Part shown: positions 1 to 64,000 of the stretch, one piece after another
Position numbering within the stretch: the first letter of the stretch is position 1
How the letters are laid out: every line of letters begins with the position of its first letter
Source: Deltaproteobacteria bacterium
Lineage (GTDB): Bacteria; CALINM01
Reading direction: 5' to 3'
Length of the DNA: 64,000 nt
Assembly: GCA_037442505.1 (NCBI GenBank)
Contig: JBBIPZ010000001.1
Location: 121,144 to 185,143 of the forward strand
Position numbers and translations under genes: made by a program
Notes under the pieces: model-generated
Seen by the model: the letters and a program-made list of their open reading frames with translations, nothing else
What the model was told of the DNA's origin: nothing
Databases searched by the model: none

Positions 1-93
1 CTTATTAAAATTGGCACCAAAAGGCAAGAAAAAAGTTTGACTTGAACAAAAATTGTGTTATATTCTACATTAATTTATTTGGAGGAAAAAATT

Positions 94-984
94 ATGCAAA
101 AAAATGTAGTTGCATTTATTTGCTTTTTTGTTCTTATACCAGTGTTAGTCTTTGCTGATTCGACACCTTTGAAACCGGAAACGGAAAAGGCTGTTAAGGA
201 GTATAAAGCAGCCCTGGAGAATAAAGCAGTAAAGCCTAAAAAAAAGACTTCTGCTCTTAAAAAGGAAGATAAAGCCCAAAAAGAAGCTTATGTTTCAGAA
301 AACCAGACAGAAAAAAAAGTTGCTGCCTACAAACGTAGTATCAAAGCTGAGGCAGATGGACTTATCGCTGCAGGACGTTATGCAGATGCAATCAGGCTTT
401 TGATTAGTGCAATCAGGAAAGAGCCTAACAACTATGAGCTCAGATATCTGTTATCAATAGCGTATTACGAGTATGGTATGCCCAATAAAGCTACAGAAGA
501 ACTTAATAATGTTTTAAAGTTGAAGCCAGATTTTGCCCCCGCACACGTTAGGCTGGGAATAATTTATAAGAGGAAAGGTAATAGCGATTTAGCATTGAGG
601 GAGTTTGCACAGGCTTCAGAGTTGATGCCCAATAACCTTGAGCTAAAGTATCAGTTAGGTAAGATATACCTTGAAAAAGGGCAGAAAGAAAAGGCATTAG
701 AGGAGTTTAAAGCTACACTTTTAATTGACCCTTCGTATTATCTTTCAAATCTGGCGATTTCGGATATTCTTATCGAAGCCAAAGACTATGAAAATGCTAT
801 TGAAGAACTTAAACTCGCCACTATCTATTCGCCCAAAAATCCAGAAATTCACTATAAGTTAGGCAAAATTTACATGTTGCAGGGGAACAAAAACAGCGCA
901 ATCGAGGAATACAGAATTTTAAAAGATATGAATCCAGAATACGCAAAAAATCTGTTTATGGCAATTTTCCCTGAAGGGAAGTGA
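94..984 (+). CDS. Secreted TPR-repeat protein (signal peptide MQKNVVAFICFFVLIPVLVFA; multiple TPR-like Y/A/L-rich 34-aa repeats)
   Basis: ORF track 55..984. The likely true start is the ATG at 94, preceded by GGAGG at 81-85. There is an N-terminal hydrophobic signal sequence. TPR signature residues (AxxYxxxG, NPxxAxxxLG) repeat through the protein. Confidence 0.7.
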   Translation: MQKNVVAFICFFVLIPVLVFADSTPLKPETEKAVKEYKAALENKAVKPKKKTSALKKEDKAQKEAYVSENQTEKKVAAYKRSIKAEADGLIAAGRYADAIRLLISAIRKEPNNYELRYLLSIAYYEYGMPNKATEELNNVLKLKPDFAPAHVRLGIIYKRKGNSDLALREFAQASELMPNNLELKYQLGKIYLEKGQKEKALEEFKATLLIDPSYYLSNLAISDILIEAKDYENAIEELKLATIYSPKNPEIHYKLGKIYMLQGNKNSAIEEYRILKDMNPEYAKNLFMAIFPEGK

Positions 985-2201
985 TGCGGCTATTATTAAT
1001 AGTAACTTTCACACTCTTGACTGTTTCGTCAGCCTTTTCAGATAAAAACCCTCTTTACGAGGGTTTTTCTTTTATTGAGAGGGGAGAGTATCAGCGTTCG
1101 TTTTCGATTTTTTCGTCAATAAAATCAGATGTGCCGCAACGCTATACAGGCATGGGCATTTCAAAATATATGCAGAAGGATTACGTTAAGGCTTTTGAAT
1201 ATTTAGAAACAGCTTTAAAATCAAAAGAAGAGTCAAAAAAATGGGTAACAAACTATTTTGCAGCCCTATCACTTTTTGAACTAAAACGTTACAAAGAGTC
1301 GATAAAATATTTTGAAAATACCATCGGGCAAAAAAGGCTGCCAGATGCGATTTTTAAAATGGCTGTTTGCTACGAAATGGTGGGTGATTTAGAAACAGCT
1401 ATGAAGCTTTTCAATGCTGTAGTGGAGCTGGAGCCTAAATTAGCTGAGGCTTATACTGAGATTGCAAACATTTTTATTAAACAGAATAAAATATCAGAGG
1501 CTAAGACAGTCGTTGATAAGGGGCTATCCTTATTAAATGACAATCCATCATTAATTTACCAGAATGCAAAATTGCTATTTATATCAGGTAAGCTCGATGA
1601 GGCAGAAAAAGAGTTAGAACGTGCAATGAAAATCGAAAAAGACACGAAAATATTAGGGCTTTATTCAACAATCCAGAAATCAAAAACTAAAATAACCAAA
1701 GATGTTGGGGGAAAAAGGTCAGAAAAAGGCGTTGATTTTGATTATATTGTTGCTAATAAAGAGAAACTTCTGATAGCAGGTGCAGTAGTCTGCTGTCTGG
1801 TGTTGATAGTGTTTTCAGGTTTTTATAGTAGAAGAAAACGACAAAGAGAAAAGCTTGAATATTTTTATGAACTGCTGAAAAAGAAAGATGTTTTTGGGGC
1901 AGAAGAGATTTTAAACCAGATTTCAGCCACTTTCATTGATTTGTTGCCATTGTTAAACACAAAACTTTTTGTTCTAAAGGAAGATTTTAATAATGCCATT
2001 TCTAACTGCATTAAGATACGCAATAACGAAAAAAGAATGTATCTGGAAGGCTTGATTTATTATTATTTTGGGAAAAAAGAAGATTTTAAAAGGCAAATAA
2101 CGATTATAGAGGCAGCAGGATTAAACAGATATGTTGAACTTTTAAAAGTCAGCTCATTTGAAGCCAGAGAAATCATTTTATCAAAAATTCTTGAAATATG
2201 A
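981..2201 (+). CDS. TPR-repeat protein with N-terminal signal peptide and one internal TM segment
   Basis: 406-aa ORF overlapping the previous stop (ATGA). TPR-like repeats in the N-terminal half. The hydrophobic stretch IAGAVVCCLVLIVFSGFY is followed by RRKRQR (stop-transfer). Confidence 0.6.
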   Translation: MMRLLLIVTFTLLTVSSAFSDKNPLYEGFSFIERGEYQRSFSIFSSIKSDVPQRYTGMGISKYMQKDYVKAFEYLETALKSKEESKKWVTNYFAALSLFELKRYKESIKYFENTIGQKRLPDAIFKMAVCYEMVGDLETAMKLFNAVVELEPKLAEAYTEIANIFIKQNKISEAKTVVDKGLSLLNDNPSLIYQNAKLLFISGKLDEAEKELERAMKIEKDTKILGLYSTIQKSKTKITKDVGGKRSEKGVDFDYIVANKEKLLIAGAVVCCLVLIVFSGFYSRRKRQREKLEYFYELLKKKDVFGAEEILNQISATFIDLLPLLNTKLFVLKEDFNNAISNCIKIRNNEKRMYLEGLIYYYFGKKEDFKRQITIIEAAGLNRYVELLKVSSFEAREIILSKILEI

Positions 2202-2279
2202 CGCAAATTTTCTTAATTGTTAATAATAGCCAAAAATGATACATTAATAGTTTACGATTTTTTATGCTGGAGGCAGTTT

Positions 2280-3542
2280 ATGGACAAATTTATCATAAAG
2301 GGTGGATACAGACTTACAGGTGAAGTGATGATTAGTGGTGCTAAAAATTCAGCTTTACCACTAATGGCGGCAACGCTTCTTACAAAAGATGTCTGCAAAC
2401 TTAAAGATATTCCTTTGCTTCAAGATATTAACACAATGCAAAAGTTGATGTGTACCTTGGGTTGTGAAATTAGTAGAGACAGCAGGGGAATTTTGCATCT
2501 TAATTCTGAAAAATTAGATAATTTTGAAGCACCGTATGACCTTGTAAGAACGATGAGGGCTTCTGTGCTTGTGTTAGGGCCTCTTGTTTCAAGATTAGGA
2601 AAGGCAAGAATATCTCTGCCGGGTGGTTGTGCCATAGGAGATAGACCTATCAATTTACATATTGACGCATTGAGAAAGATGGGGGCAAAAGTTGAACAGT
2701 CTCATGGTTATGTTACCGCTTCTGCAAAGAGATTGAAAGGCAGCAAGATTTATTTTGACATTCCAACAGTTACAGGGACAGAAAACGTTATTATGGCTGC
2801 TACCCTTGCAAAAGGTGAGACAATAATAGAAAATGCTGCTAAGGAACCAGAAATTGTCGATTTAGTAAACTTTTTAAGAAAGATGGGAGCAAAGATTGAT
2901 GGAGAAGGCACTCCAGTTATCCGTATAGAAGGAGTGGATGAGCTTAAGGGGGCAGAGCACACGGTTATTCCAGACAGGATAGAGGCGGGAAGTTTTATGA
3001 TTGCGGCAGCTGCAACTGCTGGTAACGTTCTTGTGAAAAACTGTGTTATTGAACATTTAGAAGCTCTTGAGCAAAAGCTTATAGAAGCAGGTGCAAATGT
3101 GGTAAGAGAAAAGGATGGAGTCAGGGTCGTTGGAAAAAGAGATATTAAGAGTGTTGATATTACTACGATGCCTTACCCAGGTTTTCCCACTGACTTACAG
3201 GCGCAGTTTATGGCGTTTATGTGTACTGCAAAAGGTTTGTCTGTTATCAGGGAAACCATTTTCGAAAATCGTTTTATCCATGTTAGTGAATTGAAAAGAA
3301 TGGGTGCAAACATAACAATAAAAGATAGAAATGCCATTGTAAAAGGTGTTCCAGAACTTACAGGAGCACCAGTTATGGTCTCTGATTTAAGGGCTGGAGC
3401 AGCACTTGTTATAGCTGGACTTATGGCTTGCGGAGAAACAGAAGTATTAAGGATATACCATCTTGACAGAGGATACGAATCGATGGAAAAGAAACTCGCA
3501 AAATTGGGGGCAAAAATAAAAAGGACAAAGGAAAAGAATTAG
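2280..3542 (+). CDS. murA: UDP-N-acetylglucosamine 1-carboxyvinyltransferase
   Basis: Begins MDKFIIKGGYRLTGEV-ISGAKNSALPLMAA, the canonical MurA N-terminus. The internal start at 2280 is preceded by GGAGGCAG. The length of ~420 aa fits. Confidence 0.93.
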   Translation: MDKFIIKGGYRLTGEVMISGAKNSALPLMAATLLTKDVCKLKDIPLLQDINTMQKLMCTLGCEISRDSRGILHLNSEKLDNFEAPYDLVRTMRASVLVLGPLVSRLGKARISLPGGCAIGDRPINLHIDALRKMGAKVEQSHGYVTASAKRLKGSKIYFDIPTVTGTENVIMAATLAKGETIIENAAKEPEIVDLVNFLRKMGAKIDGEGTPVIRIEGVDELKGAEHTVIPDRIEAGSFMIAAAATAGNVLVKNCVIEHLEALEQKLIEAGANVVREKDGVRVVGKRDIKSVDITTMPYPGFPTDLQAQFMAFMCTAKGLSVIRETIFENRFIHVSELKRMGANITIKDRNAIVKGVPELTGAPVMVSDLRAGAALVIAGLMACGETEVLRIYHLDRGYESMEKKLAKLGAKIKRTKEKN

Positions 3543-3544
3543 TC

Positions 3545-4174
3545 ATGGTCACCATTGCTTTATCTAAGGGGCGCATCTTAAAAGAAGAAGTTGCCCTGTT
3601 TAAAGATGCAAAAATTGATATTTCAGATGTGCTAAAGGATGACAGAAGACTATTATTTACTTTCACCGAGCTAAATATAAACGTTATGTTATTAAAGCCT
3701 TTTGATGTTTGCGTATATGTAGAAAAGGGGGCTGCAGATCTCGGCATAGTAGGCAGAGATGTTATCCTTGAAGAAAACCGTGAAGTTTTTTCGTTGCTTG
3801 ATCTGGGTATCGGTAAATGTCGTATTAGCATAGCTAAGCCGAAGAAAAGTTTACAGTTTGTTGAGGGTAAATTAAGGGTGGGAACAAAGTTTCCGGAAAT
3901 AACTAAAAATTATTACGAAACTAAAGGCATGAATGTTGATATTATTAAACTGTATGGTTCTATTGAGCTTGCTCCGCTAACAGGTATTACGGACTGTATA
4001 GTTGATATTGTTTCGAGCGGGGAGACCCTTAGAAAAAATGGCTTGGAAGAAGTAGAAAAAATTTGTGACATTTCGAGCTATCTTATCGCAAACAGAACTT
4101 CTTTTAAAACGAAATTTAATGAGGTCAAACGGATTATACAGGGCTTACAAAAAGTCACGGGAGGCTTCTCATGA
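3545..4174 (+). CDS. hisG: ATP phosphoribosyltransferase (short form)
   Basis: MVTIALSKGRILKEE... is a HisG-S-like N-terminus. It sits at the head of a his operon, at ~209 aa. Confidence 0.88.
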   Translation: MVTIALSKGRILKEEVALFKDAKIDISDVLKDDRRLLFTFTELNINVMLLKPFDVCVYVEKGAADLGIVGRDVILEENREVFSLLDLGIGKCRISIAKPKKSLQFVEGKLRVGTKFPEITKNYYETKGMNVDIIKLYGSIELAPLTGITDCIVDIVSSGETLRKNGLEEVEKICDISSYLIANRTSFKTKFNEVKRIIQGLQKVTGGFS

Positions 4175-5472
4175 AGATTATAAAATATGGGACAGAGGAG
4201 GCTTCAAGTTTTATAAGATGCCTGTTAAACAGATTGGCTTTCGATACACCGCAGGAGACAACTGTAAAATCAATTATATCAGATGTCAGGGAAAAGGGTG
4301 ACGCTGCTATTCGGCATTACTTGGATAAATTTGACAAGATTAACTTGGCGCCCAAAAACTTCGTCTTAACAGATAAAGAATGGAAAGAGGGTGCAAACAG
4401 ATGCAGCAATGAAGTTAAAAAGATAATCGACATAACAGCTGAAAGGCTGGAAGAGTTTTATCAGCGCACAACTTACAACTCATGGTTTTATTACGATAAA
4501 TACAAAAATCTGCTCGGGAACAGGTTTTTACCCTTAAGCAGAGTACTTGTTTATGCCCCGGGTGGAAAGGCAACTTATCCATCTTCTGTTTTGATGGGTG
4601 CAGTACCGGCAAAAATTGCAGGTGTTGAAGAGGTTATTTTAACAACGCCTGAGAGACAGGATGGCATTTCACCTGCTGTTTTATATGCAGCTTTAAGGGC
4701 AGGTGTGAAAAAGGTTTATAGATTGGGTGGTGCACAGGCCATAGCTGGTTTTTCTTTTGGAACAGAGACACTGCCAAAGGTTGATAAGATCGTTGGTCCG
4801 GGCAATATTTTTGTCGCTACAGCAAAAAAACTACTTTATGGCGTGGTAGATATTGATATGGTTGCTGGTCCAAGTGAAGTACTTGTGATTTTTGATGGTT
4901 CTGCATCACTTGATTATGTTGCGTTTGATATGTTGTCGCAATTAGAACACGATGAACAGGCGGTAGCTCTCGCAGTAACAAACGATAACGCTTTGGCAAC
5001 AAAGCTACAACAAATACTTGAAAAAAATGCTAAAAAAGCTAAAAGGTCAAAAATAATAGAAAAATCACTTGAAAATGCTGCGATTATTGTTGTTGACAAT
5101 ATTCTGACTGCTGTAGAAGTGGCAAACTCAGTAGCACCAGAACATCTGGAAATTATGACAGAACGCCCCATGGAACTTTTACCTTATATAAAAAATGCTG
5201 GGGCTGTTTTCCTTGGGAGTCAAACACCAGAGGCGGTTGGTGATTATATAGCAGGTCCAAATCATGTTTTGCCTACCGGTGGAACGGCAAGATTCTTTTC
5301 GCCATTGGGCGTTGAAAGCTTTTTAAGAAGGATGAGCATAATATCATTTAGCGAGAAAGGTTTGCAAGCCTTAGGCGGATATGTTGCCAGCTTTGCAGAT
5401 GAAGAAGGGCTTTTTGCTCACGGCGATTCTGTCAGAATGAGATTGAGAAAAGGAGGAAAGTTTGAGGATTAG
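4171..5472 (+). CDS. hisD: Histidinol dehydrogenase
   Basis: 433 aa with HisD-typical motifs (GGAQAIAG, VDKIVGPGNIFVATAK, AGPSEVLVI). It overlaps the hisG stop. Confidence 0.92.
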   Translation: MKIIKYGTEEASSFIRCLLNRLAFDTPQETTVKSIISDVREKGDAAIRHYLDKFDKINLAPKNFVLTDKEWKEGANRCSNEVKKIIDITAERLEEFYQRTTYNSWFYYDKYKNLLGNRFLPLSRVLVYAPGGKATYPSSVLMGAVPAKIAGVEEVILTTPERQDGISPAVLYAALRAGVKKVYRLGGAQAIAGFSFGTETLPKVDKIVGPGNIFVATAKKLLYGVVDIDMVAGPSEVLVIFDGSASLDYVAFDMLSQLEHDEQAVALAVTNDNALATKLQQILEKNAKKAKRSKIIEKSLENAAIIVVDNILTAVEVANSVAPEHLEIMTERPMELLPYIKNAGAVFLGSQTPEAVGDYIAGPNHVLPTGGTARFFSPLGVESFLRRMSIISFSEKGLQALGGYVASFADEEGLFAHGDSVRMRLRKGGKFED

Positions 5473-6517
5473 AGAAGAAGTTTTATCACTAAAGCCATAC
5501 TTTATTGATGAAAAACAGGTAAAATTTAAACTTGATGCAAATGAGAGTCCTTTTGACCTTTCAGAAGAAGACAAGAAGGCGTTGCTGGAAGAACTTGCAA
5601 CAATACATACAAACCGCTATCCCGATCCTTCAATCAAAATTATAAAAAACTTGATAGCTGAAAGAGAATGTGTTTCTAATAACGAGATAGTTTTTGGCAA
5701 CGGTTCAGACGAACTGATATATATGCTTTTAATGTGTCTAAAAGACAGGGCGAAAGTTATGTTTCCTCAGCCGGGATTTGCTATGTATAGTATTGGTGCG
5801 AAAATATTTGGAAAGCAATTAATTCCATACAATCTTGTGCCGCCTTATTATATGGTTAATGAAGAAGAGTTTTTAAATCTATTAAGCACAGAAAATCCCG
5901 ATCTTGTGTTTGTTGCCAATCCAAATAATCCAACAGGCAATATATTCCCTCCAGATTTATTAGTCGAGACGATGAAGGCTCACGAAGACACAATTTTCGT
6001 CTCTGATGAGGCGTATTATGATTACGCTCAGTCTTCCATGATTTCTAATCTTTGCAATCATAAAAATTTATTAGTTATGAGGAGTTTTTCAAAGATAGGA
6101 TTTGCGAGTATAAGGCTTGGCTATCTTTTAGGAAAAGAACCGCTTATAGAGGCTGTGTCAAAGGTAAGACTTCCTTACAACATTAATAGCTATACTCAAA
6201 AAGTGGCGGAGTTTTTCCTTAAAAGAAATGACTTAGTAAAAAAACAAATTTCTGATATAATAGATGAACGAGAGAGAATTTTTAATGTTTTGACGGGGTT
6301 CAATATCTTTACACTTCCTTCTAAGGCAAACTTTCTGACCTTTAAAGTTGAAAAAAGTGGATTTTACAATTTTTTGCTTGATAATGGGGTGTTAATAAAG
6401 GATTTGTTTCATTCTTTTGGTATGAAAAACTTTTACAGAATGACTATCGGTAGAAAGGAAGAAAATAGCTTTTTTATTAAGCTTCTTACAAATTTTATTG
6501 AAGGGGCTGAGTTATGA
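5462..6517 (+). CDS. hisC: Histidinol-phosphate aminotransferase
   Basis: Class II aminotransferase features (YPDP, NPNNPTG, SFSKIG with PLP-lysine context). Operon position fits. Confidence 0.88.
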   Translation: MRIREEVLSLKPYFIDEKQVKFKLDANESPFDLSEEDKKALLEELATIHTNRYPDPSIKIIKNLIAERECVSNNEIVFGNGSDELIYMLLMCLKDRAKVMFPQPGFAMYSIGAKIFGKQLIPYNLVPPYYMVNEEEFLNLLSTENPDLVFVANPNNPTGNIFPPDLLVETMKAHEDTIFVSDEAYYDYAQSSMISNLCNHKNLLVMRSFSKIGFASIRLGYLLGKEPLIEAVSKVRLPYNINSYTQKVAEFFLKRNDLVKKQISDIIDERERIFNVLTGFNIFTLPSKANFLTFKVEKSGFYNFLLDNGVLIKDLFHSFGMKNFYRMTIGRKEENSFFIKLLTNFIEGAEL

Positions 6518-7092
6518 TTGCTGAAATAAAACGTAAAACCAACGAAACAGATATAGCTGTTAAATTAGAGCTTAGAGGCAAAGGCAGTTCAAAGGTTGAA
6601 ACGGGCATTCCATTTTTCGATCATATGCTTACACTCTTTGCTAAACACGGTTTTTTTAATTTAAAGATATCTGCCAGAGGCGACATTGATATTGATTTCC
6701 ACCATACGGTTGAGGATGTAGGTATTGCTCTGGGAATGGCATTTAAAAAGGCGTTAGGAGACGTAAAGAACATAAAGCGTTACGGTTTTTTTGCTGTTCC
6801 TATGGACGAAGCGTTTGCTGAGGCAGCTGTTGATATTTGTGGGCGTTCAAACTTTATATACAACGTTGAACTAAAAAAAGGGAAGGTGGGAGAGTTTGAT
6901 ACTGAGCTTGCCGAAGCCTTTTTTAAAGGTTTTGTTGACCAGAGTTTCATAACTTTGCACCTGTCTTTGAGATACGGTAAAAATATGCATCATTGTATAG
7001 AAGCAATATTTAAAGCCTTTGCGAGGGCTTTATCAATGGCAGTAGAAGAAGAAAAAAGATATGATATTCCTTCCACAAAAGGGGTTATATGA
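6514..7092 (+). CDS. hisB: Imidazoleglycerol-phosphate dehydratase
   Basis: 192 aa. ETDI-V-L-L-G, FFDHML, HH-VED-GIALG and HHCIEA-FKA motifs are typical of IGPD. Confidence 0.92.
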   Translation: MIAEIKRKTNETDIAVKLELRGKGSSKVETGIPFFDHMLTLFAKHGFFNLKISARGDIDIDFHHTVEDVGIALGMAFKKALGDVKNIKRYGFFAVPMDEAFAEAAVDICGRSNFIYNVELKKGKVGEFDTELAEAFFKGFVDQSFITLHLSLRYGKNMHHCIEAIFKAFARALSMAVEEEKRYDIPSTKGVI

Positions 7093-7727
7093 TAGCCATT
7101 GTAGATTATGGAATGGGAAATCTGGAAAGTGTTAGCAAAGCACTTAAACATCTGGGATTTGATGTTATTGTTACATCAAAGGTTGAAGATATTAAATCAT
7201 CTGATGGTGTCATCCTGCCTGGGGTAGGTGCATTTCCCGACTGTATGGTAAATTTGGGAAAACTTGGATTAGTTGAAATTGTTAAAGATTCTGCTCTAAA
7301 TAAGCCTTTTTTAGGAATCTGCCTTGGACTTCAGTTACTTTTCGAAGAAAGTGAGGAGTTTGGCAGGCATGAGGGATTGTCGATTTTTAAAGGCAGGGTA
7401 AAGAGGTTTAGAGATAATATGATGGTTGAAGGAGAGAGGCTAAAAATACCCCATATGGGATGGAATAGCATTAAAATTAAAAAGACTACACCATTTCTTG
7501 ACGGCATAAATGATGGAAGTTATTTCTATTTTGTTCATTCGTATTATGTTGAAACAGATGATAGTTTGGTTGCGACGGAAACGTTTTATGGTGTAAACTT
7601 TGCTTCTTCGATAGCTAAAGATAAACTGTTTGCCTGTCAATTTCATCCCGAAAAGAGCCAGAGACTGGGGTTAAAACTGCTTGAAAATTTTGGATTAATT
7701 ACGAAAGGTGAAAAAAGATGCGACTAA
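7089..7727 (+). CDS. hisH: Imidazole glycerol phosphate synthase, glutamine amidotransferase subunit
   Basis: MIAIVDYGMGNL-SV start. GICLGLQLL contains the catalytic Cys. FHPEKS is near the C-terminus. Confidence 0.92.
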   Translation: MIAIVDYGMGNLESVSKALKHLGFDVIVTSKVEDIKSSDGVILPGVGAFPDCMVNLGKLGLVEIVKDSALNKPFLGICLGLQLLFEESEEFGRHEGLSIFKGRVKRFRDNMMVEGERLKIPHMGWNSIKIKKTTPFLDGINDGSYFYFVHSYYVETDDSLVATETFYGVNFASSIAKDKLFACQFHPEKSQRLGLKLLENFGLITKGEKRCD

Positions 7728-8374
7728 GGTTTTTGATATTGACGATTTTTTTCAGCTTACTGGTTTCGTGCTTCTCTGCAAGTTATGATTTAGAAGAAAA
7801 GTTGGTTTGTCCTGCATTACCTCCAATCAAAAGGGTTGCGGTGATGCCTTTTTTCGTGCCTACAGGTGAGGAAATGGGCGTAGTTAAGGAGGGGAAGATT
7901 GACGGTATGGCTGCAGAAAAATTAGCTACATTTACTGAGAATAAACTTAAAGATTTTGGTTGTTTTGAAGTACTTTCCTGGGAAGAGGTGCTTTCCATTT
8001 TTCAAATGGATGATAAAGACAACCTGTTTCTAATAGACAGAAAGGATATGAAAAGTTTTGTTATAAATGCGGGGAAAAAAACAAATGCTGACGCTGTTCT
8101 TATTGGCTATGTCACAAAGTATTCAGAAAGAATAGGTGAAAAATATGGAGTTTCGAAGCCTGCTTCCGTTGGATTTGTGATGTTTTTGTTTTCGTCAAAA
8201 GATGGTTCGATTTTATGGACAGGCGCTTATAGGGAAACGCAAAGCGCCCTATCCGATAATCTTTTAAACATTAAGTTGTTTATGAAAAGGGGAATGAAGT
8301 GGCTAACGGCAGATGAAATTGCAAAATGGGGCGTTTCTGAAGTCCTTAAAAATTTTCCTGGACGTGTAAAATGA
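7718..8374 (+). CDS. Lipoprotein of unknown function embedded in the his operon
   Basis: Signal peptide plus lipobox (LLVSC). It contains a KRVAVMPF motif. It overlaps the hisH stop and the hisA start, so it is translationally coupled on both sides. Confidence 0.6.
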   Translation: MRLRFLILTIFFSLLVSCFSASYDLEEKLVCPALPPIKRVAVMPFFVPTGEEMGVVKEGKIDGMAAEKLATFTENKLKDFGCFEVLSWEEVLSIFQMDDKDNLFLIDRKDMKSFVINAGKKTNADAVLIGYVTKYSERIGEKYGVSKPASVGFVMFLFSSKDGSILWTGAYRETQSALSDNLLNIKLFMKRGMKWLTADEIAKWGVSEVLKNFPGRVK

Positions 8375-9090
8375 TAGTGATACCAGCGATAGATCTGTTA
8401 AATGGCAAATGTGTAAGGCTAAAACAGGGTAGCTATGATGATGTTACAGTTTATTCTGACAATCCCATTGATTTTGCAAAGAAGTTTGAAGACGATGGCG
8501 CCCGGCTCATACACATTGTTGATCTTAATGGTGCAAAAGACGGTTCGCCCGTTAACTTTAAGGTGATTGAAAAACTTGCAAGTTCTGTTGCTGTGCCGTT
8601 AGAAATAGGTGGCGGCATTAGAGATGTCCAGACAGCCAGAAGATATTTTAATGCTGGCGTAAAGAGAATAATTATCGGAACGAAGGCTTGCGAATCACCT
8701 AACTTCATCAGAGAACTCAAGAACAATGTTGAAGCTGAAATCGTGGCAGGAATAGATGCTAAAAACGGGAAGGTAGCGGTAAAAGGCTGGGTAGAAGTTA
8801 CAGGTATCGATGCAAAAGAGTTGGCCATTTCAGTAGAAAAACAGGGTGCAGTTGCTATTATTTACACGGATATTGCAAAAGATGGAATGAGAACTGGCCC
8901 AAACATTGAGGCAACTCTGGAAATAATTGATACTGTGAATATACCGGTTATTGCCTCTGGTGGTGTTTCTAACGAATCAGATATTTATGAGCTTGCAAAG
9001 CACCCTGTCTGGGGTGTGATTGTAGGTAAGGCGATTTACGAGGGCAACATTAATCTGAGAAATGTAATAAAAAGACTTGGTGAGGTATAG
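8371..9090 (+). CDS. hisA: 1-(5-phosphoribosyl)-5-[(5-phosphoribosylamino)methylideneamino]imidazole-4-carboxamide isomerase
   Basis: [17 protein letters not shown] start. [14 protein letters not shown] and ASGGVS motifs. Confidence 0.92.
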
Positions 9091-9091
9091 T

Positions 9092-9859
9092 TTGGTTACT
9101 AAGCGCATTATACCGTGTCTTGATGTCAAGGCAGGGCGGGTAGTTAAGGGAGTTAATTTTGTTCAGCTGGTTGATGCTGGAGATCCAGTGGAGGCAGCAT
9201 ACGCATATGATAAAGCCGGTGCAGATGAACTTGTTTTTCTTGATATTACTGCATCATACGAGAACAGAGATATAATCATCGATGTTGTGAAAAAGACCGC
9301 TGCAAGGGCGTTTATGCCTCTTACTGTAGGTGGTGGTGTTAGAACGATTGATGACGTAAAAAGACTTTTGAAGGCAGGGGCAGATAAGGTTTCTATCAAT
9401 ACGGCTGCAGTAAAACAGCCAGAATTTGTAAAAGAATCTGCAAAGATTTTCGGAAGTCAATGTATAGTGGTTGCTATAGATGCAAAAAGAAAGATAAAAG
9501 ATAGCAAGCTAACTTTTGAAGTATATACACATGGAGGAAGGAACGAGACTGGAATTGATGCAGTTTTATGGGCAAAAAGGATGGAGTCTTATGGTGCAGG
9601 AGAAATTTTGTTAACCAGCATGGATAAAGACGGCACAAAAGAAGGTTATGATCTGGAGCTTACAAGGGTTATATCTGAAAATGTGGGAATTCCTGTCATT
9701 GCTTCTGGAGGTGCTGGAAGGCTGGAACATTTTTATGATGCTATTAATGAGGGTAAAGCCGATGCGGTCCTTGCTGCGTCACTTTTTCATTTTGGCATCA
9801 TAACGATTGATGAGGTAAAAAAATACCTTTTAAGTAAAGGTGTAGGGGTAAGGATATGA
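9092..9859 (+). CDS. hisF: Imidazole glycerol phosphate synthase cyclase subunit
   Basis: [30 protein letters not shown] and ASGGAG motifs. The ORF track starts at TTG 9077. TTG 9092 (giving [12 protein letters not shown]) follows the hisA stop and a GGTGAGG RBS and is the more likely start. Confidence 0.9.
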
Positions 9860-10170
9860 TACTGAAAGATCTGGAAAATATTATAAGGGAACGAATAGAA
9901 AATGCTTCGCCAGAAGAGTCTTATGTTGCACAACTTCACAAAAAGGGGGTAGAAAAGATACTAAAAAAAATTTTTGAAGAAGGATTGGAGCTTGCTCTGG
10001 CTGTTAGAGAAAAAAATAATAAAGCAGTTATATACGAAGCAGCCGATCTAATCTTTCACATCATGGTATTGCTTGGAGAGGAACAGGTTGAAATTGAAGA
10101 TATATTTAGTGAGCTTGAACGAAGATTTGGAAAATCAGGTATTGAAGAAAAAAAACAAAGAAAAAACTAA
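9856..10170 (+). CDS. hisE: Phosphoribosyl-ATP pyrophosphatase (HisE domain only)
   Basis: 104 aa with the typical HisE motif SY-A-L---G--KI-KK--EE--E and E-ADL-FH-MVLL. There is no HisI cyclohydrolase domain. Confidence 0.85.
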
Positions 10171-10181
10171 AGGAGAGTTTT

Positions 10182-10679
10182 ATGAAAGTAGGAGAAAGAA
10201 CAGTTGTAACAATGGACTATGAGTTAAGATATCCCGACGGAGAACTTATAGAATCCAGTATTGAAGCAAATCAGCCATTGGTTTTTGTTTATGGCAGGGG
10301 AGAGGTTTTACCAGCTATCGAGAAGGCGATTCTGGATAAAGAGGTTGGCGATCAGGTTAATGTAAAGCTATCCCCGGAAGAAGCTTATGGCAAGTGGGAA
10401 GAAGAAGGAATGGCAAGCATTCCCAAAAGCCAATTTCCTGTTGACATGGATATTGAAGAAGGAATGATGTTTATGATGGAGTCTGATAATGGCACACCTC
10501 AACCATTTACTGTTGTCAAGTTAGAGGGTGATGATGTAGTTGTTGATTTTAACCATCCGCTGGCAGGTCAGGAACTTGTTTTCGATTTATACATAAGGGA
10601 TGTTAGAGAAGCTACACTTGAAGAACTTGTTAAAACCGCACCTTCGTGTGGACCGGGTTGCGATAAAGGTTGTTGTTAA
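10182..10679 (+). CDS. slyD: FKBP-type peptidyl-prolyl cis-trans isomerase, SlyD-like with Cys-rich metal-binding tail
   Basis: FKBP motif (LVFVYGRGEVLPAIE...), an IF-domain insertion, and a C-terminal CGPGCDKGCC tail. Confidence 0.85.
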   Translation: MKVGERTVVTMDYELRYPDGELIESSIEANQPLVFVYGRGEVLPAIEKAILDKEVGDQVNVKLSPEEAYGKWEEEGMASIPKSQFPVDMDIEEGMMFMMESDNGTPQPFTVVKLEGDDVVVDFNHPLAGQELVFDLYIRDVREATLEELVKTAPSCGPGCDKGCC

Positions 10680-10690
10680 ATTAGCAGATT

Positions 10691-11101
10691 ATGCGTAAAA
10701 TTTTGGTTTCTAAATATATGTCTCGATGCATGGGCTGTTTATCGTGTATGTTTGCCTGTGCAAGAAGGGTAAGAGGCAGCGTAAATATTCTAAAATCAGC
10801 AATAAGAATAAGGACAAAGGGTGGCTTTTCAAGTGGCGCAATGACATCGACGCATTGTGTAGGTTGTGATGAGCCCCCATGCATTGCTTCTTGCCCTAAA
10901 GGGGCATTACAGAAACGAGAGTACGGTGGCATAAAGCTAAATAAAGAGTTATGTGATAGTTGTAAAAACTGTCTTTCTGGATGTCCATTAGATGCGATTT
11001 TTTGGGACGATGAACAAAAGTTGCCCATTTTTTGTATTCATTGTGGCAACTGTGTTAAGTTTTGCCCGCATAATTGTTTGGTGATTGAAGAGATGAAATG
11101 A
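10691..11101 (+). CDS. 4Fe-4S ferredoxin-domain protein, likely electron-transfer partner of the downstream AOR
   Basis: Several Cys clusters: CMGCLSCMFAC, CVGCDEPPCIASCP, CDSCKNCLSGCP and CIHCGNCVKFCP. It overlaps the start of the AOR gene. Confidence 0.8.
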   Translation: MRKILVSKYMSRCMGCLSCMFACARRVRGSVNILKSAIRIRTKGGFSSGAMTSTHCVGCDEPPCIASCPKGALQKREYGGIKLNKELCDSCKNCLSGCPLDAIFWDDEQKLPIFCIHCGNCVKFCPHNCLVIEEMK

Positions 11102-12843
11102 GAGTACTGTATATAAATCTAACAGAAGCTACGTCAGTTTTAAAAAACAGAGAAGATTTAAAAAGTTATCTTGGTGGTACCGGGCTTGCATCAGCTTTGA
11201 TGCTTGAACAGGTTGTTATTAATAAGCCTCCTCTCTCTGAAGAACAACCGATTGTGATAGCAAAAGGTTTCTTAACGCCTTATTTTCCAGTTGCTACAAA
11301 GAGTGTAGCGGTATTCTATTCTCCATTGACAAAAAGTCTTGGTGAAAGCCATGCTGGTGGAAGACTTGCCCTTGCTATGAGCCTTGCGGGAATTGATGCC
11401 ATAGTTGTTAGCGGTAAGAGCGAAAAACCTGTTTATCTTGTGATAAAAGACGATACTGTTGTTTTTAAGAATGCTACGCATCTTAAAGGCATGTATGCTA
11501 CTGCTACCGCTACATATATAAGAGAAAAAGAGAAAGATGCCGGTCTGAGGAGTATATTAAGGATTGGCCCTGCGGGAGAAGAACAAACGGCATTTTCTAT
11601 GGTAGTTGTGGATACATACCGACATTTCGGCAGATTGGGTTTGGGTGCCCTGTTCGGGTCGAAAAACCTTAAAGCAATTTTGATTTCTGGAACAGGCAAA
11701 GGATACAAACAGTTTCCACAAGAGAGTGGTTATAAAAATTTTTTTGAAGAGCTTCATCAAAAAACAACATCACAAATGATGAGAAAGTATCATGAATACG
11801 GTACGGCTTTAAATGTTCTCCCACTAAATGAGATGGGAGGACTTCCTACAGAGAATCTAAAAAAAACTAATTTTGACTATGCAGAGGATATCTCCGGAGA
11901 AACGTTTGCTGAAAATGTATTGACGCGAAAATTTGCCTGTTCAGGTTGCCCTGTTGGTTGTATTCATATAGCAACAATCAGACGCAAATTTGCCCCAGAG
12001 CAGGAGTGGGAGAGAATAGATGTTTCTTATGATTACGAGTTGATTTATTCATTAGGTGCTTTGCTGGGAATCAGGGACTGCTATGGTGTCCTGTCGTTGA
12101 TAGAAAAGGTAGAAGAGCTTGGTATTGATGCCATTTATGCTGGAGTTTTACTTGCGTGGCTGACTGAAGCTTATGAAAAAAAAGTTATCAGTAATCACGA
12201 ACTGGAGGGAATAAAGCCGGAATTTGGCAATGCCGATATTTACTGTACTTTATTAGAAAAGATAACTTATTCAGAAAATAGCTTTTATCAAACTGCAAGG
12301 TCTGGGCTGACAGCTTTATGTGATTTATACGGTGGACATGACTTCGCACTACTTGTTAACAAAAATGCGATGGCGGGTTATCATACAGGGTATGCAAACC
12401 TTCTGGGACAGCATTTAGTTGGTATTAGAAACGCCCATACTGATAATGCCGGTTACGCCATAGATCAGGAGAATATCAGTTACACACCTATGGAACTAAT
12501 CGACAAACTGTATGAAGAAGAGGTGTTCAGGTCATTTTTCAACTGCACTGGACTTTGTCTTTTTGTCAGAAAAATATATGATTTCGATACGTTACTTAAG
12601 GCTTCAAATCTGGTAGGTGTCAATCTCACAGAAAAGGATATTTTTGAAATAGGCGAAAAGATTTATTTGAAAAAGCTAATTTTTAAGCTAAAATGTGGGT
12701 TTAGTATTGATGACTACAAAATTCCTGTGCGTTTTTTTGAAACGACGGCAGGAAGAAAAAGGCTGTCTGAAGATTTTGTTAATAAGGCTAAAGATTACTT
12801 TGCTCAAAAGATAAAAGACAAAGTTAGCAAAGGTGAACTATAA
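11098..12843 (+). CDS. Aldehyde:ferredoxin oxidoreductase family protein (tungsten-containing AOR)
   Basis: 581 aa. The N-terminus is the AOR type (inference from family knowledge). Co-located with the Fd subunit. Confidence 0.8.
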   Translation: MRVLYINLTEATSVLKNREDLKSYLGGTGLASALMLEQVVINKPPLSEEQPIVIAKGFLTPYFPVATKSVAVFYSPLTKSLGESHAGGRLALAMSLAGIDAIVVSGKSEKPVYLVIKDDTVVFKNATHLKGMYATATATYIREKEKDAGLRSILRIGPAGEEQTAFSMVVVDTYRHFGRLGLGALFGSKNLKAILISGTGKGYKQFPQESGYKNFFEELHQKTTSQMMRKYHEYGTALNVLPLNEMGGLPTENLKKTNFDYAEDISGETFAENVLTRKFACSGCPVGCIHIATIRRKFAPEQEWERIDVSYDYELIYSLGALLGIRDCYGVLSLIEKVEELGIDAIYAGVLLAWLTEAYEKKVISNHELEGIKPEFGNADIYCTLLEKITYSENSFYQTARSGLTALCDLYGGHDFALLVNKNAMAGYHTGYANLLGQHLVGIRNAHTDNAGYAIDQENISYTPMELIDKLYEEEVFRSFFNCTGLCLFVRKIYDFDTLLKASNLVGVNLTEKDIFEIGEKIYLKKLIFKLKCGFSIDDYKIPVRFFETTAGRKRLSEDFVNKAKDYFAQKIKDKVSKGEL

Positions 12844-13569
12844 ATGAGTGTGCTTATTATTACACCTACTTACAACGAGATTGATAATATAAAAAAACTT
12901 ATTCCTGTTTTGCTTTCGTTAAGGGAAGATATTCATGTTCTTGTTGTAGATGACAACTCACCTGATGGAACAGGTGATTATGTAGAAAATCTTTCTAAAG
13001 AAAACAGTAGAGTATATGTTTATAAGCGTGCAGGGAAAATGGGATTGGGGAGTGCATACATAGAAGGATTTAAGTGGGCTTTAAAACATCCAATAAAGTT
13101 CGATTATATAGTCCAGATGGACGCTGACTTTAGTCATGAACCAGCAAAAATCCTCGAGTTTCTTGAACAATTAATGACATATGACGTAGTCGTTGGGTCT
13201 CGTTATCTAAATGGCGTTTCTGTCGTTAACTGGCCTATAAAAAGATTGATACTTAGTTATTTTGCAAACTGGTATGCAAGAACACTTTCTGGAATGAAAA
13301 TCAGGGACTGCACTGGGGGTTTTCGTGCATATAGAAGGGTGGTTTTAGAGAAGTTTCCTTTTGACTATGTTACTTCTGATGGTTATGCGTTTCAGATAGA
13401 GATGAATTATTACTGTCAAAAGTTAGGCTTCAGCATGACAGAAGTACCAATAATATTTGTTGATAGGCATGCAGGCACATCCAAACTCTCAAGAAAAATA
13501 GTTTATGAAGCTGTCTTTAAAGTTTTGTTTTTATTTTTTGACAGATGTTGTAATATAAAAAAGGTATGA
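12844..13569 (+). CDS. Family 2 glycosyltransferase, polyprenol-phosphate mannose/glucose synthase-like
   Basis: LIITPTYNE-DNI start, VVDDNSPDGTGD and QMDADFSHEP (DXD-like) motifs; GT2 DPM1-like. Confidence 0.82.
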   Translation: MSVLIITPTYNEIDNIKKLIPVLLSLREDIHVLVVDDNSPDGTGDYVENLSKENSRVYVYKRAGKMGLGSAYIEGFKWALKHPIKFDYIVQMDADFSHEPAKILEFLEQLMTYDVVVGSRYLNGVSVVNWPIKRLILSYFANWYARTLSGMKIRDCTGGFRAYRRVVLEKFPFDYVTSDGYAFQIEMNYYCQKLGFSMTEVPIIFVDRHAGTSKLSRKIVYEAVFKVLFLFFDRCCNIKKV

Positions 13570-13751
13570 TAAACGAAAGTTTTGCTTTTTTAACGGTAAT
13601 AAGCTTTTTGGGCTGGGTTGGCTTTACAATACTGTTTATTTTCAAGGCTTTTGGAGCTAAGGGAGAGTTTTATCCTAAGATTGCAATAAAAATAGGCTTG
13701 ATAATAGCGATTTTTTATGCCCTCTGGATAGTTGGTATGCTCAAGGCTTAA
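13566..13751 (+). CDS. Small two-TM membrane protein (often paired with GT2 polyprenyl-phosphate glycosyltransferases)
   Basis: 61 aa with two hydrophobic helices. Overlaps the stop of the GT2 gene. Confidence 0.5.
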   Translation: MINESFAFLTVISFLGWVGFTILFIFKAFGAKGEFYPKIAIKIGLIIAIFYALWIVGMLKA

Positions 13752-13759
13752 AAACCATT

Positions 13760-15052
13760 ATGTTAGAATTAAATGCCTTACTTTCTATCTTAATACTGCT
13801 TTTAATCATCGTTATCTTAGTTAAATCTAAAAACCTTAATCTTCAACCTATCGAACAGAAACTCCTGTTATTGGAGAAATTCTTAGAGAGATTTGATAAA
13901 TTAGTGCGGGAAGAGCTGCTAAAAGCCAGAGAAGAAGCCAACAACAATGCAAGGGCTTTAAGAGAGGAAATAAGCAATAATATAAAGTTGATGGGCGACA
14001 CTATTGTGAAAAATATGGGAGAGTTAGCAAACTTACAAAAATCACAACTTGATATCTTTGCCAGTCAGCTTTCCAATTTATCTGATATCACTGAGAAAAG
14101 ACTTGATAAGATGAGAGATACAATAGAGAACAGACTACAGATTTTACAGGAAGAGAATAGTAAAAAGCTCGACCAAATGAGAGGTGTTGTTGATGAGAAG
14201 CTACACGCAACGCTTGAAAAACGTCTGGGAGAATCATTTAAATTGGTTAGCGAAAGGCTTGAACTTGTACATAAAGGTTTAGGTGAGATGCAACACTTAG
14301 TTACAAGTGTCGGAGATTTGAAGAAGGTTTTAACTAATATAAAAACAAGGGGTACATGGGGAGAAATACAGCTTGGCAATTTGTTAGAGCAGATTTTATC
14401 TCCGGAGCAGTATCTAAAAAACGTTGTAATTAAGAAAGGAAGCACTGAACACGTGGAGTTTGCGATCAGGCTACCCGGCAAGGCTGATGATGAAAGAGAG
14501 GTGTTGTTGCCAATAGATGCTAAATTCCCTCAGGAGGCGTATCAAAGACTCTTAGATGCATATGAACATGCAAATCAAGAAAAGATTGATGATATGATAA
14601 AGGAGTTAGAAAAGACAATAAAACAAGAGGCAGCAAAGATAAAGGATAAGTACATAGATCCACCTAATACTACAGATTTTGCTATCATGTTTCTTCCTAC
14701 AGAAGGTCTTTTTGCTGAAGTTTTAAGAATAGCCGGGCTTTGTGAAAAACTCCAGACAGAGTATCGAATTGTTGTCACGGGACCAACAACTTTAGCGGCA
14801 TTGCTTAATAGTCTTCAGATGGGTTTTAGAACGCTTGCTATTGAAAAACGTTCAAGCGAAGTGTGGCAGCTTTTAGGTGCAGTTAAAACTGAGTTTAGCA
14901 AATTTGGTACAATATTGGAAAAAACAAATGAAAAATTAATACAGGCAACTAAAACGATAGACGATGCTGCAAAAAGATCAAGGATTATCGAAAAAAAACT
15001 AAATCAGGTCCAGTCTCTTCCACAAGAAACAGCAGAAAAGCTTTTAGAATAA
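13760..15052 (+). CDS. rmuC: DNA recombination protein RmuC
   Basis: N-terminal TM, long coiled coil, and a C-terminal RmuC nuclease-like domain (LPIDAKFP, DFAIMFLPTEGLF). Confidence 0.85.
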   Translation: MLELNALLSILILLLIIVILVKSKNLNLQPIEQKLLLLEKFLERFDKLVREELLKAREEANNNARALREEISNNIKLMGDTIVKNMGELANLQKSQLDIFASQLSNLSDITEKRLDKMRDTIENRLQILQEENSKKLDQMRGVVDEKLHATLEKRLGESFKLVSERLELVHKGLGEMQHLVTSVGDLKKVLTNIKTRGTWGEIQLGNLLEQILSPEQYLKNVVIKKGSTEHVEFAIRLPGKADDEREVLLPIDAKFPQEAYQRLLDAYEHANQEKIDDMIKELEKTIKQEAAKIKDKYIDPPNTTDFAIMFLPTEGLFAEVLRIAGLCEKLQTEYRIVVTGPTTLAALLNSLQMGFRTLAIEKRSSEVWQLLGAVKTEFSKFGTILEKTNEKLIQATKTIDDAAKRSRIIEKKLNQVQSLPQETAEKLLE

Positions 15053-15121
15053 TAAAGAAACAAAACTGTATCCTATTTATTGACAAGAGCTATGTAATTG
15101 TGATAGAAAAGCAAAAGAAAT

Positions 15122-15535
15122 ATGCAGATAATAATAAACGTATCAGATTTTTTCTTTGCCCTGCCAGTAAATATTATCGAAAAGGTTGTTTTACCAGAGA
15201 TGATTTTACACAATGAAGAAGGCTTTTTTCTCAATCAGATTAAGATAAATTTGTTAAATGCGGAAGAATTTTTCAAGATACGCATTAATAAAAACAACCC
15301 CAAAAAAACGTTAATTTTATTTACTTTAAAAAACGAAGTTCCCGTAGCAATTTTAGCTGATGATGTAGTAGGGTTTGTCAGGGATTGTGATTTGACATGC
15401 TTTCAAAGGGGAGAATTTCTTAAAGTATTTGGGTTCGAATATGTTTCAAAGTTTTGTTCGTACAATAATGTGTTTATCTTTTTTGTAGATGAAGATATGG
15501 TTACAAAACGTGTTTCGGAGTTGTTGTGGGAGTGA
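15122..15535 (+). CDS. Hypothetical protein, degenerate CheW-like domain
   Basis: 137 aa. The FFFALPVNIIEKVVLPEMI ... VPVAILADDVVGFVR pattern resembles the CheW fold. This is a weak call from pattern only. Confidence 0.45.
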   Translation: MQIIINVSDFFFALPVNIIEKVVLPEMILHNEEGFFLNQIKINLLNAEEFFKIRINKNNPKKTLILFTLKNEVPVAILADDVVGFVRDCDLTCFQRGEFLKVFGFEYVSKFCSYNNVFIFFVDEDMVTKRVSELLWE

Positions 15536-15939
15536 ATAAATTTTTGAAAGTTAAGATAGACTCGACAACATATTTGTGTCCTGAAGAAAATGTTCACAGG
15601 GTTGTCAATTTTGATATGGATAAAATATATGAGTCACCTTATGGTCCGAGCTGGCTGGCAAACCTTGTCATATATGAAAAAGAGGTAATACCTTTGCTGA
15701 ACATAGGTGAAAGTGAAAAAAATTTTAACTCAAAAACTAAATTAGCTGTTATAATTAAGAAAATTTTGTTTTTTGTTGCAGTTGAAGTAGATGAAGTTTT
15801 AAACTTTGTAGAGATAGGAGATGAGATTATTGAGACGTCGATTAATGTGGCAAAAAAGTTTGCAAAAAGGGCGTTTGATTATGAGGGCGATGAATGTTAT
15901 ATTTTAGATATAGATGCCCTTTTTTCAGGTAAGGAGTAA
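15526..15939 (+). CDS. Hypothetical protein, degenerate CheW-like domain
   Basis: 137 aa. FLKVKIDSTTYLCPEENVHRVV ... IPLLNIGE ... VAVEVDEV resembles the CheW pattern. Overlaps the upstream ORF by 10 nt. Confidence 0.45.
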   Translation: MGVNKFLKVKIDSTTYLCPEENVHRVVNFDMDKIYESPYGPSWLANLVIYEKEVIPLLNIGESEKNFNSKTKLAVIIKKILFFVAVEVDEVLNFVEIGDEIIETSINVAKKFAKRAFDYEGDECYILDIDALFSGKE

Positions 15940-17043
15940 ATGATGAAAAATCTGCTCGTTGTTGATGATAGTTTTACTGTTAGAAAAGTTTTAGAAATGT
16001 TATTAGTTCCGCTTGGATACAAGCTGACGTTTGCCGAAAATGGAAAACAAGCTATAGATTTTGTTAAATCAAATGCATTTGAACTTGTGATTTTAGATAA
16101 AGGCTTACCAGATATTGATGGTGTTTCTCTTTCAAAAGAGTTGAAGAAAATTAAGCCCTCCATGAGCTTGATTCTTATGAAAAATGCAAAACAAGAGATA
16201 GAAGAAACCACCATGAAAGAATGCAGGATAGATGATGTTCTCACAAAACCATTCGACTCACAAACATTGATATCTAAAATAGACGCAGTTTCGTCAAAAG
16301 TTGAGGAAGTTATCGAGAAACCGATTTTAACAGAGGAAAAGCAGTCGATTGAAGATAGTTTCAAGTTTGATTTAAGTTTTGGAGAAGAGTTCGCGTTTGA
16401 GTCTCCCAAGCGTACCGAAGAAAAGAAAGAGATTGTTGCTGAGGAGATAGAGGAACTGTCTGATTTAGAGTTGATAGAAGAGATTGAAGAAGCGCCGAAA
16501 AAGGAAGAAAAGTTTGAAGAAGAAATTTCCCTAGAAGACCTATTAGAGGAAGGTGAAATTAAGATTGAGGAGGAAAAACCTTTAATTGTACCTGTAGAAG
16601 AAGAGGAAACAAAGGTAAACATAGACGAGTTGTTCTCTGATTTGAACGACATATTAACTGAAAAAGAAGAACAACCAAAGGTGTCAGAACGAGAGCCTGT
16701 TTTTATGGCTAAGGATGTAAAACCTGTTGTAGAGGAAGTAGCTAAAGACCTTAAAGAACTCGAAACAATTGCGGAGAAAAGTGAAGCTGAGGAACTAAAA
16801 ATAGAAGACATCGAAGAACTGGATATATGGGATTTTACTCCAGAAGAAGAAAGACAACTTGTTACAGAAACAAAACCTGCAGAAACCATTGCTCCCACTA
16901 TAAACGAACCGTTTTATGTTGATAGGAAGTCGATAGAAAGGTTAGTTAGAGAAATAACGTACGAGGTAGTAGAAAAGGTTGCATGGGAGGTCGTTCCTGA
17001 AATAGTTGATACAATTCTCAAAGACAAATTTGGCAAGAAATAA
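15940..17043 (+). CDS. Response-regulator receiver protein with ~250-aa poly-acidic (E/K-rich) low-complexity tail (ChePep-like architecture)
   Basis: REC motifs: VVDDS, ILDKGLPDIDG (phospho-acceptor Asp) and LTKPF (conserved Lys). After that comes a long E-rich disordered region. The C-terminal ~45 aa appear ordered. Confidence 0.75.
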   Translation: MMKNLLVVDDSFTVRKVLEMLLVPLGYKLTFAENGKQAIDFVKSNAFELVILDKGLPDIDGVSLSKELKKIKPSMSLILMKNAKQEIEETTMKECRIDDVLTKPFDSQTLISKIDAVSSKVEEVIEKPILTEEKQSIEDSFKFDLSFGEEFAFESPKRTEEKKEIVAEEIEELSDLELIEEIEEAPKKEEKFEEEISLEDLLEEGEIKIEEEKPLIVPVEEEETKVNIDELFSDLNDILTEKEEQPKVSEREPVFMAKDVKPVVEEVAKDLKELETIAEKSEAEELKIEDIEELDIWDFTPEEERQLVTETKPAETIAPTINEPFYVDRKSIERLVREITYEVVEKVAWEVVPEIVDTILKDKFGKK

Positions 17044-17149
17044 AAAATGTTTATAATTTGCATCAAAGCGAAAACTTCGAAAAAATTGTTACCCTCTCCC
17101 TTAAAATTCAGTAAATTATAAGAAATTTATTAGATATTTTGGAGGTTAA

Positions 17150-19927
17150 ATGGAAGAAGAAATTTTGCCTAAAAGTTACCAGCCTGAGACGGTAGAAGAA
17201 AAGTGGTATCAGTTTTGGATAGAAAAGGGGTATTTTAAAGCTCAAGCAAAATCACACAAACCACCATTCTCTATGGTTATTCCCCCACCAAATGTTACTG
17301 GTTCACTTCATATGGGGCATGCTTTAAACAACACTATACAGGATATTATCGCTCGTTATAAAAGGATGGATGGCTATAATGTGTTGTGGCTACCCGGGAC
17401 AGACCATGCAGGAATCGCAACACAGAATGTCGTTGAAAAGATGATTGCGAAGGAAGGCATTTCGAGACATCATTTAGGGAGAAAAAAGTTTATTGAACGT
17501 GTATGGAAATGGAAGGAAGAATCAGGCAGCACAATCATTAACCAGCTTAAAAGGTTAGGGGCATCCTGTGATTGGAGCAGGGAACGTTTTACTATGGACG
17601 AAGGATTGTCTAAAGCAGTCAAGCAGGTTTTTTTAAGACTGTTTAAGGAAGGATTAATTCAACGTGACAACCGTCTTATAAACTGGTGTCCAAGGTGTGG
17701 TACTGCACTTTCTGATTTAGAGGTTGAATACGAAGAAAAAAATGGCAACCTTTACTATATAAAATATCCTTTTGTTGAATACCCGTCCAGATTTATCGTA
17801 GTTGCAACGACCCGTCCAGAAACAATGTTAGGTGATACTGCTGTAGCAGTGAATCCTGATGACAAAAGGTACAAGCACCTTGTGGGCAAGCATGTTCAAC
17901 TTCCACTTGCAAACAGGCAGATTCCTATCATTGCTGATTCAATGGTAGATGTCGCATTTGGAACGGGTGCTGTTAAGATTACGCCAGCTCATGACTTTGC
18001 CGATGAGGCCACAGGCAGAAGACATAACCTTGAATTCTGTTCCGTTATCGATAGAGAAGGGAAAATGAGCGGTGATATACCTGCTGAATACATAGGACTA
18101 AATAGATTTGAGGCGAGAACAAAAATAGTAGATGACCTAAGACAGCAGGAACTGCTTCTTAAAGTTGAGGCAATGAAACATAATGTTGGGCATTGTTATC
18201 GGTGTAAGGATGTAACAGAGCCGCTTTTAACATTGCAATGGTTTGTAAGGATCAAATCGCTTGCAGAAAAGGCTATAGCTGCGGTAAGGGAGAAGAAAAT
18301 AAAAATTATCCCTGAACAGTGGGAAAACACCTACTTTAACTGGATGGAAAATATTCAGGATTGGTGTATTTCAAGGCAGATATGGTGGGGGCATCAGATA
18401 CCTGTTTATTATTGTCCCAGATGCGATGGAGATAAAATTTTAATTACGCTCAGAGAAAATCAGGCAGATACTAAAAGATTGCAGGGTAATTATAACGACT
18501 TTATCAAAGAGGGGTTATCTTTTGAGAAAATCATTGAGGATATTGATTACTACTTGATTTTAGATGATGCTGTTCCTATCGTTGAGGGAGAATCTTGCAA
18601 AAAGTGTGGTTGTAAAGAACTCATTCAGGATCCAGATGTGCTCGATACGTGGTTTAGTTCTGCATTGTGGCCATTTTCTACATTAGGCTGGCCTGAACAT
18701 ACAGATGAGCTAAAGACGTTTTACCCTACTTCTGTGCTTGTAACGGGTTTTGATATACTGTTTTTCTGGGTAGCAAGAATGATCATGATGGGATTGAAAT
18801 TTATGGAGGATGTCCCATTTAAAGATGTCTATATTCATGCTCTTGTCAGAGATTCAAAAGGACAGAAGATGAGTAAATCGAAAGGCAATGTGATAGATCC
18901 CCTGTCAGTTATTGATAAATTTGGCACAGATTCATTCAGGTTTACTCTTGCTGCACTTGCTGCTCAAGGCAGAGATGTCAAACTTTCTGAGGCAAGAATT
19001 GAAGGTTATAAACACTTTGTTAATAAGATATGGAATGCCTCACGCTTTGTAAAGATGAACATAGAAAATTATAAAGTTTCGCAAGACTATGAAATTGACA
19101 TAAAAAATCTTCATCCATTTGATAACTGGATCCTTACACGGTTAAACGAAACGATTGCAGATGTAAGAAGTTACTATGATAATTACAATTTTAATGATGC
19201 GGCAAACGCTATATACAGATTTTTGTGGAACGATTTTTGTGACTGGTACATAGAACATTCAAAACTAAGGGCAAATGAGAGTGTAGTTAAGCATCTACTA
19301 TGGTACTGCTTGACAACTTCACTTAAACTTCTGCATCCCATAATGCCTTTCGTTACAGAAGAGATTTATCAAAGATTGCCTCACTTTGATGAAAGCATAA
19401 TGATTTCAAACTTTCCTGTGGCAAACACAGCGTTCATAGGTAAGGATGTTTCTAATATAGAACTGCTGATAAAGGTTATTCGTGCAATAAGAAATGTGAG
19501 AAGTGAGATGAATGTTGCACCTTCCCAGAGACCTTTTGTAACTATTGTTGCAAAAAACGAGGGTATGGGTAAGTTTTTAAGAGAAGTAAAAGATTTTATT
19601 GAGCAGTTAAGCAGGACACAGGCCGAGTTTGTTGACGAATTGAAAGAAAGACCAGCAAGCTCTGCTTTGACAGTAGTTGAAGGCATAGACATCTGGGTAA
19701 ATCTGGAAGGATTAATCAATGTCGAAGATGAGAAAAATCGTATAATGAAGGAAATTAATAAAACAGAAAAAGATGTTGAGTTTCTTAACAAGAAGCTTTC
19801 CAACGAAGATTATCTTAAACATGCGCCGGAAGATGTTGTCGAAGAGGATAGACAAAAGCTATCTGTTTATAAAGAAAAACTTGCAAAACTTGTAGAAAAT
19901 TTAGAGTTTTTGAAGGGGTTAAAGTGA
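17150..19927 (+). CDS. valS: Valine--tRNA ligase
   Basis: 925 aa. HMGHALN (HIGH-type) and KMSKSKGN (KMSKS) motifs. C-terminal coiled coil. Confidence 0.95.
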   Translation: MEEEILPKSYQPETVEEKWYQFWIEKGYFKAQAKSHKPPFSMVIPPPNVTGSLHMGHALNNTIQDIIARYKRMDGYNVLWLPGTDHAGIATQNVVEKMIAKEGISRHHLGRKKFIERVWKWKEESGSTIINQLKRLGASCDWSRERFTMDEGLSKAVKQVFLRLFKEGLIQRDNRLINWCPRCGTALSDLEVEYEEKNGNLYYIKYPFVEYPSRFIVVATTRPETMLGDTAVAVNPDDKRYKHLVGKHVQLPLANRQIPIIADSMVDVAFGTGAVKITPAHDFADEATGRRHNLEFCSVIDREGKMSGDIPAEYIGLNRFEARTKIVDDLRQQELLLKVEAMKHNVGHCYRCKDVTEPLLTLQWFVRIKSLAEKAIAAVREKKIKIIPEQWENTYFNWMENIQDWCISRQIWWGHQIPVYYCPRCDGDKILITLRENQADTKRLQGNYNDFIKEGLSFEKIIEDIDYYLILDDAVPIVEGESCKKCGCKELIQDPDVLDTWFSSALWPFSTLGWPEHTDELKTFYPTSVLVTGFDILFFWVARMIMMGLKFMEDVPFKDVYIHALVRDSKGQKMSKSKGNVIDPLSVIDKFGTDSFRFTLAALAAQGRDVKLSEARIEGYKHFVNKIWNASRFVKMNIENYKVSQDYEIDIKNLHPFDNWILTRLNETIADVRSYYDNYNFNDAANAIYRFLWNDFCDWYIEHSKLRANESVVKHLLWYCLTTSLKLLHPIMPFVTEEIYQRLPHFDESIMISNFPVANTAFIGKDVSNIELLIKVIRAIRNVRSEMNVAPSQRPFVTIVAKNEGMGKFLREVKDFIEQLSRTQAEFVDELKERPASSALTVVEGIDIWVNLEGLINVEDEKNRIMKEINKTEKDVEFLNKKLSNEDYLKHAPEDVVEEDRQKLSVYKEKLAKLVENLEFLKGLK

Positions 19928-20754
19928 TAAACATCTTAAGGTTAAGAGAAACTGTAAAGAATGCACTCCTTGAAGACATTGGTTTTGGCGATATAACTTC
20001 CCAGTTAATTGATGATAGTAAAAGGGGAAGGGGCTATTTTCTTGCCAAAGAGAAGTTTGTGCTTTGTGGCACTGATGTAGTTAAACTTTGCTTTGAAGAG
20101 ATTGACGGTGATCTAAAGGTTGACTTTACAGCCAAAGATGGCGATGTAATACCAAAAGGTGGAAAGTTTGGTACAGTTAAAGGCAAGCTAAGGAGCATAT
20201 TAACAGGAGAAAGGGTTGCGCTTAACTTTCTTCAAAGGCTTTCTGGTATATCAACAATCACAAGACAGTTTGTGGATATTGTAAGTAAATTTGGAGTAAA
20301 GATTCTTGATACAAGAAAAACTACACCTTTATTACGTGATTTAGAAAAGTATGCGGTAAAGGTTGGTGGTGGCTACAATCACAGGTTTAATTTATCGGAC
20401 GGCGTTTTGATAAAAGACAACCATATTGTTGCTGCAAAAGGCATTACAAATGCTGTTAAGCTTGCTAAAACAAAAACTACTGCGCTTATTAAGATAGCCG
20501 TAGAGGTGAAAAGTATGGATGAACTTAAAGAGGCGTTAAAAGCGGGCGTTGACCATATTATGCTTGATAATATGTCAGAGAAAGAGATTGCCAAAGCAAT
20601 AGAGATTGTTAAAAAGGCTGTCCCGGTTGAGGTTTCTGGCGGGATAAACTTAAATAACATAGAGAAATTTGCAAAACTTAAGCCCGACTTTATTTCTTCA
20701 GGGTACATAACTCACTCCGCAAAGGCTGTTGACATCAGTTTAGAGTTAGAATAG
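19924..20754 (+). CDS. nadC: Nicotinate-nucleotide diphosphorylase (carboxylating)
   Basis: LDTRKTTP-LR-LEKYAV-VGGG-NHRF-L-DGVLIKDNHI is the classic QPRTase motif. Confidence 0.9.
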   Translation: MINILRLRETVKNALLEDIGFGDITSQLIDDSKRGRGYFLAKEKFVLCGTDVVKLCFEEIDGDLKVDFTAKDGDVIPKGGKFGTVKGKLRSILTGERVALNFLQRLSGISTITRQFVDIVSKFGVKILDTRKTTPLLRDLEKYAVKVGGGYNHRFNLSDGVLIKDNHIVAAKGITNAVKLAKTKTTALIKIAVEVKSMDELKEALKAGVDHIMLDNMSEKEIAKAIEIVKKAVPVEVSGGINLNNIEKFAKLKPDFISSGYITHSAKAVDISLELE

Positions 20755-21714
20755 ATGACCTGGAAAAAGATATTAAACCTTCTCGTTTCTCATAACACAT
20801 ATGTTTCAGGGGAACAGATAGGCAGAAGCCTTAATATGAGTCGTACTGCTATCTGGAAACATATAAATTTCTTAAAGCAGTATGGGTATATCATACAAAG
20901 TTCATCAAACGCTGGTTATAAACTACAGTTTCCCATAGACACACCTATTGTTTTAGAGCCAGAAGAACTGACAACAGGTATAGTAGGCAGGCAAATTATT
21001 TCTACCATCACCACAACATCAACAAACAATAATGCGATTTCAATATCTGAGAATGTTACGGAAGGAACAGTTGTAATTACTGAAAGCCAAACACAAGGCA
21101 GAGGTAGGAGAGGAAGAAGCTGGGTTTCTCCATTTGGAATGGGGCTTTATTTCTCAATCATTTTAAAGCCAGTTTTGCCAGTTGCTAAGTTGCCCAGAAT
21201 GACAATCCTTATTGGGGTCGCTATTGCTAACGCATTGAAAAAGTTTAACATTTTCCCTCAGCTCAAGTGGCCTAATGACATTATTTTAAATGAGAAAAAG
21301 ATTGGGGGAGTTTTGTCAGAACTTTTTGTAGAAGGTGATATAGCAAAATATGTAGTTGTTGGTGTAGGACTCAATGTTCACACCAGGTCTGACGACTTTC
21401 CAGAAGAGATCAGAAAAATAGCGGGAAGTATATACACTGAGACAGGTAAAAGTTTTTCAAGGCTCAAAATTTTAACTGCTTGCCTTTCTGAGATTGATAA
21501 TGCGTATAAATTTTTTGTAAAAAATAGCGGAGATTTAGGAGAGTTTGCGCATTCCTGGAATGAAATAGCCTGGAAAAAGGGTGAAGAGGTTTTTATAACT
21601 ACAGGAAAAGAAAAAGAGCTTTGTAAAATAATTGAATTACGGGAAGATGGTGTGTTACTGGTAAAACAGGGCAAAAAACTGAAAGAAGTGTTTGTTGGTG
21701 AAATCCTCTTTTAG
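20755..21714 (+). CDS. birA: Bifunctional biotin--[acetyl-CoA-carboxylase] ligase / transcriptional repressor
   Basis: N-terminal HTH (SGEQIGRSLNMSRTAIWKHI), a BPL catalytic core (GRGRRGRSW, KWPNDI) and a C-terminal domain. It carries an unusual Thr/Ser-rich insertion before GRGRRG. Confidence 0.85.
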   Translation: MTWKKILNLLVSHNTYVSGEQIGRSLNMSRTAIWKHINFLKQYGYIIQSSSNAGYKLQFPIDTPIVLEPEELTTGIVGRQIISTITTTSTNNNAISISENVTEGTVVITESQTQGRGRRGRSWVSPFGMGLYFSIILKPVLPVAKLPRMTILIGVAIANALKKFNIFPQLKWPNDIILNEKKIGGVLSELFVEGDIAKYVVVGVGLNVHTRSDDFPEEIRKIAGSIYTETGKSFSRLKILTACLSEIDNAYKFFVKNSGDLGEFAHSWNEIAWKKGEEVFITTGKEKELCKIIELREDGVLLVKQGKKLKEVFVGEILF

Positions 21715-21782
21715 GCAATAGAGCCTTTTTTAAACATCTCCAAGACATCAATTTTATAAATTTGGACAAAAAAGGTTTTTTC

Positions 21783-21811
21783 TTGACAGACCTATATCTT
21801 GTGGATAAAAT
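21783..21811 (+). promoter_or_regulatory. Sigma70-like promoter upstream of nrdJ (TTGACA - 17 nt - TAAAAT)
   Basis: TTGACA at 21783-21788. TAAAAT at 21806-21811. Confidence 0.4.
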
Positions 21812-21817
21812 AATTGC

Positions 21818-21836
21818 ACAATACAATATATTGTGA
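21818..21836 (+). promoter_or_regulatory. NrdR-box-like palindrome (CACAATACAATATATTGTG; perfect 12-bp core ACAATATATTGT)
   Basis: Perfect inverted repeat lying between the -10 element and the RBS/start of the class II RNR gene. It matches the general NrdR-box shape acaCwAtATaTwGtgt. Confidence 0.4.
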
Positions 21837-21847
21837 TGGAGGATAAG

Positions 21848-24082
21848 ATGCAAGAGGGAAGCCCTAAAATAATAAAACTAAATGAAAGTAGAAAGCAAAA
21901 GATTTCTCTCTCCCCTAATGCCATTACTGTCCTTGAGAAACGTTATCTTAAAAAATCTATTGATGGCAAGCCAATAGAAACTCCAGAAGATCTTTTTAGT
22001 CGTGTCGCAAAAACGATTGCAGATGCTGACAAAAAGTTTGGAATTGAAGATACAACCGCACTTGAAAATCAGTTTTACAACATGCTTGCAAATCTTGAGT
22101 TTATGCCAAATTCTCCAACTTTAATGAATGCTGGTAGAGAGTTAGGGCAGTTGTCTGCATGTTTTGTTTTGCCTGTTGGGGATTCGATGGAGGATATTTT
22201 TGAAACAATTAAAAACACTGCTTTGATACACAAAACTGGTGGCGGGACTGGTTTCTCATTTTCAAGATTGAGGCCTGCAAACGATATCGTTAAAAGCACT
22301 TCGGGTGTATCAAGTGGTCCCCTTCCTTTTATGAGAGCTTTTGATGCGGCGACAGAAGCGGTTAAACAAGGAGGCACAAGAAGAGGGGCTAATATGGGAA
22401 TTTTGAGTGTTGACCATCCCGATATCATGGATTTTATTATGTGTAAAGATGATAACAACGCTCTCAATAACTTTAATATATCTGTTGGACTTACTGAGAA
22501 GTTTATGGAAGCTGTTGAAAAGGATGAAGACTACGATTTGATTAATCCTCGCACAAAAACAGTAGTAAAAAGATTAAATGCAAGAAAGGTGTTCGAAAGG
22601 TTGGTTAAACAGGCATGGAAAAATGGCGAACCAGGTATCATCTTTCTGGATAGATTGAATAAGACAAATCCTACACCGCATATTGGAGAGTTTGAGGCTA
22701 CCAATCCTTGCGGCGAGCAGCCATTATTACCTTACGAATCCTGTAATTTGGGTTCGATTAATTTGGCTGTGATGGTGAAGGATGGAAAGGTAGATTATGA
22801 CAAATTAAAAGAAACCGTGCATTTAGCTGTTCATTTTCTTGATAATGTTATTGAAGTAAATAAGTATCCTTTAAAACAGATCGAGGAAATGACAAAATCA
22901 AACAGAAAGATTGGCTTGGGCATTATGGGCTGGGCAGATATGTTAATCCAGCTTAATATTCCATACAATTCAGAAGAGGCTTTAGAATTAGCAGATAAGG
23001 TGATGTCGTTTATTCAGAATGAGGGTTACAAAGCATCACAGGAGCTGGCAAAGACAAGGGGCGCTTTTCCTAATTTTAAAGGTTCAATACACGATAGACC
23101 GGGGAAAGACCCAATGAGAAATGCAACAGTAACAACGATTGCGCCAACAGGTACGATTTCGATTATTGCCAACACAACTTCTGGTATCGAACCATTATTC
23201 GCAATTTGCTACTATCGTAATGTGATGGACGGGACAAAACTGGTGGAGATAAACCCTCACTTCAAGAAGATTGCTATGGAACAAGGCTTCTATTCAGAGG
23301 AGCTTATTCAGAAGATTGCTAAGAAAGGCAGCATAAAAGATATCGAAGAAATACCCATTGATGTTAGAAAAGTTTTTGTTACCGCTCACGATATGAGCCC
23401 GGAATATCATGTAAAAATGCAGGCAGTATTTCAAAAATACACAGACAATGCTGTTAGCAAAACAATCAATTTCTGTAACGAAGCTACCGTTGAAGATGTG
23501 GAACAGACATACATATTAGCGTACAAACTGGGATGTAAAGGAATAACAATATACAGAGACGGTTCTCGAGAAGGACAGGTGTTGAATTTAGAAAAAGAGG
23601 AAAATAAGGAGAAAAAAGAGGTCAGTGTTAAACGTGAAAGACCCAAAGCCCTTAAAGGTGCAACATATCAGATGAAAACTGGATGTGGTGCCTTATATAT
23701 AACTATAAACGAAGATGATGCGGGACTATTTGAGTTATTTACAACTATGGGCAAGGCTGGTGGTTGCGCTTCTTCCCAATGCGAAGCGATAGGCAGATTA
23801 GTATCATTAGCCTGGCGTTCGAGTATATCAGCTAAACAGGTGATAAAACAGCTTGTTGGAATTTCCTGTCACAAGCCTTCTGGTTTTGGTGATAATAAGG
23901 TGCTTTCATGTGCTGATGCAGTAGCCAAAGCGATAGAGTTGCATTTAAAGAGCAATGGACATAAAGTAGAGATTGAAAAGGCGGTTTTTACCAGTGGGGC
24001 TTGTCCAGATTGTGGGAGCTCTTTAGAGCACGAAAGCGGTTGTGTGGTATGCAAAAACTGCAGTTATAGCGAATGCGGATAA
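21848..24082 (+). CDS. nrdJ: Adenosylcobalamin-dependent ribonucleoside-triphosphate/diphosphate reductase (class II)
   Basis: [19 protein letters not shown] and C-terminal Zn-ribbon Cys pairs (CPDCGSS...CVVCKNC). The ATG at 21848 follows GGAGG at 21838-21842. The ORF track starts at GTG 21833. Confidence 0.9.
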
Positions 24083-24099
24083 AAATTTCTTTCACCGCT

Positions 24100-25536
24100 T
24101 CAACCTGATGCAGTTAAGTCATCTTTTAGTTTTGTATACCACGGATTCTCAGGTTTTAACCTTTGCAAAACTTTTCTGGCTGATTTGTGGTTGCATACCG
24201 AAAGATACCAATAAAACTCTGTGATATCTTTTAAAAAAGATGTTGTAGGGCTCATTTTTATATCTTTTAAAGAAAAGCCATTTTTATTAACCGCATATTC
24301 TAACGCATTTAGATAATCTTTTTTAAACTTTTTATAGGAAGGCAGGTCGTAATAAACAATCTCTTTTTTTGAAAAAAACTCGTTAACCATGCTTTTGTTA
24401 TAAAGATTGGTGCCGGGATAAATTACAAGAGGGGATATAATTCCGTCGATTAATCCGGAAGTTTTAATAAAATTACAGGTCTCTTCAGCTTCTTCATTTG
24501 TTTCTTTAACACCACCAATAAAATAACCAAAGGGTCTAATCAGGTATCTTCTTAATGAATTGATAGCATTTTTTGCCAAAATAATATCAAATTCTTTGTT
24601 AAAAAGGTGTAAGATTCTTTTAGAAACAGCCTCGATTCCCATCTGCACCTGATCGCACCCCGACTGAGCAAGCGCATAAGCAACATCGTCATTAATGAAT
24701 TTAACAGAGCCTTGAGTGTTCCATAGCATACAGATATTTTCATCTCTTAATTCTTTCGAAAACTTAAGCACCCTTTTTTGATTCATCAAAAAGTTGTCAT
24801 CACGTATGCTAAAGTATATCTGTCCAAGATTATTTCTTAAATCTTTAATATAAGACAGTAGATTTTGTGTGCTGTGGAAACGTATCTTATTTTTCCATAA
24901 CACCGGAGAAGAACAAAAACTGCATCTATAAGGACATCCCCTTGAACTAATCAGGATGGCAAAGTTTTCGTTGTCGACAAAGTTACAGTAAGGTAAAATT
25001 TGTGATGGTATATAAAAAAAATTGTCAATGTTTGCGTGGTAAGCAGTTTGGTTAGTCTTGATTAAATTGTTTGAACGATAGCAAAGCCCCTCGATATTAT
25101 CAAGTTTTTCTTTGCCTTCTAAACATTTAACAATCTTTAATGCAGATATTTCCCCCTCTCCCTTTACTACAAAATCAATTTCTGGAAAGCGTATTAAAAT
25201 TTCTTCTGCCAACAGTGAAAATGGACCTCCTAACACGACAATACTTTTTTTATGATAATTTTTAATAACCTTAGCGAGATTTATAGAAGTAATATGATTG
25301 CCTGTGAAGCTGGATATGAAAGCAACTTTAATGTTAGATGATTTTATAATGTGTGAAACATCTTTATCATCAAGATGGGATAAATTGTAAAGTCCTGGTT
25401 GATAACCATTTTTCAGAAGATAGAAAAGTATATTAAACAATCCCATAGGTACAAAACCTGAAAAATAATCCTTTGCCTCTTTTTGTGGACCACGAAAAAA
25501 CAAAAAAATATTATTAACTTGTTTTTTGTTTAACAT
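24100..25536 (-). CDS. B12-binding domain radical SAM protein
   Basis: N-terminal cobalamin-binding-like Rossmann region. Radical-SAM CxxxCxxC motif (GCPYRCSFCSS). Confidence 0.8.
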   Translation of the reverse strand: MLNKKQVNNIFLFFRGPQKEAKDYFSGFVPMGLFNILFYLLKNGYQPGLYNLSHLDDKDVSHIIKSSNIKVAFISSFTGNHITSINLAKVIKNYHKKSIVVLGGPFSLLAEEILIRFPEIDFVVKGEGEISALKIVKCLEGKEKLDNIEGLCYRSNNLIKTNQTAYHANIDNFFYIPSQILPYCNFVDNENFAILISSRGCPYRCSFCSSPVLWKNKIRFHSTQNLLSYIKDLRNNLGQIYFSIRDDNFLMNQKRVLKFSKELRDENICMLWNTQGSVKFINDDVAYALAQSGCDQVQMGIEAVSKRILHLFNKEFDIILAKNAINSLRRYLIRPFGYFIGGVKETNEEAEETCNFIKTSGLIDGIISPLVIYPGTNLYNKSMVNEFFSKKEIVYYDLPSYKKFKKDYLNALEYAVNKNGFSLKDIKMSPTTSFLKDITEFYWYLSVCNHKSARKVLQRLKPENPWYTKLKDDLTASG

Positions 25537-25579
25537 AAGCTAAAATTAGAACATAAATTTATGAAAAAATAAATATTAG

Positions 25580-25608
25580 TTGACAATGTGTGTTTTTTGT
25601 GATTAAAT
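25580..25608 (+). promoter_or_regulatory. Sigma70-like promoter for cysK (TTGACA - 17 nt - TTAAAT), followed by perfect RBS AAGGAGG
   Basis: TTGACA at 25580-25585. TTAAAT at 25603-25608. AAGGAGG lies ~8 nt before the ATG at 25640. Confidence 0.4.
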
Positions 25609-25639
25609 ACTACTATAAAAGTAAAGAAAGGAGGTTGGC

Positions 25640-27890
<2,251 letters not shown>

Positions 27891-27900
27891 TATGAACAAA

Positions 27901-27929
27901 GGCGGGAAAATTTCAAAAATTTTTCCGCC
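27901..27929. terminator. Bidirectional rho-independent terminator hairpin between convergent metY and rng (13-bp stem, 1 mismatch, 3-nt loop)
   Basis: GGCGGGAAAATTT-caa-AAATTTTTCCGCC, with T-rich flanks on both strands. Confidence 0.55.
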
Positions 27930-27941
27930 TTAAAAGTTTAA

Positions 27942-29462
27942 TCATAAATACAACACTTCGTATTGATTCCACAACAAATCTTTTGAGACCTCTATAATAA
28001 CATCCTTTTTCGTTAAAACTTTAAGGGCATCTATAACCTTTTTCTCTTCACCAAAGAGGATATCGCCCATTTCACGTCCCACCTTTAGAAACGCCTTTTT
28101 AGTTTGATTTTTAATCAAGTTTTTATACAGTTCTCTAAAAATTTCGTTACATACAGTCTTTCTGGATAGTATAAAACCTTTTCCTTCACAGCAAGGGCAG
28201 GTTTCTCCCAATATTTTTGAAAGGCTGTTTCGTGTTCTTTTTCTTGTTAACTCAACGAGTCCCAGATCTGTCATTGGATTCAGAAAAATCTTTGTCCTAT
28301 CGCGCATGCATTCAGCCTCAAGCAGCTTAAAAACCTTTTCTTTGTTTGCTGTCTCTTTCATATCGATAAAATCAATGATTATAATCCCGCCAATATTCCT
28401 GAGTCTTAACTGATATGGAATCTCCTTAGCTGCTTCCATATTTGTTTGTAGTATTGTTGTTTCGAGATTATCTTTCCCAACAAACTTACCAGTATTAACA
28501 TCTATTATTGTGAGCGCCTCTGTTTCGTCTATAACTATATACCCACCCGATTTCAACCAGATATAACGTTCTAAAGCCTTGGAAATTTCCAGCTCAATGC
28601 CATATTTTTCAAACAAAGGTTGTTCTTCCTGATAAAGCTCAACAAAAACTGATTCTTCAGGCCAGAAGTCATTTATGTATTTTACAAGCTTTTCATAGAT
28701 GTCTTTATTGTCAATGATAATTTTACCAATCTCTTCCGATGGCATGTCTCTTACAAGTCTGTAAGGAAGTTCTAATTCTTCATAAATGGTTGATGGTGCT
28801 GAATGCATATTTTTTTTCTCACAAATATGCTCCCATACTCGAATCAGATAGTTCATATCACGTTTTAACTCTGTTTCTGACTTGCCTTCTGCAGCTGTTC
28901 TTACAATAAAACCAAAACTGGCAGTTCTTAACGACTCGACAATATTTTTTAGTCTTTCTTTTTCCTGTTCGTTTTGTATCCTGTGCGATACCCCAATATG
29001 TTCTGAAAAAGGCAACAATACAAGATATCTTCCCGGAATGGCGATATTGGTTGTTACTCTTGCACCTTTTGTACCGCGAGGACATTTCTCTGTTTGAACG
29101 AGAATTTCTTGTCCTTCTTTTATCAAATCCTGAATTTTTGCAGTTATCTGTAAAGATTCTTTTGTTTCCAACTCTTCGCCTTCAATAGTTTCTTCATCAA
29201 TAGTTGTTTCAAACGGGTCGTCATAGGTAATAGAATAGGGAGCTAAATCTTTAACGTATAAGAAGGCAGCCTTTTCAAGGCCTATATCTATGAACGCAGA
29301 CTGCATTCCTGGCAAAATACGCAAAACTCTGCCTTTGTAAATATTACCAATATTTTCGTTTGTATTCCCACGGTCTATAAAGATTTCAACAGGAGTCCCA
29401 TTTTCAAGTAAGACAGCCCTTGTCTCGAAAGGTGTTAAATTAATTATAAGTTCACGTGCCAA
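27942..29462 (-). CDS. rng: Ribonuclease E/G family endoribonuclease (RNase G-like)
   Basis: N-terminal S1 domain (GNIYKGRV-RILPGMQSAFIDIG), a DNase-I-like catalytic core and the Zn-link motif CPCCEGKG. Confidence 0.9.
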   Translation of the reverse strand: MARELIINLTPFETRAVLLENGTPVEIFIDRGNTNENIGNIYKGRVLRILPGMQSAFIDIGLEKAAFLYVKDLAPYSITYDDPFETTIDEETIEGEELETKESLQITAKIQDLIKEGQEILVQTEKCPRGTKGARVTTNIAIPGRYLVLLPFSEHIGVSHRIQNEQEKERLKNIVESLRTASFGFIVRTAAEGKSETELKRDMNYLIRVWEHICEKKNMHSAPSTIYEELELPYRLVRDMPSEEIGKIIIDNKDIYEKLVKYINDFWPEESVFVELYQEEQPLFEKYGIELEISKALERYIWLKSGGYIVIDETEALTIIDVNTGKFVGKDNLETTILQTNMEAAKEIPYQLRLRNIGGIIIIDFIDMKETANKEKVFKLLEAECMRDRTKIFLNPMTDLGLVELTRKRTRNSLSKILGETCPCCEGKGFILSRKTVCNEIFRELYKNLIKNQTKKAFLKVGREMGDILFGEEKKVIDALKVLTKKDVIIEVSKDLLWNQYEVLYL

Positions 29463-31860
29463 AAACTTCTCCCCCTTTTAGAAATACATTTGTTTTCACC
29501 AGTTCAAATGGACTGACTTCTCTCTTTGCCAGGTAAGATGCAAACTCTATTGGCTTAAGCCCACCCTGTGTTTGAATTATAGTAAAAAAAGTTTTGCCAA
29601 ATTTATTAGTTACTTCAGTAACAAAATCATTTGTGTTAAAAACCTTATCCTTACCTTTTCTTTTTACCACAATTTGTTCTGAATTGTCAAAAATATAATA
29701 ACCGTCGATTTTAAACTGAAAGGTATTTGCGATTTTGTCAACGCTTTCCCTGTATGAGGTTTCTGACAAATAAACTATCTTCAAACCATATATGTTAAGT
29801 TTTTCGAACTTTTCTAAACTTTTTTTGATATCAAACTGATTTGCTTCAAAAATTAAAACCTCACATTCGCTTTCCATCCCAAGTGGCAACGCCCAACCAC
29901 AATCAATCAATGGTTGAGGATTAAATCCTTTTGAGTATAAAACAGGAACTTCACATATCTTTAATATTCTATGCCATAATCGCATGATATCAAGAGCACC
30001 TAAAAACCTCATTTCAGACTTTTTCTGATAAACAAGAATGTAACGTTTTTTTTCAGGCTCCAGAATTTTTTCGGGCATTTCAATTGACTCTGCTTTTTTT
30101 GTGAAGATGTTTTTAAACTGTTTAAAGTCACAAGCTCCACAATTAGAACATTTTTCAAACCTACAGTCGGGAGTTTTCTCCTTACTGAAATATTTTTTAT
30201 ATTCTGAAACAAGAAACTCTTTGCTTACGCCAGTTAAAATAAACTCCCATGGCAGTTGCTCATCAATCCGGTAACCTTTTAAACAATCTTCAATTTTTAA
30301 GTTAAGTTTGTCAATCGCTTCCTGCCAAAAACTGAAATTGATATGTTCATCCCAGGCATCAAAGATAGCCCCTCTTTTAAAGGCATTAAGAATGATGTCA
30401 GAAGTTTTTTCGTCGCCTCGAGAAATAATCCCCTCAAGTATGCTCATGTAAGGATTGTGAAGACGAAGAAAAACTTTCTTTTCTTTGTAGAATATGTCCT
30501 TTAGCAAACGTTGCTTTTCCTGAATTTCCTTAAGGCTGTTCATTTTACACCACTGTAAGGGTGTATGTGGCTTAGGAACAAAAGTTGAAAATGACAGAGT
30601 AATATTTGCCTTGTTGTTTGATTCTTTCAGGATAGATTTAACAAACTCATATATTTCGTAGATACCATCTAAATTTTCATCAGGCAAACCTATCATATAG
30701 TAGAGTTTGATGTTTAGCCAGCCTAAATTGAATGCGGTTTTGATGTCTTTTTTTAGATCCTCATAGCTGATATTTTTATTTAATGCGGTCTGAAACGAAG
30801 GGTATGTTTCTGGTGCAACAGTAAGGCCTGTTTTTCGAAAAGAACATATCTTTTTTGCCATGTCATCGTTAATGCTGCCAACACGCAAAGAAGGCAGCGA
30901 AAGAGATGCCTTAAATATATCAGAAATTTTATACAGACAGTCAAAAAGTAAGGAAAAATTGGAATAATCTGTTATGCTTAGAGATGATGGAGAAAATTCG
31001 TCAAAACCAGTTTTTACAAGCCCTGTAGTAAATAGATTTGTTATTTTAGAGATATCCCTTTCTCTGTACGGCCTTTGTGCCATTCCAGCAAAACAAAAAC
31101 GACATCCTCTTGTGCATCCTCTTGCAGCCTCGATAGAAAGCCTGTTAAACGTTGTTTCAATCAAAGGGACAAGAGGCGTTCCAGGGTCTGCAGCATTCAG
31201 ATCCTTAATAGTTGCCTTTTTTATAAAAATCTTGTTTTTTTCATGTTTGGACGGGACGTAAACGTATGACAGTTTAGATAATTCAAAAATAATAGCATCT
31301 TTGTCAGTAAGGTTATCTTTGATAATATTGCTAATTTCTACAATTGCGTCTTCACCATCACCAATTACGAACGCATCGAAAAATGGAGAAAGAGGCAAAG
31401 GATTAAAAGCTAATGTTCCACCACCTATGATAAGTGGCTTGGATTTTCTGTCGTTGTAGTGGAGGGGTATTTTTGATAGTTCTAAAAACTTTAAAATATT
31501 AGTTACTGTTAACTCGTAAGGTAGAGTGATGCCAACAACATCAAATGCGTAAGCTGGTTGTTTGCTTTCTAAAGAAAGCGGCGGAATATCATGTTGTTCC
31601 ATCAATTTTATAGCATCCATTGCAGGCATGAAAAAGCGTTCGGCAAGAGTTTCGTTGTTCCTGTTTAGAATGCTATAAAGAATGGATATACCAAGATTGG
31701 AACTGCCCAATTCGTAAAGGTCAGGAAAGAAAAGCCCCCATTTGAGTTTTACACCGTTCCAGTCTTTTTTAACAGCATTAATTTCGTTTCCAATATAGCG
31801 GGCAGGTTTCTGGCAGAAACGCAAAACCTTTTCATCAAAAATAGAATAATAATCGGTCAT
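29452..31860 (-). CDS. Fused B12-binding radical SAM protein (TIGR03960-like) + DUF2344-like C-terminal domain, conserved partner of rne/rng
   Basis: 802 aa. Radical-SAM Cys motif ARGCTRGCRFCFAG. Overlaps the rng start. A conserved rSAM-rne neighbourhood is established knowledge. Confidence 0.75.
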   Translation of the reverse strand: MTDYYSIFDEKVLRFCQKPARYIGNEINAVKKDWNGVKLKWGLFFPDLYELGSSNLGISILYSILNRNNETLAERFFMPAMDAIKLMEQHDIPPLSLESKQPAYAFDVVGITLPYELTVTNILKFLELSKIPLHYNDRKSKPLIIGGGTLAFNPLPLSPFFDAFVIGDGEDAIVEISNIIKDNLTDKDAIIFELSKLSYVYVPSKHEKNKIFIKKATIKDLNAADPGTPLVPLIETTFNRLSIEAARGCTRGCRFCFAGMAQRPYRERDISKITNLFTTGLVKTGFDEFSPSSLSITDYSNFSLLFDCLYKISDIFKASLSLPSLRVGSINDDMAKKICSFRKTGLTVAPETYPSFQTALNKNISYEDLKKDIKTAFNLGWLNIKLYYMIGLPDENLDGIYEIYEFVKSILKESNNKANITLSFSTFVPKPHTPLQWCKMNSLKEIQEKQRLLKDIFYKEKKVFLRLHNPYMSILEGIISRGDEKTSDIILNAFKRGAIFDAWDEHINFSFWQEAIDKLNLKIEDCLKGYRIDEQLPWEFILTGVSKEFLVSEYKKYFSKEKTPDCRFEKCSNCGACDFKQFKNIFTKKAESIEMPEKILEPEKKRYILVYQKKSEMRFLGALDIMRLWHRILKICEVPVLYSKGFNPQPLIDCGWALPLGMESECEVLIFEANQFDIKKSLEKFEKLNIYGLKIVYLSETSYRESVDKIANTFQFKIDGYYIFDNSEQIVVKRKGKDKVFNTNDFVTEVTNKFGKTFFTIIQTQGGLKPIEFASYLAKREVSPFELVKTNVFLKGGEVFGT

Positions 31861-32636
31861 ACAGCTATTTTAATGTTTGCTTTTAATCTTTGCCAGTTAA
31901 ACAAACAAACATTTACTTCATTTTCATTATGCATTTCAAAGGTTATCCATCGTAGTTTTTTAGGCAAGAGTTGTACGAAAAATTTGAAAGGAAATGAACC
32001 ATTACCAACTGGTAGGTGTTGATCCATGTATCCCAGATTGTCGTGTAAATGTAGCGCAATAGTATATTTGCCCATCAAACTAAACCATTCTTCAAGTGTA
32101 ACATTAGAAAAGATATTGAAATGTCCTGTATCAAAGCAGTGTCCCAAAAACGGAGAATCAAAATGTTTTATAAAGGCATACAGTCTGGAATGATTGTCTT
32201 CGAAGATATTTTCAACTGCCAAGTGTATCTTTTTTTCTTCAGCTTTTTTAAGTATGGGAGTGAAATTTTTGATAGCAAGGTTAAGCCAGTTGTCTTCAAA
32301 ACCCCTAAAACGAAAAGGATCATAGCCAGGGTGAACAACAATCCCTGAGGCGTCTAAAACACGTGCTAATTCAATGGTTTTAATAAGTCTTTTGTATGTA
32401 ATATCTATAATAGCAGGGTCAGTTGCTGCAATATTGATATCAAGAAAAGGCGCATGCACAGATGGCTTTAATCCTGCAGCTTTAAAACTATTTGCTTCAG
32501 GTTCAAAAGATCTCAAATCAATGTTATCAAGATCTTTACCTGTAAAATAAAGTTCAGGATTAATCCTTCTTTTTAAAATTATCGGCAAATATTTTTTTAA
32601 ATCTGCATATGGTAGATGAACGTTAAAGCTTTCCAT
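31857..32636 (-). CDS. Sugar phosphate isomerase/epimerase (xylose isomerase-like TIM barrel) family protein
   Basis: 259 aa. The HxP...E...H..D..H pattern (HAPF, VHPG, AVEN, HCFDTGH, LHLHDN) is typical of the AP-endonuclease-2 / TIM-barrel family. Confidence 0.65.
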   Translation of the reverse strand: MESFNVHLPYADLKKYLPIILKRRINPELYFTGKDLDNIDLRSFEPEANSFKAAGLKPSVHAPFLDINIAATDPAIIDITYKRLIKTIELARVLDASGIVVHPGYDPFRFRGFEDNWLNLAIKNFTPILKKAEEKKIHLAVENIFEDNHSRLYAFIKHFDSPFLGHCFDTGHFNIFSNVTLEEWFSLMGKYTIALHLHDNLGYMDQHLPVGNGSFPFKFFVQLLPKKLRWITFEMHNENEVNVCLFNWQRLKANIKIAV

Positions 32637-33651
32637 AAGCTAAATCCTCCAGTTTGGATAAGTGATCCTTGTTTCCTAAAGCGATAAAGATGTCTCCCGC
32701 TTCGATTTTGTATTTTGATTTTGGGTTAAACTCCATCCTGCCATCGTGCTTTTTAACAGCAATGATAATAGTTTCAGTGATTTCTCGTATCTTACTTTCT
32801 AAAATGGTTTTGCCACAAAGAGACGAGTTTTCAGAAACAAGTATTTCTTCCATTTTAAGTGGGGAGCCTTTTTCGTTAGTTCCGCCAGTGGTCACTTCTA
32901 TAAAATCTACAACGCTGGGTTTCAAAATAGCTAACGCCATTCTTTCTCCACCAATTGTATACGGTGATATCACCTTATTGGCTCCGGCTTTAAGCATCTT
33001 TTGTTCAGAACTATCTTCCGCAGAGCGTGAAATGATGTATATATCGGGATTAAGTTGTCTCGCTGTTAGGACTATAAATACGTTGTCAGCATCAGATGAA
33101 ACGACGCTCACGAGTCCTTTTGCTTTCATAATTCCAGCTGAAATCAAGGTGTCTTCTCTTGTTGAATCGTCAATTAAATATAAATAACCTTCGCTTTCGA
33201 TACGAATTTCCATTGAAGGGTCTTTTTCTATCACCACAAAAGGCAAATTTTGCTCATTAAGCCTTTTGCATATATAGGCGCCCATTCTGCCGAAACCACA
33301 GATGATATAATGGTCCTTTAGTCTTTCTATCATTTTTTTTCTCCTTTTTAATACCCATACTTGTTTGAGTTCGCCTTCGATTATGATAGATGTGATTACA
33401 GAGTAACCGTAAGCCACCGTTGATACACCAAATAAAATTAGTAAGGATGTAAAAATTTTACCTGAGGTGGATAAGTCTTTAACTTCCTTGAAACCAACAG
33501 TAGCAATAGTAATTATAGTCATATAGATGGCATCCAGTGGTTCATAGTCTTCAATTAAAATATATCCCAGAGTGCCCACTATAATAGTAAAAACTATTGC
33601 CCCCATTACCAACCACAATTTTTTTATAGTAACGTTGTATATTATTGGCAT
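32623..33651 (-). CDS. Potassium-channel-like protein with RCK (TrkA-N/TrkA-C) domains; non-canonical filter TVGFKE
   Basis: Two TM segments plus a pore helix (LDAIYMTIITIATVGFKEV). It is followed by a Rossmann RCK domain (YIICGFGRMG) and a TrkA-C domain. Confidence 0.75.
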   Translation of the reverse strand: MPIIYNVTIKKLWLVMGAIVFTIIVGTLGYILIEDYEPLDAIYMTIITIATVGFKEVKDLSTSGKIFTSLLILFGVSTVAYGYSVITSIIIEGELKQVWVLKRRKKMIERLKDHYIICGFGRMGAYICKRLNEQNLPFVVIEKDPSMEIRIESEGYLYLIDDSTREDTLISAGIMKAKGLVSVVSSDADNVFIVLTARQLNPDIYIISRSAEDSSEQKMLKAGANKVISPYTIGGERMALAILKPSVVDFIEVTTGGTNEKGSPLKMEEILVSENSSLCGKTILESKIREITETIIIAVKKHDGRMEFNPKSKYKIEAGDIFIALGNKDHLSKLEDLAYGKL

Positions 33652-33712
33652 ATTCGACCTTTATATTTTATACTAAAAAAGCGCAAAAAAAAAACTTAAA
33701 AGGCTGGTTAAA

Positions 33713-34264
33713 TTGAAAGTAGCAGCAGGTAAACTAAAGGGGCTTCTTTTAAAAGGACCAAGGCATATTCGACCTGTCACATCTTTTATTAAAGAGGCAA
33801 TCTTTAATATACTTCAGACGATTGACTGGAACAATGCGAAGGTCCTGGATCTGTTTGCAGGTGCAGGTAATTTTGGTATAGAGGCGATAAGCAGAGGTGC
33901 TAAATATGTTGTGTTTGTTGATATATCTAAAGAAACTAAACGTTATGTATCAAGCAATTTATCAAATGTTGACTGGAATGGAACTGTCATTATTGGTGAT
34001 TTTAGGGATATAGTAAAAAAGTTTTTTAAAAAAAACGAAAAATTTAATATAATTTTTGCAGACCCTCCTTTTGACAACGAACTGGGTATGGAGTTAGTTA
34101 ATCTGTTCGAAAGATATAACATATTGGTAGAAGATGGTACACTTATATTAAGGGTTAGAGACAAAGAAAAGGTAGAGTTTTCTGAAAAGTGGCAGGTAGA
34201 AAGTAGATTTTACGGCGATTCGGCAGTCTATTTTATTAAGAGAAGGCAAGCATGCGAACATTAA
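33713..34264 (+). CDS. rsmD: 16S rRNA (guanine966-N2)-methyltransferase
   Basis: LDLFAGAGNFGIEAISRGA and ADPPF motifs. 183 aa. Confidence 0.85.
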   Translation: MKVAAGKLKGLLLKGPRHIRPVTSFIKEAIFNILQTIDWNNAKVLDLFAGAGNFGIEAISRGAKYVVFVDISKETKRYVSSNLSNVDWNGTVIIGDFRDIVKKFFKKNEKFNIIFADPPFDNELGMELVNLFERYNILVEDGTLILRVRDKEKVEFSEKWQVESRFYGDSAVYFIKRRQACEH

Positions 34265-34686
34265 GATGTTTTTTTGTAGGTCTACTGTTTTTGTTTATAG
34301 CAACAAACACTATTGCCAAAAAGGATCATTCTGTTGATGAAACTGAAATAAACAGGTTTTATGATTCTTTAATGCAGCTTGTTAGCTATGATAAGTTTAG
34401 AGATTTTTATGATAGCTATATTGAAAAAAGTGAGATCTCATACGAAGATTTTAGCAAAGAGTTAAAATCAAGAGGTGTCATCATTGCTGGTGGATACGGT
34501 AGCAGGCTCGTAGGCTGGCAGAGAAAGGGGAAAAAGATAATCCTCACGATAGAGAGTGAAGTTAAAAATGAGGGCATTAAAAGGCTCCATTTAACATTAG
34601 AAGAGAAGAAAGAAGGACTCAAAATTAGAATTAACGAACTTCTTAAGATTTGTAAACAAAAACCTAAAAAAAGGAGCACTAAATGA
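34252..34686 (+). CDS. Hypothetical secreted protein inserted between rsmD and coaD
   Basis: 144 aa. N-terminal signal peptide (LRCFFVGLLFLFIATNTIA) and a lysine-rich C-terminus. It overlaps both neighbours. Confidence 0.5.
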   Translation: MRTLRCFFVGLLFLFIATNTIAKKDHSVDETEINRFYDSLMQLVSYDKFRDFYDSYIEKSEISYEDFSKELKSRGVIIAGGYGSRLVGWQRKGKKIILTIESEVKNEGIKRLHLTLEEKKEGLKIRINELLKICKQKPKKRSTK

Positions 34687-35183
34687 CAGCTGTATATCCA
34701 GGTTCTTTCGACCCCATTACAAATGGACATGTGGATATTATTCAGAGAAGCTGTAACTTGTTTAATAAAGTGATAGTAGCAGTTGCAATTAATTCAGAGA
34801 AGGCGGGCCTTTTTACTCCAGAAGAAAGGGTAGAGATTATCAAAGAAACTTTTAAAGGTAATCCGAAGATTGAGGTCGTTCATTTTAAAGGGCTGTTGAT
34901 AAATTACGTTAGAGATAACAACATCAAAGTAATAATTAGAGGGCTAAGAGCGGTTTCCGATTTTGAATACGAGTTTCAGATGGCATTGATGAATAAAAAG
35001 CTGTGGAAGGATGTTGAAACAGTTTTTATGATGAGTTCTGAAAACAATATGTATGTTAGTTCAAGGATTGTTAAAGAGATATTTAGTTTGGGTGGGTGTG
35101 TAAAAGACCTTGTACCTGAAAACGTTAGAACAAAACTTGAAAAGAAGTTTAAAGAGTTAAAAAAACATAAAAAGGGAATATGA
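34683..35183 (+). CDS. coaD: Phosphopantetheine adenylyltransferase
   Basis: AVYPGSFDPIT-GHVDII (H/TxGH motif). 166 aa. Confidence 0.92.
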   Translation: MTAVYPGSFDPITNGHVDIIQRSCNLFNKVIVAVAINSEKAGLFTPEERVEIIKETFKGNPKIEVVHFKGLLINYVRDNNIKVIIRGLRAVSDFEYEFQMALMNKKLWKDVETVFMMSSENNMYVSSRIVKEIFSLGGCVKDLVPENVRTKLEKKFKELKKHKKGI

Positions 35184-35184
35184 T

Positions 35185-36387
35185 ATGATAAAACTTGCAA
35201 AACGCTTAAAGTCATTAAAACCATCGCCTACGCTTGCACTTGATGCGCACATTAAGAAGTTACGTAGCTTGGGAATAAATGTGATAAGTTTTGGTGTTGG
35301 AGAGCCTGATTTTGATACGCCAGAAACAATAAAATCTGCGGCAATAAAAGCCATTAACAATGGTTTCACAAAATACACGCCTGCTTCCGGGACTGAAGAC
35401 CTCAAAAGGGCTGTGTGTCAATATTATCAGAAGTATTATAATGTAAATTTAACTCCACCACAAATAGTTGTCTCGAATGGAGCCAAGCACTCACTATTTA
35501 ACATTGCTTTAGCAATTTTTAATAACAGAGATGAGGTGATCATTCCTGCTCCTTATTGGGTGTCTTATCCAGAGCAGTTATGTTTAGTAGGAGCAAAGCC
35601 AATTTTTGTAAAAACAAGCCTTATGGATGGCTTTAAGGTCAAGGTAGAGCAGTTACAGCAATGTTTAACAAAAAAAACTAAAGCAATAATTTTAAACACG
35701 CCCTCAAATCCCACAGGAATGATTTATAATAAAGACGAGCTTTTAAAAATTCTTGATTTTGCCAAGACACATAAATTGTTTTTGATTGTTGATGAGATTT
35801 ATGACAGGCTTGTATATGAAAAGGAGTTTGTCTCAATTTTAAACTTAATACAGAACGATCAACTCGCAAAAGATTCAGTTATAGTCGTGAATGGAGTATC
35901 AAAATCCTTTGCGATGACGGGGTGGCGTATTGGTTACACTATTTCTAACGAGGCGATTGCGAAGGCTATGGCAGACATTCAAAGCCAGACGACTTCTAAC
36001 CCATCATCTATATCTCAAAAGGCGGCAGAAGCAGCACTTTTAGGAGATGACGAAGATGTTAAGAAAATGGTGGAAGTGTTTAAACAAAGGCGTGATTTAA
36101 TAGTATCTATGTTGAGAAATATAGAAGGCGTCAATTTAAAAAGTCCTGATGGAAGTTTTTATGTTTTTCCAGACTTTTCTCACTATATTAACAAAAAATT
36201 TAATGGCATCAGGATTCAAAGTACACTGAAACTTTGCGAATACCTTTTGAACGAAGCAAAAGTGGGAATTGTGCCGGGTGAAGCCTTTGGTGCCCCCGGA
36301 TTTGTTAGATTTTCTTTTGCTACTTCTAAAGAAAATATAAATGCTGGTTTAGAAAGTGTAAAATATGCACTTCACAGGCTTAAATAG
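35185..36387 (+). CDS. Aspartate/aromatic aminotransferase (class I PLP aminotransferase)
   Basis: NTPSNPTG, SKSFAMTGWRIGY (PLP-lysine) and R near the C-terminus. 400 aa. Confidence 0.85.
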   Translation: MIKLAKRLKSLKPSPTLALDAHIKKLRSLGINVISFGVGEPDFDTPETIKSAAIKAINNGFTKYTPASGTEDLKRAVCQYYQKYYNVNLTPPQIVVSNGAKHSLFNIALAIFNNRDEVIIPAPYWVSYPEQLCLVGAKPIFVKTSLMDGFKVKVEQLQQCLTKKTKAIILNTPSNPTGMIYNKDELLKILDFAKTHKLFLIVDEIYDRLVYEKEFVSILNLIQNDQLAKDSVIVVNGVSKSFAMTGWRIGYTISNEAIAKAMADIQSQTTSNPSSISQKAAEAALLGDDEDVKKMVEVFKQRRDLIVSMLRNIEGVNLKSPDGSFYVFPDFSHYINKKFNGIRIQSTLKLCEYLLNEAKVGIVPGEAFGAPGFVRFSFATSKENINAGLESVKYALHRLK

Positions 36388-36455
36388 ACTAAGTTAGAAC
36401 TTCTTACACTGCCATTTAATTATGCAAGAACTTTGCAAAACCTTGCAAGGGTCTT

Positions 36456-36478
36456 GAAAATCATTGAAAATGATTTTC
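36456..36478 (+). terminator. Perfect 10-bp inverted repeat GAAAATCATT-gaa-AATGATTTTC followed by T-rich tract
   Basis: AT-rich hairpin 70 nt after the aminotransferase stop, followed by TTTTCAAATTTTTAT. It could equally be an operator. Confidence 0.3.
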
Positions 36479-36632
36479 AAATTTTTATATAAATAGCTGG
36501 TCTACAGGGTTGTGGGGATACGCCATGAGTAAGAGGCCTTTTTCGAAGGTCTCTATGTGTGAAAAGATATTTTTTTTGAAAGCAGCTTTTTTTTCTTGCA
36601 TTTCTGAATAGAAACTGTTAAAAATTAAAACG

Positions 36633-37736
36633 ATGGTTGGAAAAATCGAGAAAAAGTTTTATTTTTTTGTGATTTTGTTTTGTACCGCTTTTCTCGTAAC
36701 GAGTGTCCCGTCTGTATATGCTAAAAAAAGCAGGTCAAGCAAAAAGATTTCCAAGCAAAAGACTGTAAAAAGTATTAAATCAGCCAAAAAAAACCAACAG
36801 ACATCACAAAAAATATATACTTTAAGGCGCGGAGATACATTGGTCAGAATTGCAAAGGTTAATGGTTGTGATGTAAAGACGTTAAAAAAGTTAAATCCCT
36901 CACTTGACCCGAAGAGATTGAAACCTGGCATCAAAATAAAGCTTCCCGTGTCTGTCGCAGATACAAAGAAATCTGTAATTAGAGACTCCGAAATTGTCTA
37001 TAAGGTGAAAAAAGGTGATACGCTTCATTCTATCGCTAAAAGATTTAACCTAAGTACAGATGAAATAAAGCAACTCAATAAGATTAATGATGAGCATATT
37101 GTTGCGGGGATGAATTTACTAATAAAGAATTTAGATAAAGAAAAAGATGAGCAAGGTGTAAAAAAGTTTTACTCCCTTACTGATGTAGACGATGAGGATT
37201 TTGGCGAAGATGCTGGAGAAGGAACAAAAGAGTTAACTTTACTTGACGATGAATCTAATTTGCCTAAAACCGTTATGCCTCCATTTACACTTACAAGAGA
37301 TAAGTTAGATAGATTACTTAGCTATTCCCTTGATTTTTTGGGCACGGATTATAAATATGGTGGAAACAGTGTATCTGCAATTGATTGTTCTGCCTTTGTC
37401 AAGACAGTTTTCAAGGAAATTGATATCAATCTACCCCGAACGTCTCGAGAACAGTTTAGTTATGGTGTTAATGTATCACTTGAAGAACTTCGTGAAGGAG
37501 ACTTGCTGTTTTTTGCAAAGAAAAAGCGTATAAATCACGTAGGGATATATATCGGCAATGATATGTTTATCCACGCAGCGAGAAAAGGAAAGGGAGTAAT
37601 AATAACCAAGATGGATAGTCCTTATGTTAAAAAACATTTTGTTGGGGCAAAAAGGATTTTCTCTTTAGAGGGAGAAAAACAGAATATAGATTTAAAGAAA
37701 GATTTAAGCCTTGCTGAAAAACCATTGGTAAACTAA
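36633..37736 (+). CDS. Cell-wall hydrolase: 2x LysM + C-terminal NlpC/P60 peptidase
   Basis: Signal anchor. Two LysM motifs (YTLRRGDTLVRIAKVNG, YKVKKGDTLHSIAKRFN). The NlpC/P60 catalytic Cys is in DCSAFVKTVF and the catalytic His in NHVGIYIGND. Confidence 0.85.
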   Translation: MVGKIEKKFYFFVILFCTAFLVTSVPSVYAKKSRSSKKISKQKTVKSIKSAKKNQQTSQKIYTLRRGDTLVRIAKVNGCDVKTLKKLNPSLDPKRLKPGIKIKLPVSVADTKKSVIRDSEIVYKVKKGDTLHSIAKRFNLSTDEIKQLNKINDEHIVAGMNLLIKNLDKEKDEQGVKKFYSLTDVDDEDFGEDAGEGTKELTLLDDESNLPKTVMPPFTLTRDKLDRLLSYSLDFLGTDYKYGGNSVSAIDCSAFVKTVFKEIDINLPRTSREQFSYGVNVSLEELREGDLLFFAKKKRINHVGIYIGNDMFIHAARKGKGVIITKMDSPYVKKHFVGAKRIFSLEGEKQNIDLKKDLSLAEKPLVN

Positions 37737-38672
37737 GCTAACGATAAGAGTGCCGCTCACGCAGACAAAAAGGTAATAAAAAAAAGCCCTCTTTTTAAAC
37801 ATCGTCAGGAAAACCGCCATAACTGGTATCGCTGTTACAGGTCCCCCTATCAAAAAAGCTAATCCAGCGCCATTATTTAAGCCTTTCTCTAAAAGACCGT
37901 AAAGTATTGCAGAAGCAGATATTTGGTTGACATAAAGAGGAATGGAGAAAATAATAACTATAAGAATGCTCATAATGTTGCCGTTACCTAAATAATCAGC
38001 AATCCATTCAGATGGAACAAATTTTAGTATCAATATCTCGAAAAACACTCCAATCAAGAAATATTTTCCTATCCTAAGCGTGCCTTCCCAGCCTTTTGCA
38101 AGAAAGACAAAGAATTTATTATTGGTTTTTGCTTCAACCTTATGACTCATCTGCATATGGCAGCTACAACGTAGCTCTTCAATAGGAAAATCTGGATCGT
38201 GGAAGTCCATATCATGGGGAATTTCTGTAACTTTTAGAATCTGATGATGTTTGAAAAATTTGTCTTCAAGAAGGAGTGTTAAAAAACCAGCATATAAACC
38301 CATAAAAGCAGCGGCAAACGATTTAGCAAGAGCCCATTGTGTTCCCAACTCCCATTGGGTTAAGGTATAGCCAGAAGGACTTAAAAGGGGGGAAGAAATT
38401 AAGAGTGCCATTACTGTTGAAAATGGGACGCCACCAAAAAATAATCCTAAAGATAGAGGAAGCACACCACATGCACATAGAGGACTGATTAACCCCAGGG
38501 CAGTTGCAATCATTATAGAAAGTACACCGTATTTTTTTATAGTGTTTTTGATTTTAACATGCCACTTGTATGTACGAATTAACGCTTCTAATCCTACTCC
38601 GATAAAAAAGTATGGTAATAAGTATAAAACTTCTTCTAAAAACTCTTTTAAAAAATCTAAAAATAGTTGCAT
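37704..38672 (-). CDS. Predicted permease (DUF318/YraQ-like) with Cys-rich loop
   Basis: 322 aa with multiple TM helices. The paired-Cys motif PLCACGVLP is typical of DUF318 permeases. An extra loop reads RCSCHMQMSHK. Confidence 0.6.
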   Translation of the reverse strand: MQLFLDFLKEFLEEVLYLLPYFFIGVGLEALIRTYKWHVKIKNTIKKYGVLSIMIATALGLISPLCACGVLPLSLGLFFGGVPFSTVMALLISSPLLSPSGYTLTQWELGTQWALAKSFAAAFMGLYAGFLTLLLEDKFFKHHQILKVTEIPHDMDFHDPDFPIEELRCSCHMQMSHKVEAKTNNKFFVFLAKGWEGTLRIGKYFLIGVFFEILILKFVPSEWIADYLGNGNIMSILIVIIFSIPLYVNQISASAILYGLLEKGLNNGAGLAFLIGGPVTAIPVMAVFLTMFKKRAFFYYLFVCVSGTLIVSLVYQWFFSKA

Positions 38673-39117
38673 AGTGACGTGTCCTTAAAGCACAATATAT
38701 GCCAATATTTTAGCAAGAAAAAGCCTTTATTAAAACGAAAAAACAATAGAATAACTGAAATTTTTAAAACTTGAATTTTATGTCTGACATATTATCAAAT
38801 TTTAACTGTTAATATGTCTTTGCCATTTATTTCTGTCTGGCGAAGGTTTGACAGTAGGCAGTTTTTTTTCTTAAGTAAGCACACATAACAAGTTGTTCAA
38901 AGGACAAAAACACCAAAGAATTTAGAAAATGATGAGATTGTTAAGCCACAATCAGAATGAGTTATGAGGCTACAAAATGCATGAGCAACAGAAATTAAGA
39001 AAGAAAAGTTGTTAGCCCGTTTTTATCATTTATCTGTGCGAGAGCTTAAAAAGTTTAACGTCAAACCGCAAATTTATCTTTTTTTTTCTTTTTCATTTTG
39101 TTAAAATATCTTAAGAT

Positions 39118-40299
39118 ATGACAAAAATTATCTCTTTTTTTGTGTTATTCTTTTTTTGCCTCTCCTCCCTTGTTCATGCGCAAAAGTATTCTATGCTTGT
39201 TCCCGATATTGTTCAGCGTAATATAGATAAGTTTGATGATGTGAAAACTACTTTTGCGATGAGAGAAGAGATCGCAAATTTTAAAAACTTTTCTGTTATT
39301 AATAGAAGTAACACCTTAAAACTTTTATCATCTGGCAACGGCAATGGATTCAATTACATGCCGGATACAGAAACCTATATTAACAAATTGTCAGATTTAG
39401 TTTTAAGTAAAGATATCGATTTTGCCTTTTTTGTCAACTTAAAAAGCTCTGGAAAAAGTTTTACAGTTGAAGCATATTTAATAAACTATGAAGGCATCTT
39501 ATATAATGACAGTGTCGAAATTAATAATAACGAAGATTTTGAAAATCAACTGAGAAAATTAGTTAGAGCTATATTTACAAGACTCAACTTTGGAGAAAAT
39601 GAAGGCAACAACCTTTATGAATACGAAGAGATGGTGTTTATACCAGGTGGTAACGCAATTATTGGGAGTAATTTTGGAGAACCGTTTGAAGCCCCTGAGC
39701 GAACAGTTTTTGTAAACTCGTTTTATATTGATAAATTTGAAGTTACAAATGCACAATATAAGCGTTTTATTGATGAAACAAAAAGAGAAGCACCAAAAAA
39801 CGTTGTCAATTCAGACTATACTATCTGGAAAAAAGGTACGTATCCAGAAGAACTTGCAAACCATCCCGTTGTTAATGTTACCTGGTATGAGGCAAAGGCA
39901 TATTGTGAATGGGCAGGCAAACGATTGCCTACATCAATCGAGTGGGAGAAGGCAGCAAGAGGTCCATACGGCAACGTTTATCCCTGGGGTAACGAGTTCT
40001 TTATGGGCTATGCTAATCTTTACACAAAGGGAGTGTCGTATAAAATACAACAAACTGTTCCCGTTGGTTCATATGAGAAATCAAAAAGTTATTATGGTGT
40101 ATATGACTTAGCCGGGAATGTTTGGGAGTGGACAGCAAGCGTTCCTCCTAATTCTAAGGACCCAGCAGATATAAGGCGTGTAGCAAAAGGTGGGGGTTGG
40201 GGTTACAATGGGAATAAATATACTTCCCGTGCATCTTATGGTATCTTTTTCACCGCAGACTATACAAGTAACTGTTTGGGTTTTAGGTGTGCCAAGTAA
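39118..40299 (+). CDS. Secreted protein with C-terminal formylglycine-generating-enzyme (FGE-sulfatase/SUMF1) domain
   Basis: Signal peptide. ~170-aa N-terminal domain of unknown type. FGE-domain motifs: MVFIPGG, FYIDKFEVTNAQYKRF, HPVVNVTWYEAKAYCEWAG, LPT--EWE, GNVWEWT and GFRC. Confidence 0.8.
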   Translation: MTKIISFFVLFFFCLSSLVHAQKYSMLVPDIVQRNIDKFDDVKTTFAMREEIANFKNFSVINRSNTLKLLSSGNGNGFNYMPDTETYINKLSDLVLSKDIDFAFFVNLKSSGKSFTVEAYLINYEGILYNDSVEINNNEDFENQLRKLVRAIFTRLNFGENEGNNLYEYEEMVFIPGGNAIIGSNFGEPFEAPERTVFVNSFYIDKFEVTNAQYKRFIDETKREAPKNVVNSDYTIWKKGTYPEELANHPVVNVTWYEAKAYCEWAGKRLPTSIEWEKAARGPYGNVYPWGNEFFMGYANLYTKGVSYKIQQTVPVGSYEKSKSYYGVYDLAGNVWEWTASVPPNSKDPADIRRVAKGGGWGYNGNKYTSRASYGIFFTADYTSNCLGFRCAK

Positions 40300-40393
40300 A
40301 TATATCTTCAATGGTTTATTCCTGTCAAAAAAAATAGACAACCTTAACCAAAAAAGATAAAATCTATTAAAACGAACAATTATAGGAGGCTTT

Positions 40394-41401
40394 ATGGCTC
40401 TTGATAGTCAAAAAAACAAGGCTTTAGAGATAGCTATGTCTCAAATTGAAAAGCAGTTTGGCAAAGGTTCGATAATGAAGCTCGGCAGCGAGTCTCTGGA
40501 AAAGGACATAGATGTAATTTCGACTGGCTCGATATCTTTAGATATAGCTTTAGGTGTAGGTGGTGTGCCGAGAGGCAGGATAATAGAGATTTTTGGACCA
40601 GAATCCTCTGGTAAAACTACGATCTGTTTACACGTCATTGCAGAAGCACAAAAAAAGGGTGGCGCAGCGGCATTTATAGATGCAGAACATGCACTTGATG
40701 TAGTTTATGCAAGTAAGTTGGGCGTTAAGACTGATGACCTGTTAATATCACAACCTGATACTGGCGAGCAAGCTCTTGAGATTGCTGAAGTTCTTATAAG
40801 AAGTGGTGCTTTAGATGTGCTTGTTATAGATTCTGTAGCAGCATTGGTTCCAAAGGCTGAAATTGAAGGGGAAATGGGAGATGCGCATATGGGTTTACAG
40901 GCAAGGTTAATGTCGCAGGCACTAAGAAAACTAACTGCTGCAATATCAAAATCCAAGACTACCGTTATTTTCACAAACCAGATACGTTCAAAGATTGGTG
41001 TATTTTTTGGAAATCCTGAAACGACAACAGGTGGATATGCGCTTAAATTTTATGCATCGGTTAGAATGGATATTCGTCCTATTAGTCCTATTAAAGAAGG
41101 CAATGATAAGATTGGAACGAGAACGCGTGTCAAGGTCGTTAAAAACAAAGTTGCTCCCCCTTTTAAAGAGGCAGAATTTGACATCCTTTATGGTGTAGGG
41201 ATATCAAAGGAAGGAGATGTGCTGGATCTGGCAGTTGAGGAAGGGTTAATTGAAAAAAGTGGTGCATGGTACTCATATAAAGGGGATCGAATCGGTCAGG
41301 GACGTGAAAATGCAAAACAGTATTTAAAAGAGCATACGGAACTTTTAGCCCAGTTAGAAAAGGCGATTCTTGAAAAGCATAACCTATACAAAGGAGAGTA
41401 A
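40394..41401 (+). CDS. recA: Recombinase A
   Basis: [27 protein letters not shown] (Walker A) and LVIDSVAAL. Confidence 0.97.
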
Positions 41402-42562
41402 ATGGGCAATTCAGTCCTTGATGAGATTCTAAAAATAGCTATGAAGATCGAGGCTTCTGACGTCCACCTCAAGCCTGGCAAGCCGCCAGTCTATCGAACA
41501 CACAATAAACTTGTCTCTTTAAAAGATGCGAAGGTGTTGGGCTTTGATGAGCTTAACGAGATGCTTTATGGGATGATGACACCAAAACAAAGGTCGGAGT
41601 TTGATCAAAAATTTGATTTTGATATGGCATATAGCGTGCCGGGTGTCGGCAGGTTCAGGGTAAATCTTTTCAAACAAAGAGGCAGCATTGGCGCTGTAAT
41701 GCGTGCAATACCAATGGTCGTTAAAGGGTTTAAAGAGCTTGGTTTGCCGCCAATTATGGAAAAGATTGCGAGCGAAAAAAGGGGATTAATCCTTGTTACA
41801 GGTACTACAGGATCAGGAAAATCTACAACACTTGCATCGATTATAGACTATATAAACAACACCAGTACTTGTAACATAATAACGATTGAGGACCCTATAG
41901 AGTTTCTTTTCAGGGACAACAAAAGCATTATCGTCCAGAGAGAGGTTGGTTTTGATACATTAAGTTTTAACAATGCGCTAAGGGCGGCATTGAGACAGGA
42001 TCCAGACATCATACTTGTAGGAGAGATGAGGGATATCGAAACAATCGAAATTGCGTTAACTGCAGCTGAAACAGGACATCTTGTTTTAAGTACTTTGCAT
42101 ACGATGGATGCTACAGAGACGATTAACAGAATTGTTGGGATTTTCCCTCCGCATCAGCAACAGCAGATTAGATATCAGTTGGCAGCAACATTGAAGGCAG
42201 TCATCTCCCAGAGGTTAGTGCCTAAGGCAGATGGTAGAGGGAGAGTGCCTGCGGTAGAAATACTTATTGCTACTGCCAGAATTAAAGAACTTATCGAGGA
42301 TCCAACTAAAACTAAAGCCATTAGGGACGCTATTGCAGAAGGGCACACAGTTTATGGAATGCAAACATTTGACCAGAGCTTATATGTCCTGTTGAAACAA
42401 AACCTTATTACTTACGAGGAGGCATTAAAAAATGCCACAAACCCAGCTGACTTTGCTCTTAAAGTAAGTGGGGTAGACACCTCATCTGATAAAACATCAT
42501 CTGTACATGAGGGGGGAGAAGTATCAAAGGACAAAGAAGAACTGAAGATAGAGCGCTTTTAG
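41402..42562 (+). CDS. pilT: Type IV pilus twitching-motility ATPase PilT
   Basis: ASDVHL N-terminus. GTTGSGKSTT Walker A. GEMRD plus the TLHT His-box. AIRDAIAEG... C-terminus. Confidence 0.9.
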   Translation: MGNSVLDEILKIAMKIEASDVHLKPGKPPVYRTHNKLVSLKDAKVLGFDELNEMLYGMMTPKQRSEFDQKFDFDMAYSVPGVGRFRVNLFKQRGSIGAVMRAIPMVVKGFKELGLPPIMEKIASEKRGLILVTGTTGSGKSTTLASIIDYINNTSTCNIITIEDPIEFLFRDNKSIIVQREVGFDTLSFNNALRAALRQDPDIILVGEMRDIETIEIALTAAETGHLVLSTLHTMDATETINRIVGIFPPHQQQQIRYQLAATLKAVISQRLVPKADGRGRVPAVEILIATARIKELIEDPTKTKAIRDAIAEGHTVYGMQTFDQSLYVLLKQNLITYEEALKNATNPADFALKVSGVDTSSDKTSSVHEGGEVSKDKEELKIERF

Positions 42563-42621
42563 TTAAAAGGTATGCTTTAAGACTTCTGGAGCGTTTTATC
42601 TATTCAGAAAGTGTATTAAAA

Positions 42622-43002
42622 GTGAAAATTTTGAATAAATTTCCTGATAGCGAAGCTGAAATAGAGGTTATCGTTAACGATTTAAAAAAACTCGGATATA
42701 TCGATGATGAAAAAAATGCGCACTACTATGTAGATTTGCTAATTTCAAGGGGGTATGGCAGAGAATACATTAAACGCTATTTAAAGAAAAAAGGCTTTCC
42801 AGTACCGGATGAGATTGTTGTTGAAAGTAGTGATGCTATAGAGAAATGGTTTTTAAAAAAGACGAAGGGTAAAACAAGTTTAGAACGGAAAGATTGGCAG
42901 AGGGTTTTTTTGTATCTTAAGAGTAAAGGTTTTACTTCAGAGGAAATTTTTGATTTTTTTAGAAAACGGAGGGTGTATGAAGGGGAGAGAGATTCGCGCT
43001 AA
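42622..43002 (+). CDS. recX: RecA regulator RecX
   Basis: 126 aa, made of helical repeats with YGR/YIKRYL-KKG-style motifs. It sits just upstream of alaS, as in the canonical recA-recX-alaS arrangement. Confidence 0.7.
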   Translation: MKILNKFPDSEAEIEVIVNDLKKLGYIDDEKNAHYYVDLLISRGYGREYIKRYLKKKGFPVPDEIVVESSDAIEKWFLKKTKGKTSLERKDWQRVFLYLKSKGFTSEEIFDFFRKRRVYEGERDSR

Positions 43003-45595
43003 ATTCCTCAATTATTTTGCGGAAAGAGGGCACCAAATTGTAAAAAGTTCAGGATTGGTTCCTCAAAATGACCCGACGCTACTTTTTACAAATGCCGGTA
43101 TGAACCAGTTTAAAGATATTTTTCTTGGAATAGAGAAAAGAGATTATAAAAGGGCTTGTAGCTCACAAAAATGTGTAAGGGCTGGCGGTAAACATAACGA
43201 CCTTGAGAATGTAGGTTATACTGCACGCCATCACACATTTTTTGAGATGTTAGGAAACTTTTCATTTGGCGATTATTTTAAAAAAGACGCTATTTTCTAT
43301 GGTTGGGATTTTTTAACAAGAGAGCTTAATCTTCCCAAGGAAAGACTCTGGGTAACAATATACAAAGATGATGAAGAAGCTTTTAAATTATGGCAGGAAG
43401 TTGCAGGCATATCAGCGGACAGAATCGTTAGATTGGGTGAAAAAGACAATTTTTGGTCGATGGGAGATGAAGGACCATGCGGACCCTGCTCTGAAATAAT
43501 AATAGATCAGGGTGAAGGTGTTGGATGTGGCAAACAGGATTGTGCAGTTGGATGTGATTGTGATAGATATTTAGAGTTGTGGAATCTCGTTTTTATGCAG
43601 TATAACAGAAAAAGTGACGGTACGTTGGAGCCATTGCCTAATCCGAGTATTGATACAGGGATGGGATTAGAACGCATTACATCTGTTATTCAGAAGGTAA
43701 GTTCTAACTTTGAGACTGACTTATTGTTTCCGTATATAGAGAAGATGGCTTCACTTGCGGGTGTAAAATATGGTGAAAATCACGAAACAGACGGTCATTT
43801 AAAAGTTATAGCGGATCACATAAGGGCTATGACGTTTTTGATATCGGACGGGGTTTTTCCATCAAATGAGGGACGTGGCTATGTTTTAAGAAGAATCATG
43901 CGAAGGGCGATAAGACATGCCAGGATGTTAGGTTTTTCAAAGCCGGTTTTATTTGAGCTTGCACCTCTTGTAGCCGATGTGATGGAAGATGCATATCCAG
44001 AGCTTAAAGATAACCTCGAACTCGTAAAAAAGGTAGTTCAAAACGAAGAAGAACGTTTTCTGGAGACATTAGACGGAGGGTTAAAGATACTTTTTGGCAA
44101 GCTTGATGAAGTGAGGAAAAATAATGCTAAAGTGTTTCCAGGAGACACCGCATTTATGCTGTATGATACATATGGTTTTCCTGTTGATTTGACACAGGAT
44201 ATATTGAGGGAACACAATATTTCTCTGGATTTGGCTGGCTTTGAATCACAAATGGAGCAGCAAAGAGAACGTGCACGAAAAAGCTGGAAAGGGGAGGGAG
44301 CAGGGATAGAAGAATTATATAAAAGACTATCACAGGAGATTGATGTTGAGTTTCTGGGATATCAAACAACAGTTTCGACCGAACATTTATTAAAAATAGT
44401 TTCTAACGGAATGTTGAAAGACGAACTTTTAGAAGGTGAAAAAGGAGAATTCATTTTCGAAAAAACACCATTTTACGGTGAGTCTGGCGGACAAGTAGGT
44501 GATATTGGCAAGATTATTGGTGATGATTTTTTGATTGAAGTTTCTGATACAAAAAAGATAAACAATTTGATTATTCATGTTGGTTATGTTAAAAAAGGAA
44601 AAGTAAAAACTGGCGTTTCTGCATGCCTTATTGTTGAAAATAGTCTCCGTGAAAATACCGCTTCTCATCATACGGCAACGCATCTTTTACAGGCTGCGCT
44701 CCAAAAGGTGTTGGGCAATCACGTTAAGCAGGCAGGCAGTCTTGTAACGCCGGAACGCTTGAGGTTTGACTTTACACATTTTGCAGCAATAACCGATGAT
44801 GAATTGAGTAAGATAGAGAGACTTATCAATGAATGGATAAGAGATAACAAAAAGGTTAGAATCTCTATACTGTCGTATGATGAGGCTGTGAAAAAGGGCG
44901 CGATGGCAATTTTTGGAGAGAAGTATGGAGATACCGTTAGAATGGTGGAAGTAGAAGAAGTTAGTAAAGAGCTTTGTGGCGGAACTCATCAGACAGAAAC
45001 AGGCAGACTTGGTCTTTTCAAAATCATTTCTGAAGAAAGTGTTGCTGCTGGAGTAAGGAGGATAGAGGCGGTTGCTGGTGAATCTGCCTACAACTGGGTA
45101 ACACAAATGTGGGATAAGCTACAAACAGTATCTTCAGTATTAAAAACATCACCTAAAGACGTCGAATTTAAGATAGAAAAGCTTGTTAAAAGAGAGAAGG
45201 AACTGGAAAAACAGATAGAATCTTTACAACATAAGATCTCTTCTTATCAGGCAAAGGAACAGATGGTTGTTAAAGAAATTAAAAATGGTAACCGTGCAAT
45301 CGCTACAAAGGTCTCCGTTTCGGACGTCAACCAGTTAAGAACAACAATGGACACAATTAAAGATAAAGAAAAGGATGCTGTAATCTTTTTAGCTTCTGCG
45401 ATAGAAGGAAAGGCAAACTATCTGGTTTTTGTGCCTGATAATATAACTCATCTGGATGCAGGAAAACTTTTAAAAGAGATTGTAGCACAGGTAAATGGCA
45501 GAGGAGGCGGAAAGAAAAATATGGCACAGGGTGGTTCTAATTCCGCTTCGGATATTGAAACAGCTATCAAAAAGTTTTTTTCTCTGGTGGAGTGA
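42977..45595 (+). CDS. alaS: Alanine--tRNA ligase
   Basis: Starts MKGREIRAKFLNYFAERGH. Editing-domain HxxxH/CxxxH motifs (HHTATH, CGGTH) and a C-terminal DHHA1 domain. The start at 42977 follows GAGGGTG and overlaps the recX end. Confidence 0.93.
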   Translation: MKGREIRAKFLNYFAERGHQIVKSSGLVPQNDPTLLFTNAGMNQFKDIFLGIEKRDYKRACSSQKCVRAGGKHNDLENVGYTARHHTFFEMLGNFSFGDYFKKDAIFYGWDFLTRELNLPKERLWVTIYKDDEEAFKLWQEVAGISADRIVRLGEKDNFWSMGDEGPCGPCSEIIIDQGEGVGCGKQDCAVGCDCDRYLELWNLVFMQYNRKSDGTLEPLPNPSIDTGMGLERITSVIQKVSSNFETDLLFPYIEKMASLAGVKYGENHETDGHLKVIADHIRAMTFLISDGVFPSNEGRGYVLRRIMRRAIRHARMLGFSKPVLFELAPLVADVMEDAYPELKDNLELVKKVVQNEEERFLETLDGGLKILFGKLDEVRKNNAKVFPGDTAFMLYDTYGFPVDLTQDILREHNISLDLAGFESQMEQQRERARKSWKGEGAGIEELYKRLSQEIDVEFLGYQTTVSTEHLLKIVSNGMLKDELLEGEKGEFIFEKTPFYGESGGQVGDIGKIIGDDFLIEVSDTKKINNLIIHVGYVKKGKVKTGVSACLIVENSLRENTASHHTATHLLQAALQKVLGNHVKQAGSLVTPERLRFDFTHFAAITDDELSKIERLINEWIRDNKKVRISILSYDEAVKKGAMAIFGEKYGDTVRMVEVEEVSKELCGGTHQTETGRLGLFKIISEESVAAGVRRIEAVAGESAYNWVTQMWDKLQTVSSVLKTSPKDVEFKIEKLVKREKELEKQIESLQHKISSYQAKEQMVVKEIKNGNRAIATKVSVSDVNQLRTTMDTIKDKEKDAVIFLASAIEGKANYLVFVPDNITHLDAGKLLKEIVAQVNGRGGGKKNMAQGGSNSASDIETAIKKFFSLVE

Positions 45596-46578
45596 TGAAA
45601 GAGCTAATTGTTCAAGTAAAAAGAGGCGATTATCCTGAGAATATCCATCGCTGTCATCTTGTGGTTGTTGATAGAGATGGGAACAACGTTTTTCAGAAAG
45701 GGGATGGGAACTATCTTACCTGTCTTAGGTCTGCTGCAAAGCCTTTACAGGCGGTTCCTATTATGTTGAACAATCTTGATAAATATTATGGGCTGACTGA
45801 ACAAGAGGTAGCGGCATTTTGCGGCTCTTTAAATGGAGAGCCGTTTCAGATAGATGTTGTGAGAAGCATTTTGCATAAGGCAAATGTAGCAGAGGATTTT
45901 TTAAAATGTGGCGCAACTTATCCATCTTATAAAAAGGCTGCAGATGATTTAAGGGCAAAAGGAGAAAAGCCTGCGCCAATCTATCACAACTGCTCTGCAA
46001 AACATGCAGGAATGCTTATAGTTTGTCAATTTAAAGGTTATGATAAATCAACGTATTTAAAACCAGAGCATCCACTTCAACAGGAAATACTCGAGATTAT
46101 TTCTGACTATGCTGAATTAAAAAAAGATGAGATAAAGGTTGTCACAGATGGATGTGGATTGCCGGTGTTTTTTATGCCTCTTAAAAACATTGCAATAGCA
46201 TATAAAAACCTTGCCCTTAAAATGGAAAATAGCCAGAGCAGGGTGAGACGATTGTTAAAAGCAGCGCTTGATTTTCCAGAAATGGTTGGCGGAACAGATA
46301 GATTATGCAGTAATGTGATTAAGGCAACCAATGGTAAAGTTTTTGCAAAGGTTGGAGCAGATGGCGTTTATGCTGCGTTTAACATTAATAAAATGGAATC
46401 TCTTGCTATGAAGGTTGAGGATGGTTCAGCAAAGGCAGTTCAGACGGCATTCGTGGTGGCTATGGAAAAGATTGGCTGGCTAAACCCATCTGAGTTTTCA
46501 AAATTAGAAAAATACTGGAAACTATCTATCAAAAACTCTCTTGGCAATGTAGTTGGCGAAGTAGAAGTTGTTTTGTAA
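45592..46578 (+). CDS. Asparaginase-II family (PF06089-like) protein
   Basis: The ENIHRCHLVVVD-DGN-VF--GD...RSAAKPLQAVP N-terminal pattern is typical of this family. 328 aa. Overlaps the alaS stop. Confidence 0.65.
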   Translation: MMKELIVQVKRGDYPENIHRCHLVVVDRDGNNVFQKGDGNYLTCLRSAAKPLQAVPIMLNNLDKYYGLTEQEVAAFCGSLNGEPFQIDVVRSILHKANVAEDFLKCGATYPSYKKAADDLRAKGEKPAPIYHNCSAKHAGMLIVCQFKGYDKSTYLKPEHPLQQEILEIISDYAELKKDEIKVVTDGCGLPVFFMPLKNIAIAYKNLALKMENSQSRVRRLLKAALDFPEMVGGTDRLCSNVIKATNGKVFAKVGADGVYAAFNINKMESLAMKVEDGSAKAVQTAFVVAMEKIGWLNPSEFSKLEKYWKLSIKNSLGNVVGEVEVVL

Positions 46579-46605
46579 AAACTAAATTTTTGGGAGGTCC
46601 AGGAT

Positions 46606-47034
46606 ATGTTTCAGGCAAAAAAACAACAAGTCATTGAAGAGGTGAAAATACAGGGCAACGTCGAAGTGCTAACATTTTTAGGTGTAGGTACAGAGTTTAA
46701 AGGAAAAGTTGTTTTTCAGGGCACATTAAGGGTAGATGGTACGGTAGAAGGCGAGATTGATGGCAGTGATACGCTCATTCTCGGAGAGACAGGCTCTATT
46801 ACTGGTGTTTGCAAGGTAGGAAAAGCAATTTTCTCTGGCAAGATTAGGGGTGAAGTGTATGCCAGTGAAAAGCTTATACTAAAGAAAAACTCTGACTTCA
46901 ATGGCAAAATAGTGACGCCGTCGCTGGTAGTTGAAGAGGGTGCAAACTTTAACGGTAGTTGTAAAATGGGTAGAGAGTTTCCCAAAGAAAGGGAGTATAT
47001 CGAAGAGCACGAAGCTTCTGTTGTGAAACTATAA
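46606..47034 (+). CDS. Bactofilin-family cytoskeletal protein
   Basis: Repetitive beta-helical pattern (GKVVFQGTLRVDGTVEGEIDGSDTLILGETGSITG...). ~140 aa. Confidence 0.8.
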   Translation: MFQAKKQQVIEEVKIQGNVEVLTFLGVGTEFKGKVVFQGTLRVDGTVEGEIDGSDTLILGETGSITGVCKVGKAIFSGKIRGEVYASEKLILKKNSDFNGKIVTPSLVVEEGANFNGSCKMGREFPKEREYIEEHEASVVKL

Positions 47035-47051
47035 ACCCTTTAGAATTACAG

Positions 47052-47723
47052 ATGAAAGAAACCAGCACAATCAAAGATATGTTTGACAACATAGCGCAGA
47101 GGTATGATTTTTTGAATCATACTTTATCCATCTTTCAGGATTATTACTGGCGATACCAGATGTTTAATGAAGTTGTTCCAGCAAGAGAAGTTTTAGTGTT
47201 AGATATAGCGACAGGCACTGGTGATAGCGCAAAAGTCTCGATAAAAAATGGTTTTAAGGTTGTGGGCATTGATTTAAGCTATAAAATGCTTTACAAAACG
47301 AAAAAAAAGATAAAAAGTGATAGCTTTATTCCTATATGTGGTTCAGGTTATGAATTGCCATTTAAAAATGAAAGCTTTTCTGTGATCACTTGTGCATTTG
47401 GTATAAGAAACATGCATGAAACCATTTCCGCTTTAAAAGAGATTAATCGTGTATTAAAAAACGGGGGAAAGGTTATTTTTCTTGAGTTTTCAATGCCGGA
47501 GACATTATTTAAATATCCATATCGCATTTATCTAAAGTATGTAATGCCATTTATCGCCTCCTTTTTTTCAAGAAAAGAGGCATACGATTACTTGTATGAT
47601 TCTATTGAAAAATTTCCCCGACCAGATGATTTCGCCCAACTGTTAAGAGAAGCCAGCTTTACAGCATGCAAAACCAAATCGCTGAGTTCTGGAACTGTAA
47701 ACATAATAACTGCGTTTAAGTAG
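47052..47723 (+). CDS. ubiE: Demethylmenaquinone/ubiquinone C-methyltransferase UbiE/MenG-like (class I SAM MTase)
   Basis: MFDNIAQRYDFLNH-LS (UbiE N-motif) and VLDIATGTGD (SAM motif I). Confidence 0.8.
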   Translation: MKETSTIKDMFDNIAQRYDFLNHTLSIFQDYYWRYQMFNEVVPAREVLVLDIATGTGDSAKVSIKNGFKVVGIDLSYKMLYKTKKKIKSDSFIPICGSGYELPFKNESFSVITCAFGIRNMHETISALKEINRVLKNGGKVIFLEFSMPETLFKYPYRIYLKYVMPFIASFFSRKEAYDYLYDSIEKFPRPDDFAQLLREASFTACKTKSLSSGTVNIITAFK

Positions 47724-47742
47724 TTTAAGCAGTAATTATTAT

Positions 47743-48306
47743 TTATCCTTTTGACAGTATGGTTTTTAATGCGTAAACAAGCCGTTTTTCTAAATCTTCA
47801 ATATTTGCGGAGGCACCTTTATTCAAGTAAAATGATGGTTCAGAATGAGAGATAAATTTTTTGAGCTCATCATCAGCCTGTTTTACTGAGAAAAACAGAA
47901 TGGGTACCTTTTTGATTTCTAATGCCTTTTCTATGGCACGCATCGCAATTGCAGTGCTTACTCCAGAAATAAAGGGCATTCGTATATCAAGTATAACAAG
48001 ACTTACATCTCTTTTTTCAATAATAGACTTTAGATAGTAGGTTATAGCTTCTTCGCCATTATTCAATGGTATGAATCTGTTACAAAGTCCGTTTTTTTCG
48101 ACGATATCTTTAACCAGCTCACGCATAAACGCAGAGTCATCTGCGTGAATTATTGTAACTTCATCTAATTTTGCTGTTTTAATGTGATTTTTTTTGCTTA
48201 AAGGCAGCCCACAGTACAAACAACATATTTCTTCTTTGCCGTCTTTTATGACTGTGTAGGTAAGTACATCTTCGTTACAGTGCTGGCAAAAAAGTTTTTT
48301 TTCCAT
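47743..48306 (-). CDS. Zinc-ribbon + receiver-domain response regulator (no output domain)
   Basis: N-terminal CQHCN...CCLYCG zinc ribbon, then a REC domain (IIHADDS...LDIRMP...K). Confidence 0.7.
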   Translation of the reverse strand: MEKKLFCQHCNEDVLTYTVIKDGKEEICCLYCGLPLSKKNHIKTAKLDEVTIIHADDSAFMRELVKDIVEKNGLCNRFIPLNNGEEAITYYLKSIIEKRDVSLVILDIRMPFISGVSTAIAMRAIEKALEIKKVPILFFSVKQADDELKKFISHSEPSFYLNKGASANIEDLEKRLVYALKTILSKG

Positions 48307-48380
48307 AAGAGTTTGCTTTTTCTTTAAACTTTTTTTATCATATTCAAGTTAACAATGTAAACAAAAAAAATGGAGGGAAA

Positions 48381-50203
48381 ATGCTCGACTTTTTAAGAAA
48401 ACGTGCCTCATCACTTGCTATCAAATTTATTCTTTCGCTGATAATAATTGTCTTTGTCCTATGGGGCGTGGGCAGGATGCGTGAAAGGGAACAGAATATT
48501 GTTGGGAAGATTGGTAAAACTGAAATTTCACTTAGCGAGTATCAGGATGCAATAAACAGATTGTCTGAAGGCTATAAGATGGCTTTTGGTGATAAGTTTG
48601 ATTATAAAATTTTTAAAGACAGGATAAAGAATGAAGCATGGGATATGATTGTTGAGCGGACTATTTTGCTAAAAAAGGCAGATGAATTAAAGCTTAAGGT
48701 TGCTGATAAAGAGATACTGGATGAAATTCAAAAGCAAGAAGCTTTTAAAGAAAACGGACAGTTTAGCAAGGAACGTTATCTTGCTGTTCTAAATTATCTA
48801 AAACTCTCACCTTCGATGTATGAAAAGGATTTAGAACGCACACTGCTTATAAAAAAGTCGATGGCTGTTATTAAAAACTCTGTTAGCATAAGTGAAACAG
48901 ATGTAAAAGATTATTACGAGCTAAAAAACAAAAAAATCAAAGTCAATTACGTAACCTTTAGTTACAAAGACTTTCTAAAGAATGTTAGCAGCTCTGAGGA
49001 AGAGGAAAAAAAGTATTATCAGGACAACAAAGAGGCATTTAAAAAACCAGAAAAGGCTGAAGTTTTATATTATTTTGTCTCTACAGACGAATTTTTGCCC
49101 ACGTTGAAGGTTGAAGACAAAGAACTTAAAGATTATTACGATGAGAACAAAACTGAATTTTTTAAACCCAAAACTTTTATTTTAAGACATATCTTCAAGG
49201 CATTTGGAAAAAACAAAGAAGAATCCAGAAAAAAGATAGAAGAGGCATTAAAACAACTTTCAAAAGAGGATTTTTCAAAGGTTGCCACCCGCTATAACGA
49301 CGATGGGACGAAGGCAAGGGGAGGCTTTATAGGTGAGGTGTCGTTAGACAGAATGTCTCCCAAAATGGCAGCGGCTGTTTCTGGCTTAAAAAAAGGAGAA
49401 AGGTCACAAATCGTTGAGACTGAATACGGTTACCATATTATAAGGCTGGACGATGTGAAAGAAGAGGGCTATAAAAGCTTTGAAGAGGTTAAACAAGATT
49501 TGATGGAAATTGTAAAACTAAAGAAGGCAAGGCTTTATGCAGTGAAAAAAGCAAAAGAACTTTTAACAACTCTGGAAAAAGGGACACCTGACAACTCAAA
49601 GCTAAAAAAAGCCTATGTCGAAAAGGATAATCCAATCTTTGGGGAGTTTGGAGCAATGCCAGAAGTTGTTAAAACAGTATACTCGACAAAAGAAGGCGGT
49701 GTGTTTGGACCTTTAAACAGTTCAAAAGGGGTTTTAGTGGGCAAGGTAAACAAGTTTGACAGGGGATATTTTACATTTGATGAAGTAAAAAACAAAGTGA
49801 AAGAGCAACTTGCAAAGAAGAAAGCCCTTGAATTGGCTGCAAAAAAGGCAGAAGAGGCTTTAAAGCAAAAGAATTTCGAAAGAAAAGCTGTAACAGACTG
49901 GTTTAATCCACTTGGTGTTTTGCCTGCACCACTTGAAAAGATTAAAGGTCTTGACACAGACATAGTAAAACTCACTAAGAACAAAAATCTCCTGCAGAAG
50001 GTTTATCAGTCTGACGATACTGCTTATATTATAATGCTAGCAGATGAAGAAATTAAGAGCTATGACCCACAACGTGAAGACTGCAAGGCATTTTATGATG
50101 AGTTCTTAAACAACAAAAGAACAATCTTCTATAACGATTGGATAAAAGAAGAAAAGGCATCATTAAAAATTGAAAAGAACGAGACGTTGATAAAAAATCT
50201 TTA

Positions 50204-50204
<1 letters not shown>
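48381..50204 (+). CDS. Periplasmic chaperone PpiD/SurA-like with parvulin PPIase domain
   Basis: N-terminal TM anchor. A long chaperone domain. Parvulin motif (GGFIGEVSLDRM...YGYHIIRLDD). Confidence 0.8.
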
Positions 50205-52176
<1,972 letters not shown>

Positions 52177-52203
52177 ATTAGTTAAATAAAGTTTTGTTGG
52201 TTT

Positions 52204-52230
52204 GAGGCGCCATTTAAAGACGCCTCTTTT
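52204..52230 (+). terminator. Rho-independent terminator after galE (GAGGCG-11 nt loop-CGCCTC + TTTT)
   Basis: GC-rich 6-bp stem followed by a T-run. It lies in the gap between convergent genes. Confidence 0.45.
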
Positions 52231-52236
52231 AAAAAT

Positions 52237-52419
52237 TTACTTTTTAGGTTGTGGTGCACCAACTGGACAGACTTCTGCGCAGGTGCCACAGTCATCACAT
52301 TTACTTTCATCAATAACATACTTTGGATCACCTTCACTAATTGCACCGTTAGGACACTCATCCTTACAGCTTCCACACATGACACAGTCGTCATTAATAA
52401 AATATGCCATAACACTCAC
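52237..52419 (-). CDS. fdx: 2x[4Fe-4S] ferredoxin
   Basis: 60 aa. CVMCGSCKDECP and CDDCGTCAEVCP. Confidence 0.9.
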   Translation of the reverse strand: MSVMAYFINDDCVMCGSCKDECPNGAISEGDPKYVIDESKCDDCGTCAEVCPVGAPQPKK

Positions 52420-52447
52420 CTCCTTGTATAAATTTTATTGTAGATTT

Positions 52448-52555
52448 TTAATCGACTTTAACAAATTTAGAGCTGTCAGCACCACATACTGGACAAACAT
52501 CAGGTGGTTCTGGGCCTTCGTGAATATATCCGCAAACAGTGCATTGCCACTTCAT
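52448..52555 (-). CDS. Mini-rubredoxin (rubrerythrin-C-terminal-type Rd domain), 35 aa, missed by ORF track size cutoff
   Basis: Manual translation of the minus strand gives MKWQCTVCGYIHEGPEPPDVCPVCGADSSKFVKVD. There is a perfect RBS GGAGGAG 6-7 nt upstream. CxxCGY...CPxCG is the rubredoxin-type Fe(Cys)4 knuckle pair. Confidence 0.65.
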   Translation of the reverse strand: MKWQCTVCGYIHEGPEPPDVCPVCGADSSKFVKVD

Positions 52556-52582
52556 AGCATCTCCTCCTTTTTCAATGTATTA

Positions 52583-52918
52583 TTATCCCCATTTATTTTT
52601 TTGTATGTGTGATTGAATCTCGGCAATCGCAATCTTCTTAAGTAACTCTGAACATTCACTAACTCGCTGATAAAAGTTTAAACATGCTGGATCTAAATTA
52701 TCTTTTATCCCTTCGTTAGCAAGAGTTTTTAGCTCGTCAAACGCTTTGACAGATTTCATCAATAAATCATTGCTCTTTCTTGCCCTGACTATTAAACCAA
52801 CCACATTTTCAGGCAACAACTCAAACTGTTCAGCATGAGCACCGCACTTAGGGCAGGAATCCGGTGCATAATCACCTTCATGTATGTAGAAACATGCTTT
52901 ACAACGAAAAAACTTCAT
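52583..52918 (-). CDS. Rubredoxin-like (rubrerythrin-type CxxC...CxxCG...FELL) N-terminal domain fused to ~80-aa helical domain of unknown function
   Basis: MKFFRCKACFYIHEGDYAPDSCPKCGAHAEQFELL. It is paralogous to the adjacent mini-Rd. The C-terminal part lacks diiron ExxH pairs. Confidence 0.65.
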   Translation of the reverse strand: MKFFRCKACFYIHEGDYAPDSCPKCGAHAEQFELLPENVVGLIVRARKSNDLLMKSVKAFDELKTLANEGIKDNLDPACLNFYQRVSECSELLKKIAIAEIQSHIQKNKWG

Positions 52919-52927
52919 AACCTTTCA

Positions 52928-53302
52928 TTATATTTTCAATAATTCTTTTACTGTCGCTATTAGTTGAGTGGTTTGCACCGGTTTTGTTAAATAGGCGTTT
53001 GCCCCCAATGTCAAACCACGTTTTTTATCTTCTTCTGCACCTTCAGTTGTAACGATAATTATAGGCATGCCCTTGTATTTAGCATCCTGTCTCACCAGAC
53101 TGACAAGTTTCAACCCGTCCATTATCGGCATATTGATATCGGCTATCATCAGATCAAATTTGTTGTTTGAGAGCTTTTTTAGGCCATCTACACCATCTGA
53201 GGCTTCGGTTACAGAAACATCTTTCAATCTTTTCAAGGCAAACACAATAAGCTGTCTCATTGTCGGAGAGTCTTCTACAACTAATATGTTTATACTTGCC
53301 AT
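52928..53302 (-). CDS. cheY: CheY-like single-domain response regulator
   Basis: ILVVEDS, ADINMP and KP motifs. 124 aa. Confidence 0.88.
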   Translation of the reverse strand: MASINILVVEDSPTMRQLIVFALKRLKDVSVTEASDGVDGLKKLSNNKFDLMIADINMPIMDGLKLVSLVRQDAKYKGMPIIIVTTEGAEEDKKRGLTLGANAYLTKPVQTTQLIATVKELLKI

Positions 53303-53318
53303 TGTATCCTGTCCTCCG

Positions 53319-54125
53319 TTATTTGGTGAGAAGGTCTATAAAGCCCTGTATAGTTGATAACTTTCTTTCCGATTCACTATAAAGTTTTGCACTAAATATT
53401 GCCGTAGCAGCATGACCCGCAAGCAGTGTAAATAATTCATAATCGAGGTCAGTAAATCTTTCTTTTTGTAGCAACAGTTTGTAAATGGCAATTACACCGA
53501 TGGTTCGTTCCTTAATCTTTAAGGGGATGCAGGCAATTGGTAGCTCCTGTTCAAACTGCTCAAACATCGGAATAATCTCGCTAAAGTAGTTTTCCCCACT
53601 TTTTGCTGCCTTCCCAATGATACCTTTACCCAGCTTGGCATTTGTAACTTCAGAAATGTCCAAACCCTCTGTTGCGATTGGAGTGAGTTCGTTTGTCTTT
53701 TCGTCCAGGATAAAAAGCACAAAAATCTCTGCACCAATTAGATTAATTACAATCTCCATTATTATCTGGACAACTTCCTTAAAATTTAAGGTTGAGTGTA
53801 GTTGATAACTTGCTATATACAAATTGGCAAGGTTGTTGTTTTCGTTTTCTACCTCGACATATTTTTCCGCAAAATTCTTATTTTCGTTTTCGACTTCTTT
53901 GAAACGCTCCAAAAGCTCTTGTTTTTCAGCTTCTAAAAGAGCGATCTTTTTGTGACATTCTGCATGTGCATCAATTGATACGCCTCTATTTTTGAAAGAT
54001 TTTAGCTCCTCTTCTAAACGGGCAATCTGAAACCTGAGGCGCTCATTGTCGTGCAAAAGCTCTTTTACAAACTCTGCGGTCTTTTTAAAAGTGTTAAAAA
54101 ACTCTTCTGCCCGCTCTTTTGACAT
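53319..54125 (-). CDS. Coiled-coil + GAF domain protein
   Basis: N-terminal heptad-rich region of ~100 aa. The C-terminal domain has a GAF-like pattern (GAEIFVLFILDE...GIIGKAAKSG...PL-I--R-IGVIAIY). Confidence 0.6.
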   Translation of the reverse strand: MSKERAEEFFNTFKKTAEFVKELLHDNERLRFQIARLEEELKSFKNRGVSIDAHAECHKKIALLEAEKQELLERFKEVENENKNFAEKYVEVENENNNLANLYIASYQLHSTLNFKEVVQIIMEIVINLIGAEIFVLFILDEKTNELTPIATEGLDISEVTNAKLGKGIIGKAAKSGENYFSEIIPMFEQFEQELPIACIPLKIKERTIGVIAIYKLLLQKERFTDLDYELFTLLAGHAATAIFSAKLYSESERKLSTIQGFIDLLTK

Positions 54126-54167
54126 TTTTAAACCTCACAATAATGATAAAGTCATATTAAAAAAAAT

Positions 54168-55202
54168 TCAATCATAAACAGAAAGTTTTTTTGAAATAGC
54201 ACTTGGTATATTCCACAGTGGCAAGACTAAATCTGCTATTTTAGCTGTAACTATCTCTTTCGGCATACCGTAGATTATGGCAGATTCTACAGATTCTGCC
54301 CAAATTTCTGCACCCGCATTTTTTAATGCTATTGCCCCCATTTTGCCGTCTGACCCCATTCCTGTAAGAACTATTGCAGTAGTTCTTTTTGCAAAAGGAA
54401 CGAGAGAGTTAAACAAATGGTTAACCGAAGGGACGTAAATATCTTCGTCTTTCTTTTTATCTATCTTAATAAAAAGTGATGAATTTTTTTGTGTAACGGT
54501 CATATGATGTCCGCCGGGGCTAATATAAACGGACCCTGCTTTTATAAGTTCGCCATCTTTCCCTTCCGAAACATCAAGGTTTGTTATTCTGTTAAGTCTT
54601 TCGGCAAACACCTTTGTAAAACCTTCTGGCATATGTTGCGCAATCAATATGGCTGTATTAGGTAGTGACTTTATCTCTAAAAGTATCTTTTGAAGAGCCT
54701 GAGGCCCCCCCGTGGACGAACCAATTGCGATAATGCTAAGTGTCTCTTCGTGTTGAGGTGGTGGAGCAATAGTTTTCAGTTCTGTTTTCTTCTTAGGTGT
54801 TGTCGCCAACAATGCCGCTCTAATCTTGAAAATCAGGTCTTTCTTTATATCCAGAAGCTTTAATGATGCCTGTTGTGTTGGTTTGGCAACTAAATCTACA
54901 GCTCCTAACTCTAAAGCCTTAAATACGTTATCAGAGGATGCCATACTTGAAACTACAATTACAGGTGTAGGTTGTTCTGACATCAAGAAACGAAGAAAAG
55001 AAAAACCGTCCATTTCAGGCATTTCGAGGTCCAGTGTAATTAAATCAGGCTTAAGTTGAATCGCCTTTTTTAAACCATCTACTCCATTGGTTGCCGTATC
55101 AACAACTTGAAAATCAGGTTCGCTTTCGATAAGCTCCTTTAAGACCTTGCGTGTAAAAGGTGAATCATCTATAACAAGGATTCGTTTCATTTTTTTTCTC
55201 AT
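54168..55202 (-). CDS. cheB: Chemotaxis response regulator protein-glutamate methylesterase
   Basis: N-terminal REC (ILVIDDSPF, LDLEMP). C-terminal CheB methylesterase (GSSTGGPQAL, HMPEGFT, GMGSDG). Confidence 0.92.
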   Translation of the reverse strand: MRKKMKRILVIDDSPFTRKVLKELIESEPDFQVVDTATNGVDGLKKAIQLKPDLITLDLEMPEMDGFSFLRFLMSEQPTPVIVVSSMASSDNVFKALELGAVDLVAKPTQQASLKLLDIKKDLIFKIRAALLATTPKKKTELKTIAPPPQHEETLSIIAIGSSTGGPQALQKILLEIKSLPNTAILIAQHMPEGFTKVFAERLNRITNLDVSEGKDGELIKAGSVYISPGGHHMTVTQKNSSLFIKIDKKKDEDIYVPSVNHLFNSLVPFAKRTTAIVLTGMGSDGKMGAIALKNAGAEIWAESVESAIIYGMPKEIVTAKIADLVLPLWNIPSAISKKLSVYD

Positions 55203-55208
55203 TCTTAC

Positions 55209-56057
55209 TCAGGGCTTTTGATAAACCATATCATTTTTAAAATGCCTTATTGTGAAAGAGGTTGATATGTTAATAAGAGATTCTGCATGTCCTAAAAGCA
55301 AAAATCCACCTCTTTCCAACTTTTCATAAAAATTTTCAACAACGGCTTTTCTTGAAGCTCCATCAAAATATATTAGCACATTCCTGCAAAAAATAATATC
55401 CATCGTTGGTAAAAACCCTATCTTGTTTTTGTCAAGAAGATTTAGATTTCCAAAACTAACAAGTTCTCTTATTGGTGCCTTAACTTTTGCTCCAGCTGTA
55501 CCCAAATCATCAAAAAACTTTCTTTTTTGTTCTTCTGTGGTAGAACGAAAAGAGTTCTGATAATAAACGGCTTCTCTTGCTATTTTTATACACCGCTGAC
55601 TGATATCGCTGCCAAAAATGCTGACCTTATAGTTGTCAAAGATATCTTTTTTGCTGTAAAGGAGCATTGCTATTGTGTAAGGTTCTTCGCCAGTGGAGCA
55701 GCCAGCTGACCAGATTCTTATAACATCACCTTTATTTTTATTTTTCACAACCTCGTAAATGATCTCATCTGTGAATGCCTTTAACTGATAATCTTCACGA
55801 AAAAAGTAGGTTTCATTTGTGGTGATGGTATCGTAAATAAAAACAAACTCTTCCTCTTTTTTTTTGTCATACTTTAAGAAAAAGATGTATTCTCTAAAGC
55901 TTTGAAACTTAAGTTCCTTTAACCTTGTGCCCAAACGTTTTTCAAGAATATACTTAGAACTGTCGTCAAAAAATATACCACACTTATCTTTTATAAGATC
56001 TCTTAGTGTTCGGAACTCCTCGTCAGAAAGCTTTATTCCAGAAGTCATTTCCCACAT
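55209..56057 (-). CDS. cheR: Chemotaxis protein methyltransferase
   Basis: CheR N-terminal helical domain plus SAM-MTase (IWSAGCSTGEEPYT, GSDIS). Confidence 0.9.
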   Translation of the reverse strand: MWEMTSGIKLSDEEFRTLRDLIKDKCGIFFDDSSKYILEKRLGTRLKELKFQSFREYIFFLKYDKKKEEEFVFIYDTITTNETYFFREDYQLKAFTDEIIYEVVKNKNKGDVIRIWSAGCSTGEEPYTIAMLLYSKKDIFDNYKVSIFGSDISQRCIKIAREAVYYQNSFRSTTEEQKRKFFDDLGTAGAKVKAPIRELVSFGNLNLLDKNKIGFLPTMDIIFCRNVLIYFDGASRKAVVENFYEKLERGGFLLLGHAESLINISTSFTIRHFKNDMVYQKP

Positions 56058-56060
56058 ATA

Positions 56061-57959
56061 TCAGTCTCCGGTTGAGATACTTTCTTGAGAAATGTGGACG
56101 GGTAAATAATCTTTTCCTTTTTCTTTTTCGATAAGTGAAGTTAATTTTAGTGAAACATCTTCCATTCCTGCTGTTCTGAAAAAGTTTGTCAATTCAATAA
56201 AGATATCTTTATCATCAAACTCAAAAGCTTTTTTTATAAAAAGTTCAGAGGAAAGAGGCAAGCCTTTTTCCAGAAGTGTCAATAAACCGAAAAAGGAGAA
56301 TGGTGTTACATCTTCAAATATTTTTTCTTGATGTTTTGCCAATATTTCCGGGGCAAGCTTATAGATGCTCTCTATCACTGTCTTTTTTATCTGTAGATCT
56401 TCACTGGCAAGAAAGTTTACTAAAGTTTCGACACAATCTTTGTTTCCAATATTCCCCAACGCCTCTATCACTCTAAGTTGTACATTTTCATTTTCATCTG
56501 TAAGATAAAAAAGTAGTTCATTTGTTAAATCTTGTACTTTTCTCTCTCCAATGATTTGAACAGCCTTTTCCCGTACATCAGAAAATGGGCTCTTCAATGC
56601 CTTGTTTAGATAATTTTTGTTTATAGAATCGGTCTTATGAAGCAGTTCAAGGATGGAAAGCAGTTTATCCTTTTCGCCGTGTAAGAAAATTTCATCGGCG
56701 ATATAGTATGGGAAATTATCTTTGTTTATCAACAAAGACAGAGAATTTACAGCTTGTTCTCTCACATCAGGATAAGGATCGTTCATTAGCTTAAACAGAC
56801 AGTTAATAGCAGCTTCTCCTCCCAATCTACCTAGAGAAAATGCAATAGCCTGTCTTGTGTGCCCAAATTGAGCCTGACATAACTCGATAAGCTTTGTCTT
56901 TGCATCATAAGCTCCAAAAACACCACACAGATATGCAAGATATGCCTGTTTTTTGTCGTGATATTTGTCCAAACTGGATACAATCAAAGAGATATTGCTG
57001 AATGGCGCATAAGAAGAGAAGCTTCCAAAAAGCTCCAATGCCTCATCATCAGCCTTTTCAATAAGTGATTTAAAAAACTTTTCATCTTCAGTTATAAAAG
57101 CAAGCAGAGCAAAAACTTTCGATTCGTTGGTAGAAGGTTCAAAAAGTTTCTCGTAAATCTCGCAATATGTTATGCAATCTTTCACTGACTTTTTAAGTTC
57201 TGAAAGTTTATCAGGATTTTGTTCAAAAAGTTCATATAATTTTCGTGCAGCATTTATTTTTAAGTAATTTGAATTTTCAGAAAATGATTTTTTTAGCAGT
57301 TCAACATTATGAGGTGGTTTTATGAGTGGAAGCAAATCAAGGATTGGCTTTCTTAGCTGTGAAACATCAAAAAGAGGTATGATCTTTTCTGCATCAAAAG
57401 GCACACCAATCTGGGCAAGCGCTTCAATAATAACAAATGAAAGCCATTGTTTTTCAGGATCTAACAGGTTCATTAAAGACGTAACAGCATTTTCACAACC
57501 AATTTTGCCTATATTTTCACATGCAGCAATAACAACATTTTCTGACGTGTCGTTGAGCGCATCTATAAGAAAACTACATACGTCTTTACAGCGAATATCG
57601 CCCATAATATCAAGGATAAACTTTCTTACGTCTTCGTCAGCAGCAGAAAAATGTTTTTTTAAATAAGGTATTGCAGGTATGCCAATTAAAGAAAGGGCTT
57701 CTTGTGATGCATTCCTTAACCCTGCGTTTTCTTCAGATGAAAGACCTAAAATAAGTAGTTTAATTATAGCTTCATCTGGATACCTTGTGGCAAGCTCAAC
57801 AGCCTCTTTTCTTACCCGCCAGCTTTTGTCACCAAGGCATTCAAAAAAAAGTTCAAGATTGCTATCGGTTTGAGTAAAATTTTCTTTTAAAGAGATTATT
57901 TGTGCACGTTTTTTTTCTTCCCTTTCGAGATCTTCCATTTTATCTTCCTTGTTTTTCAA
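56061..57959 (-). CDS. HEAT/PBS-lyase repeat protein embedded in che operon
   Basis: 632 aa, all alpha-helical, with recurring ...R--A--ALG-IG... HEAT-like repeats (VRKEAVELA, VREQAVNSLS, VREKAVQIIG, VQLRVIEALGNIG). Confidence 0.7.
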   Translation of the reverse strand: MKNKEDKMEDLEREEKKRAQIISLKENFTQTDSNLELFFECLGDKSWRVRKEAVELATRYPDEAIIKLLILGLSSEENAGLRNASQEALSLIGIPAIPYLKKHFSAADEDVRKFILDIMGDIRCKDVCSFLIDALNDTSENVVIAACENIGKIGCENAVTSLMNLLDPEKQWLSFVIIEALAQIGVPFDAEKIIPLFDVSQLRKPILDLLPLIKPPHNVELLKKSFSENSNYLKINAARKLYELFEQNPDKLSELKKSVKDCITYCEIYEKLFEPSTNESKVFALLAFITEDEKFFKSLIEKADDEALELFGSFSSYAPFSNISLIVSSLDKYHDKKQAYLAYLCGVFGAYDAKTKLIELCQAQFGHTRQAIAFSLGRLGGEAAINCLFKLMNDPYPDVREQAVNSLSLLINKDNFPYYIADEIFLHGEKDKLLSILELLHKTDSINKNYLNKALKSPFSDVREKAVQIIGERKVQDLTNELLFYLTDENENVQLRVIEALGNIGNKDCVETLVNFLASEDLQIKKTVIESIYKLAPEILAKHQEKIFEDVTPFSFFGLLTLLEKGLPLSSELFIKKAFEFDDKDIFIELTNFFRTAGMEDVSLKLTSLIEKEKGKDYLPVHISQESISTGD

Positions 57960-58839
57960 GAAGCTCTATCATAGATTCGTAAATAAGGTCTTTTGCCTTG
58001 TTTGCCACTTCAGGGATTTTTTTAGTCAAATGAACGATACCATCGTCTATGTCAATTTTTAGCTGTTGATAGAAGTTATTTTTATTTAAAAACTTAATCT
58101 TTTCCTGGTTATAAAGTGCAATATCAGAGACGATTAATCGTGCCAATTTTTTTGCACGTTCTGGAACGTCTTTAATCGAGTTTATATAATCGTTCTCGTG
58201 TTGCTTTATTTTGTCTCGTTCAACATCTATATTTTTTTCGTCAAGCAGGATATCTCTGTTGTCTTTCAGTGCTTCTTTAGCAATTACAGTTGTTTCGACT
58301 GTTTTTTCTACCTGTGTAGAAATGTTTGTGCCTTTCAGGTGTTTAAGTAGTTTTGGCAAAAGATCATCAGGAATATGATGTTTTTCTATGTAATCATCTG
58401 CACCGTAAAGATTTTGTGGTTTTCTTTTATAACGAGTTCTGTCATAAATTGATGCTACAAGAATTATCTTAGTGTTTTTAAGCTCAGGATCGTTTTTAAT
58501 CTTTTCACATAGCTCAAAACCAAATATGCCCGGCAACGCCACATCAATAATGACAGCCGCAGGTTTTGTCACTTTTACAAGTTTTAGTGCCGCATGTCCA
58601 TCGTAGGCATAATCTATCGAAAAATCTGCACGTTCTAAAATTTTTCTTATTACGTTCACGACGCGAAAATCGTCATGTGCTACGACAATTTTATTAGAGT
58701 TGTTAGAATTTTCAGTAGCGTTTAATGAAACAACAAAGCTTGAAAAACATTTTTTACACGTAACGGATAATTTTTGCCTGTTTTGGGGGAGTTTGTTCAA
58801 GGCGTATCGGGCTTTACATTGGGGGCATGTGATAATCAA
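57940..58839 (-). CDS. MJ0042-type zinc-ribbon + receiver domain + C-terminal helical domain response regulator
   Basis: MIITCPQCKARY...VTCKKCFSSF zinc ribbon. REC domain (VVAHDDF...IIDVALP...K). ~120-aa C-terminal domain. Confidence 0.7.
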   Translation of the reverse strand: MIITCPQCKARYALNKLPQNRQKLSVTCKKCFSSFVVSLNATENSNNSNKIVVAHDDFRVVNVIRKILERADFSIDYAYDGHAALKLVKVTKPAAVIIDVALPGIFGFELCEKIKNDPELKNTKIILVASIYDRTRYKRKPQNLYGADDYIEKHHIPDDLLPKLLKHLKGTNISTQVEKTVETTVIAKEALKDNRDILLDEKNIDVERDKIKQHENDYINSIKDVPERAKKLARLIVSDIALYNQEKIKFLNKNNFYQQLKIDIDDGIVHLTKKIPEVANKAKDLIYESMIELLEKQGR

Positions 58840-59303
58840 ATTATGCCCTCCTTAAGTCTTTTATGGTGAGGCAAGACATGTTCTATGAAAAGCCTTTCGA
58901 TATCCAAAATCATTATTACCTTACCGTCCAGATAAAAACCGCCAGAAAAATAATTGTGTTGAATATTAGAGACAAGACCTGGAGTGGGAAGAATTTTATC
59001 TTCATCTATTCTCAATATATCTTCTATATCATCACTTTTTAGCCCGACAATTTTTTTCTTTACTGCAACTATCAATATCTTGTTTTTTTTCTGTTCTTTC
59101 TGAATTTCATTTTCCATGCCTAAAAGACGCCTGGTATCAATTAATGGCAAAAAAAAGCCTCTTAAATGAATCAGTCCATCAAAGAAATAAGGAGCCTGAG
59201 GCAGTTTAGTTGGTTGGGAGTAAGGTATAATTTCCCTTGCGTATTTTAACTCTACGGCAAATAACTGTTCATTTAGTTTCAGTAATAAAAACTTTTTTTC
59301 CAT
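58836..59303 (-). CDS. cheW: Chemotaxis coupling protein CheW
   Basis: 155 aa. LFAVELKYAREIIPY-QPTKLPQAPYFFDGLIHLRGFFLPLIDTRRLLG is the CheW pattern. Confidence 0.88.
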   Translation of the reverse strand: MEKKFLLLKLNEQLFAVELKYAREIIPYSQPTKLPQAPYFFDGLIHLRGFFLPLIDTRRLLGMENEIQKEQKKNKILIVAVKKKIVGLKSDDIEDILRIDEDKILPTPGLVSNIQHNYFSGGFYLDGKVIMILDIERLFIEHVLPHHKRLKEGII

Positions 59304-59308
59304 AATAT

Positions 59309-59947
59309 TTAAAAATTCAATATTTTTTCTAAATCGAGCATTCTTATCATTCTATCATTAAATAAGGCAACACCTTTTATGAACTCTTGTTTTGCACCTG
59401 ATAAATTCATAGGTGTAGGAATAATATCGTTTGTAGAAATTTTCGCGATTTGGGTTATCGCATCAACAATTAAACTTATTTTCTCGTTACAGCATTCGAT
59501 AATTACAATTTTAGAATTAATTGAATCAATTAATGCTGGTATGTCAAGTAGCTTTTTTATGTCAAATATGGGCATCACTTCTCCACGAATAGAAATGATA
59601 CCTAATATAAAATCCAATGTTTTAGGAACTTCTGTCAGTGGTCTGTTTTTAATAATTTCTTTTACAAAGCCAACATCTATGGCGTATTCTTCTTCCCCTA
59701 ATTTAAAACACAAAAACTCTTTTAACTCTCTGGTGTCCTTTACGGAGTATTTCCTGTATAGATTCTCCTCATCTATAAACTCGATGTGATCATCAATTTG
59801 TTCTTTATATTCAGATATTTCTTGCTTAGGAGGCACAGGCATTACTTGTGTCGTTTCTTGTGCAAAACTTTCCTGTTTTTCTTCAATAAGGTTAGCAGGT
59901 TGTTCCTTTTTCTTTTTACTTTTCTTTCTAATCTCAGCAATATTCAT
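59309..59947 (-). CDS. CheW-domain protein with ~60-aa N-terminal extension
   Basis: FLCFKLGEEEYAIDVGFVKEIIKNRPLTEVPKTLDFILGIISIRGEVMPIFDIKKLL. Confidence 0.8.
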   Translation of the reverse strand: MNIAEIRKKSKKKKEQPANLIEEKQESFAQETTQVMPVPPKQEISEYKEQIDDHIEFIDEENLYRKYSVKDTRELKEFLCFKLGEEEYAIDVGFVKEIIKNRPLTEVPKTLDFILGIISIRGEVMPIFDIKKLLDIPALIDSINSKIVIIECCNEKISLIVDAITQIAKISTNDIIPTPMNLSGAKQEFIKGVALFNDRMIRMLDLEKILNF

Positions 59948-59950
59948 AAT

Positions 59951-60754
59951 TTAGTTCCAATTAAGGTATTCTGCAGCTGCTTCTTCAATAATCCCTGTAT
60001 CAATATACTTTTTTTCGTGAGCAAATGCAATAAGTAAAGCGTTCTGTGCTATATGGTTTATCACCCTCGGAATTCCTTTTGAGTGTTTATAAATAAGCTT
60101 TGAGCTTTCAATGTTAAAAGGATTTTGTCTGGCTCCAGCTATATTAAGCCTATGTTCAATGTATTTTACTGTCTCTTCTTCTGTTAAAGGGCCTAAGTGG
60201 TAAAAAAAACCAACCCTCTGCTTAAACGCCTCCCAGTTTCCGCGTTTCATTTTTTCTTTTAGCTCGGGTTGCCCTAAAAGTATGATAGATATAAGATTTT
60301 CATCATCTAACTGAAAATTCGTAATAATTCTTATTTCTTCAAATATGTCTTTGGTCGTTATTAGTTGAGCTTCATCAATGATTAATATGGGCGTTTTGCC
60401 ATTTTCGTAAAATTTGAAAAGTATTTCATAAATCTGTTCCATCAGGTCTTTTTTAAAGTATTTAGGTTCTTTACCGGAAAAACCTTTAACGATGTTACGT
60501 AAAAACTGCGTTGGTGTGCCCCTCGGGTTTATCATAACATAGGGTACAAAACTGTCATCAAGTAAATCTAAAAGTTTTCTCGAGAGTGTAGTCTTTCCGC
60601 AGCCGATATCACCTGTAACAACAATAATTTCTTTCTCTTCGGCGCCATACTGCATTCTGGCAAGCGCTTCTTTATGTTCTTTGCTGAGATAAATAAACGT
60701 AGGATCAGGTGTTTTTGAGAATGGTTTTTGTTTTAAACCAAAAAAGTTAAGCAT
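59951..60754 (-). CDS. ExeA/GspA/MshM-family AAA+ ATPase (AAA_22) embedded in che operon
   Basis: FFGLKQKPFSKTPDPTFIYLSKEHKEAL-RMQYG is the ExeA N-motif. Walker A GDIGCGKTT. Walker B LIIDEAQ. Confidence 0.75.
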   Translation of the reverse strand: MLNFFGLKQKPFSKTPDPTFIYLSKEHKEALARMQYGAEEKEIIVVTGDIGCGKTTLSRKLLDLLDDSFVPYVMINPRGTPTQFLRNIVKGFSGKEPKYFKKDLMEQIYEILFKFYENGKTPILIIDEAQLITTKDIFEEIRIITNFQLDDENLISIILLGQPELKEKMKRGNWEAFKQRVGFFYHLGPLTEEETVKYIEHRLNIAGARQNPFNIESSKLIYKHSKGIPRVINHIAQNALLIAFAHEKKYIDTGIIEEAAAEYLNWN

Positions 60755-60774
60755 TCTTTTAAATCCTCAGATGT

Positions 60775-62742
60775 TTACATTTTTGCACCAATCTCATCAA
60801 GTAAACCGGAAGGATCCAGCACCAGTATAATTTTGCCATCCCCAATCTGAGTAGCACCAGCAATACCACGTGTTTTGATAAATTTACCCATAGATTTTAT
60901 AACTATGTCACTGTATCCAATTATCTCATCCACCACTATACCCGCCTTTTTTTCGCCAACCTTTAAAATAACTAAAAAACGAAATGTTTCAGGCATCTCG
61001 CCAAACTCGAAAATTTTTTCTAAATATGATACTGGTAAAGCAGAATTTCTAAAATTGATTACATCTTCTCCAGAAATCTTAAGTAAATGTCCCTTGTTAA
61101 TTTCAACCACTTCTTCTACAGAAGCTATAGGGATTGCAAACAACTTCCCTGTTGTCTTAATGATTATTGACTGAATTATTATCAATGTGAGTGGAAGTGT
61201 AAGGATAAAAGTAGTTCCAACATCTTTCTCTGATTTAACATCAACTATGCCTCTAAGTCTTGTTAAATTGCTTTTTACTACATCTAAACCAACCCCCCTG
61301 CCAGAAATTTCTGTGGCAACATCTTTTTCGCTAAAACCGGGGGTAAATATTGTCTGAATAAGGTAATCATCAGAAACATCCTGATCGGAGGTAATTTTTC
61401 CAGTTTTAATCAGTTTTTCTCTAATTTTAACCAAATCGATACCTTTACCATCGTCTTTTACCTCAATATAAACATTGTTACCTTTTTGATATGCAGAAAG
61501 CTCTATGTGCCCAACAGTTGGCTTCCCTTTTTGTTTACGTATTTCAGGCTCCTCAATCCCGTGATCGATTGCATTACGAATAATATGCATCAAAGGATCT
61601 GCAAGCTCCTCTATTAAATATTTATCAAGTTCGGTTTCTCCGCCTTTAACTACAATGGACAACTCTTTTTTTAACTCATGGGCAATCTTTTTTACGTTTC
61701 TTTCTAATTTTTCGAACAGTTGATTAAGTGGCACCATTCTCACAGCCATCACCGATTCCTGTAACTCGTTAATCTTTTTCCCAAGCGCATTTACAACTTT
61801 AGAAAGAGTAAGATTTAACTCATTGTTGTGTAAATGCATCTTTACATTTTCTATAAGCTGCATAACCTCCGTTTTTTGAGTTACAAGTTCACCGACGATA
61901 TTCATTAAATTGTCCAGCTTTGATATGTCCACCCTTATGGTATTGCTGATACTTTTTAGCTGTCCAGTGTCTATGTCCCTGCCGGTAATGTCTTTATCTT
62001 CATTAGTGATAAACCTTTCTTCGATTAGTTTTTCTATTTCATAAATATATTTTCCCTTTATGGGGATCTCATCTGGAGATTTTTCCGTTGCAAAGATTAA
62101 AGAAAATATGATGTTTCCGGGCTGGTCAGATGGTTTAGGCAGTGTGCTTATAAGCTCTCCAGAAGTTTTTAAGATAGAAGTGATTTCGTTCAATCGTTCA
62201 TCAAACTCTTCTAAGGAAAAGACAAACTGAATAGAATAAATATTTCTTCCTTTTTTTAGATTATCAGACAACCTGTGTTCTTCATACTCTGTAAGTACGT
62301 TTTTAAGTGTTGCAAGGACTGAAGAGGACCTTTCCTCAGTTTGAGAATTTTTTGTAAATACTTGACTTATTTTTTCGACAAATGGGTCTATCGGGATATC
62401 ATCCTTACTTCCATCTGCAATCTTTTTTATATTAGAAACAATTAAATCTTTGCCTTCTAAAAGTATGTCAAAGACCTGATTATCAACGACAAGTTTCCCG
62501 AGCCTGATTTTATCCAAAAAACTTTCAAGCTGATGGGAAAGATTGGAAAGATTGGAAAAACCAAACATGCCTGAAATACCTTTAATGGTATGAAAGTCGC
62601 GAAAAATCGCATTTATTAGCTCTGGGGACTCTTTCCCCTCTGTAGAGAGTTCTTCAAAAGAAAACAGATTCTTTTCAATGTTTTCAACAAGCTCTTCGAC
62701 TTCAGCTATAAACTCTTTTAACGCTTTGTTATTTTCTGGCAT
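60775..62742 (-). CDS. cheA: Chemotaxis histidine kinase CheA
   Basis: HPt (FHTIKGISGMFGF), dimerisation domain, HATPase (DDGKGID, GRGVGLDVV) and C-terminal CheW-like domain. Confidence 0.93.
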   Translation of the reverse strand: MPENNKALKEFIAEVEELVENIEKNLFSFEELSTEGKESPELINAIFRDFHTIKGISGMFGFSNLSNLSHQLESFLDKIRLGKLVVDNQVFDILLEGKDLIVSNIKKIADGSKDDIPIDPFVEKISQVFTKNSQTEERSSSVLATLKNVLTEYEEHRLSDNLKKGRNIYSIQFVFSLEEFDERLNEITSILKTSGELISTLPKPSDQPGNIIFSLIFATEKSPDEIPIKGKYIYEIEKLIEERFITNEDKDITGRDIDTGQLKSISNTIRVDISKLDNLMNIVGELVTQKTEVMQLIENVKMHLHNNELNLTLSKVVNALGKKINELQESVMAVRMVPLNQLFEKLERNVKKIAHELKKELSIVVKGGETELDKYLIEELADPLMHIIRNAIDHGIEEPEIRKQKGKPTVGHIELSAYQKGNNVYIEVKDDGKGIDLVKIREKLIKTGKITSDQDVSDDYLIQTIFTPGFSEKDVATEISGRGVGLDVVKSNLTRLRGIVDVKSEKDVGTTFILTLPLTLIIIQSIIIKTTGKLFAIPIASVEEVVEINKGHLLKISGEDVINFRNSALPVSYLEKIFEFGEMPETFRFLVILKVGEKKAGIVVDEIIGYSDIVIKSMGKFIKTRGIAGATQIGDGKIILVLDPSGLLDEIGAKM

Positions 62743-62744
62743 AG

Positions 62745-63122
62745 TTACAGTCCTAATAATTTTTTGACCTGTTCTTTTAACATTTCAGCGGTAAAAGGCT
62801 TTTTTAAATACGAACTTGCCCCCATAGACATAGCACGCTTTAGATCCTCTTCTTTTGTCTCCGTGGATATCATTAGTACAGGAATATTTTTGTAAAGTTC
62901 TGATTTTTTAACAAAACTTAAAAGTTCAAGCCCGTTAATATCCGGCATATTTATATCAGATATAATGAGAGATAACTCTCCTCTTGGCAGTTCTCTTAAT
63001 GCCTCAAATCCTGTCTTCGCCTCGAAAAATGTAAAATTGCCCAGTTCTTCTAAACTTGAGATGATAAAAGCCCTCATTGCGCTTGAATCATCTACAATCA
63101 TAACCTTTTTGAGTTCTTCCAT
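62745..63122 (-). CDS. cheY: CheY response regulator
   Basis: VMIVDDS, SDINMP and KP motifs. 125 aa. Confidence 0.9.
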   Translation of the reverse strand: MEELKKVMIVDDSSAMRAFIISSLEELGNFTFFEAKTGFEALRELPRGELSLIISDINMPDINGLELLSFVKKSELYKNIPVLMISTETKEEDLKRAMSMGASSYLKKPFTAEMLKEQVKKLLGL

Positions 63123-63135
63123 TTTAAAGACCTCT

Positions 63136-64000
63136 TTATTTTTTCCCGATTAACAGTTTTTCCATAGCCAAACCTGCCTGTGTGAAAAATATTTCCAGTG
63201 CATCTGTGTCTTGAATGTTTTTTTTGTTAGGCAAGTTATCTCCATAGAAAAAAACCAGGGGTTTGTTATTGGACGTTATAACATCGAGAAAGATTTCTGT
63301 AGGTTTTTCCCCGCCCAGGCATTGATAAATAGTATCTAAAACTTTATCCTCGGGTGGATATCCTTTGAACGGAATACTGTACTTTATCACTTCTGAAATT
63401 TTACCTTCTATAGGCAAGGTTAAACCTTTCACCGTTTTAAAAGGTTCCTTGATAAAAGGTTCTAATCCAAACTGTCCCAGACCAAACAGTTTGGATTGTT
63501 TTATAGCAAAAACAACAGCCCTCGGCATAATCTCACTTGCCAATCTAAGTATCATTAATATTATTTCATTCCCTGTCTCTGCGTTAGAAAGCTCAGCAAC
63601 CATAGATTTAAGCAGCTTAAGTCCGGGTGTAGTTGCGATATTAGAGCCACTTTCGGTGATGCCAAATTCTTCTTTTAACTCCTTCTCCCACACAAACGGC
63701 GCAGATGCGTTTTTTGGGTTCTTTTTATTTATTATATCATAAAAATTTTGTTCAAGTGTTTGAATAAAAAGTTTTACATCCTGTTCAATGTTATCCCTGG
63801 TAAGTTTACTTCTTTTAGGTTTTTTAATTAATGTTGCGTTCCACTGCTTAAGTTCTTCTTCTGCATCAGGGATGTGATAATCACAGCAAACAAAGATAGG
63901 GATATCTCTGCCTTTTGGAACGAGGTTTATAAGTTCTAATCCTCCTAAGATTCCTTCTCCATTTTCTTTTTCAGCGATCAAAGATGTAACAATTATAGGA
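63136..64000 (-). CDS. Response-regulator-like protein (REC domain running off window edge) with ~200-aa C-terminal domain of unknown function; 5' partial
   Basis: There is no in-frame stop between 63981 and the window end. The visible N-terminal residues (GGLELINLVPKGRDIPIFV...LIKKP) match REC helix3-beta4-beta5 with the conserved Lys. Confidence 0.5.
   Translation of the reverse strand, partial: PIIVTSLIAEKENGEGILGGLELINLVPKGRDIPIFVCCDYHIPDAEEELKQWNATLIKKPKRSKLTRDNIEQDVKLFIQTLEQNFYDIINKKNPKNASAPFVWEKELKEEFGITESGSNIATTPGLKLLKSMVAELSNAETGNEIILMILRLASEIMPRAVVFAIKQSKLFGLGQFGLEPFIKEPFKTVKGLTLPIEGKISEVIKYSIPFKGYPPEDKVLDTIYQCLGGEKPTEIFLDVITSNNKPLVFFYGDNLPNKKNIQDTDALEIFFTQAGLAMEKLLIGKK

Follow-up and report, generated by a model that had tools for sequence, protein, structure and literature searches.

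The murA-his operon and its embedded gene

The window, that is, the whole stretch of 64,000 nucleotides that was analysed, carries on its forward strand an operon with the gene order murA-hisG-hisD-hisC-hisB-hisH-X-hisA-hisF-hisE (positions 2217 to 10170), which we delineated from the coordinates of its open reading frames and from the Pfam families of orthologues with 77-93% identity in locus L001. Its genes overlap or stand no more than 3 nt apart. The gene under study, here called X, runs on the same strand from an ATG to a TGA at 7718 to 8374 and encodes a lipoprotein-type product of 218 amino acids; its identification draws upon homologues, AF2 modelling, Foldseek comparison and purifying selection. 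The upstream neighbour is hisH (7089 to 7727, forward strand; TIGR01855, E 1.1e-69; PF00117), the glutamine amidotransferase subunit of imidazole glycerol phosphate synthase, and the downstream neighbour is hisA (8371 to 9090, forward strand; TIGR00007, E 4.8e-80; PF00977, E 1.1e-80). As the first-pass annotation had stated, X sits inside the his operon and overlaps both genes; direct reading of the sequence gives an overlap of 10 nt with hisH (7718-7727) and one of 4 nt with hisA, in the form of an ATGA at 8371-8374 in which the ATG of hisA overlaps the TGA of X.

A Shine-Dalgarno-like sequence, AAAGGTGA (7704 to 7711, forward strand), precedes the ATG of X by 6 nt, within the 3' end of hisH. 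In the same reading of the sequence hisA has no clear Shine-Dalgarno of its own, and for this reason its translation probably depends upon coupling to X. In many other lineages X and hisA likewise overlap by an ATGA or stand 0-16 nt apart. Promoter- and terminator-like sites in the operon are as numerous as expected from shuffled sequence, and in the whole 64 kb no match to an Rfam family attains the gathering score of that family. X is flanked by a 24-nt inverted repeat, which is only 71% complementary, lies in coding sequence and is taken as a chance occurrence.

The operon had been described as purely cytoplasmic and biosynthetic apart from X, a description to be qualified in that its first gene, murA, 3 nt upstream of hisG, encodes a cytoplasmic enzyme of cell-wall synthesis. 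The operon contains no phosphatase gene, hisI or hisZ, its hisB being a dehydratase only, and no metal genes flank it in the window.

Is X a gene at all, and does it belong to this genome? A first search retrieved 28 homologues, and 1,713 representative clusters (at 50% identity) match the profile of the family at E <= 1e-3. Against an orthologue of 80% identity, pN is 0.108 and pS 0.72, to be compared with pN values of 0.046-0.130 for the his enzymes; in a comparison at the level of about 55% identity, the value is 55% for X and 52-76% for the his proteins. On these sequence comparisons X is under purifying selection at the level of the his enzymes, and since its homologues are numerous and pN lies far below pS, it is a genuine gene rather than a chance open reading frame. 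Deviant codon usage, raised earlier as a possible sign of foreign origin, is not observed: both GC3 (0.342) and the codon-adaptation index (0.687) fall within the range of the neighbouring genes, a sliding composition profile has no GC step at X, and a repeat search found neither flanking repeats nor mobile-element remnants around it.

The composition of the protein has one peculiarity, the complete lack of histidine in X and in 16 of 24 closer homologues. This is suggestive, yet not significant against the genome background, in which histidine averages about 1.4% and 4 of 43 long open reading frames also have none; unlinked paralogues are only slightly richer.

Export signal, fold and family of the protein

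The N-terminus of X, MRLRFLILTIFFSLLVSC, has the features of a lipoprotein signal peptide spanning residues 1-18 (7718 to 7771, forward strand): two arginines, Arg2 and Arg4, precede a hydrophobic core, which leads into the lipobox L-V-S-C, and Cys18 is encoded at 7769-7771. This assignment follows from reading of the sequence, a rule-based check, conservation and a helix at residues 2-19 of the structural model. X passes a PROSITE-type lipoprotein rule (MRLRFLILTIFFSLLVS-C18), which demands a basic n-region, a hydrophobic h-region and a lipobox [LVI][ASTVI][GAS]-C. The same rule is passed by 21 of 29 family members, the others being N-extended gene models or deviating by one residue, and Cys18 is conserved in at least 90% of the 29-sequence alignment (A1). 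The first-pass view of X as an exported protein of lipoprotein type is thus upheld, even if some family members have a type-I signal peptide instead, so that anchoring to a membrane is not a feature of all its members. Because the residue following Cys18 is Phe rather than Asp, which occurs there in none of the listed orthologue N-termini, X is predicted to sit in the outer membrane and to face the periplasm; the sorting rule behind this prediction comes from E. coli and may not hold in the lineages bearing X.

The AF2 model of X has a pLDDT of 79.3 and falls below 50 only at residues 19-30, while a second model, built for the orthologue of Desulfovibrio ferrophilus, reaches 92.3; the two independent models have an identical order of secondary-structure elements. 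In Foldseek searches both match PelC, GNA1162, FlgT, CT253, LpoB, the N-domain of TolB, CsgG and DUF330, with a probability of 1.00 and E values of 4e-7 to 3e-4 for the fold type of LpoB, CsgG, TolB-N, PelC and GNA1162. On the evidence of these models, the mature domain of X is of the alpha/beta fold found in PelC, GNA1162, LpoB and the TolB N-domain. Sub-threshold Pfam matches among the 29 members point the same way (GNA1162-like in 17, LpoB in 13 and CsgG in 4).

The motif KRVAVMPF (residues 38-45; 7829 to 7852, forward strand) corresponds to the first beta-strand of the mature domain, as seen in alignment A1 and in the model, where the strand covers residues 39-42; its equivalent in the D. 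ferrophilus model lies at 38-40. None of the 29 aligned sequences departs from Pro44 or Phe45. The resemblance to LpoB and CsgG earlier drawn from this motif is borne out at the level of the fold, a phi-A-V-phi-P-F strand being its mark, but does not extend to family membership: X scores 14 bits against the LpoB equivalog model (TIGR02722), which has a cut-off of 110.55, and has no CsgG match.

The most conserved segment of the family lies elsewhere, at residues 173-205, ETQSALSDNLLNIKLFMKRGMKWLTADEIAKWG (8234 to 8332, forward strand), as established by alignment and hhalign, the latter matching it with the Desulfovibrionaceae orthologues at a probability of 99.8%. It runs from the end of the last strand through a helix (182-190) and a loop into the beginning of a further helix (198-212). 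T174, Q175, L178, N181, N184, G192, W195, L196, A198, D199, E200, A202 and G205 are invariant among the 29 sequences, and Q175, L178 and W195 are still so in a wider alignment. We infer that this segment is a candidate surface for binding a partner or the membrane.

Neither Pfam nor NCBIfam nor a single-protein PDB sequence search yielded a usable curated family for X, and its matches to calbindin and Apollo were dismissed as noise. Database entries for the family read "hypothetical", "lipoprotein" or "TolB-like". What emerges is an unnamed family of considerable size, with about 1,700 clusters of exported proteins, within the PelC/LpoB/TolB-N fold group. It is found mainly in lineages of sulfate-reducer type, and its cultured carriers include D. 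ferrophilus, Desulfocurvibacter africanus, Desulfobaculum species and Desulfuromonas acetoxidans. Many relatives of X have a C-x2-C or C-x5-6-C loop. The nearest relatives of the window are uncultured MAGs.

Linkage to hisA and its possible meaning

A position directly upstream of hisA recurs for members of this family in several lineages, in at least four operon layouts and at 27-38% identity. The lineages concerned are Desulfobacterales, Thermodesulfobacteriota, cultured Desulfovibrionales and a Nitrospirae MAG, besides unassigned metagenome contigs. The clade of the window has murA-hisGDCBH-X-AFE; MAGs of Desulfobacterales type, a Nitrospirae MAG and a MAG labelled as Spirochaetales have hisB-hisH-X-hisA-hisF; Thermodesulfobacteriota MAGs have a three-gene unit, hisB-X-hisA; and the cultured D. 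ferrophilus and D. africanus have tatB-tatC-hisB-X-hisA. In loci L022-L030 the neighbours of the three-gene unit run against it both upstream and downstream; in L032 and L041 only those upstream lie on the opposite strand. In most of the other lineages with the X-hisA pair, murA is absent from the cluster. The pair was present in 4 of 63 loci of a sample chosen via hisA and not via X, a background sample from a hisA-seeded metagenome scan that returned only HisA proteins of 43-51% identity.

Copies of X linked to his genes cluster together in a neighbour-joining tree, and unlinked paralogues form a separate clade; the tree is rough and lacks support values, and X may have been captured once or repeatedly. 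Contexts without his genes are heterogeneous, including Ysc84-domain and radical SAM genes, Trk potassium-uptake and ion-channel genes, and chorismate synthase, and have no recurrent functional partner except in one clade, which lies beside P1B-type ATPases. The recurrent X-hisA linkage is the new result of this analysis. A literature search combining lipoprotein, hisA and Desulfovibrio found nothing, as did one by the tags of the D. vulgaris locus, which we take to be DVU1038 to DVU1040. Because the linkage persists at such low identity across lineages, the insertion of X is, on sequence comparison, old and maintained, neither recent nor selfish.

How, then, did a gene for an exported protein come to stay beside hisA? 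We consider it reasonably probable that X is a genuine gene alien to the pathway and anciently embedded in the operon, encoding a scaffold anchored to the outer membrane and having no enzymatic part in histidine synthesis. The protein would be exported by Sec, lipidated at Cys18 and anchored to a membrane facing the periplasm, where it would act as a non-enzymatic scaffold or adaptor, possibly as an oligomeric ring like PelC, PqiC or CsgG, and bind a partner via its invariant C-terminal helix-loop-helix (ETQ...SENLLN...KWLTADELA). It would not catalyse any step of the histidine pathway. The linkage would place synthesis of X and translation of hisA on the same mRNA, and would persist on account of the disturbance of hisA expression that loss or displacement of a translationally coupled middle gene would cause; alternatively, expression in step with the his genes and murA, and hence with growth, might be useful in itself. 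The retention of X-hisA through rearrangements, including the bare hisB-X-hisA unit, exceeds what a pure passenger model would predict, and there may be a functional tie.

A bolder form of such a tie, which we rate as unlikely, is that the linkage is functional and not historical, X being an envelope component that needs, or is tuned by, the supply of histidine. Its best lead is the buffering of periplasmic metals. The family would then serve in the handling of copper or a related metal, with X and histidine, the latter as metal ligand or buffer, co-produced for metal tolerance of the envelope, a proposal equally unlikely in our judgement. Several contexts agree with it. A paralogous subfamily with type-I signals opens a metal-gene cluster in three loci (L055, L059 and L063), in the order X, a 124-aa exported His-rich protein, an ArsR repressor (PF01022, 5e-17) and a P1B-type ATPase with E1-E2 and HMA domains, and in three more (L049, L052 and L056) it lies 1-2 genes from a CopA-type ATPase. 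In D. ferrophilus and D. africanus hisB-X-hisA precedes a gene of the same orientation that encodes a 70-aa HMA protein (PF00403, 5.8e-10), which we read, from its sequence, as CopZ-like. The Cys loops of many relatives would suit metal binding, and his auxotrophs of Brucella are copper-sensitive (PMC13001215). Against this, the X of the window, free of histidine, has only two Cys besides the one for lipid attachment, its clade lacks the Cys loop, and no metal-binding motif is family-wide, the invariant residues being mostly aliphatic, Trp, Gln, Asn, Asp and Glu. Moreover, the ATPase-linked copies form one clade and perhaps reflect a single event, and the window has no metal genes around its his operon. 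The link to metal handling is a weak lead; if true, it would mean that Desulfobacterota-type bacteria and Nitrospirota conserve a coupling, at the operon level, between an amino-acid pathway and metal homeostasis of the envelope.

It is likewise improbable that X is a functional analogue of LpoB, regulating a peptidoglycan synthase or another machine of envelope growth, with its place between murA and the his genes coupling wall growth to biosynthesis. The likeness of X to the C-terminal domain of LpoB (4q6l, E 4.3e-5; TM-score to target 0.60), the weak LpoB profile matches in 13 of the 29 members and the lead position of murA in the window and its clade are consistent with this role. However, the LpoB equivalog score is far from its cut-off, PelC and GNA1162 are structurally closer to X, the linker between anchor and domain has only some 19 residues, and most other lineages with X-hisA do without murA in the cluster. 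A missing activity of the his pathway, for instance histidinol-phosphate phosphatase, might be sought in X on account of the phosphatase, hisI and hisZ genes that its operon lacks, yet this is very improbable: the conserved export signal and lipobox place X outside the cytoplasm, its fold is that of non-enzymatic periplasmic scaffolds, and neither a phosphatase nor any other enzyme family was matched in Pfam or NCBIfam. Finally, a spurious frame or a recent selfish or foreign insertion without host function, suggested by the odd location and nothing more, is refuted by the low pN/pS and hundreds of homologues, the host-like composition free of repeats and mobile-element remnants, and the linkage conserved across distant lineages down to 27% identity.

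Comparison with known systems

Among proteins of named systems, PelC, the small lipoprotein of the Pel exopolysaccharide export complex (PDB 5t0z, 5t10, 5t11 and 9h80), has the same alpha/beta fold and is the best or near-best structural match of both models (E 1e-6 to 2e-5, TM-score to target 0.64-0.73). It is also the only PDB protein reached by the family profile of X, weakly so (5t11, E 0.041 over 77 profile positions). PelC forms a periplasmic ring of 12 subunits at the outer membrane (PMC12141448), which offers by analogy a plausible model for the mode of action of X. The sequence similarity of the two proteins falls short of clear significance; X is about 60 residues longer than PelC and differs from it in a family-specific invariant C-terminal helix-loop-helix. 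No pel operon lies near X among the related loci with examined gene content; its neighbours in the window are his genes.

The GNA1162-like lipoprotein family (PF05643, formerly DUF799; PDB 4hrv), itself without known function, is the top Foldseek match of the window model (E 3.6e-7, probability 1.00, TM-score to target 0.63; E 3.5e-5 with the second model) and the commonest of the weak Pfam matches. One his-linked homologue (P0024) just exceeds its gathering score, with 28.1 versus 25.9 bits; the other homologues score 14 bits or nothing, and the X of the window has no match at E <= 1. These matches span only positions 38-132 of the 185 in the profile, leaving out the C-terminal motif of X.

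LpoB, the lipoprotein activator of PBP1b (TIGR02722, PF13036; PDB 4q6l, 4q6z and 2mii), has a globular domain with the fold of X (E 4e-5 to 2e-3), while the best score against PF13036 among the members tested is 17.5 bits where 22.3 are needed. In LpoB a long disordered linker, needed to reach PBP1b, connects the lipid anchor to the globular domain, whereas that of X, between Cys18 and the first strand, is short (residues 19-37). LpoB is not known outside gammaproteobacteria, in contrast with the occurrence of X in Desulfobacterota-type lineages and a Nitrospirae MAG. The outer-membrane lipoproteins PqiC/DUF330 (PDB 2iqi) and CsgG belong to the structural superfamily of X with weaker matches (TM-score 0.3-0.4), and X has no MCE or curli partner genes nearby. 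CsgG is a nonameric ring on the inner side of the outer membrane. The octamer of PqiC is a ring in the same position (PMC10897342).

As to the location of X, which had been called unexpected, this judgement was overstated, for conserved non-his ("alien") genes at fixed positions of his operons are documented (PMC8305728, PMC3896937). Rhodothermota conserve one between hisB and hisH (PMC8305728), where Corynebacterium glutamicum has cg2302/cg2301; deletion of cg2301, which encodes a membrane permease, leaves growth on minimal medium unaffected, and the gene is thus dispensable for histidine synthesis (PMC3896937). X agrees with the published definition of alien genes (PMC8305728, PMC10138114) in having his genes of its own orientation on either side, both of which it overlaps, and, given its 1,713 representative clusters, in not being an ORFan. 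The definition further asks for a gene apparently outside the pathway, which suits the export signal and non-enzymatic fold of X, although its persistent adjacency to hisA may point to an indirect role. We therefore read X as a new example of this class. Like the genes of Rhodothermota and C. glutamicum, it is a non-his gene with homologues elsewhere and, in related organisms, a fixed place in the hisB/hisH/hisA part of the operon; unlike them, it belongs to another protein family and is translationally coupled on both sides. Its linkage spans several higher-level lineages and survives fragmentation of the operon, and is thus broader than that of the published examples we have read. The current understanding of histidine biosynthesis is unchanged by X, which may instead be a new outer-membrane scaffold, a candidacy testable in cultured relatives of Desulfovibrio. 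As associations between his operons and alien genes go, the X-hisA pair is among the more persistent ones, and it is a clean example with which to ask whether a gene unrelated to its neighbours can be "trapped" by translational coupling for a very long time.

Layout of the histidine operon and its additional gene

In the window, ORF coordinates on the forward strand define a gap-free chain of ten genes running from murA through hisE. The chain is headed by murA (2217/2277-3542), whose product catalyses the first committed step of peptidoglycan formation, followed by hisG (3545-4174), hisD (4171-5472), hisC (5462-6517), hisB (6514-7092), hisH (7089-7727), the 218-aa ORF that we call X (7718-8374), hisA (8371-9090), hisF (9077-9859) and hisE (9856-10170). 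Assignment of hisH (TIGR01855, 1.1e-69) and hisA (TIGR00007, 4.8e-80) is unambiguous; the other his genes were named through 77-93% identical orthologues with recorded Pfam families. In the window murA ends 3 nt before hisG, a junction shared by relatives whose MurA is 77-94% identical. The operon (3545-10170) has no hisI, hisZ or histidinol-phosphate phosphatase gene. Its HisG is of the short form (209 aa), which requires HisZ, and its hisB and hisE encode the dehydratase only and the PRA-PH only, respectively. Across the 64 kb no Rfam family, whether tRNA, riboswitch, T-box or his leader, reached its gathering score, so that regulation of the operon is not evident from known RNA elements; promoter- and terminator-like sites were no more frequent than expected by chance. 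Beyond hisE (10182-13569) lie genes for an FKBP-type isomerase, a 4Fe-4S ferredoxin, an aldehyde:ferredoxin oxidoreductase (AFOR) and a family-2 glycosyltransferase, in an order still shared by relatives with as little as about 58% identity; the isomerase, with its Cys-rich C-terminal tail (SCGPGCDKGCC), looks SlyD-like.

The start of X overlaps the end of hisH by 10 nt and is preceded, at a spacing of 6 nt, by AAAGGTGA; the gene terminates in an ATGA that contains the start of hisA, for which the window offers no clear ribosome-binding site. The N-terminus of the protein, MRLRFLILTIFFSLLVSC, has the classic make-up of a lipoprotein signal peptide, and residues 38-45 read KRVAVMPF. All the features that a first-pass annotation had described, namely the lipoprotein signal, this motif, the position between hisH and hisA and the overlaps, are thus present in the sequence.

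X is a genuine gene and native to its surroundings. In comparison with its 80% identical orthologue at L001 (L numbers denote loci with X family members in other genomes or MAGs, with local coordinates), pN is 0.108 and pS 0.72; the his enzymes, compared likewise, span pN values of 0.046-0.130, which include that of X. At about 55% identity X diverges slightly more than these enzymes, with constraint still strong. Its GC3 (0.342) and its codon-adaptation index against neighbours (0.687) lie within the spread of the flanking genes, and neither a compositional step nor flanking repeats were found around it. Such composition, with pN far below pS and the broad, old linkage described below, refutes both a spurious ORF and the selfish or foreign insertion that had been suggested earlier, leaving them practically no probability. 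An imperfect 24-nt inverted repeat does bracket X (7683-7706 and 8334-8357, 71% complementary); both arms lie in coding sequence, one encoding LENFG close to the HisH C-terminus and the other LKNFPG close to that of X, and the repeat most likely reflects chance in AT-rich DNA. Histidine residues are completely absent from X (7718-8374) and HisG (3545-4174), as from 16 of 24 closer X homologues, the mean content being 1.44% over the genes of the operon region and 1.35% over the long ORFs of the window, 4 of 43 of which have none. This absence could make the coupled genes easier to translate under histidine starvation, even if it is statistically not firm.

Family and fold of the X protein

X falls under no curated profile: Pfam gave no match and NCBIfam only LpoB, at 14 bits versus a cut-off of 110.55. 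The first search returned 28 homologues, and the profile built from them, run against 1.84 billion representatives, collected 1,713 clusters (50% identity) at E <= 1e-3 and 264 at E <= 1e-30; where these proteins are named at all, they are called "hypothetical", "lipoprotein", "putative lipoprotein" or "TolB-like". When 29 members were scanned singly, weak Pfam contacts appeared with GNA1162-like (PF05643, 17 members), LpoB (13), DUF3280 (8) and CsgG (4), the gathering score being exceeded, barely, in one of seven re-scanned members (28.1 vs 25.9 bits).

The AlphaFold models of X (pLDDT 79.3) and of its Desulfovibrio ferrophilus orthologue (pLDDT 92.3) agree in the succession of their elements: a signal helix and a short linker lead to the VAVMPF strand, after which come a helix, a short strand, a pair of helices, four strands and, at the C-terminus, two more helices. 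Foldseek matched both models to PDB structures of GNA1162, PelC, FlgT, CT253, LpoB, the TolB N-domain, DUF330/PqiC-like proteins and CsgG with a probability of about 1.00, and the family profile reached PelC on sequence marginally (E 0.04). The earlier likening of the motif to LpoB or CsgG-type proteins therefore holds for the fold but not for family membership. X represents a new, uncurated family in a known fold group, with a near-invariant C-terminal signature, ETQxxLSENLLNIxxFxKRGxKWLTADELAxxG, for which the matched structures offer no explanation. In the loop that follows the first strand, many members outside the window clade carry a Cys pair (SCPICG, TCSVCG, CRACG, LSCPIGEIC; L017-L020, L024, L026, L032, L041 and L049-L063); the window clade lacks this loop and conserves Cys at two other sites, LVCPALPP and DFGCFEV.

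Linkage of X to hisA across lineages

The main new result is that the linkage of X to hisA is old and broad. The order hisH-X-hisA is retained in every close relative examined (47-80% identity), together with the full murA...hisE-FKBP-ferredoxin-AFOR neighbourhood wherever the contig extends over it. A one-genome-per-species scan yielded 57 loci with family members, in which the position of X relative to hisA was set by tblastn with the His proteins of the window. The order hisB-hisH-X-hisA-hisF was found in Desulfobacterales/Desulfobacteria MAGs, a Nitrospirae MAG (L037) and a Spirochaetales-labelled MAG (L050), and in Thermodesulfobacteriota MAGs there is a hisB-X-hisA unit; in the L022-L030 group its neighbours on either side run on the opposite strand, in L032 and L041 those upstream only. 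The same unit occurs in Desulfovibrionaceae: cultured Desulfovibrio ferrophilus (AP017378) and Desulfocurvibacter africanus have guaB-guaA-tatB-tatC-hisB-X-hisA-HMA with overlaps of 1-4 nt near X, the tatB-tatC-hisB-X-hisA unit with the following 70-aa HMA-domain gene, read as CopZ-like, lying at 2972-6759 in the former (L071) and 2967-6627 in the latter (L072), with neither hisH nor hisF within 5 kb. The window-clade proteins are securely homologous to those of Desulfovibrionaceae by hhalign (probability 99.8%, E 2.8e-28), and their full-length fold is the same. In a metagenome sample chosen by hisA and not by X (63 loci with enough upstream sequence, HisA identity 43-51%), four loci showed hisD-hisB-hisH-X-hisA-hisF. 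Most lineages with X-hisA have the stop of X and the start of hisA in an ATGA overlap or 0-16 nt apart.

A neighbour-joining tree puts the his-linked copies together, apart from a paralogue clade without his linkage, whose inspected members carry type-I signal peptides along with a Cys-x5-6-Cys loop; since this tree carries no support values, we do not claim a single origin of the linkage. A Desulfobacteraceae-type group (L032, L041, L021, L038) has X, in some members accompanied by hisB and hisA, upstream of dnaG and of a 580-586-aa gene taken to be rpoD from its N-terminal sequence. At L021 and L038, X keeps this place upstream of dnaG without flanking his genes, which looks like a secondary loss of the linkage.

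Possible role of X and comparison with other operons

It is nearly certain that X is an exported, lipoprotein-type protein of scaffold fold, its gene being chained to hisH and hisA, under purifying selection and anciently linked. In E. coli a residue other than Asp after the lipidated Cys favours the outer membrane; because this holds for X, the protein would be anchored through Cys18 at the inner face of that membrane. There it may work as a non-enzymatic adaptor, perhaps forming a ring like those of PelC (12-mer; PMC12141448) or PqiC (8-mer; PMC10897342), with its invariant C-terminal helix-loop-helix as a binding surface, and would contribute to no chemical step of the histidine pathway. 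Since hisA shows no clear ribosome-binding site and starts inside the stop of X, excision or relocation of X would disturb its expression, and this could "trap" X in place. We consider it fairly probable, then, that X is an old embedded alien gene for an envelope adaptor functionally unrelated to histidine. The last point is the weakest, as X has stayed next to hisA through several operon rearrangements.

Could the linkage instead reflect a role of the family in metal handling? In one paralogue clade, X proteins with type-I signal peptides head same-strand clusters that also encode a 124-aa exported His-rich protein without a Pfam match, together with an ArsR repressor and a P1B-type ATPase (L055 5778-9761; L059 878-4171; L063 5866-9699), or adjoin a CopA-type ATPase that contains two HMA domains (L049, L052, L056); the hisB-X-hisA unit of Desulfovibrionales precedes the small HMA-domain gene, and his auxotrophs of Brucella are copper-sensitive (PMC13001215). 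However, the X of the window contains no His, is poor in Cys and shows no conserved motif for metals, and the association with ATPases is limited to that one clade. A metal-handling function is consequently unlikely, and equally so a coupling of histidine supply with envelope metal handling via X. Slightly less credit goes to an LpoB-like regulator of wall synthesis, to which murA at the operon head would be congenial, but the linker of X is short, LpoB thresholds are missed and most other linked layouts lack murA. That X is the absent his enzyme is extremely improbable, being excluded by export signal and fold.

An embedded alien gene, the reading we prefer, would be mildly surprising to a specialist and bears on no long-standing question; it is accessible to experiment in cultured Desulfovibrio relatives. 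Alien genes in his operons have been reviewed (PMC10138114), and conserved ones at fixed positions near hisB, hisH or hisA are documented, such as a Rhodothermota gene between hisB and hisH (PMC8305728). In the hisDCB-cg2302-cg2301 operon of Corynebacterium glutamicum, deletion of the permease-like cg2301 had no effect on growth (PMC3896937). X is another example of this known phenomenon, and an unusually persistent one.

Follow-up and report, generated by a model that had tools for sequence, protein, structure and literature searches.

The segment at 15122-17043 of the window (the whole 64,000-nucleotide stretch of DNA analysed here) very probably represents a conserved cassette of two cheW-like genes, A and B, followed by romR, in which the pair is a split version of the type seen in MXAN4462 of Myxococcus xanthus and most likely encodes non-canonical adaptors. 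RomR is a response regulator that serves as a polar scaffold in the MglA/MglB polarity module, which in M. xanthus decides the direction of movement by type IV pili and by gliding. To our knowledge, no kinase is known for RomR, and the route by which chemosensory output acts on the polarity module is understood only in part; this makes a conserved partner of CheW fold a concrete candidate, and one open to study in the genetically tractable M. xanthus. What had seemed a puzzling 'acidic receiver' is re-assigned to the well-studied RomR family, and with that known protein family in place it is the conserved CheW pair that remains interesting. In the literature searched, the double-CheW gene beside romR is mentioned only in one 2007 figure legend (Leonardy 2007, PMC2034494), and no publication deals with the function of MXAN4462 beyond an 'unpublished' remark.

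We first describe the layout, in which all genes of the locus lie on the + strand. The RmuC gene (13760-15052; Pfam RmuC 1.2e-73) is the upstream neighbour and stands outside the module. ORF A (15122-15535, 137 aa) is the A-type, or distal, divergent CheW-fold protein, ORF B (15526-15939, 137 aa, GTG start) is the B-type, or proximal, CheW-like protein, and the gene of a 367-aa receiver (REC) protein occupies 15940-17043. The preliminary description had placed two overlapping 137-aa ORFs and an acidic-tailed REC protein directly after rmuC, and this is what the locus contains. ORFs A and B overlap by 10 nt and the ATG of the REC protein comes immediately after the TAA of ORF B, which suggests that the cassette is co-translated. 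Downstream lies valS (17150-19927), an ORF of 925 aa named from the Val-tRNA synthetase annotation in orthologous loci. A possible cassette promoter at 15080-15109 on the + strand (TTGACA, 18 nt, TGaTAGAAA, extended -10-like) is weak and was picked by eye; the consensus scan missed it, and the region holds no excess of promoter-like sites (8 found, 7.6 expected from shuffles). The terminator scan returned only two terminator-like sites, both on the opposite strand.

The neighbours of the cassette are genes for ferredoxin, aldehyde:ferredoxin oxidoreductase, a glycosyltransferase, rmuC, valS, nadC, birA and ribonucleotide reductase. As the preliminary description had it, neither kinase nor receptor is nearby, there being none within about 10 kb of the cassette in any of the seven loci of the window's clade, and the main che operon is well separated, at a measured distance of 35.9 kb. 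By Pfam and NCBIfam assignments, this main chemosensory cluster (52928-63122, - strand) reads CheY, CheA, AAA_22 ATPase, CheW-like (212 aa), CheW, Zn-ribbon-REC, HEAT-repeat protein, CheR, CheB, GAF protein and CheY; we treat it as context.

The 367-aa protein can be assigned as a RomR orthologue and not as a ChePep-type chemotaxis regulator. Its REC domain (residues 1-119; 15940-16296) matches Response_reg over residues 6-114 (1.5e-20) and is modelled with a pLDDT of about 90, and the family alignment, which comprises 18 sequences, shows conservation of D9, D10, D53 and K103. The domain is 29% identical to the REC of M. xanthus RomR (E 8e-18) and has the stretches KNLLVxDDSxTxRKV and TKPF[DE]SQ in common with it. 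Because this identity is no higher than that to unrelated PDB receivers, the assignment rests on the short RomR-C segment, the architecture and synteny. Searched by sequence, the PDB yielded no solved RomR structure, the best matches being generic receivers. In the published definition of RomR (Keilberg 2012, PMC3441718), a REC domain is followed by an unstructured linker that differs between lineages and by RomR-C, which is alpha-helical and has an invariant Trp and Pro; the window protein shows a REC domain, a disordered linker and a RomR-C helix with both residues. A pattern scan with the C-terminal motif of the family recovered 219 relatives, among them Myxococcus, Corallococcus, Archangium, Geobacteraceae, Desulfuromonadales and Holophagales. 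The M. xanthus match consists of a REC domain, a Pro-rich linker and then ...EKIAWEVVPQLAE..., and is RomR itself, encoded between a gene with two CheW domains and a Val-tRNA synthetase gene (Leonardy 2007, PMC2034494).

RomR-C (residues 329-367 with the stop codon; 16924-17043) was recognised by its motif and by alignment to M. xanthus, to which it is 48% identical over 33 aa; no Pfam family was found to cover it in a search of the tail and C-terminus. A single helix, 329-364, is predicted for the last 40 or so residues, with a pLDDT of about 82. The EKVAWEVVPEIVD core is common to RomR of Myxococcus, Geobacteraceae, Desulfuromonadales, Holophagales and Acidobacteriota, and W349 and P353, invariant in the family alignment, are the Trp and Pro of the published definition. 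In M. xanthus, W394 of the RomR helix is essential for MglC binding, and E390, K391 and E402 lie at the interface (PMC12719032). These four contacts (E390, K391, W394 and E402) align to E345, K346, W349 and D357 of the window protein, kept or conservatively replaced and all invariant in the 18-sequence family.

Between the two ordered ends lies the acidic linker (residues 120-328; 16297-16923), with E 29%, D 6%, K 11% and a net charge of -48; the whole tail of 248 aa (residues 120-367) has E 27%, D 6%, K 11%, a net charge of -47 and a pI of 4.24. In the model, residues 125-225 are disordered and pLDDT is below 50 over most of 125-324, with short predicted helices at 198-205, 228-243 and 264-292. 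Composition and model thus agree with the acidic disordered tail and ordered C-terminus that had been described. The label of low complexity given to the tail, on the other hand, captures its extreme acidity but not its several invariant or near-invariant motifs, since GEEF, EEISLEDLLEE, IDELFSDLNDIL, KPVVEEVAKELKE and DIWDF are invariant across the 18-member alignment; conservation of the tail among relatives, which the preliminary description had left to be checked, is therefore found, motifs included. The linker is acidic in the window protein, Geobacteraceae and Desulfuromonadales, and Pro-rich in Myxococcaceae and Holophagales, so that by this comparison an acidic linker appears to be the usual RomR composition outside Myxococcales.

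Compared with M. xanthus RomR (MXAN_4461), the window protein thus has the same N-terminal REC domain, disordered linker and RomR-C with an EK[IV]AWEVVP core that includes the MglC-binding Trp, and both loci are flanked by CheW-CheW gene(s) upstream and valS downstream. The window protein differs in its length (367 aa versus 420 aa), in its Glu/Lys-rich linker (E 29%, K 11%) as opposed to the Pro/Ala/Gly-rich linkers of Myxococcales, and in the five clade-specific conserved motifs of that linker.

The preliminary description had likened the REC protein to ChePep and called the genes an orphan chemosensory module. ChePep (the HP0322 family) does combine a REC-like N-terminus with a very acidic, Glu/Asp-rich disordered body and is localised at the pole (Howitt 2011, PMC3143842); in addition, CheW-like genes adjoin the REC gene here, and there is a complete che cluster at a distance of 36 kb. 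The cassette could then be a ChePep-like accessory of flagellar chemotaxis, with the REC protein modulating CheY phosphate turnover at the flagellar pole and the CheW-like proteins tethering it to the main array. We regard this as very improbable. The C-terminal helix is of the RomR-C type and the locus is syntenic with M. xanthus romR, and the identified relatives of the REC protein are all RomR-type, from deltaproteobacterial-type lineages, Acidobacteriota and uncultured groups. ChePep, compared here by its description, acts in flagellar switching, its homologues have been reported in Epsilonproteobacteria only, and neither RomR-C nor synteny with a CheW pair and valS is reported for it (Howitt 2011, PMC3143842). 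This taxonomic range does not overlap the groups of the RomR survey of 1611 genomes, namely Myxococcales, Geobacter/Pelobacter, Acidobacteria, Deferribacterales and Aquificales (Keilberg 2012, PMC3441718). Furthermore, we saw no flagellar gene in the 64-kb window, which does carry pilT. The CheW-like pair and the receiver of the orphan module are indeed present, but they are better read as the romR gene of a polarity module with its partner genes.

With RomR assigned, the uncultured lineage is predicted to use an MglA/MglB-type polarity switch for surface motility. MglA and MglB co-occur with RomR in 26 of 31 genomes, and RomR has also been found in surveys to go together with type IV pili (Keilberg 2012, PMC3441718). 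A type IVa pilus ATPase gene of the pilT family is found at 41402-42562 on the + strand (TIGR01420 pilT_fam, 6.8e-145), its PilT/PilU-family score of 482.6 bits against a cut-off of 319.1 being consistent with that co-occurrence; it serves as context only, and no other pilus gene was seen in the 64-kb window, nor were mglA, mglB, mglC or romX found in it. By analogy with M. xanthus, the linker and the C-terminal helix would target the RomR orthologue to the poles, the helix would bind an MglC/MglB-type roadblock protein through its Glu-Lys-x-x-Trp face, and the REC domain would recruit the MglA GTPase through a RomX-like partner.

We now turn to the pair upstream. The preliminary description had taken both small ORFs to be CheW-like, and this is borne out by different means for each: ORF B lies above the Pfam threshold, and ORF A is reached through profile-profile comparison and predicted fold, so that the full-domain match to PF01584 is seen for ORF B itself and for ORF A at family level only. 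ORF B matches PF01584 over profile positions 2-136 of 138 (5.6e-8, 32.9 bits, cut-off 23.5), CheW is matched by six of its seven clade orthologues, and the B family profile matches solved CheW structures at 3e-18. The MXAN4462 orthologue matches Pfam CheW in two stretches (6.6e-14). In MXAN4462, the A-type HMM gives the better score for the distal domain and the B-type HMM for the proximal one. ORF B is orthologous to the second CheW domain of this protein, and ORF A to the first.

ORF A is considerably more divergent. On its own it has no Pfam or NCBIfam match, neither it nor its clade-only profile (A2) matches any PDB sequence, and only 11 relatives were found in the database. A decayed duplicate or a spurious ORF, with no functional CheW-fold protein, might leave such a record. 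Yet orthologues of ORF A keep both length and position down to about 20% identity, and the family as a whole is recognisable: Pfam CheW is matched by 4 of 7 clade orthologues and by 18 of 22 A-position homologues, and the A-position family profile matches PDB CheW at 1e-12. A first hhalign comparison, of A2 with A3 at 7 sequences per set, gave a weak match (E 0.003, 10.7%), and the CheW likeness was settled only by broader alignments and fold prediction. Against the B family, A2 reaches E 2e-7 (93.5%), and against an independent set (A8), made up of A-type domains of other phyla, it aligns over its full length at E 5e-6 (86%). The AlphaFold model is confident (pLDDT 86.5, pTM 0.81) and has the two-subdomain beta-barrel fold of CheW and CheA-P5; in Foldseek against the PDB, every one of its best 18 matches is to CheW or CheA-P5 (E 1e-7 to 2e-4, TM 0.53-0.73), with the 19th far weaker (E 0.24). 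Decay or a spurious ORF is hence hardly to be expected, and family profiles and the model together predict a CheW/CheA-P5 fold for ORF A.

Several features set the pair apart from canonical CheW. The conserved CheW arginine of the h-L-R-G motif, which we take to be R62 of E. coli CheW, aligns tentatively, at the low identity of alignment A10, with Glu in ORF B and Asn in ORF A, and with Arg in the three canonical CheW/P5 domains of the window; A-type domains of other clades, unlike ORF A, appear to retain the arginine in the same low-identity alignment. The window-clade pair thus appears to have lost it, which points to non-canonical scaffold or adaptor subunits as the most likely role. Canonical CheW is encoded with a CheA kinase and chemoreceptors or binds them, and the seven clade loci show no such genes nearby. 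In addition, the pair is much more divergent than the bona fide CheW genes of the same genome, as expected for a specialised role. The two 137-aa proteins would thus be a split tandem-CheW MXAN4462 with the CheW/P5 double-barrel fold kept, most likely acting with RomR as a pseudo-dimer, and most likely not core couplers of a receptor-kinase array. MXAN_4462 is one 271-aa protein with an A-type and a B-type domain, in the same order and likewise directly upstream of romR, whereas the window and Desulfuromonadales-type lineages have separate overlapping genes of about 137 aa each. For a divergent CheW as a scaffold accessory there is a precedent in FrzB of the M. xanthus Frz system, a CheW-fold protein that has lost canonical kinase coupling and works as an array or scaffold accessory (Guiseppi 2019, PMC6952110). 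The gene of FrzB belongs to a complete chemosensory operon, and the protein has the FrzCD receptor as its target; the window pair, on the other hand, is encoded beside romR, with neither receptor nor kinase nearby.

Conservation of gene order links the pair to romR. The three-gene arrangement, whose occurrence in relatives had been proposed as a check, is conserved at 6 further distinct places in the window clade, with varying upstream genes. The gene rmuC precedes the cassette at only three of the seven places (the window, L001 and L007), and other genes replace it at the remaining four (L002/L004, L005, L006); its adjacency, correctly noted for the window, is therefore incidental, and we rejected it as a module member. 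More widely, romR is immediately preceded by an A-type and a B-type CheW-like domain, in that order, in 60 of the 78 loci that were informative; these span Myxococcaceae, Desulfuromonadales-type lineages and the window's uncultured clade. The A-then-B order is constant in these loci whether the domains are split or fused, and the pair has been retained through gene fusion or fission and complete turnover of the genes further upstream. Downstream, valS follows romR in about 70 of 80 loci and does so in different phyla, and in M. xanthus the order MXAN4462 ('two CheW domains'), romR, valS (MXAN4460) is that of the window. The romR loci of Geobacteraceae, Holophagales and Acidobacteriota have no CheW-like pair, and RomR is thus able to work with no copy beside it; upstream ORFs in Holophagales (L013), considered as A and B homologues, proved unrelated, the equivalent ORF in L014 carrying a B12-binding domain.

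It is therefore conceivable, though in our view unlikely, that RomR is correctly identified but that the CheW-like genes are syntenic passengers like valS, serving an array elsewhere or having an unrelated role. The valS-nadC-birA genes are kept just as well downstream of romR with nothing evident to tie them to it functionally, and conserved order by itself therefore says little about function; in several RomR lineages the locus has no pair, and an experimental link between the pair and RomR is absent from the published literature searched. Passengers would not, however, readily account for a pair fixed upstream of romR across Myxococcaceae, Desulfuromonadales-type lineages and the window clade despite fusion and fission, for start and stop codons that overlap or abut, or for a divergence so far beyond that of the genome's own CheW genes. 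We thus favour adaptors that act with RomR.

A more specific proposal, which we put forward tentatively and think rather improbable, is that the RomR-linked pair of the MXAN4462 type is a dedicated cross-phylum adaptor that would dock REC or linker motifs of RomR onto a chemosensory array or a CheA-P5-like surface. If true, such an adaptor would connect Frz-type chemosensory signalling directly and physically with the MglA/MglB polarity switch, and might also open a way to the kinase of RomR. One linker motif, EE[IL]S[LI][DE], was considered as a correlate of the CheW pair and rejected, being absent in Desulfuromonadales, which have the pair; it is present in Myxococcaceae and in the window clade.

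The 367-aa receiver protein encoded downstream of rmuC belongs to the RomR family by sequence, architecture and synteny. Its gene (15940-17043, plus strand) begins with an ATG directly after the stop codon of ORF B, and the layout proposed in the preliminary description is present, with all genes on the plus strand: rmuC (13760-15052; Pfam RmuC, 1.2e-73), a 69-nt gap, ORF A (15122-15535; 137 aa) and ORF B (15526-15939; 137 aa, GTG start), which overlaps ORF A by 10 nt. valS follows from 17150, 106 nt past the romR orthologue. A minus-strand, Ser/Phe-rich ORF of 333 aa (15897-16898), antisense to the RomR linker, is not a gene and is the shadow of the GAA/GAG-rich coding strand.

Species-representative genomes were scanned with the family's two most conserved peptides, EK[VI]AWE[VI]V and the FSDLN motif, which gave 219 confirmed relatives, with Myxococcus, Corallococcus, Archangium, Geobacteraceae, Desulfuromonadales, Holophagales and one Acidobacteriota MAG among the matches listed. 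The M. xanthus match (419 aa) has a REC domain followed by a Pro-rich linker, and its C-terminus reads ...REVIEKIAWEVVPQLAETIIREEL; a 271-aa ORF flanks it upstream and valS downstream. RomR of M. xanthus is MXAN4461 (REC 1-116, Pro-rich 117-368, Glu-rich 369-420), in a locus where MXAN4460 encodes Val-tRNA synthetase and MXAN4462 "contains two CheW domains" (Leonardy et al. 2007, PMC2034494). Three parts define RomR: a REC domain, a linker that is unstructured and differs in composition between lineages, and RomR-C, which is alpha-helical, has conserved Glu and contains an invariant Trp and Pro; homologues are reported from Myxococcales, Geobacter/Pelobacter, Acidobacteria, Deferribacterales and Aquificales (Keilberg et al. 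2012, PMC3441718). At the sequence level, the 367-aa protein carries every one of the features that define RomR. The BLASTP alignment to M. xanthus RomR falls into two collinear segments, REC (29%, E 8e-18) and RomR-C (48% over 33 aa, E 2e-6). The family alignment shows no variation at W349 and P353, nor at E345, K346, W349 and D357, to which the MglC-contact residues of M. xanthus RomR (PMC12719032) align.

The preliminary description had instead likened the protein's architecture to the ChePep family. ChePep is described as confined to Epsilonproteobacteria, with flagellar switching as its target (Howitt 2011, PMC3143842), and the likeness is limited to a layout of REC-like N-terminus, acidic disordered body and polar localisation. 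Because of the positive evidence for RomR, membership of ChePep, judged by its published description, is very unlikely.

Beyond the receiver domain (residues 6-114; Pfam Response_reg, 1.5e-20), the RomR orthologue has a 248-residue tail with 27% E, 6% D and 11% K and a net charge of -47. A database search recovered about 17 full-length relatives, all from metagenomes or MAGs, of 356-411 aa and with identity down to 38%. Tail length and composition are similar across their alignment, in which GEEF, EEISLEDLLEE, IDELFSDLNDIL, KPVVEEVAKELKE and DIWDF are invariant or near-invariant and the final 40 residues, ...EITYEVVEKVAWEVVPEIVDTILKDKFGKK, are strongly conserved. The preliminary description had named a tail of unconserved length or composition, pointing to a lineage-specific expansion artefact, as an outcome that would refute it; since length, composition and motifs are all conserved, this is not borne out. 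In the AlphaFold model, REC is predicted with a pLDDT of about 90, residues 125-225 are disordered, short helices coincide with the tail motifs and a single long C-terminal helix spans 329-364 (pLDDT about 82). RomR linkers contain 19-20% E in Geobacteraceae, 15-24% E and 9-13% D in Desulfuromonadales and 36% E in one MAG, and those of Myxococcaceae and Holophagales 30-34% Pro; judging from these sequences, the usual RomR linker outside Myxococcales is acidic.

Two smaller features of the RomR orthologue can be added. First, the motif EE[IL]S[LI][DE] (16519-16536, residues 194-199; residues 345-350 at L036, one of the compared romR loci) is found in linkers of the window's clade and of Myxococcaceae that otherwise cannot be aligned (33 of 38; 0.0 expected by shuffling), and is absent from RomR linkers of Desulfuromonadales and Geobacteraceae; convergence, or a shared linear motif that has gone unrecognised, could account for it. 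Second, the receiver's conserved Thr/Ser switch position (16177-16185, residues 80-82; equivalent to CheY T87) appears replaced: pairwise alignments place Lys there in the orthologue, preceded by an invariant Met80, variable residues in the clade and Ala in M. xanthus RomR. Such a replacement would agree with reports of RomR phosphorylation being dispensable.

The CheW likeness first noticed in the two small ORFs holds for both, by different routes. ORF B has a full-length Pfam CheW match (32.9 bits; curated threshold 23.5). ORF A alone has no match in Pfam or NCBIfam, and its clade profile none among PDB sequences; Pfam CheW is matched by 4/7 of its clade orthologues and by 18/22 homologues at the same gene position (best 7e-16), and the position-A family profile matches solved CheW structures at 1e-12. 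Position-A and position-B families align with 97.7% probability (E 2.4e-12). To avoid circularity, an ORF A profile from the window's clade only (A2) was set against one from other phyla only (A8), giving 86% and E 5e-6 over the full length. Furthermore, the AlphaFold model of ORF A (12-sequence alignment; pLDDT 86.5, pTM 0.81) has CheW or CheA-P5 as all of its top 18 PDB matches (E 1e-7 to 2e-4, TM 0.53-0.73), the 19th reaching only E 0.24. The gene upstream of romR in M. xanthus is confirmed to encode two CheW domains in tandem (6.6e-14, two stretches). Profiles and, for ORF A, predicted structure thus indicate that both proteins share the CheW fold.

Both are divergent, with 33 bits for ORF B and no match for ORF A against 105-114 bits for the window's own CheW genes. 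When both are aligned to canonical CheW and P5 domains from the window, the Arg conserved in the h-L-R-G motif (E. coli CheW R62) appears to be replaced, by Glu in ORF B and by Asn in ORF A; the alignment is of low identity and the loss is tentative. A-type domains keep this Arg in Desulfuromonadales and, it appears, in Myxococcus. FrzB is a published case of a CheW-fold protein that has lost its coupling to the kinase (Guiseppi 2019, PMC6952110).

Linkage between the CheW-like pair and romR is tight and widely conserved. A, B and romR, then valS-nadC and usually birA, recur at six more separate places within the clade of the window, so that the three-gene arrangement is conserved in relatives; the order valS-nadC, mostly then birA, is also fixed there. 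What lies upstream differs from place to place, be it rmuC, an ABC transporter, genes for an AddAB-type helicase-nuclease, or a pair of histidine kinase and response regulator, and the adjacency to rmuC remarked on at first is thus incidental. HMMs of the A and B families were run on the DNA upstream of romR at all 80 genome loci, 78 of them with enough sequence: an A-type then a B-type domain ends just before romR in 60/78. Desulfuromonadales-type lineages and the window's clade encode the two domains in separate genes, Myxococcaceae in one fused gene of about 271 aa. Geobacteraceae, Holophagales, Acidobacteriota and a few others have no pair at the romR locus, their upstream genes there being unrelated housekeeping genes. 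In one Acidobacteriota MAG (L076, 5222-5668), a stand-alone 148-aa receiver gene replaces the pair directly upstream of romR. valS follows romR in about 70 of the 80 loci, and this synteny (17150-21714 in the window; loci L001-L087) spans Myxococcaceae, Desulfuromonadales, Geobacteraceae, Holophagales and the window's clade; no functional reason for it is apparent.

RomR and its variable linker are already known, and the two-CheW neighbour was noted in a figure legend (Leonardy et al. 2007, PMC2034494), the only paper within the searchable literature to mention MXAN4462. The modest new point is that a CheW-like pair beside romR is conserved in Myxococcaceae, Desulfuromonadales-type lineages and the window's uncultured clade, with its A-then-B order kept through a gene fusion or fission event. 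Taken solely from gene order and translational coupling, the most likely reading is that ORF A and ORF B form a CheW/P5-like pseudo-dimer acting with RomR. By analogy with M. xanthus, the linker and RomR-C would target the RomR orthologue to the pole (Keilberg et al. 2012, PMC3441718), the Trp face of the C-terminal helix would bind an MglC-type protein and the REC domain with RomX would recruit MglA (PMC12719032).

Within the 64-kb window mglA and mglB were not found. It does carry a pilT gene, in line with the co-occurrence of RomR and type IV pili reported earlier (Keilberg et al. 2012, PMC3441718). The product is a PilT/PilU-family type IVa pilus ATPase; its gene (41402-42562) sits between recA and recX-alaS (40394-45595), an unexpected site for a pilus retraction ATPase, and is the only pilus gene seen in the window. 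Two possible cytoskeletal or polarity components are encoded between this region and the che cluster: a bactofilin (46606-47034, 1.1e-26) and, on the minus strand, a 187-aa receiver protein extended at its N-terminus (47743-48306).

The separate main chemosensory cluster recognised at the outset is real, lying 35.9 kb from the RomR cassette on the opposite strand (52928-63122, minus). No chemoreceptor signalling domain was matched by Pfam among the scanned window ORFs, and an adjoining 281-aa ORF (63136-63981) has no Pfam or NCBIfam match. The cluster is unusual in its make-up: CheY, CheA, an AAA_22 ATPase, a 212-aa CheW with an N-terminal extension and a CheW are followed by a zinc-ribbon-REC protein, a 632-aa HEAT-repeat protein, CheR, CheB, a GAF protein and a second CheY. 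The AAA_22 ATPase resembles the PEP-CTERM-associated ATPase, at 234 bits, under the cut-off of 324.5.

Follow-up and report, generated by a model that had tools for sequence, protein, structure and literature searches.

A Predicted Esn-Type Che-Like Cluster Followed by a Lineage-Specific Rubredoxin/Ferredoxin Cassette

The window analyzed here, a 64-kb stretch of DNA, contains a Che-type operon of 15 minus-strand ORFs. We estimate at roughly 60% the probability that it encodes an Esn-type, probably non-flagellar Che-like pathway joined to a lineage-specific, probably co-transcribed and autonomous electron-carrier cassette. The block forms a single operon-like array with two layers: a core from 63.99 to 52.93 kb and, from 52.92 to 52.24 kb, the cassette, which codes for a rubredoxin-domain protein (RdX), a mini-rubredoxin (mini-Rd), and a ferredoxin (Fdx). 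ORF listing, translation, and Pfam scans bore out the ORFs, domains, and gene order given in the first-pass annotation, and the HMM search proposed there for Rd, Fer4, GAF, AAA_22, and HEAT domains returned matches to RUBY_RBDX, Fer4, GAF_3, AAA_22, and HEAT_2/HEAT_PBS. The close packing that it described holds as well, but neighboring genes are set anywhere between an overlap of 4 nt and a gap of 42 nt (CheB to GAF), not 0 to 30 nt apart.

The Conserved Core

The first gene of the array, REC-x (63136..64000, 5' end outside the window), is predicted to encode a divergent receiver and a ~200-aa unknown domain. Pfam and NCBIfam scans of its 287 visible aa gave no match; a longer ortholog, in L001, has a weak Response_reg match (E = 0.0011), and orthologs are found at this place in the clusters of L001, L038, L040, L044, L055, L069, and L071. 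Next come the single-domain receiver CheY1 (62745..63122; Response_reg, E = 2.1e-25; best NCBIfam match CheY), CheA (60775..62742), with Hpt, H-kinase_dim, HATPase_c, and CheW-like P5 domains in Pfam and orthologs scoring 400-870 bit in related loci, and an ExeA-like AAA_22 ATPase (59951..60754; E = 3.8e-26). CheW1 (59309..59947; E = 5.8e-33) has a charged N-terminal extension of ~75 aa and precedes CheW2 (58836..59303; E = 2.6e-30). They are followed by a protein combining an MJ0042-type Zn-ribbon, a REC domain, and a conserved C-terminal region (57940..58839; Zn_ribbon_4, E = 2.1e-8; Response_reg, E = 1.6e-16), and by a HEAT/PBS-lyase-like repeat protein with NblB/CpcE-like repeats (56061..57959, or from an alternative ATG start at 57938; HEAT_2, E = 1.6e-44; HEAT_PBS). 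The core ends with the methyltransferase CheR (55209..56057; CheR, E = 2.6e-55; CheR_N, E = 4.5e-12), the methylesterase CheB (54168..55202; REC and CheB_methylest in Pfam), a coiled-coil GAF protein (53319..54125; GAF_3, E = 1.9e-14), and CheY2 (52928..53302; Response_reg, E = 3e-29). The window also encodes PilT and, at 15.5-17.0 kb, a second small pair made up of a CheW and a REC gene.

Using the GAF protein as an anchor to collect loci from other genomes, we found the same order, REC-x, CheY, CheA, AAA_22, CheW, (CheY), CheW, Zn-ribbon-REC, HEAT, CheR, CheB, GAF, CheY, in 80 genome loci from Desulfuromonadales, Nitrospirota, and others. None of the 59 loci with a complete upstream flank lacks CheB, CheR, the HEAT protein, or the terminal CheY, and CheY2 always follows the GAF gene (59/59). 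At least two CheW genes are found in 54 of the 59, and CheA and the ATPase in 44 each; the loci missing these two are mostly of the Nitrospirota type, where an MCP insertion shifts both genes outside the 10-kb flank. The Zn-ribbon-REC gene is present in 40 and was not detected in the Nitrospirota-type loci of this set. Homologs of the GAF protein are 60-69% identical between phyla, making it the best-conserved accessory protein of this cluster type.

By gene content and order, the core is a copy of the catalogued and widespread Geobacter "beta-group"/Esn-type Che-like cluster, which has no flagellar links. We infer that the Geobacter counterpart spans GSU2212-GSU2224, with esnB and esnC among its genes; GSU2220/EsnB, GSU2221, and GSU2224 are the positional equivalents of CheW1, the ATPase, and REC-x, respectively. 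The order in Geobacter is GSU2220 CheW (EsnB), GSU2221 ATPase, GSU2222 CheA (EsnC), GSU2223 CheY, and GSU2224 response regulator (PMC5585712; PMC8242959). Beta-group clusters, found across the delta-proteobacteria, are mcp-less and tied to the extracellular matrix (PMC2577667; PMC8235581). REC-x, the ExeA-like ATPase, and the Zn-ribbon-REC, HEAT, and GAF proteins, initially regarded as non-canonical accessory genes, are conserved core components of a known cluster type, and only RdX, the mini-rubredoxin, and the ferredoxin are special.

The first-pass annotation had found no MCP, cheZ/C/D, or flagellar gene in the window, and our searches agree. Four MCP queries gave a best tblastn hit of E = 0.5, and Pfam and NCBIfam scans of the other window ORFs revealed no flagellar or cheZ/C/D gene. 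For the 42.6-52.2 kb part, the annotated genes of the orthologous locus L081 served as reference, and they too include no such gene. A classical operon for flagellar chemotaxis, with its MCP and flagellar genes located beyond the 64 kb in view, is a very improbable reading despite the full CheA/W/Y/R/B set: CheZ/C/D/X/V, MCP, and flagellar genes are all absent from these 64 kb, the orthologous Geobacter cluster lies away from flagellar genes and is classed separately from E. coli-like clusters (PMC2577667), and Geobacter mutants are defective in electrode colonization, with no motility phenotype reported (PMC5585712). Of the two outputs considered earlier, the non-flagellar one is the likelier, given the missing flagellar genes and the functions of the Geobacter orthologs in electrode colonization and extracellular-matrix control (PMC5585712, PMC2577667).

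With gene content and orthology as the observed framework, general Che biochemistry and Geobacter genetics suggest the following signal flow. MCPs encoded outside the cluster would couple through the two CheW to CheA, with the ExeA/PEP-CTERM-type ATPase as a conserved partner. CheA would phosphorylate CheY1, CheY2, the Zn-ribbon-REC protein, REC-x, and CheB, and the receptors would be adapted by CheR and CheB. The HEAT-repeat and coiled-coil GAF proteins are likely downstream or modulatory partners, and control of surface colonization or of the extracellular matrix is a more likely output than a flagellar motor.

The Rubredoxin/Ferredoxin Cassette

RdX (52583..52918; RUBY_RBDX, E = 5.4e-11) consists of a rubrerythrin-type four-Cys knuckle (residues 1-34) and a two-helix hairpin (residues 37-107) in an AF2 model with a pLDDT of 91. 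The knuckle superimposes on rubrerythrin (1b71/1ryt) with an rmsd of 0.7-1.3 Å at 43-47% identity; structure comparison of the helical hairpin gave no significant match. The 35-aa mini-rubredoxin (52448..52555; RUBY_RBDX, E = 5.2e-18) aligns ungapped to rubrerythrin residues 154-183 and is a stand-alone rubrerythrin-type FeCys4 knuckle. The third protein is a 2x[4Fe-4S] ferredoxin (52237..52410) with two Fer4 stretches, aligning over its full length to the 55-57-aa ferredoxins 9g03_E, 1clf, 1fdn, and 1dur; its sequence looks like that of a generic clostridial-type ferredoxin. Its start is most likely the ATG at 52410, preceded 6 nt upstream by AGGAGGTGA and giving a 57-aa protein, as in the orthologs. 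Within the lineage, identity is 50-72% for RdX, 86-100% for mini-Rd, and 91-96% for the ferredoxin, compared with 85-98% for CheY2. RdX, with a dN of 0.19-0.41, evolves as fast as the che protein under the weakest constraint, and one MAG has a frameshift in this gene.

The three genes are packed closely behind cheY2 with no terminator between them, and each is preceded by a strong AGGAGG ribosome-binding site, as first described. RdX starts 9 nt past the cheY2 stop and the RdX to mini-Rd gap is the expected 27 nt; the gap from mini-Rd to fdx, initially given as 28 nt, is 37 nt with the start at 52410. We detected no terminator-like site or stable structure in these 9-, 27-, and 37-nt gaps, and the corresponding gaps measure 3-43 nt in relatives. 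A GC-rich hairpin (52204..52226), 14 nt past the fdx stop codon, has a predicted stability of -15.2 kcal/mol (z = -3.9; equally stable in 0/200 shuffles), and L001 has an equivalent hairpin after fdx. It probably ends both the che/cassette operon and the convergent epimerase gene; its T-run is on the + strand side. Judged only by gene spacing and missing terminators, the cassette is probably co-transcribed with the che genes.

It is improbable that the cassette is a mere neighbor, in which case its genes would form a housekeeping or oxidative-stress unit of electron carriers with transcription of its own, abutting the che operon and linked to it by shared ancestry only. A sigma-70-like TTGTTA-16-TACAAT site lies upstream of fdx, the three genes have their own ribosome-binding sites, small ferredoxins are typically expressed at a very high level, the cassette is missing elsewhere, and the RdX homolog of L087 adjoins PNPOx and rubredoxin genes in an oxidative-stress-looking neighborhood. 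However, promoter-like sites occur at chance level (8 found vs 6.5 +/- 2.7 in shuffles), that before fdx is not conserved in relatives, and the short distance from cheY2 to RdX would place a promoter for the cassette inside cheY2. The distribution of the cassette also argues against this reading. It lies 3' of cheY2 in all lineage members examined (the window, L081, L082/L083, L084, L001, and L093/L094), with three different downstream flanks: the epimerase in the window, L081, and L082/L083, DUF169 and ArsP in L093, and genes unlike those of the window in L001. It stayed attached while this flank changed at least twice. Such retention exceeds the expectation from shared synteny, and functional coupling could account for it.

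The linkage expected across related genomes is kept throughout the lineage but not outside it, where the cassette follows cheY2 in one of 70 informative loci and is absent from the other 69. What comes after cheY2 in these 69 is infA-leuS, a cytochrome, or genes on the opposite strand. A 27-CxxCH cytochrome follows cheY2 in five Geobacteraceae loci, at what is presumably the position of GSU2210. All close RdX orthologs found sit behind this che cluster; five distant family members have no che genes nearby and neighbor NIF3, PNPOx and rubredoxin, a ZIP transporter and Fe-S ATPases, Sua5, or PFOR.

A part for the cassette in signaling is unlikely on these data. In its strong form, the three proteins would be dedicated redox inputs or cofactors, and the pathway would report cellular redox state or oxidants, implying an energy-taxis or aerotaxis-like response or redox-controlled biofilm behavior. 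This is doubtful. In its favor are the strict lineage linkage despite the changing flank, the short gaps without internal terminator in all relatives, the very strong constraint on mini-Rd and Fdx (86-100% identity vs 62-86% for CheA), and the 27-heme cytochrome at the equivalent 3' position in some Geobacteraceae. Moreover, G. sulfurreducens requires the cluster for growth on electrodes (PMC5585712), and an insertion in GSU2224 leads to oxygen-tolerant biofilms (PMC8242959). On the other side, RdX is fast evolving, the ferredoxin is generic, and none of the three proteins has a known Che-interacting domain. The GAF, ATPase, atypical REC, and HEAT proteins, from which a redox theme had also been drawn, are invariant or nearly so in a cluster type that hundreds of genomes carry without Rd/Fdx genes. 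The AF2 model of the GAF protein shows long N-terminal helices (2-47 and 51-111) followed by the GAF domain, and its closest folds are cAMP/cGMP-type GAFs; the domain thus resembles cyclic-nucleotide-binding GAFs and not heme or redox GAFs. Given the invariant core genes, the GAF type, the 69 loci without the trio, and the che-free RdX neighborhoods, redox- or oxidant-sensing is still a hypothesis drawn from adjacency in one lineage.

We favor an autonomous cassette, probably added at the 3' end of the cluster in one deep-branching uncultured anaerobic lineage. Transcripts from the che promoter probably read through into it. It would most likely act as a small electron-transfer module in which the ferredoxin and rubredoxin-type centers pass electrons in the manner of an oxidative-stress chain or a general anaerobic redox chain. 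Expression of the cassette would be tied to the che operon, and the signaling machinery would be neither defined by the cassette nor dependent on it.

Comparison with Known Systems

Mini-Rd and the RdX N-terminus share the CxxC-x12-CxxC knuckle with the Rd-like domain of rubrerythrin and reverse rubrerythrin. Both lack the four-helix diiron domain: mini-Rd is the knuckle by itself, and RdX has two helices with a single conserved E-x3-H where rubrerythrin has two E...ExxH motifs. The ferredoxin has the length and the two CxxCxxCxxxCP motifs of its clostridial-type counterparts and differs in its location as the last gene of a che operon. Energy- and redox-taxis receptors, such as Aer with its FAD-PAS domain and heme or hemerythrin MCPs like Desulfovibrio DcrA/DcrH, carry the redox cofactor themselves. 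They have in common with the redox-input reading the idea that a Che pathway can report on redox or oxygen status, but the window cluster encodes no receptor, and the redox proteins proposed for this role are small carriers that stand alone and have no signaling domain.

Residues 3-261 of the AAA_22 ATPase align to positions 4-264 of the 269 in TIGR03015 (E = 1.9e-69; 234 bits, below the 324.5-bit family cut-off), suggesting a paralog of the XrtA/PEP-CTERM-associated ATPase. The XrtA/PEP-CTERM-associated ATPase and ExeA/GspA are its closest known counterparts; the window gene is embedded in a che cluster and not in an exosortase or EPS locus. Myxococcus xanthus is among the beta-group holders listed by Tran et al. 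(PMC2577667). According to gene tables, its Che8 cluster (MXAN_4751-4759) has two CheW, two CheY, CheA, CheR, and CheB; two further genes separate cheW from cheR, and an MCP is absent (PMC3945109). Che7 of the same species has a HEAT-repeat protein, Cpc7. Encoded between the receptor module and cheR, this protein is reportedly a partner of CheY7. The output in M. xanthus is developmental and specific to myxobacteria.

The closest counterpart is che cluster 5 (beta-group) of Geobacter sulfurreducens, which has the genes of the window cluster in the same order, beginning with the REC-x response regulator and ending with the terminal CheY. Both have the cheA-ATPase-cheW arrangement and the Zn-ribbon-REC, HEAT, and coiled-coil GAF genes, and both clusters lack an mcp gene. 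They differ in host, the window coming from a deep-branching lineage unrelated to Geobacter, whose AlaS shares no more than 56% identity with the AlaS of any organism that has a name at phylum rank or lower. Most Desulfuromonadales loci have an additional cheY separating their two cheW (31/59 loci), which the window cluster lacks, and after the last cheY the window has RdX, mini-Rd, and Fdx where Geobacter loci have the 27-heme cytochrome and/or leuS.

A conserved Che-like gene core

The gene list of the first-pass annotation was matched exactly by the ORF list, the translations and Pfam scans, with all genes of the block (52237–64000) on the minus strand and separated by anything from a 4-nt overlap to a 42-nt gap. 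REC-x (63136 to past position 64000, truncated at the edge of the window) is followed by CheY1, the receiver beside CheA (62745–63122; Response_reg), CheA (60775–62742; Hpt, dimerisation, HATPase_c and P5 domains), and an AAA_22 ATPase (59951–60754) located between CheA and CheW1. Next come the CheW-domain proteins CheW1 (59309–59947) and CheW2 (58836–59303), a Zn-ribbon-REC protein (ZnREC, 57940–58839; Zn_ribbon_4 and Response_reg), a 632-aa HEAT-repeat protein (56061–57959), CheR (55209–56057), CheB (54168–55202; REC and CheB_methylest), a GAF protein (53319–54125), and CheY2, the terminal CheY (52928–53302; Response_reg). Three small genes form the tail of the block: RdX (111 aa, 52583–52918; N-terminal RUBY_RBDX match), a 35-aa mini-rubredoxin, mini-Rd (52448–52555; RUBY_RBDX), and a 2x[4Fe-4S] ferredoxin, Fdx (52237–52410). 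The start codon of Fdx is almost certainly the ATG at 52410, which is preceded 6 nt upstream by AGGAGGTGA and gives a 57-aa protein, the length of the orthologue calls; the gap between mini-Rd and Fdx is therefore 37 nt. REC-x is weakly receiver-like: the fragment inside the window gave no match in the Pfam scan, and its longer orthologue at L001, one of the homologous loci fetched for comparison, matches Response_reg with E = 0.0011. The AF2 model of the GAF protein consists of two long helices followed by the GAF domain.

This coiled-coil GAF protein is extremely conserved, with 60–69% identity across phyla. It has thousands of homologues, and the best 120, all full-length and 60–100% identical, come from Desulfuromonadales, "Deltaproteobacteria", Chrysiogenetes, and others. 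Its alignment served to retrieve 80 genome loci together with their 10-kb flanks, including the named genera Geomonas, Geomobilimonas, Geotalea, Citrifermentans, and Geothermobacter, and we mapped the 15 window proteins onto these loci by phmmer. The recurrent order is REC-x, CheY, CheA, AAA_22, CheW, (CheY), CheW, ZnREC, HEAT, CheR, CheB, GAF, CheY, and gene order from REC-x to the terminal CheY is identical in the window and in related loci. CheB, CheR, the HEAT protein, and the terminal CheY are present in all 59 loci with a full upstream flank, two or more CheW in 54, both CheA and the ATPase in 44, and ZnREC in 40. CheA and the ATPase are apparently lacking mostly in Nitrospirota-type loci, because an MCP gene between the CheW genes shifts both beyond the flank. 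Nitrospirota and certain other lineages have one or two MCP genes within the cluster (L072:3733–5478, L051:2636–5512, L054:1373–3868, L010:2858–4975, and L035:1010–4912). In the Nitrospirota-type loci the MCP sits between the two cheW genes and Zn-ribbon-REC was not detected; the L051 MCP carries an additional C-terminal domain of ~280 aa.

The ATPase, ZnREC, HEAT, GAF, and REC-x genes had been regarded as non-canonical accessories of a che operon. As the same order is found in 80 loci and in the literature, they are instead the conserved core of a known and widespread cluster type, the "beta-group" represented by G. sulfurreducens cluster 5 and, in Tran et al. (2008, PMC2577667), described as conserved among delta-proteobacteria. 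Recognizing these supposed decorations as core guards against over-reading the locus. The first-pass annotation had also drawn a redox theme partly from the ATPase and the GAF protein; neither the ATPase family nor the GAF fold indicates redox sensing. The ATPase is a paralogue of the XrtA/PEP-CTERM (exosortase)-associated ATPase (TIGR03015, E = 1.9e-69, 234 bits vs a cut-off of 324.5 bits), an affinity compatible with a possible link to exopolysaccharide or matrix control. The nearest folds to the GAF domain are cAMP/cGMP-binding GAFs and the GAF domain of an MCP (PDB 3oov).

Genes behind the terminal cheY

Outside the host lineage, the genes that follow cheY2 vary. In Desulfuromonadales, inspection of the translations identified infA and then leuS; some Geobacteraceae have a cytochrome and then leuS; in the remaining loci unrelated or opposite-strand genes follow. 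The last gene of the conserved unit is therefore cheY2. A cysteine-rich 850-aa protein encoded after the Desulfuromonadales cheY2 was considered as a redox enzyme and identified, from its translation, as leucyl-tRNA synthetase, with infA before it. As for occurrence of the tail outside the lineage, a homologue of RdX, mini-Rd, or Fdx follows cheY2 in just one of the 70 loci that extend 800 nt or more beyond this gene, and that locus is L001, itself counted in the lineage. In five Geobacteraceae loci (L018, L037, L053, L060, and L065), a gene for a 27-CxxCH cytochrome c lies on the same strand, 9–98 nt past the terminal cheY (in L018, at 11209–13350 on the strand of cheY2). This cytochrome fills the slot held by the Rd/Rd/Fdx tail in the window lineage, and we take its position to be that of GSU2210.

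Linkage of the rubredoxin-type and ferredoxin genes to the che genes had been put forward as a point to check in related genomes, and within the lineage it persists: the trio follows cheY2 in L081, L082/L083, L084, L001, and L093/L094, with gaps of 3–43 nt. The genes further downstream are an epimerase, a peptidase-like, and a SurA-like gene in the window, L081, and L082/L083, and DUF169 plus ArsP genes in L093; in L001, the genes downstream of the tail match none of the window flank genes. The tail is thus kept within the lineage despite differing downstream flanks. No terminator-like site or stable structure was found in the three tail gaps. A hairpin of −15.2 kcal/mol follows fdx, and an equivalent one lies 3' of fdx in L001. 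An internal promoter ahead of fdx was considered and rejected, the sigma-70-like match being within chance expectation and not conserved.

The host clade, which is deep-branching and uncultured, is a small set of MAGs labelled "bacterium" or "Proteobacteria bacterium". AlaS identity is 65–98% inside the clade and falls abruptly to at most 56% outside it, against all named taxa (Thermodesulfobacteriota, Deferribacter, Nitrospinae, and others). In the window, the AlaS gene region is at 42950–45595 (+), and GC content is ~36%. The literature surveyed, by title and abstract opening, yielded no precedent for a rubredoxin in che operons or for an Rd/Rd/Fdx tail on this cluster. The new part of the locus is this lineage-restricted tail, the core being already known.

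Nature of the three tail proteins

The knuckles of RdX and mini-Rd are of the rubrerythrin type, and the two proteins are neither true rubredoxins nor rubrerythrins. Rubredoxins (PF00301) have two CxxCG knuckles ~29 residues apart and an aromatic core, whereas the spacing in RdX and mini-Rd is 12 residues. PF00301 stays below threshold (18.6 vs 23 bits), alignment of the knuckle to rubredoxins requires a 17-residue gap, and RUBY_RBDX scores 64.6 and 42.2 bits for the two proteins. Both proteins carry the CxxC-x12-CxxC knuckle of the rubrerythrin-type Fe(Cys)4 domain (PF21349), the metal being predicted; both exceed the 26.5-bit cut-off, and the knuckle fold superposes on 1b71/1ryt with an rmsd of 0.7–1.3 Å. 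Mini-Rd is this knuckle alone. RdX adds a confident two-helix hairpin (AF2 pLDDT 91), its only helices being 37–72 and 77–107. Unlike rubrerythrin and reverse rubrerythrin, which have a four-helix diiron site with two E...ExxH motifs, RdX has neither motif. Its family alignment shows a single invariant E100-x3-H104, and the NCBIfam rubrerythrin match covers the knuckle only. The hairpin has no significant PDB structural neighbour and no Pfam model. The idea that it is half of a ferritin or rubrerythrin was discarded as unsupported, the ExxH motif being missing and the Foldseek matches to encapsulated ferritin having a low probability of ~0.2 and E > 1.

Fdx is of the canonical clostridial 2x[4Fe-4S] type (~55 aa, two CxxCxxCxxxCP motifs). 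Its motifs are C9-C12-C15-C19P and C40-C43-C46-C50P, and it shows two Fer4 stretches and PDB matches over its full length. Elsewhere in the window, a 4Fe-4S protein and an aldehyde:ferredoxin oxidoreductase are encoded at 10691–12843 (+) beside a histidine-biosynthesis operon, a mark of ferredoxin-dependent anaerobic metabolism.

Within the lineage, identity to the window protein is 91–96% for Fdx, 86–100% for mini-Rd, 85–98% for CheY2, and 50–72% for RdX. As dS is saturated, constraint was compared by dN alone; RdX dN resembles that of the HEAT protein, and with dS at saturation RdX is under purifying selection while loosely constrained. In L001, a 1-nt deletion after approximately codon 19 of the RdX gene (L001:11209–11542) throws the gene out of frame between its two CxxC pairs. 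The close RdX of L093 (P0141) is intact, so the L001 frameshift reflects an assembly error or else a pseudogene at strain level.

RdX had looked like a lineage-unique, che-specific invention in a word-indexed search (five clusters), a view overturned by an exhaustive HMM search that returned 925 matches. The window RdX (52583–52918) and proteins P0141–P0272 are members of a widespread, unnamed family of ~110-aa proteins that combine a rubrerythrin-type knuckle with a helical hairpin and share the conserved motifs NLDPxC, AExxxH, and GKW(G). Roughly 50–60 of the 150 matches listed are full-length members. The five distant members with informative contigs have neighbourhoods without che genes, containing respectively NIF3, PNPOx and rubredoxin, a ZIP transporter and Fe-S ATPases, Sua5, and PFOR.

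Signalling and comparison with Geobacter Esn-type clusters

The absence from the window of MCP, cheZ/C/D, and flagellar genes, reported from the first reading, was borne out by tblastn and ORF scans. No MCP gene turned up in the window (best tblastn E = 0.5) with queries comprising three cluster-borne MCPs of related loci and the signalling domain of Tsr. The stretch from 42.6 to 52.2 kb was judged for flagellar and cheZ/C/D genes via the annotated orthologous locus L081. Cognate MCPs, CheZ, CheC, CheD, CheX, CheV, and linkage to flagellar genes are absent within the 64 kb, and on these 64 kb alone the cluster does not qualify as a flagellar (F-class) system. No receptor of any kind, and thus none with a redox cofactor (FAD-PAS, haem, or hemerythrin) feeding CheA, is encoded in the window, and Pfam scans found no PAS, haem-binding, or hemerythrin domain in any cluster protein. 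With both a receptor and a cofactor-bearing sensor domain missing, the window cluster does not belong to the Aer-like energy-taxis systems. A further, small che-like module lies at 15122–17043 (+). It encodes a CheW-like protein (15526–15939; PF01584, 5.6e-8), a 137-aa ORF without a Pfam match, and a protein of 367 aa that combines an N-terminal REC with ~250 aa of unassigned sequence.

We propose that one or more unlinked MCPs would signal through CheW1 and CheW2 to CheA, and that the ATPase would be a conserved partner in this step. CheA would transfer phosphate to CheY1, CheY2, ZnREC, REC-x, and CheB, CheR and CheB would mediate receptor adaptation, and the HEAT and GAF proteins would have effector or modulator roles. 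The output would be non-flagellar, a surface or matrix behaviour. Within 11 kb of the cluster are genes for a PilT-family type IV pilus ATPase (41402–42562, +), a bactofilin (46606–47034, +), and a divergent stand-alone REC protein (47743–48306, −), which are possible surface-behaviour components.

The tail is most simply viewed as a small electron-transfer cassette joined to the 3' end of the operon. Its direct participation in signalling seems rather unlikely to us, a possibility kept alive by the strict linkage within the lineage and by the parallel cytochrome in Geobacter. Less probable still is a more specific proposal, that Esn-type pathways read the electron-carrier pool and that lineages independently recruited dedicated carriers behind the terminal cheY. 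On this reading, the window lineage recruited RdX, the mini-rubredoxin, and the ferredoxin, and some Geobacteraceae the 27-haem cytochrome; RdX would be a redox-switched adaptor binding CheY2 or the coiled-coil GAF protein. Functional coupling of the tail would provide a first handle on the signal of Esn-type pathways, with redox state as a candidate. If the tail is uncoupled, the simple cassette would represent small electron carriers that accreted to an operon of an uncultured anaerobe.

Few Che-like systems are as widespread as the core cluster, or as poorly understood, and Geobacter genetics connects it with electrode colonization. Beta-group clusters, as characterized by Tran et al. (2008, PMC2577667), contain cheA, cheW, cheB, and cheR and no mcp, and preliminary knockout data tie them to the extracellular matrix. 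In G. sulfurreducens, GSU2220 (the CheW EsnB), GSU2221 (the ATPase), and GSU2222 (the CheA EsnC) are required for growth on electrodes and dispensable for growth on Fe(III) oxide, and their partners are the unlinked GAF-MCP EsnA and the diguanylate cyclase EsnD (Chan et al. 2017, PMC5585712). The GSU2221 gene also scored in a Geobacter Tn-seq screen (PMC5585712). GSU2223 is a CheY and GSU2224 a response regulator whose disruption leads to oxygen-tolerant biofilms (PMC8242959). The electrode and extracellular-matrix roles are phenotypes known for G. sulfurreducens only (PMC5585712; unpublished observations cited in PMC2577667). The 13 core genes would fit tags GSU2212–2224, with the GAF gene as GSU2213 and the HEAT gene as GSU2216; orthology is shown to other Geobacteraceae, and for G. 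sulfurreducens PCA it is argued from the order of the locus tags and from the 27-haem cytochrome next to them. The window shares the order REC-x, CheY, CheA, ATPase, CheW, the ATPase between cheA and cheW being GSU2221 in G. sulfurreducens (PMC5585712) and the AAA_22 protein in the window. Likewise, the window cluster contains no mcp, as given for the beta-group by Tran et al. (2008). Gene set and order, lack of an mcp, and ATPase position thus identify the window core, at the level of sequence, as a beta-group, Esn-type Che-like cluster.
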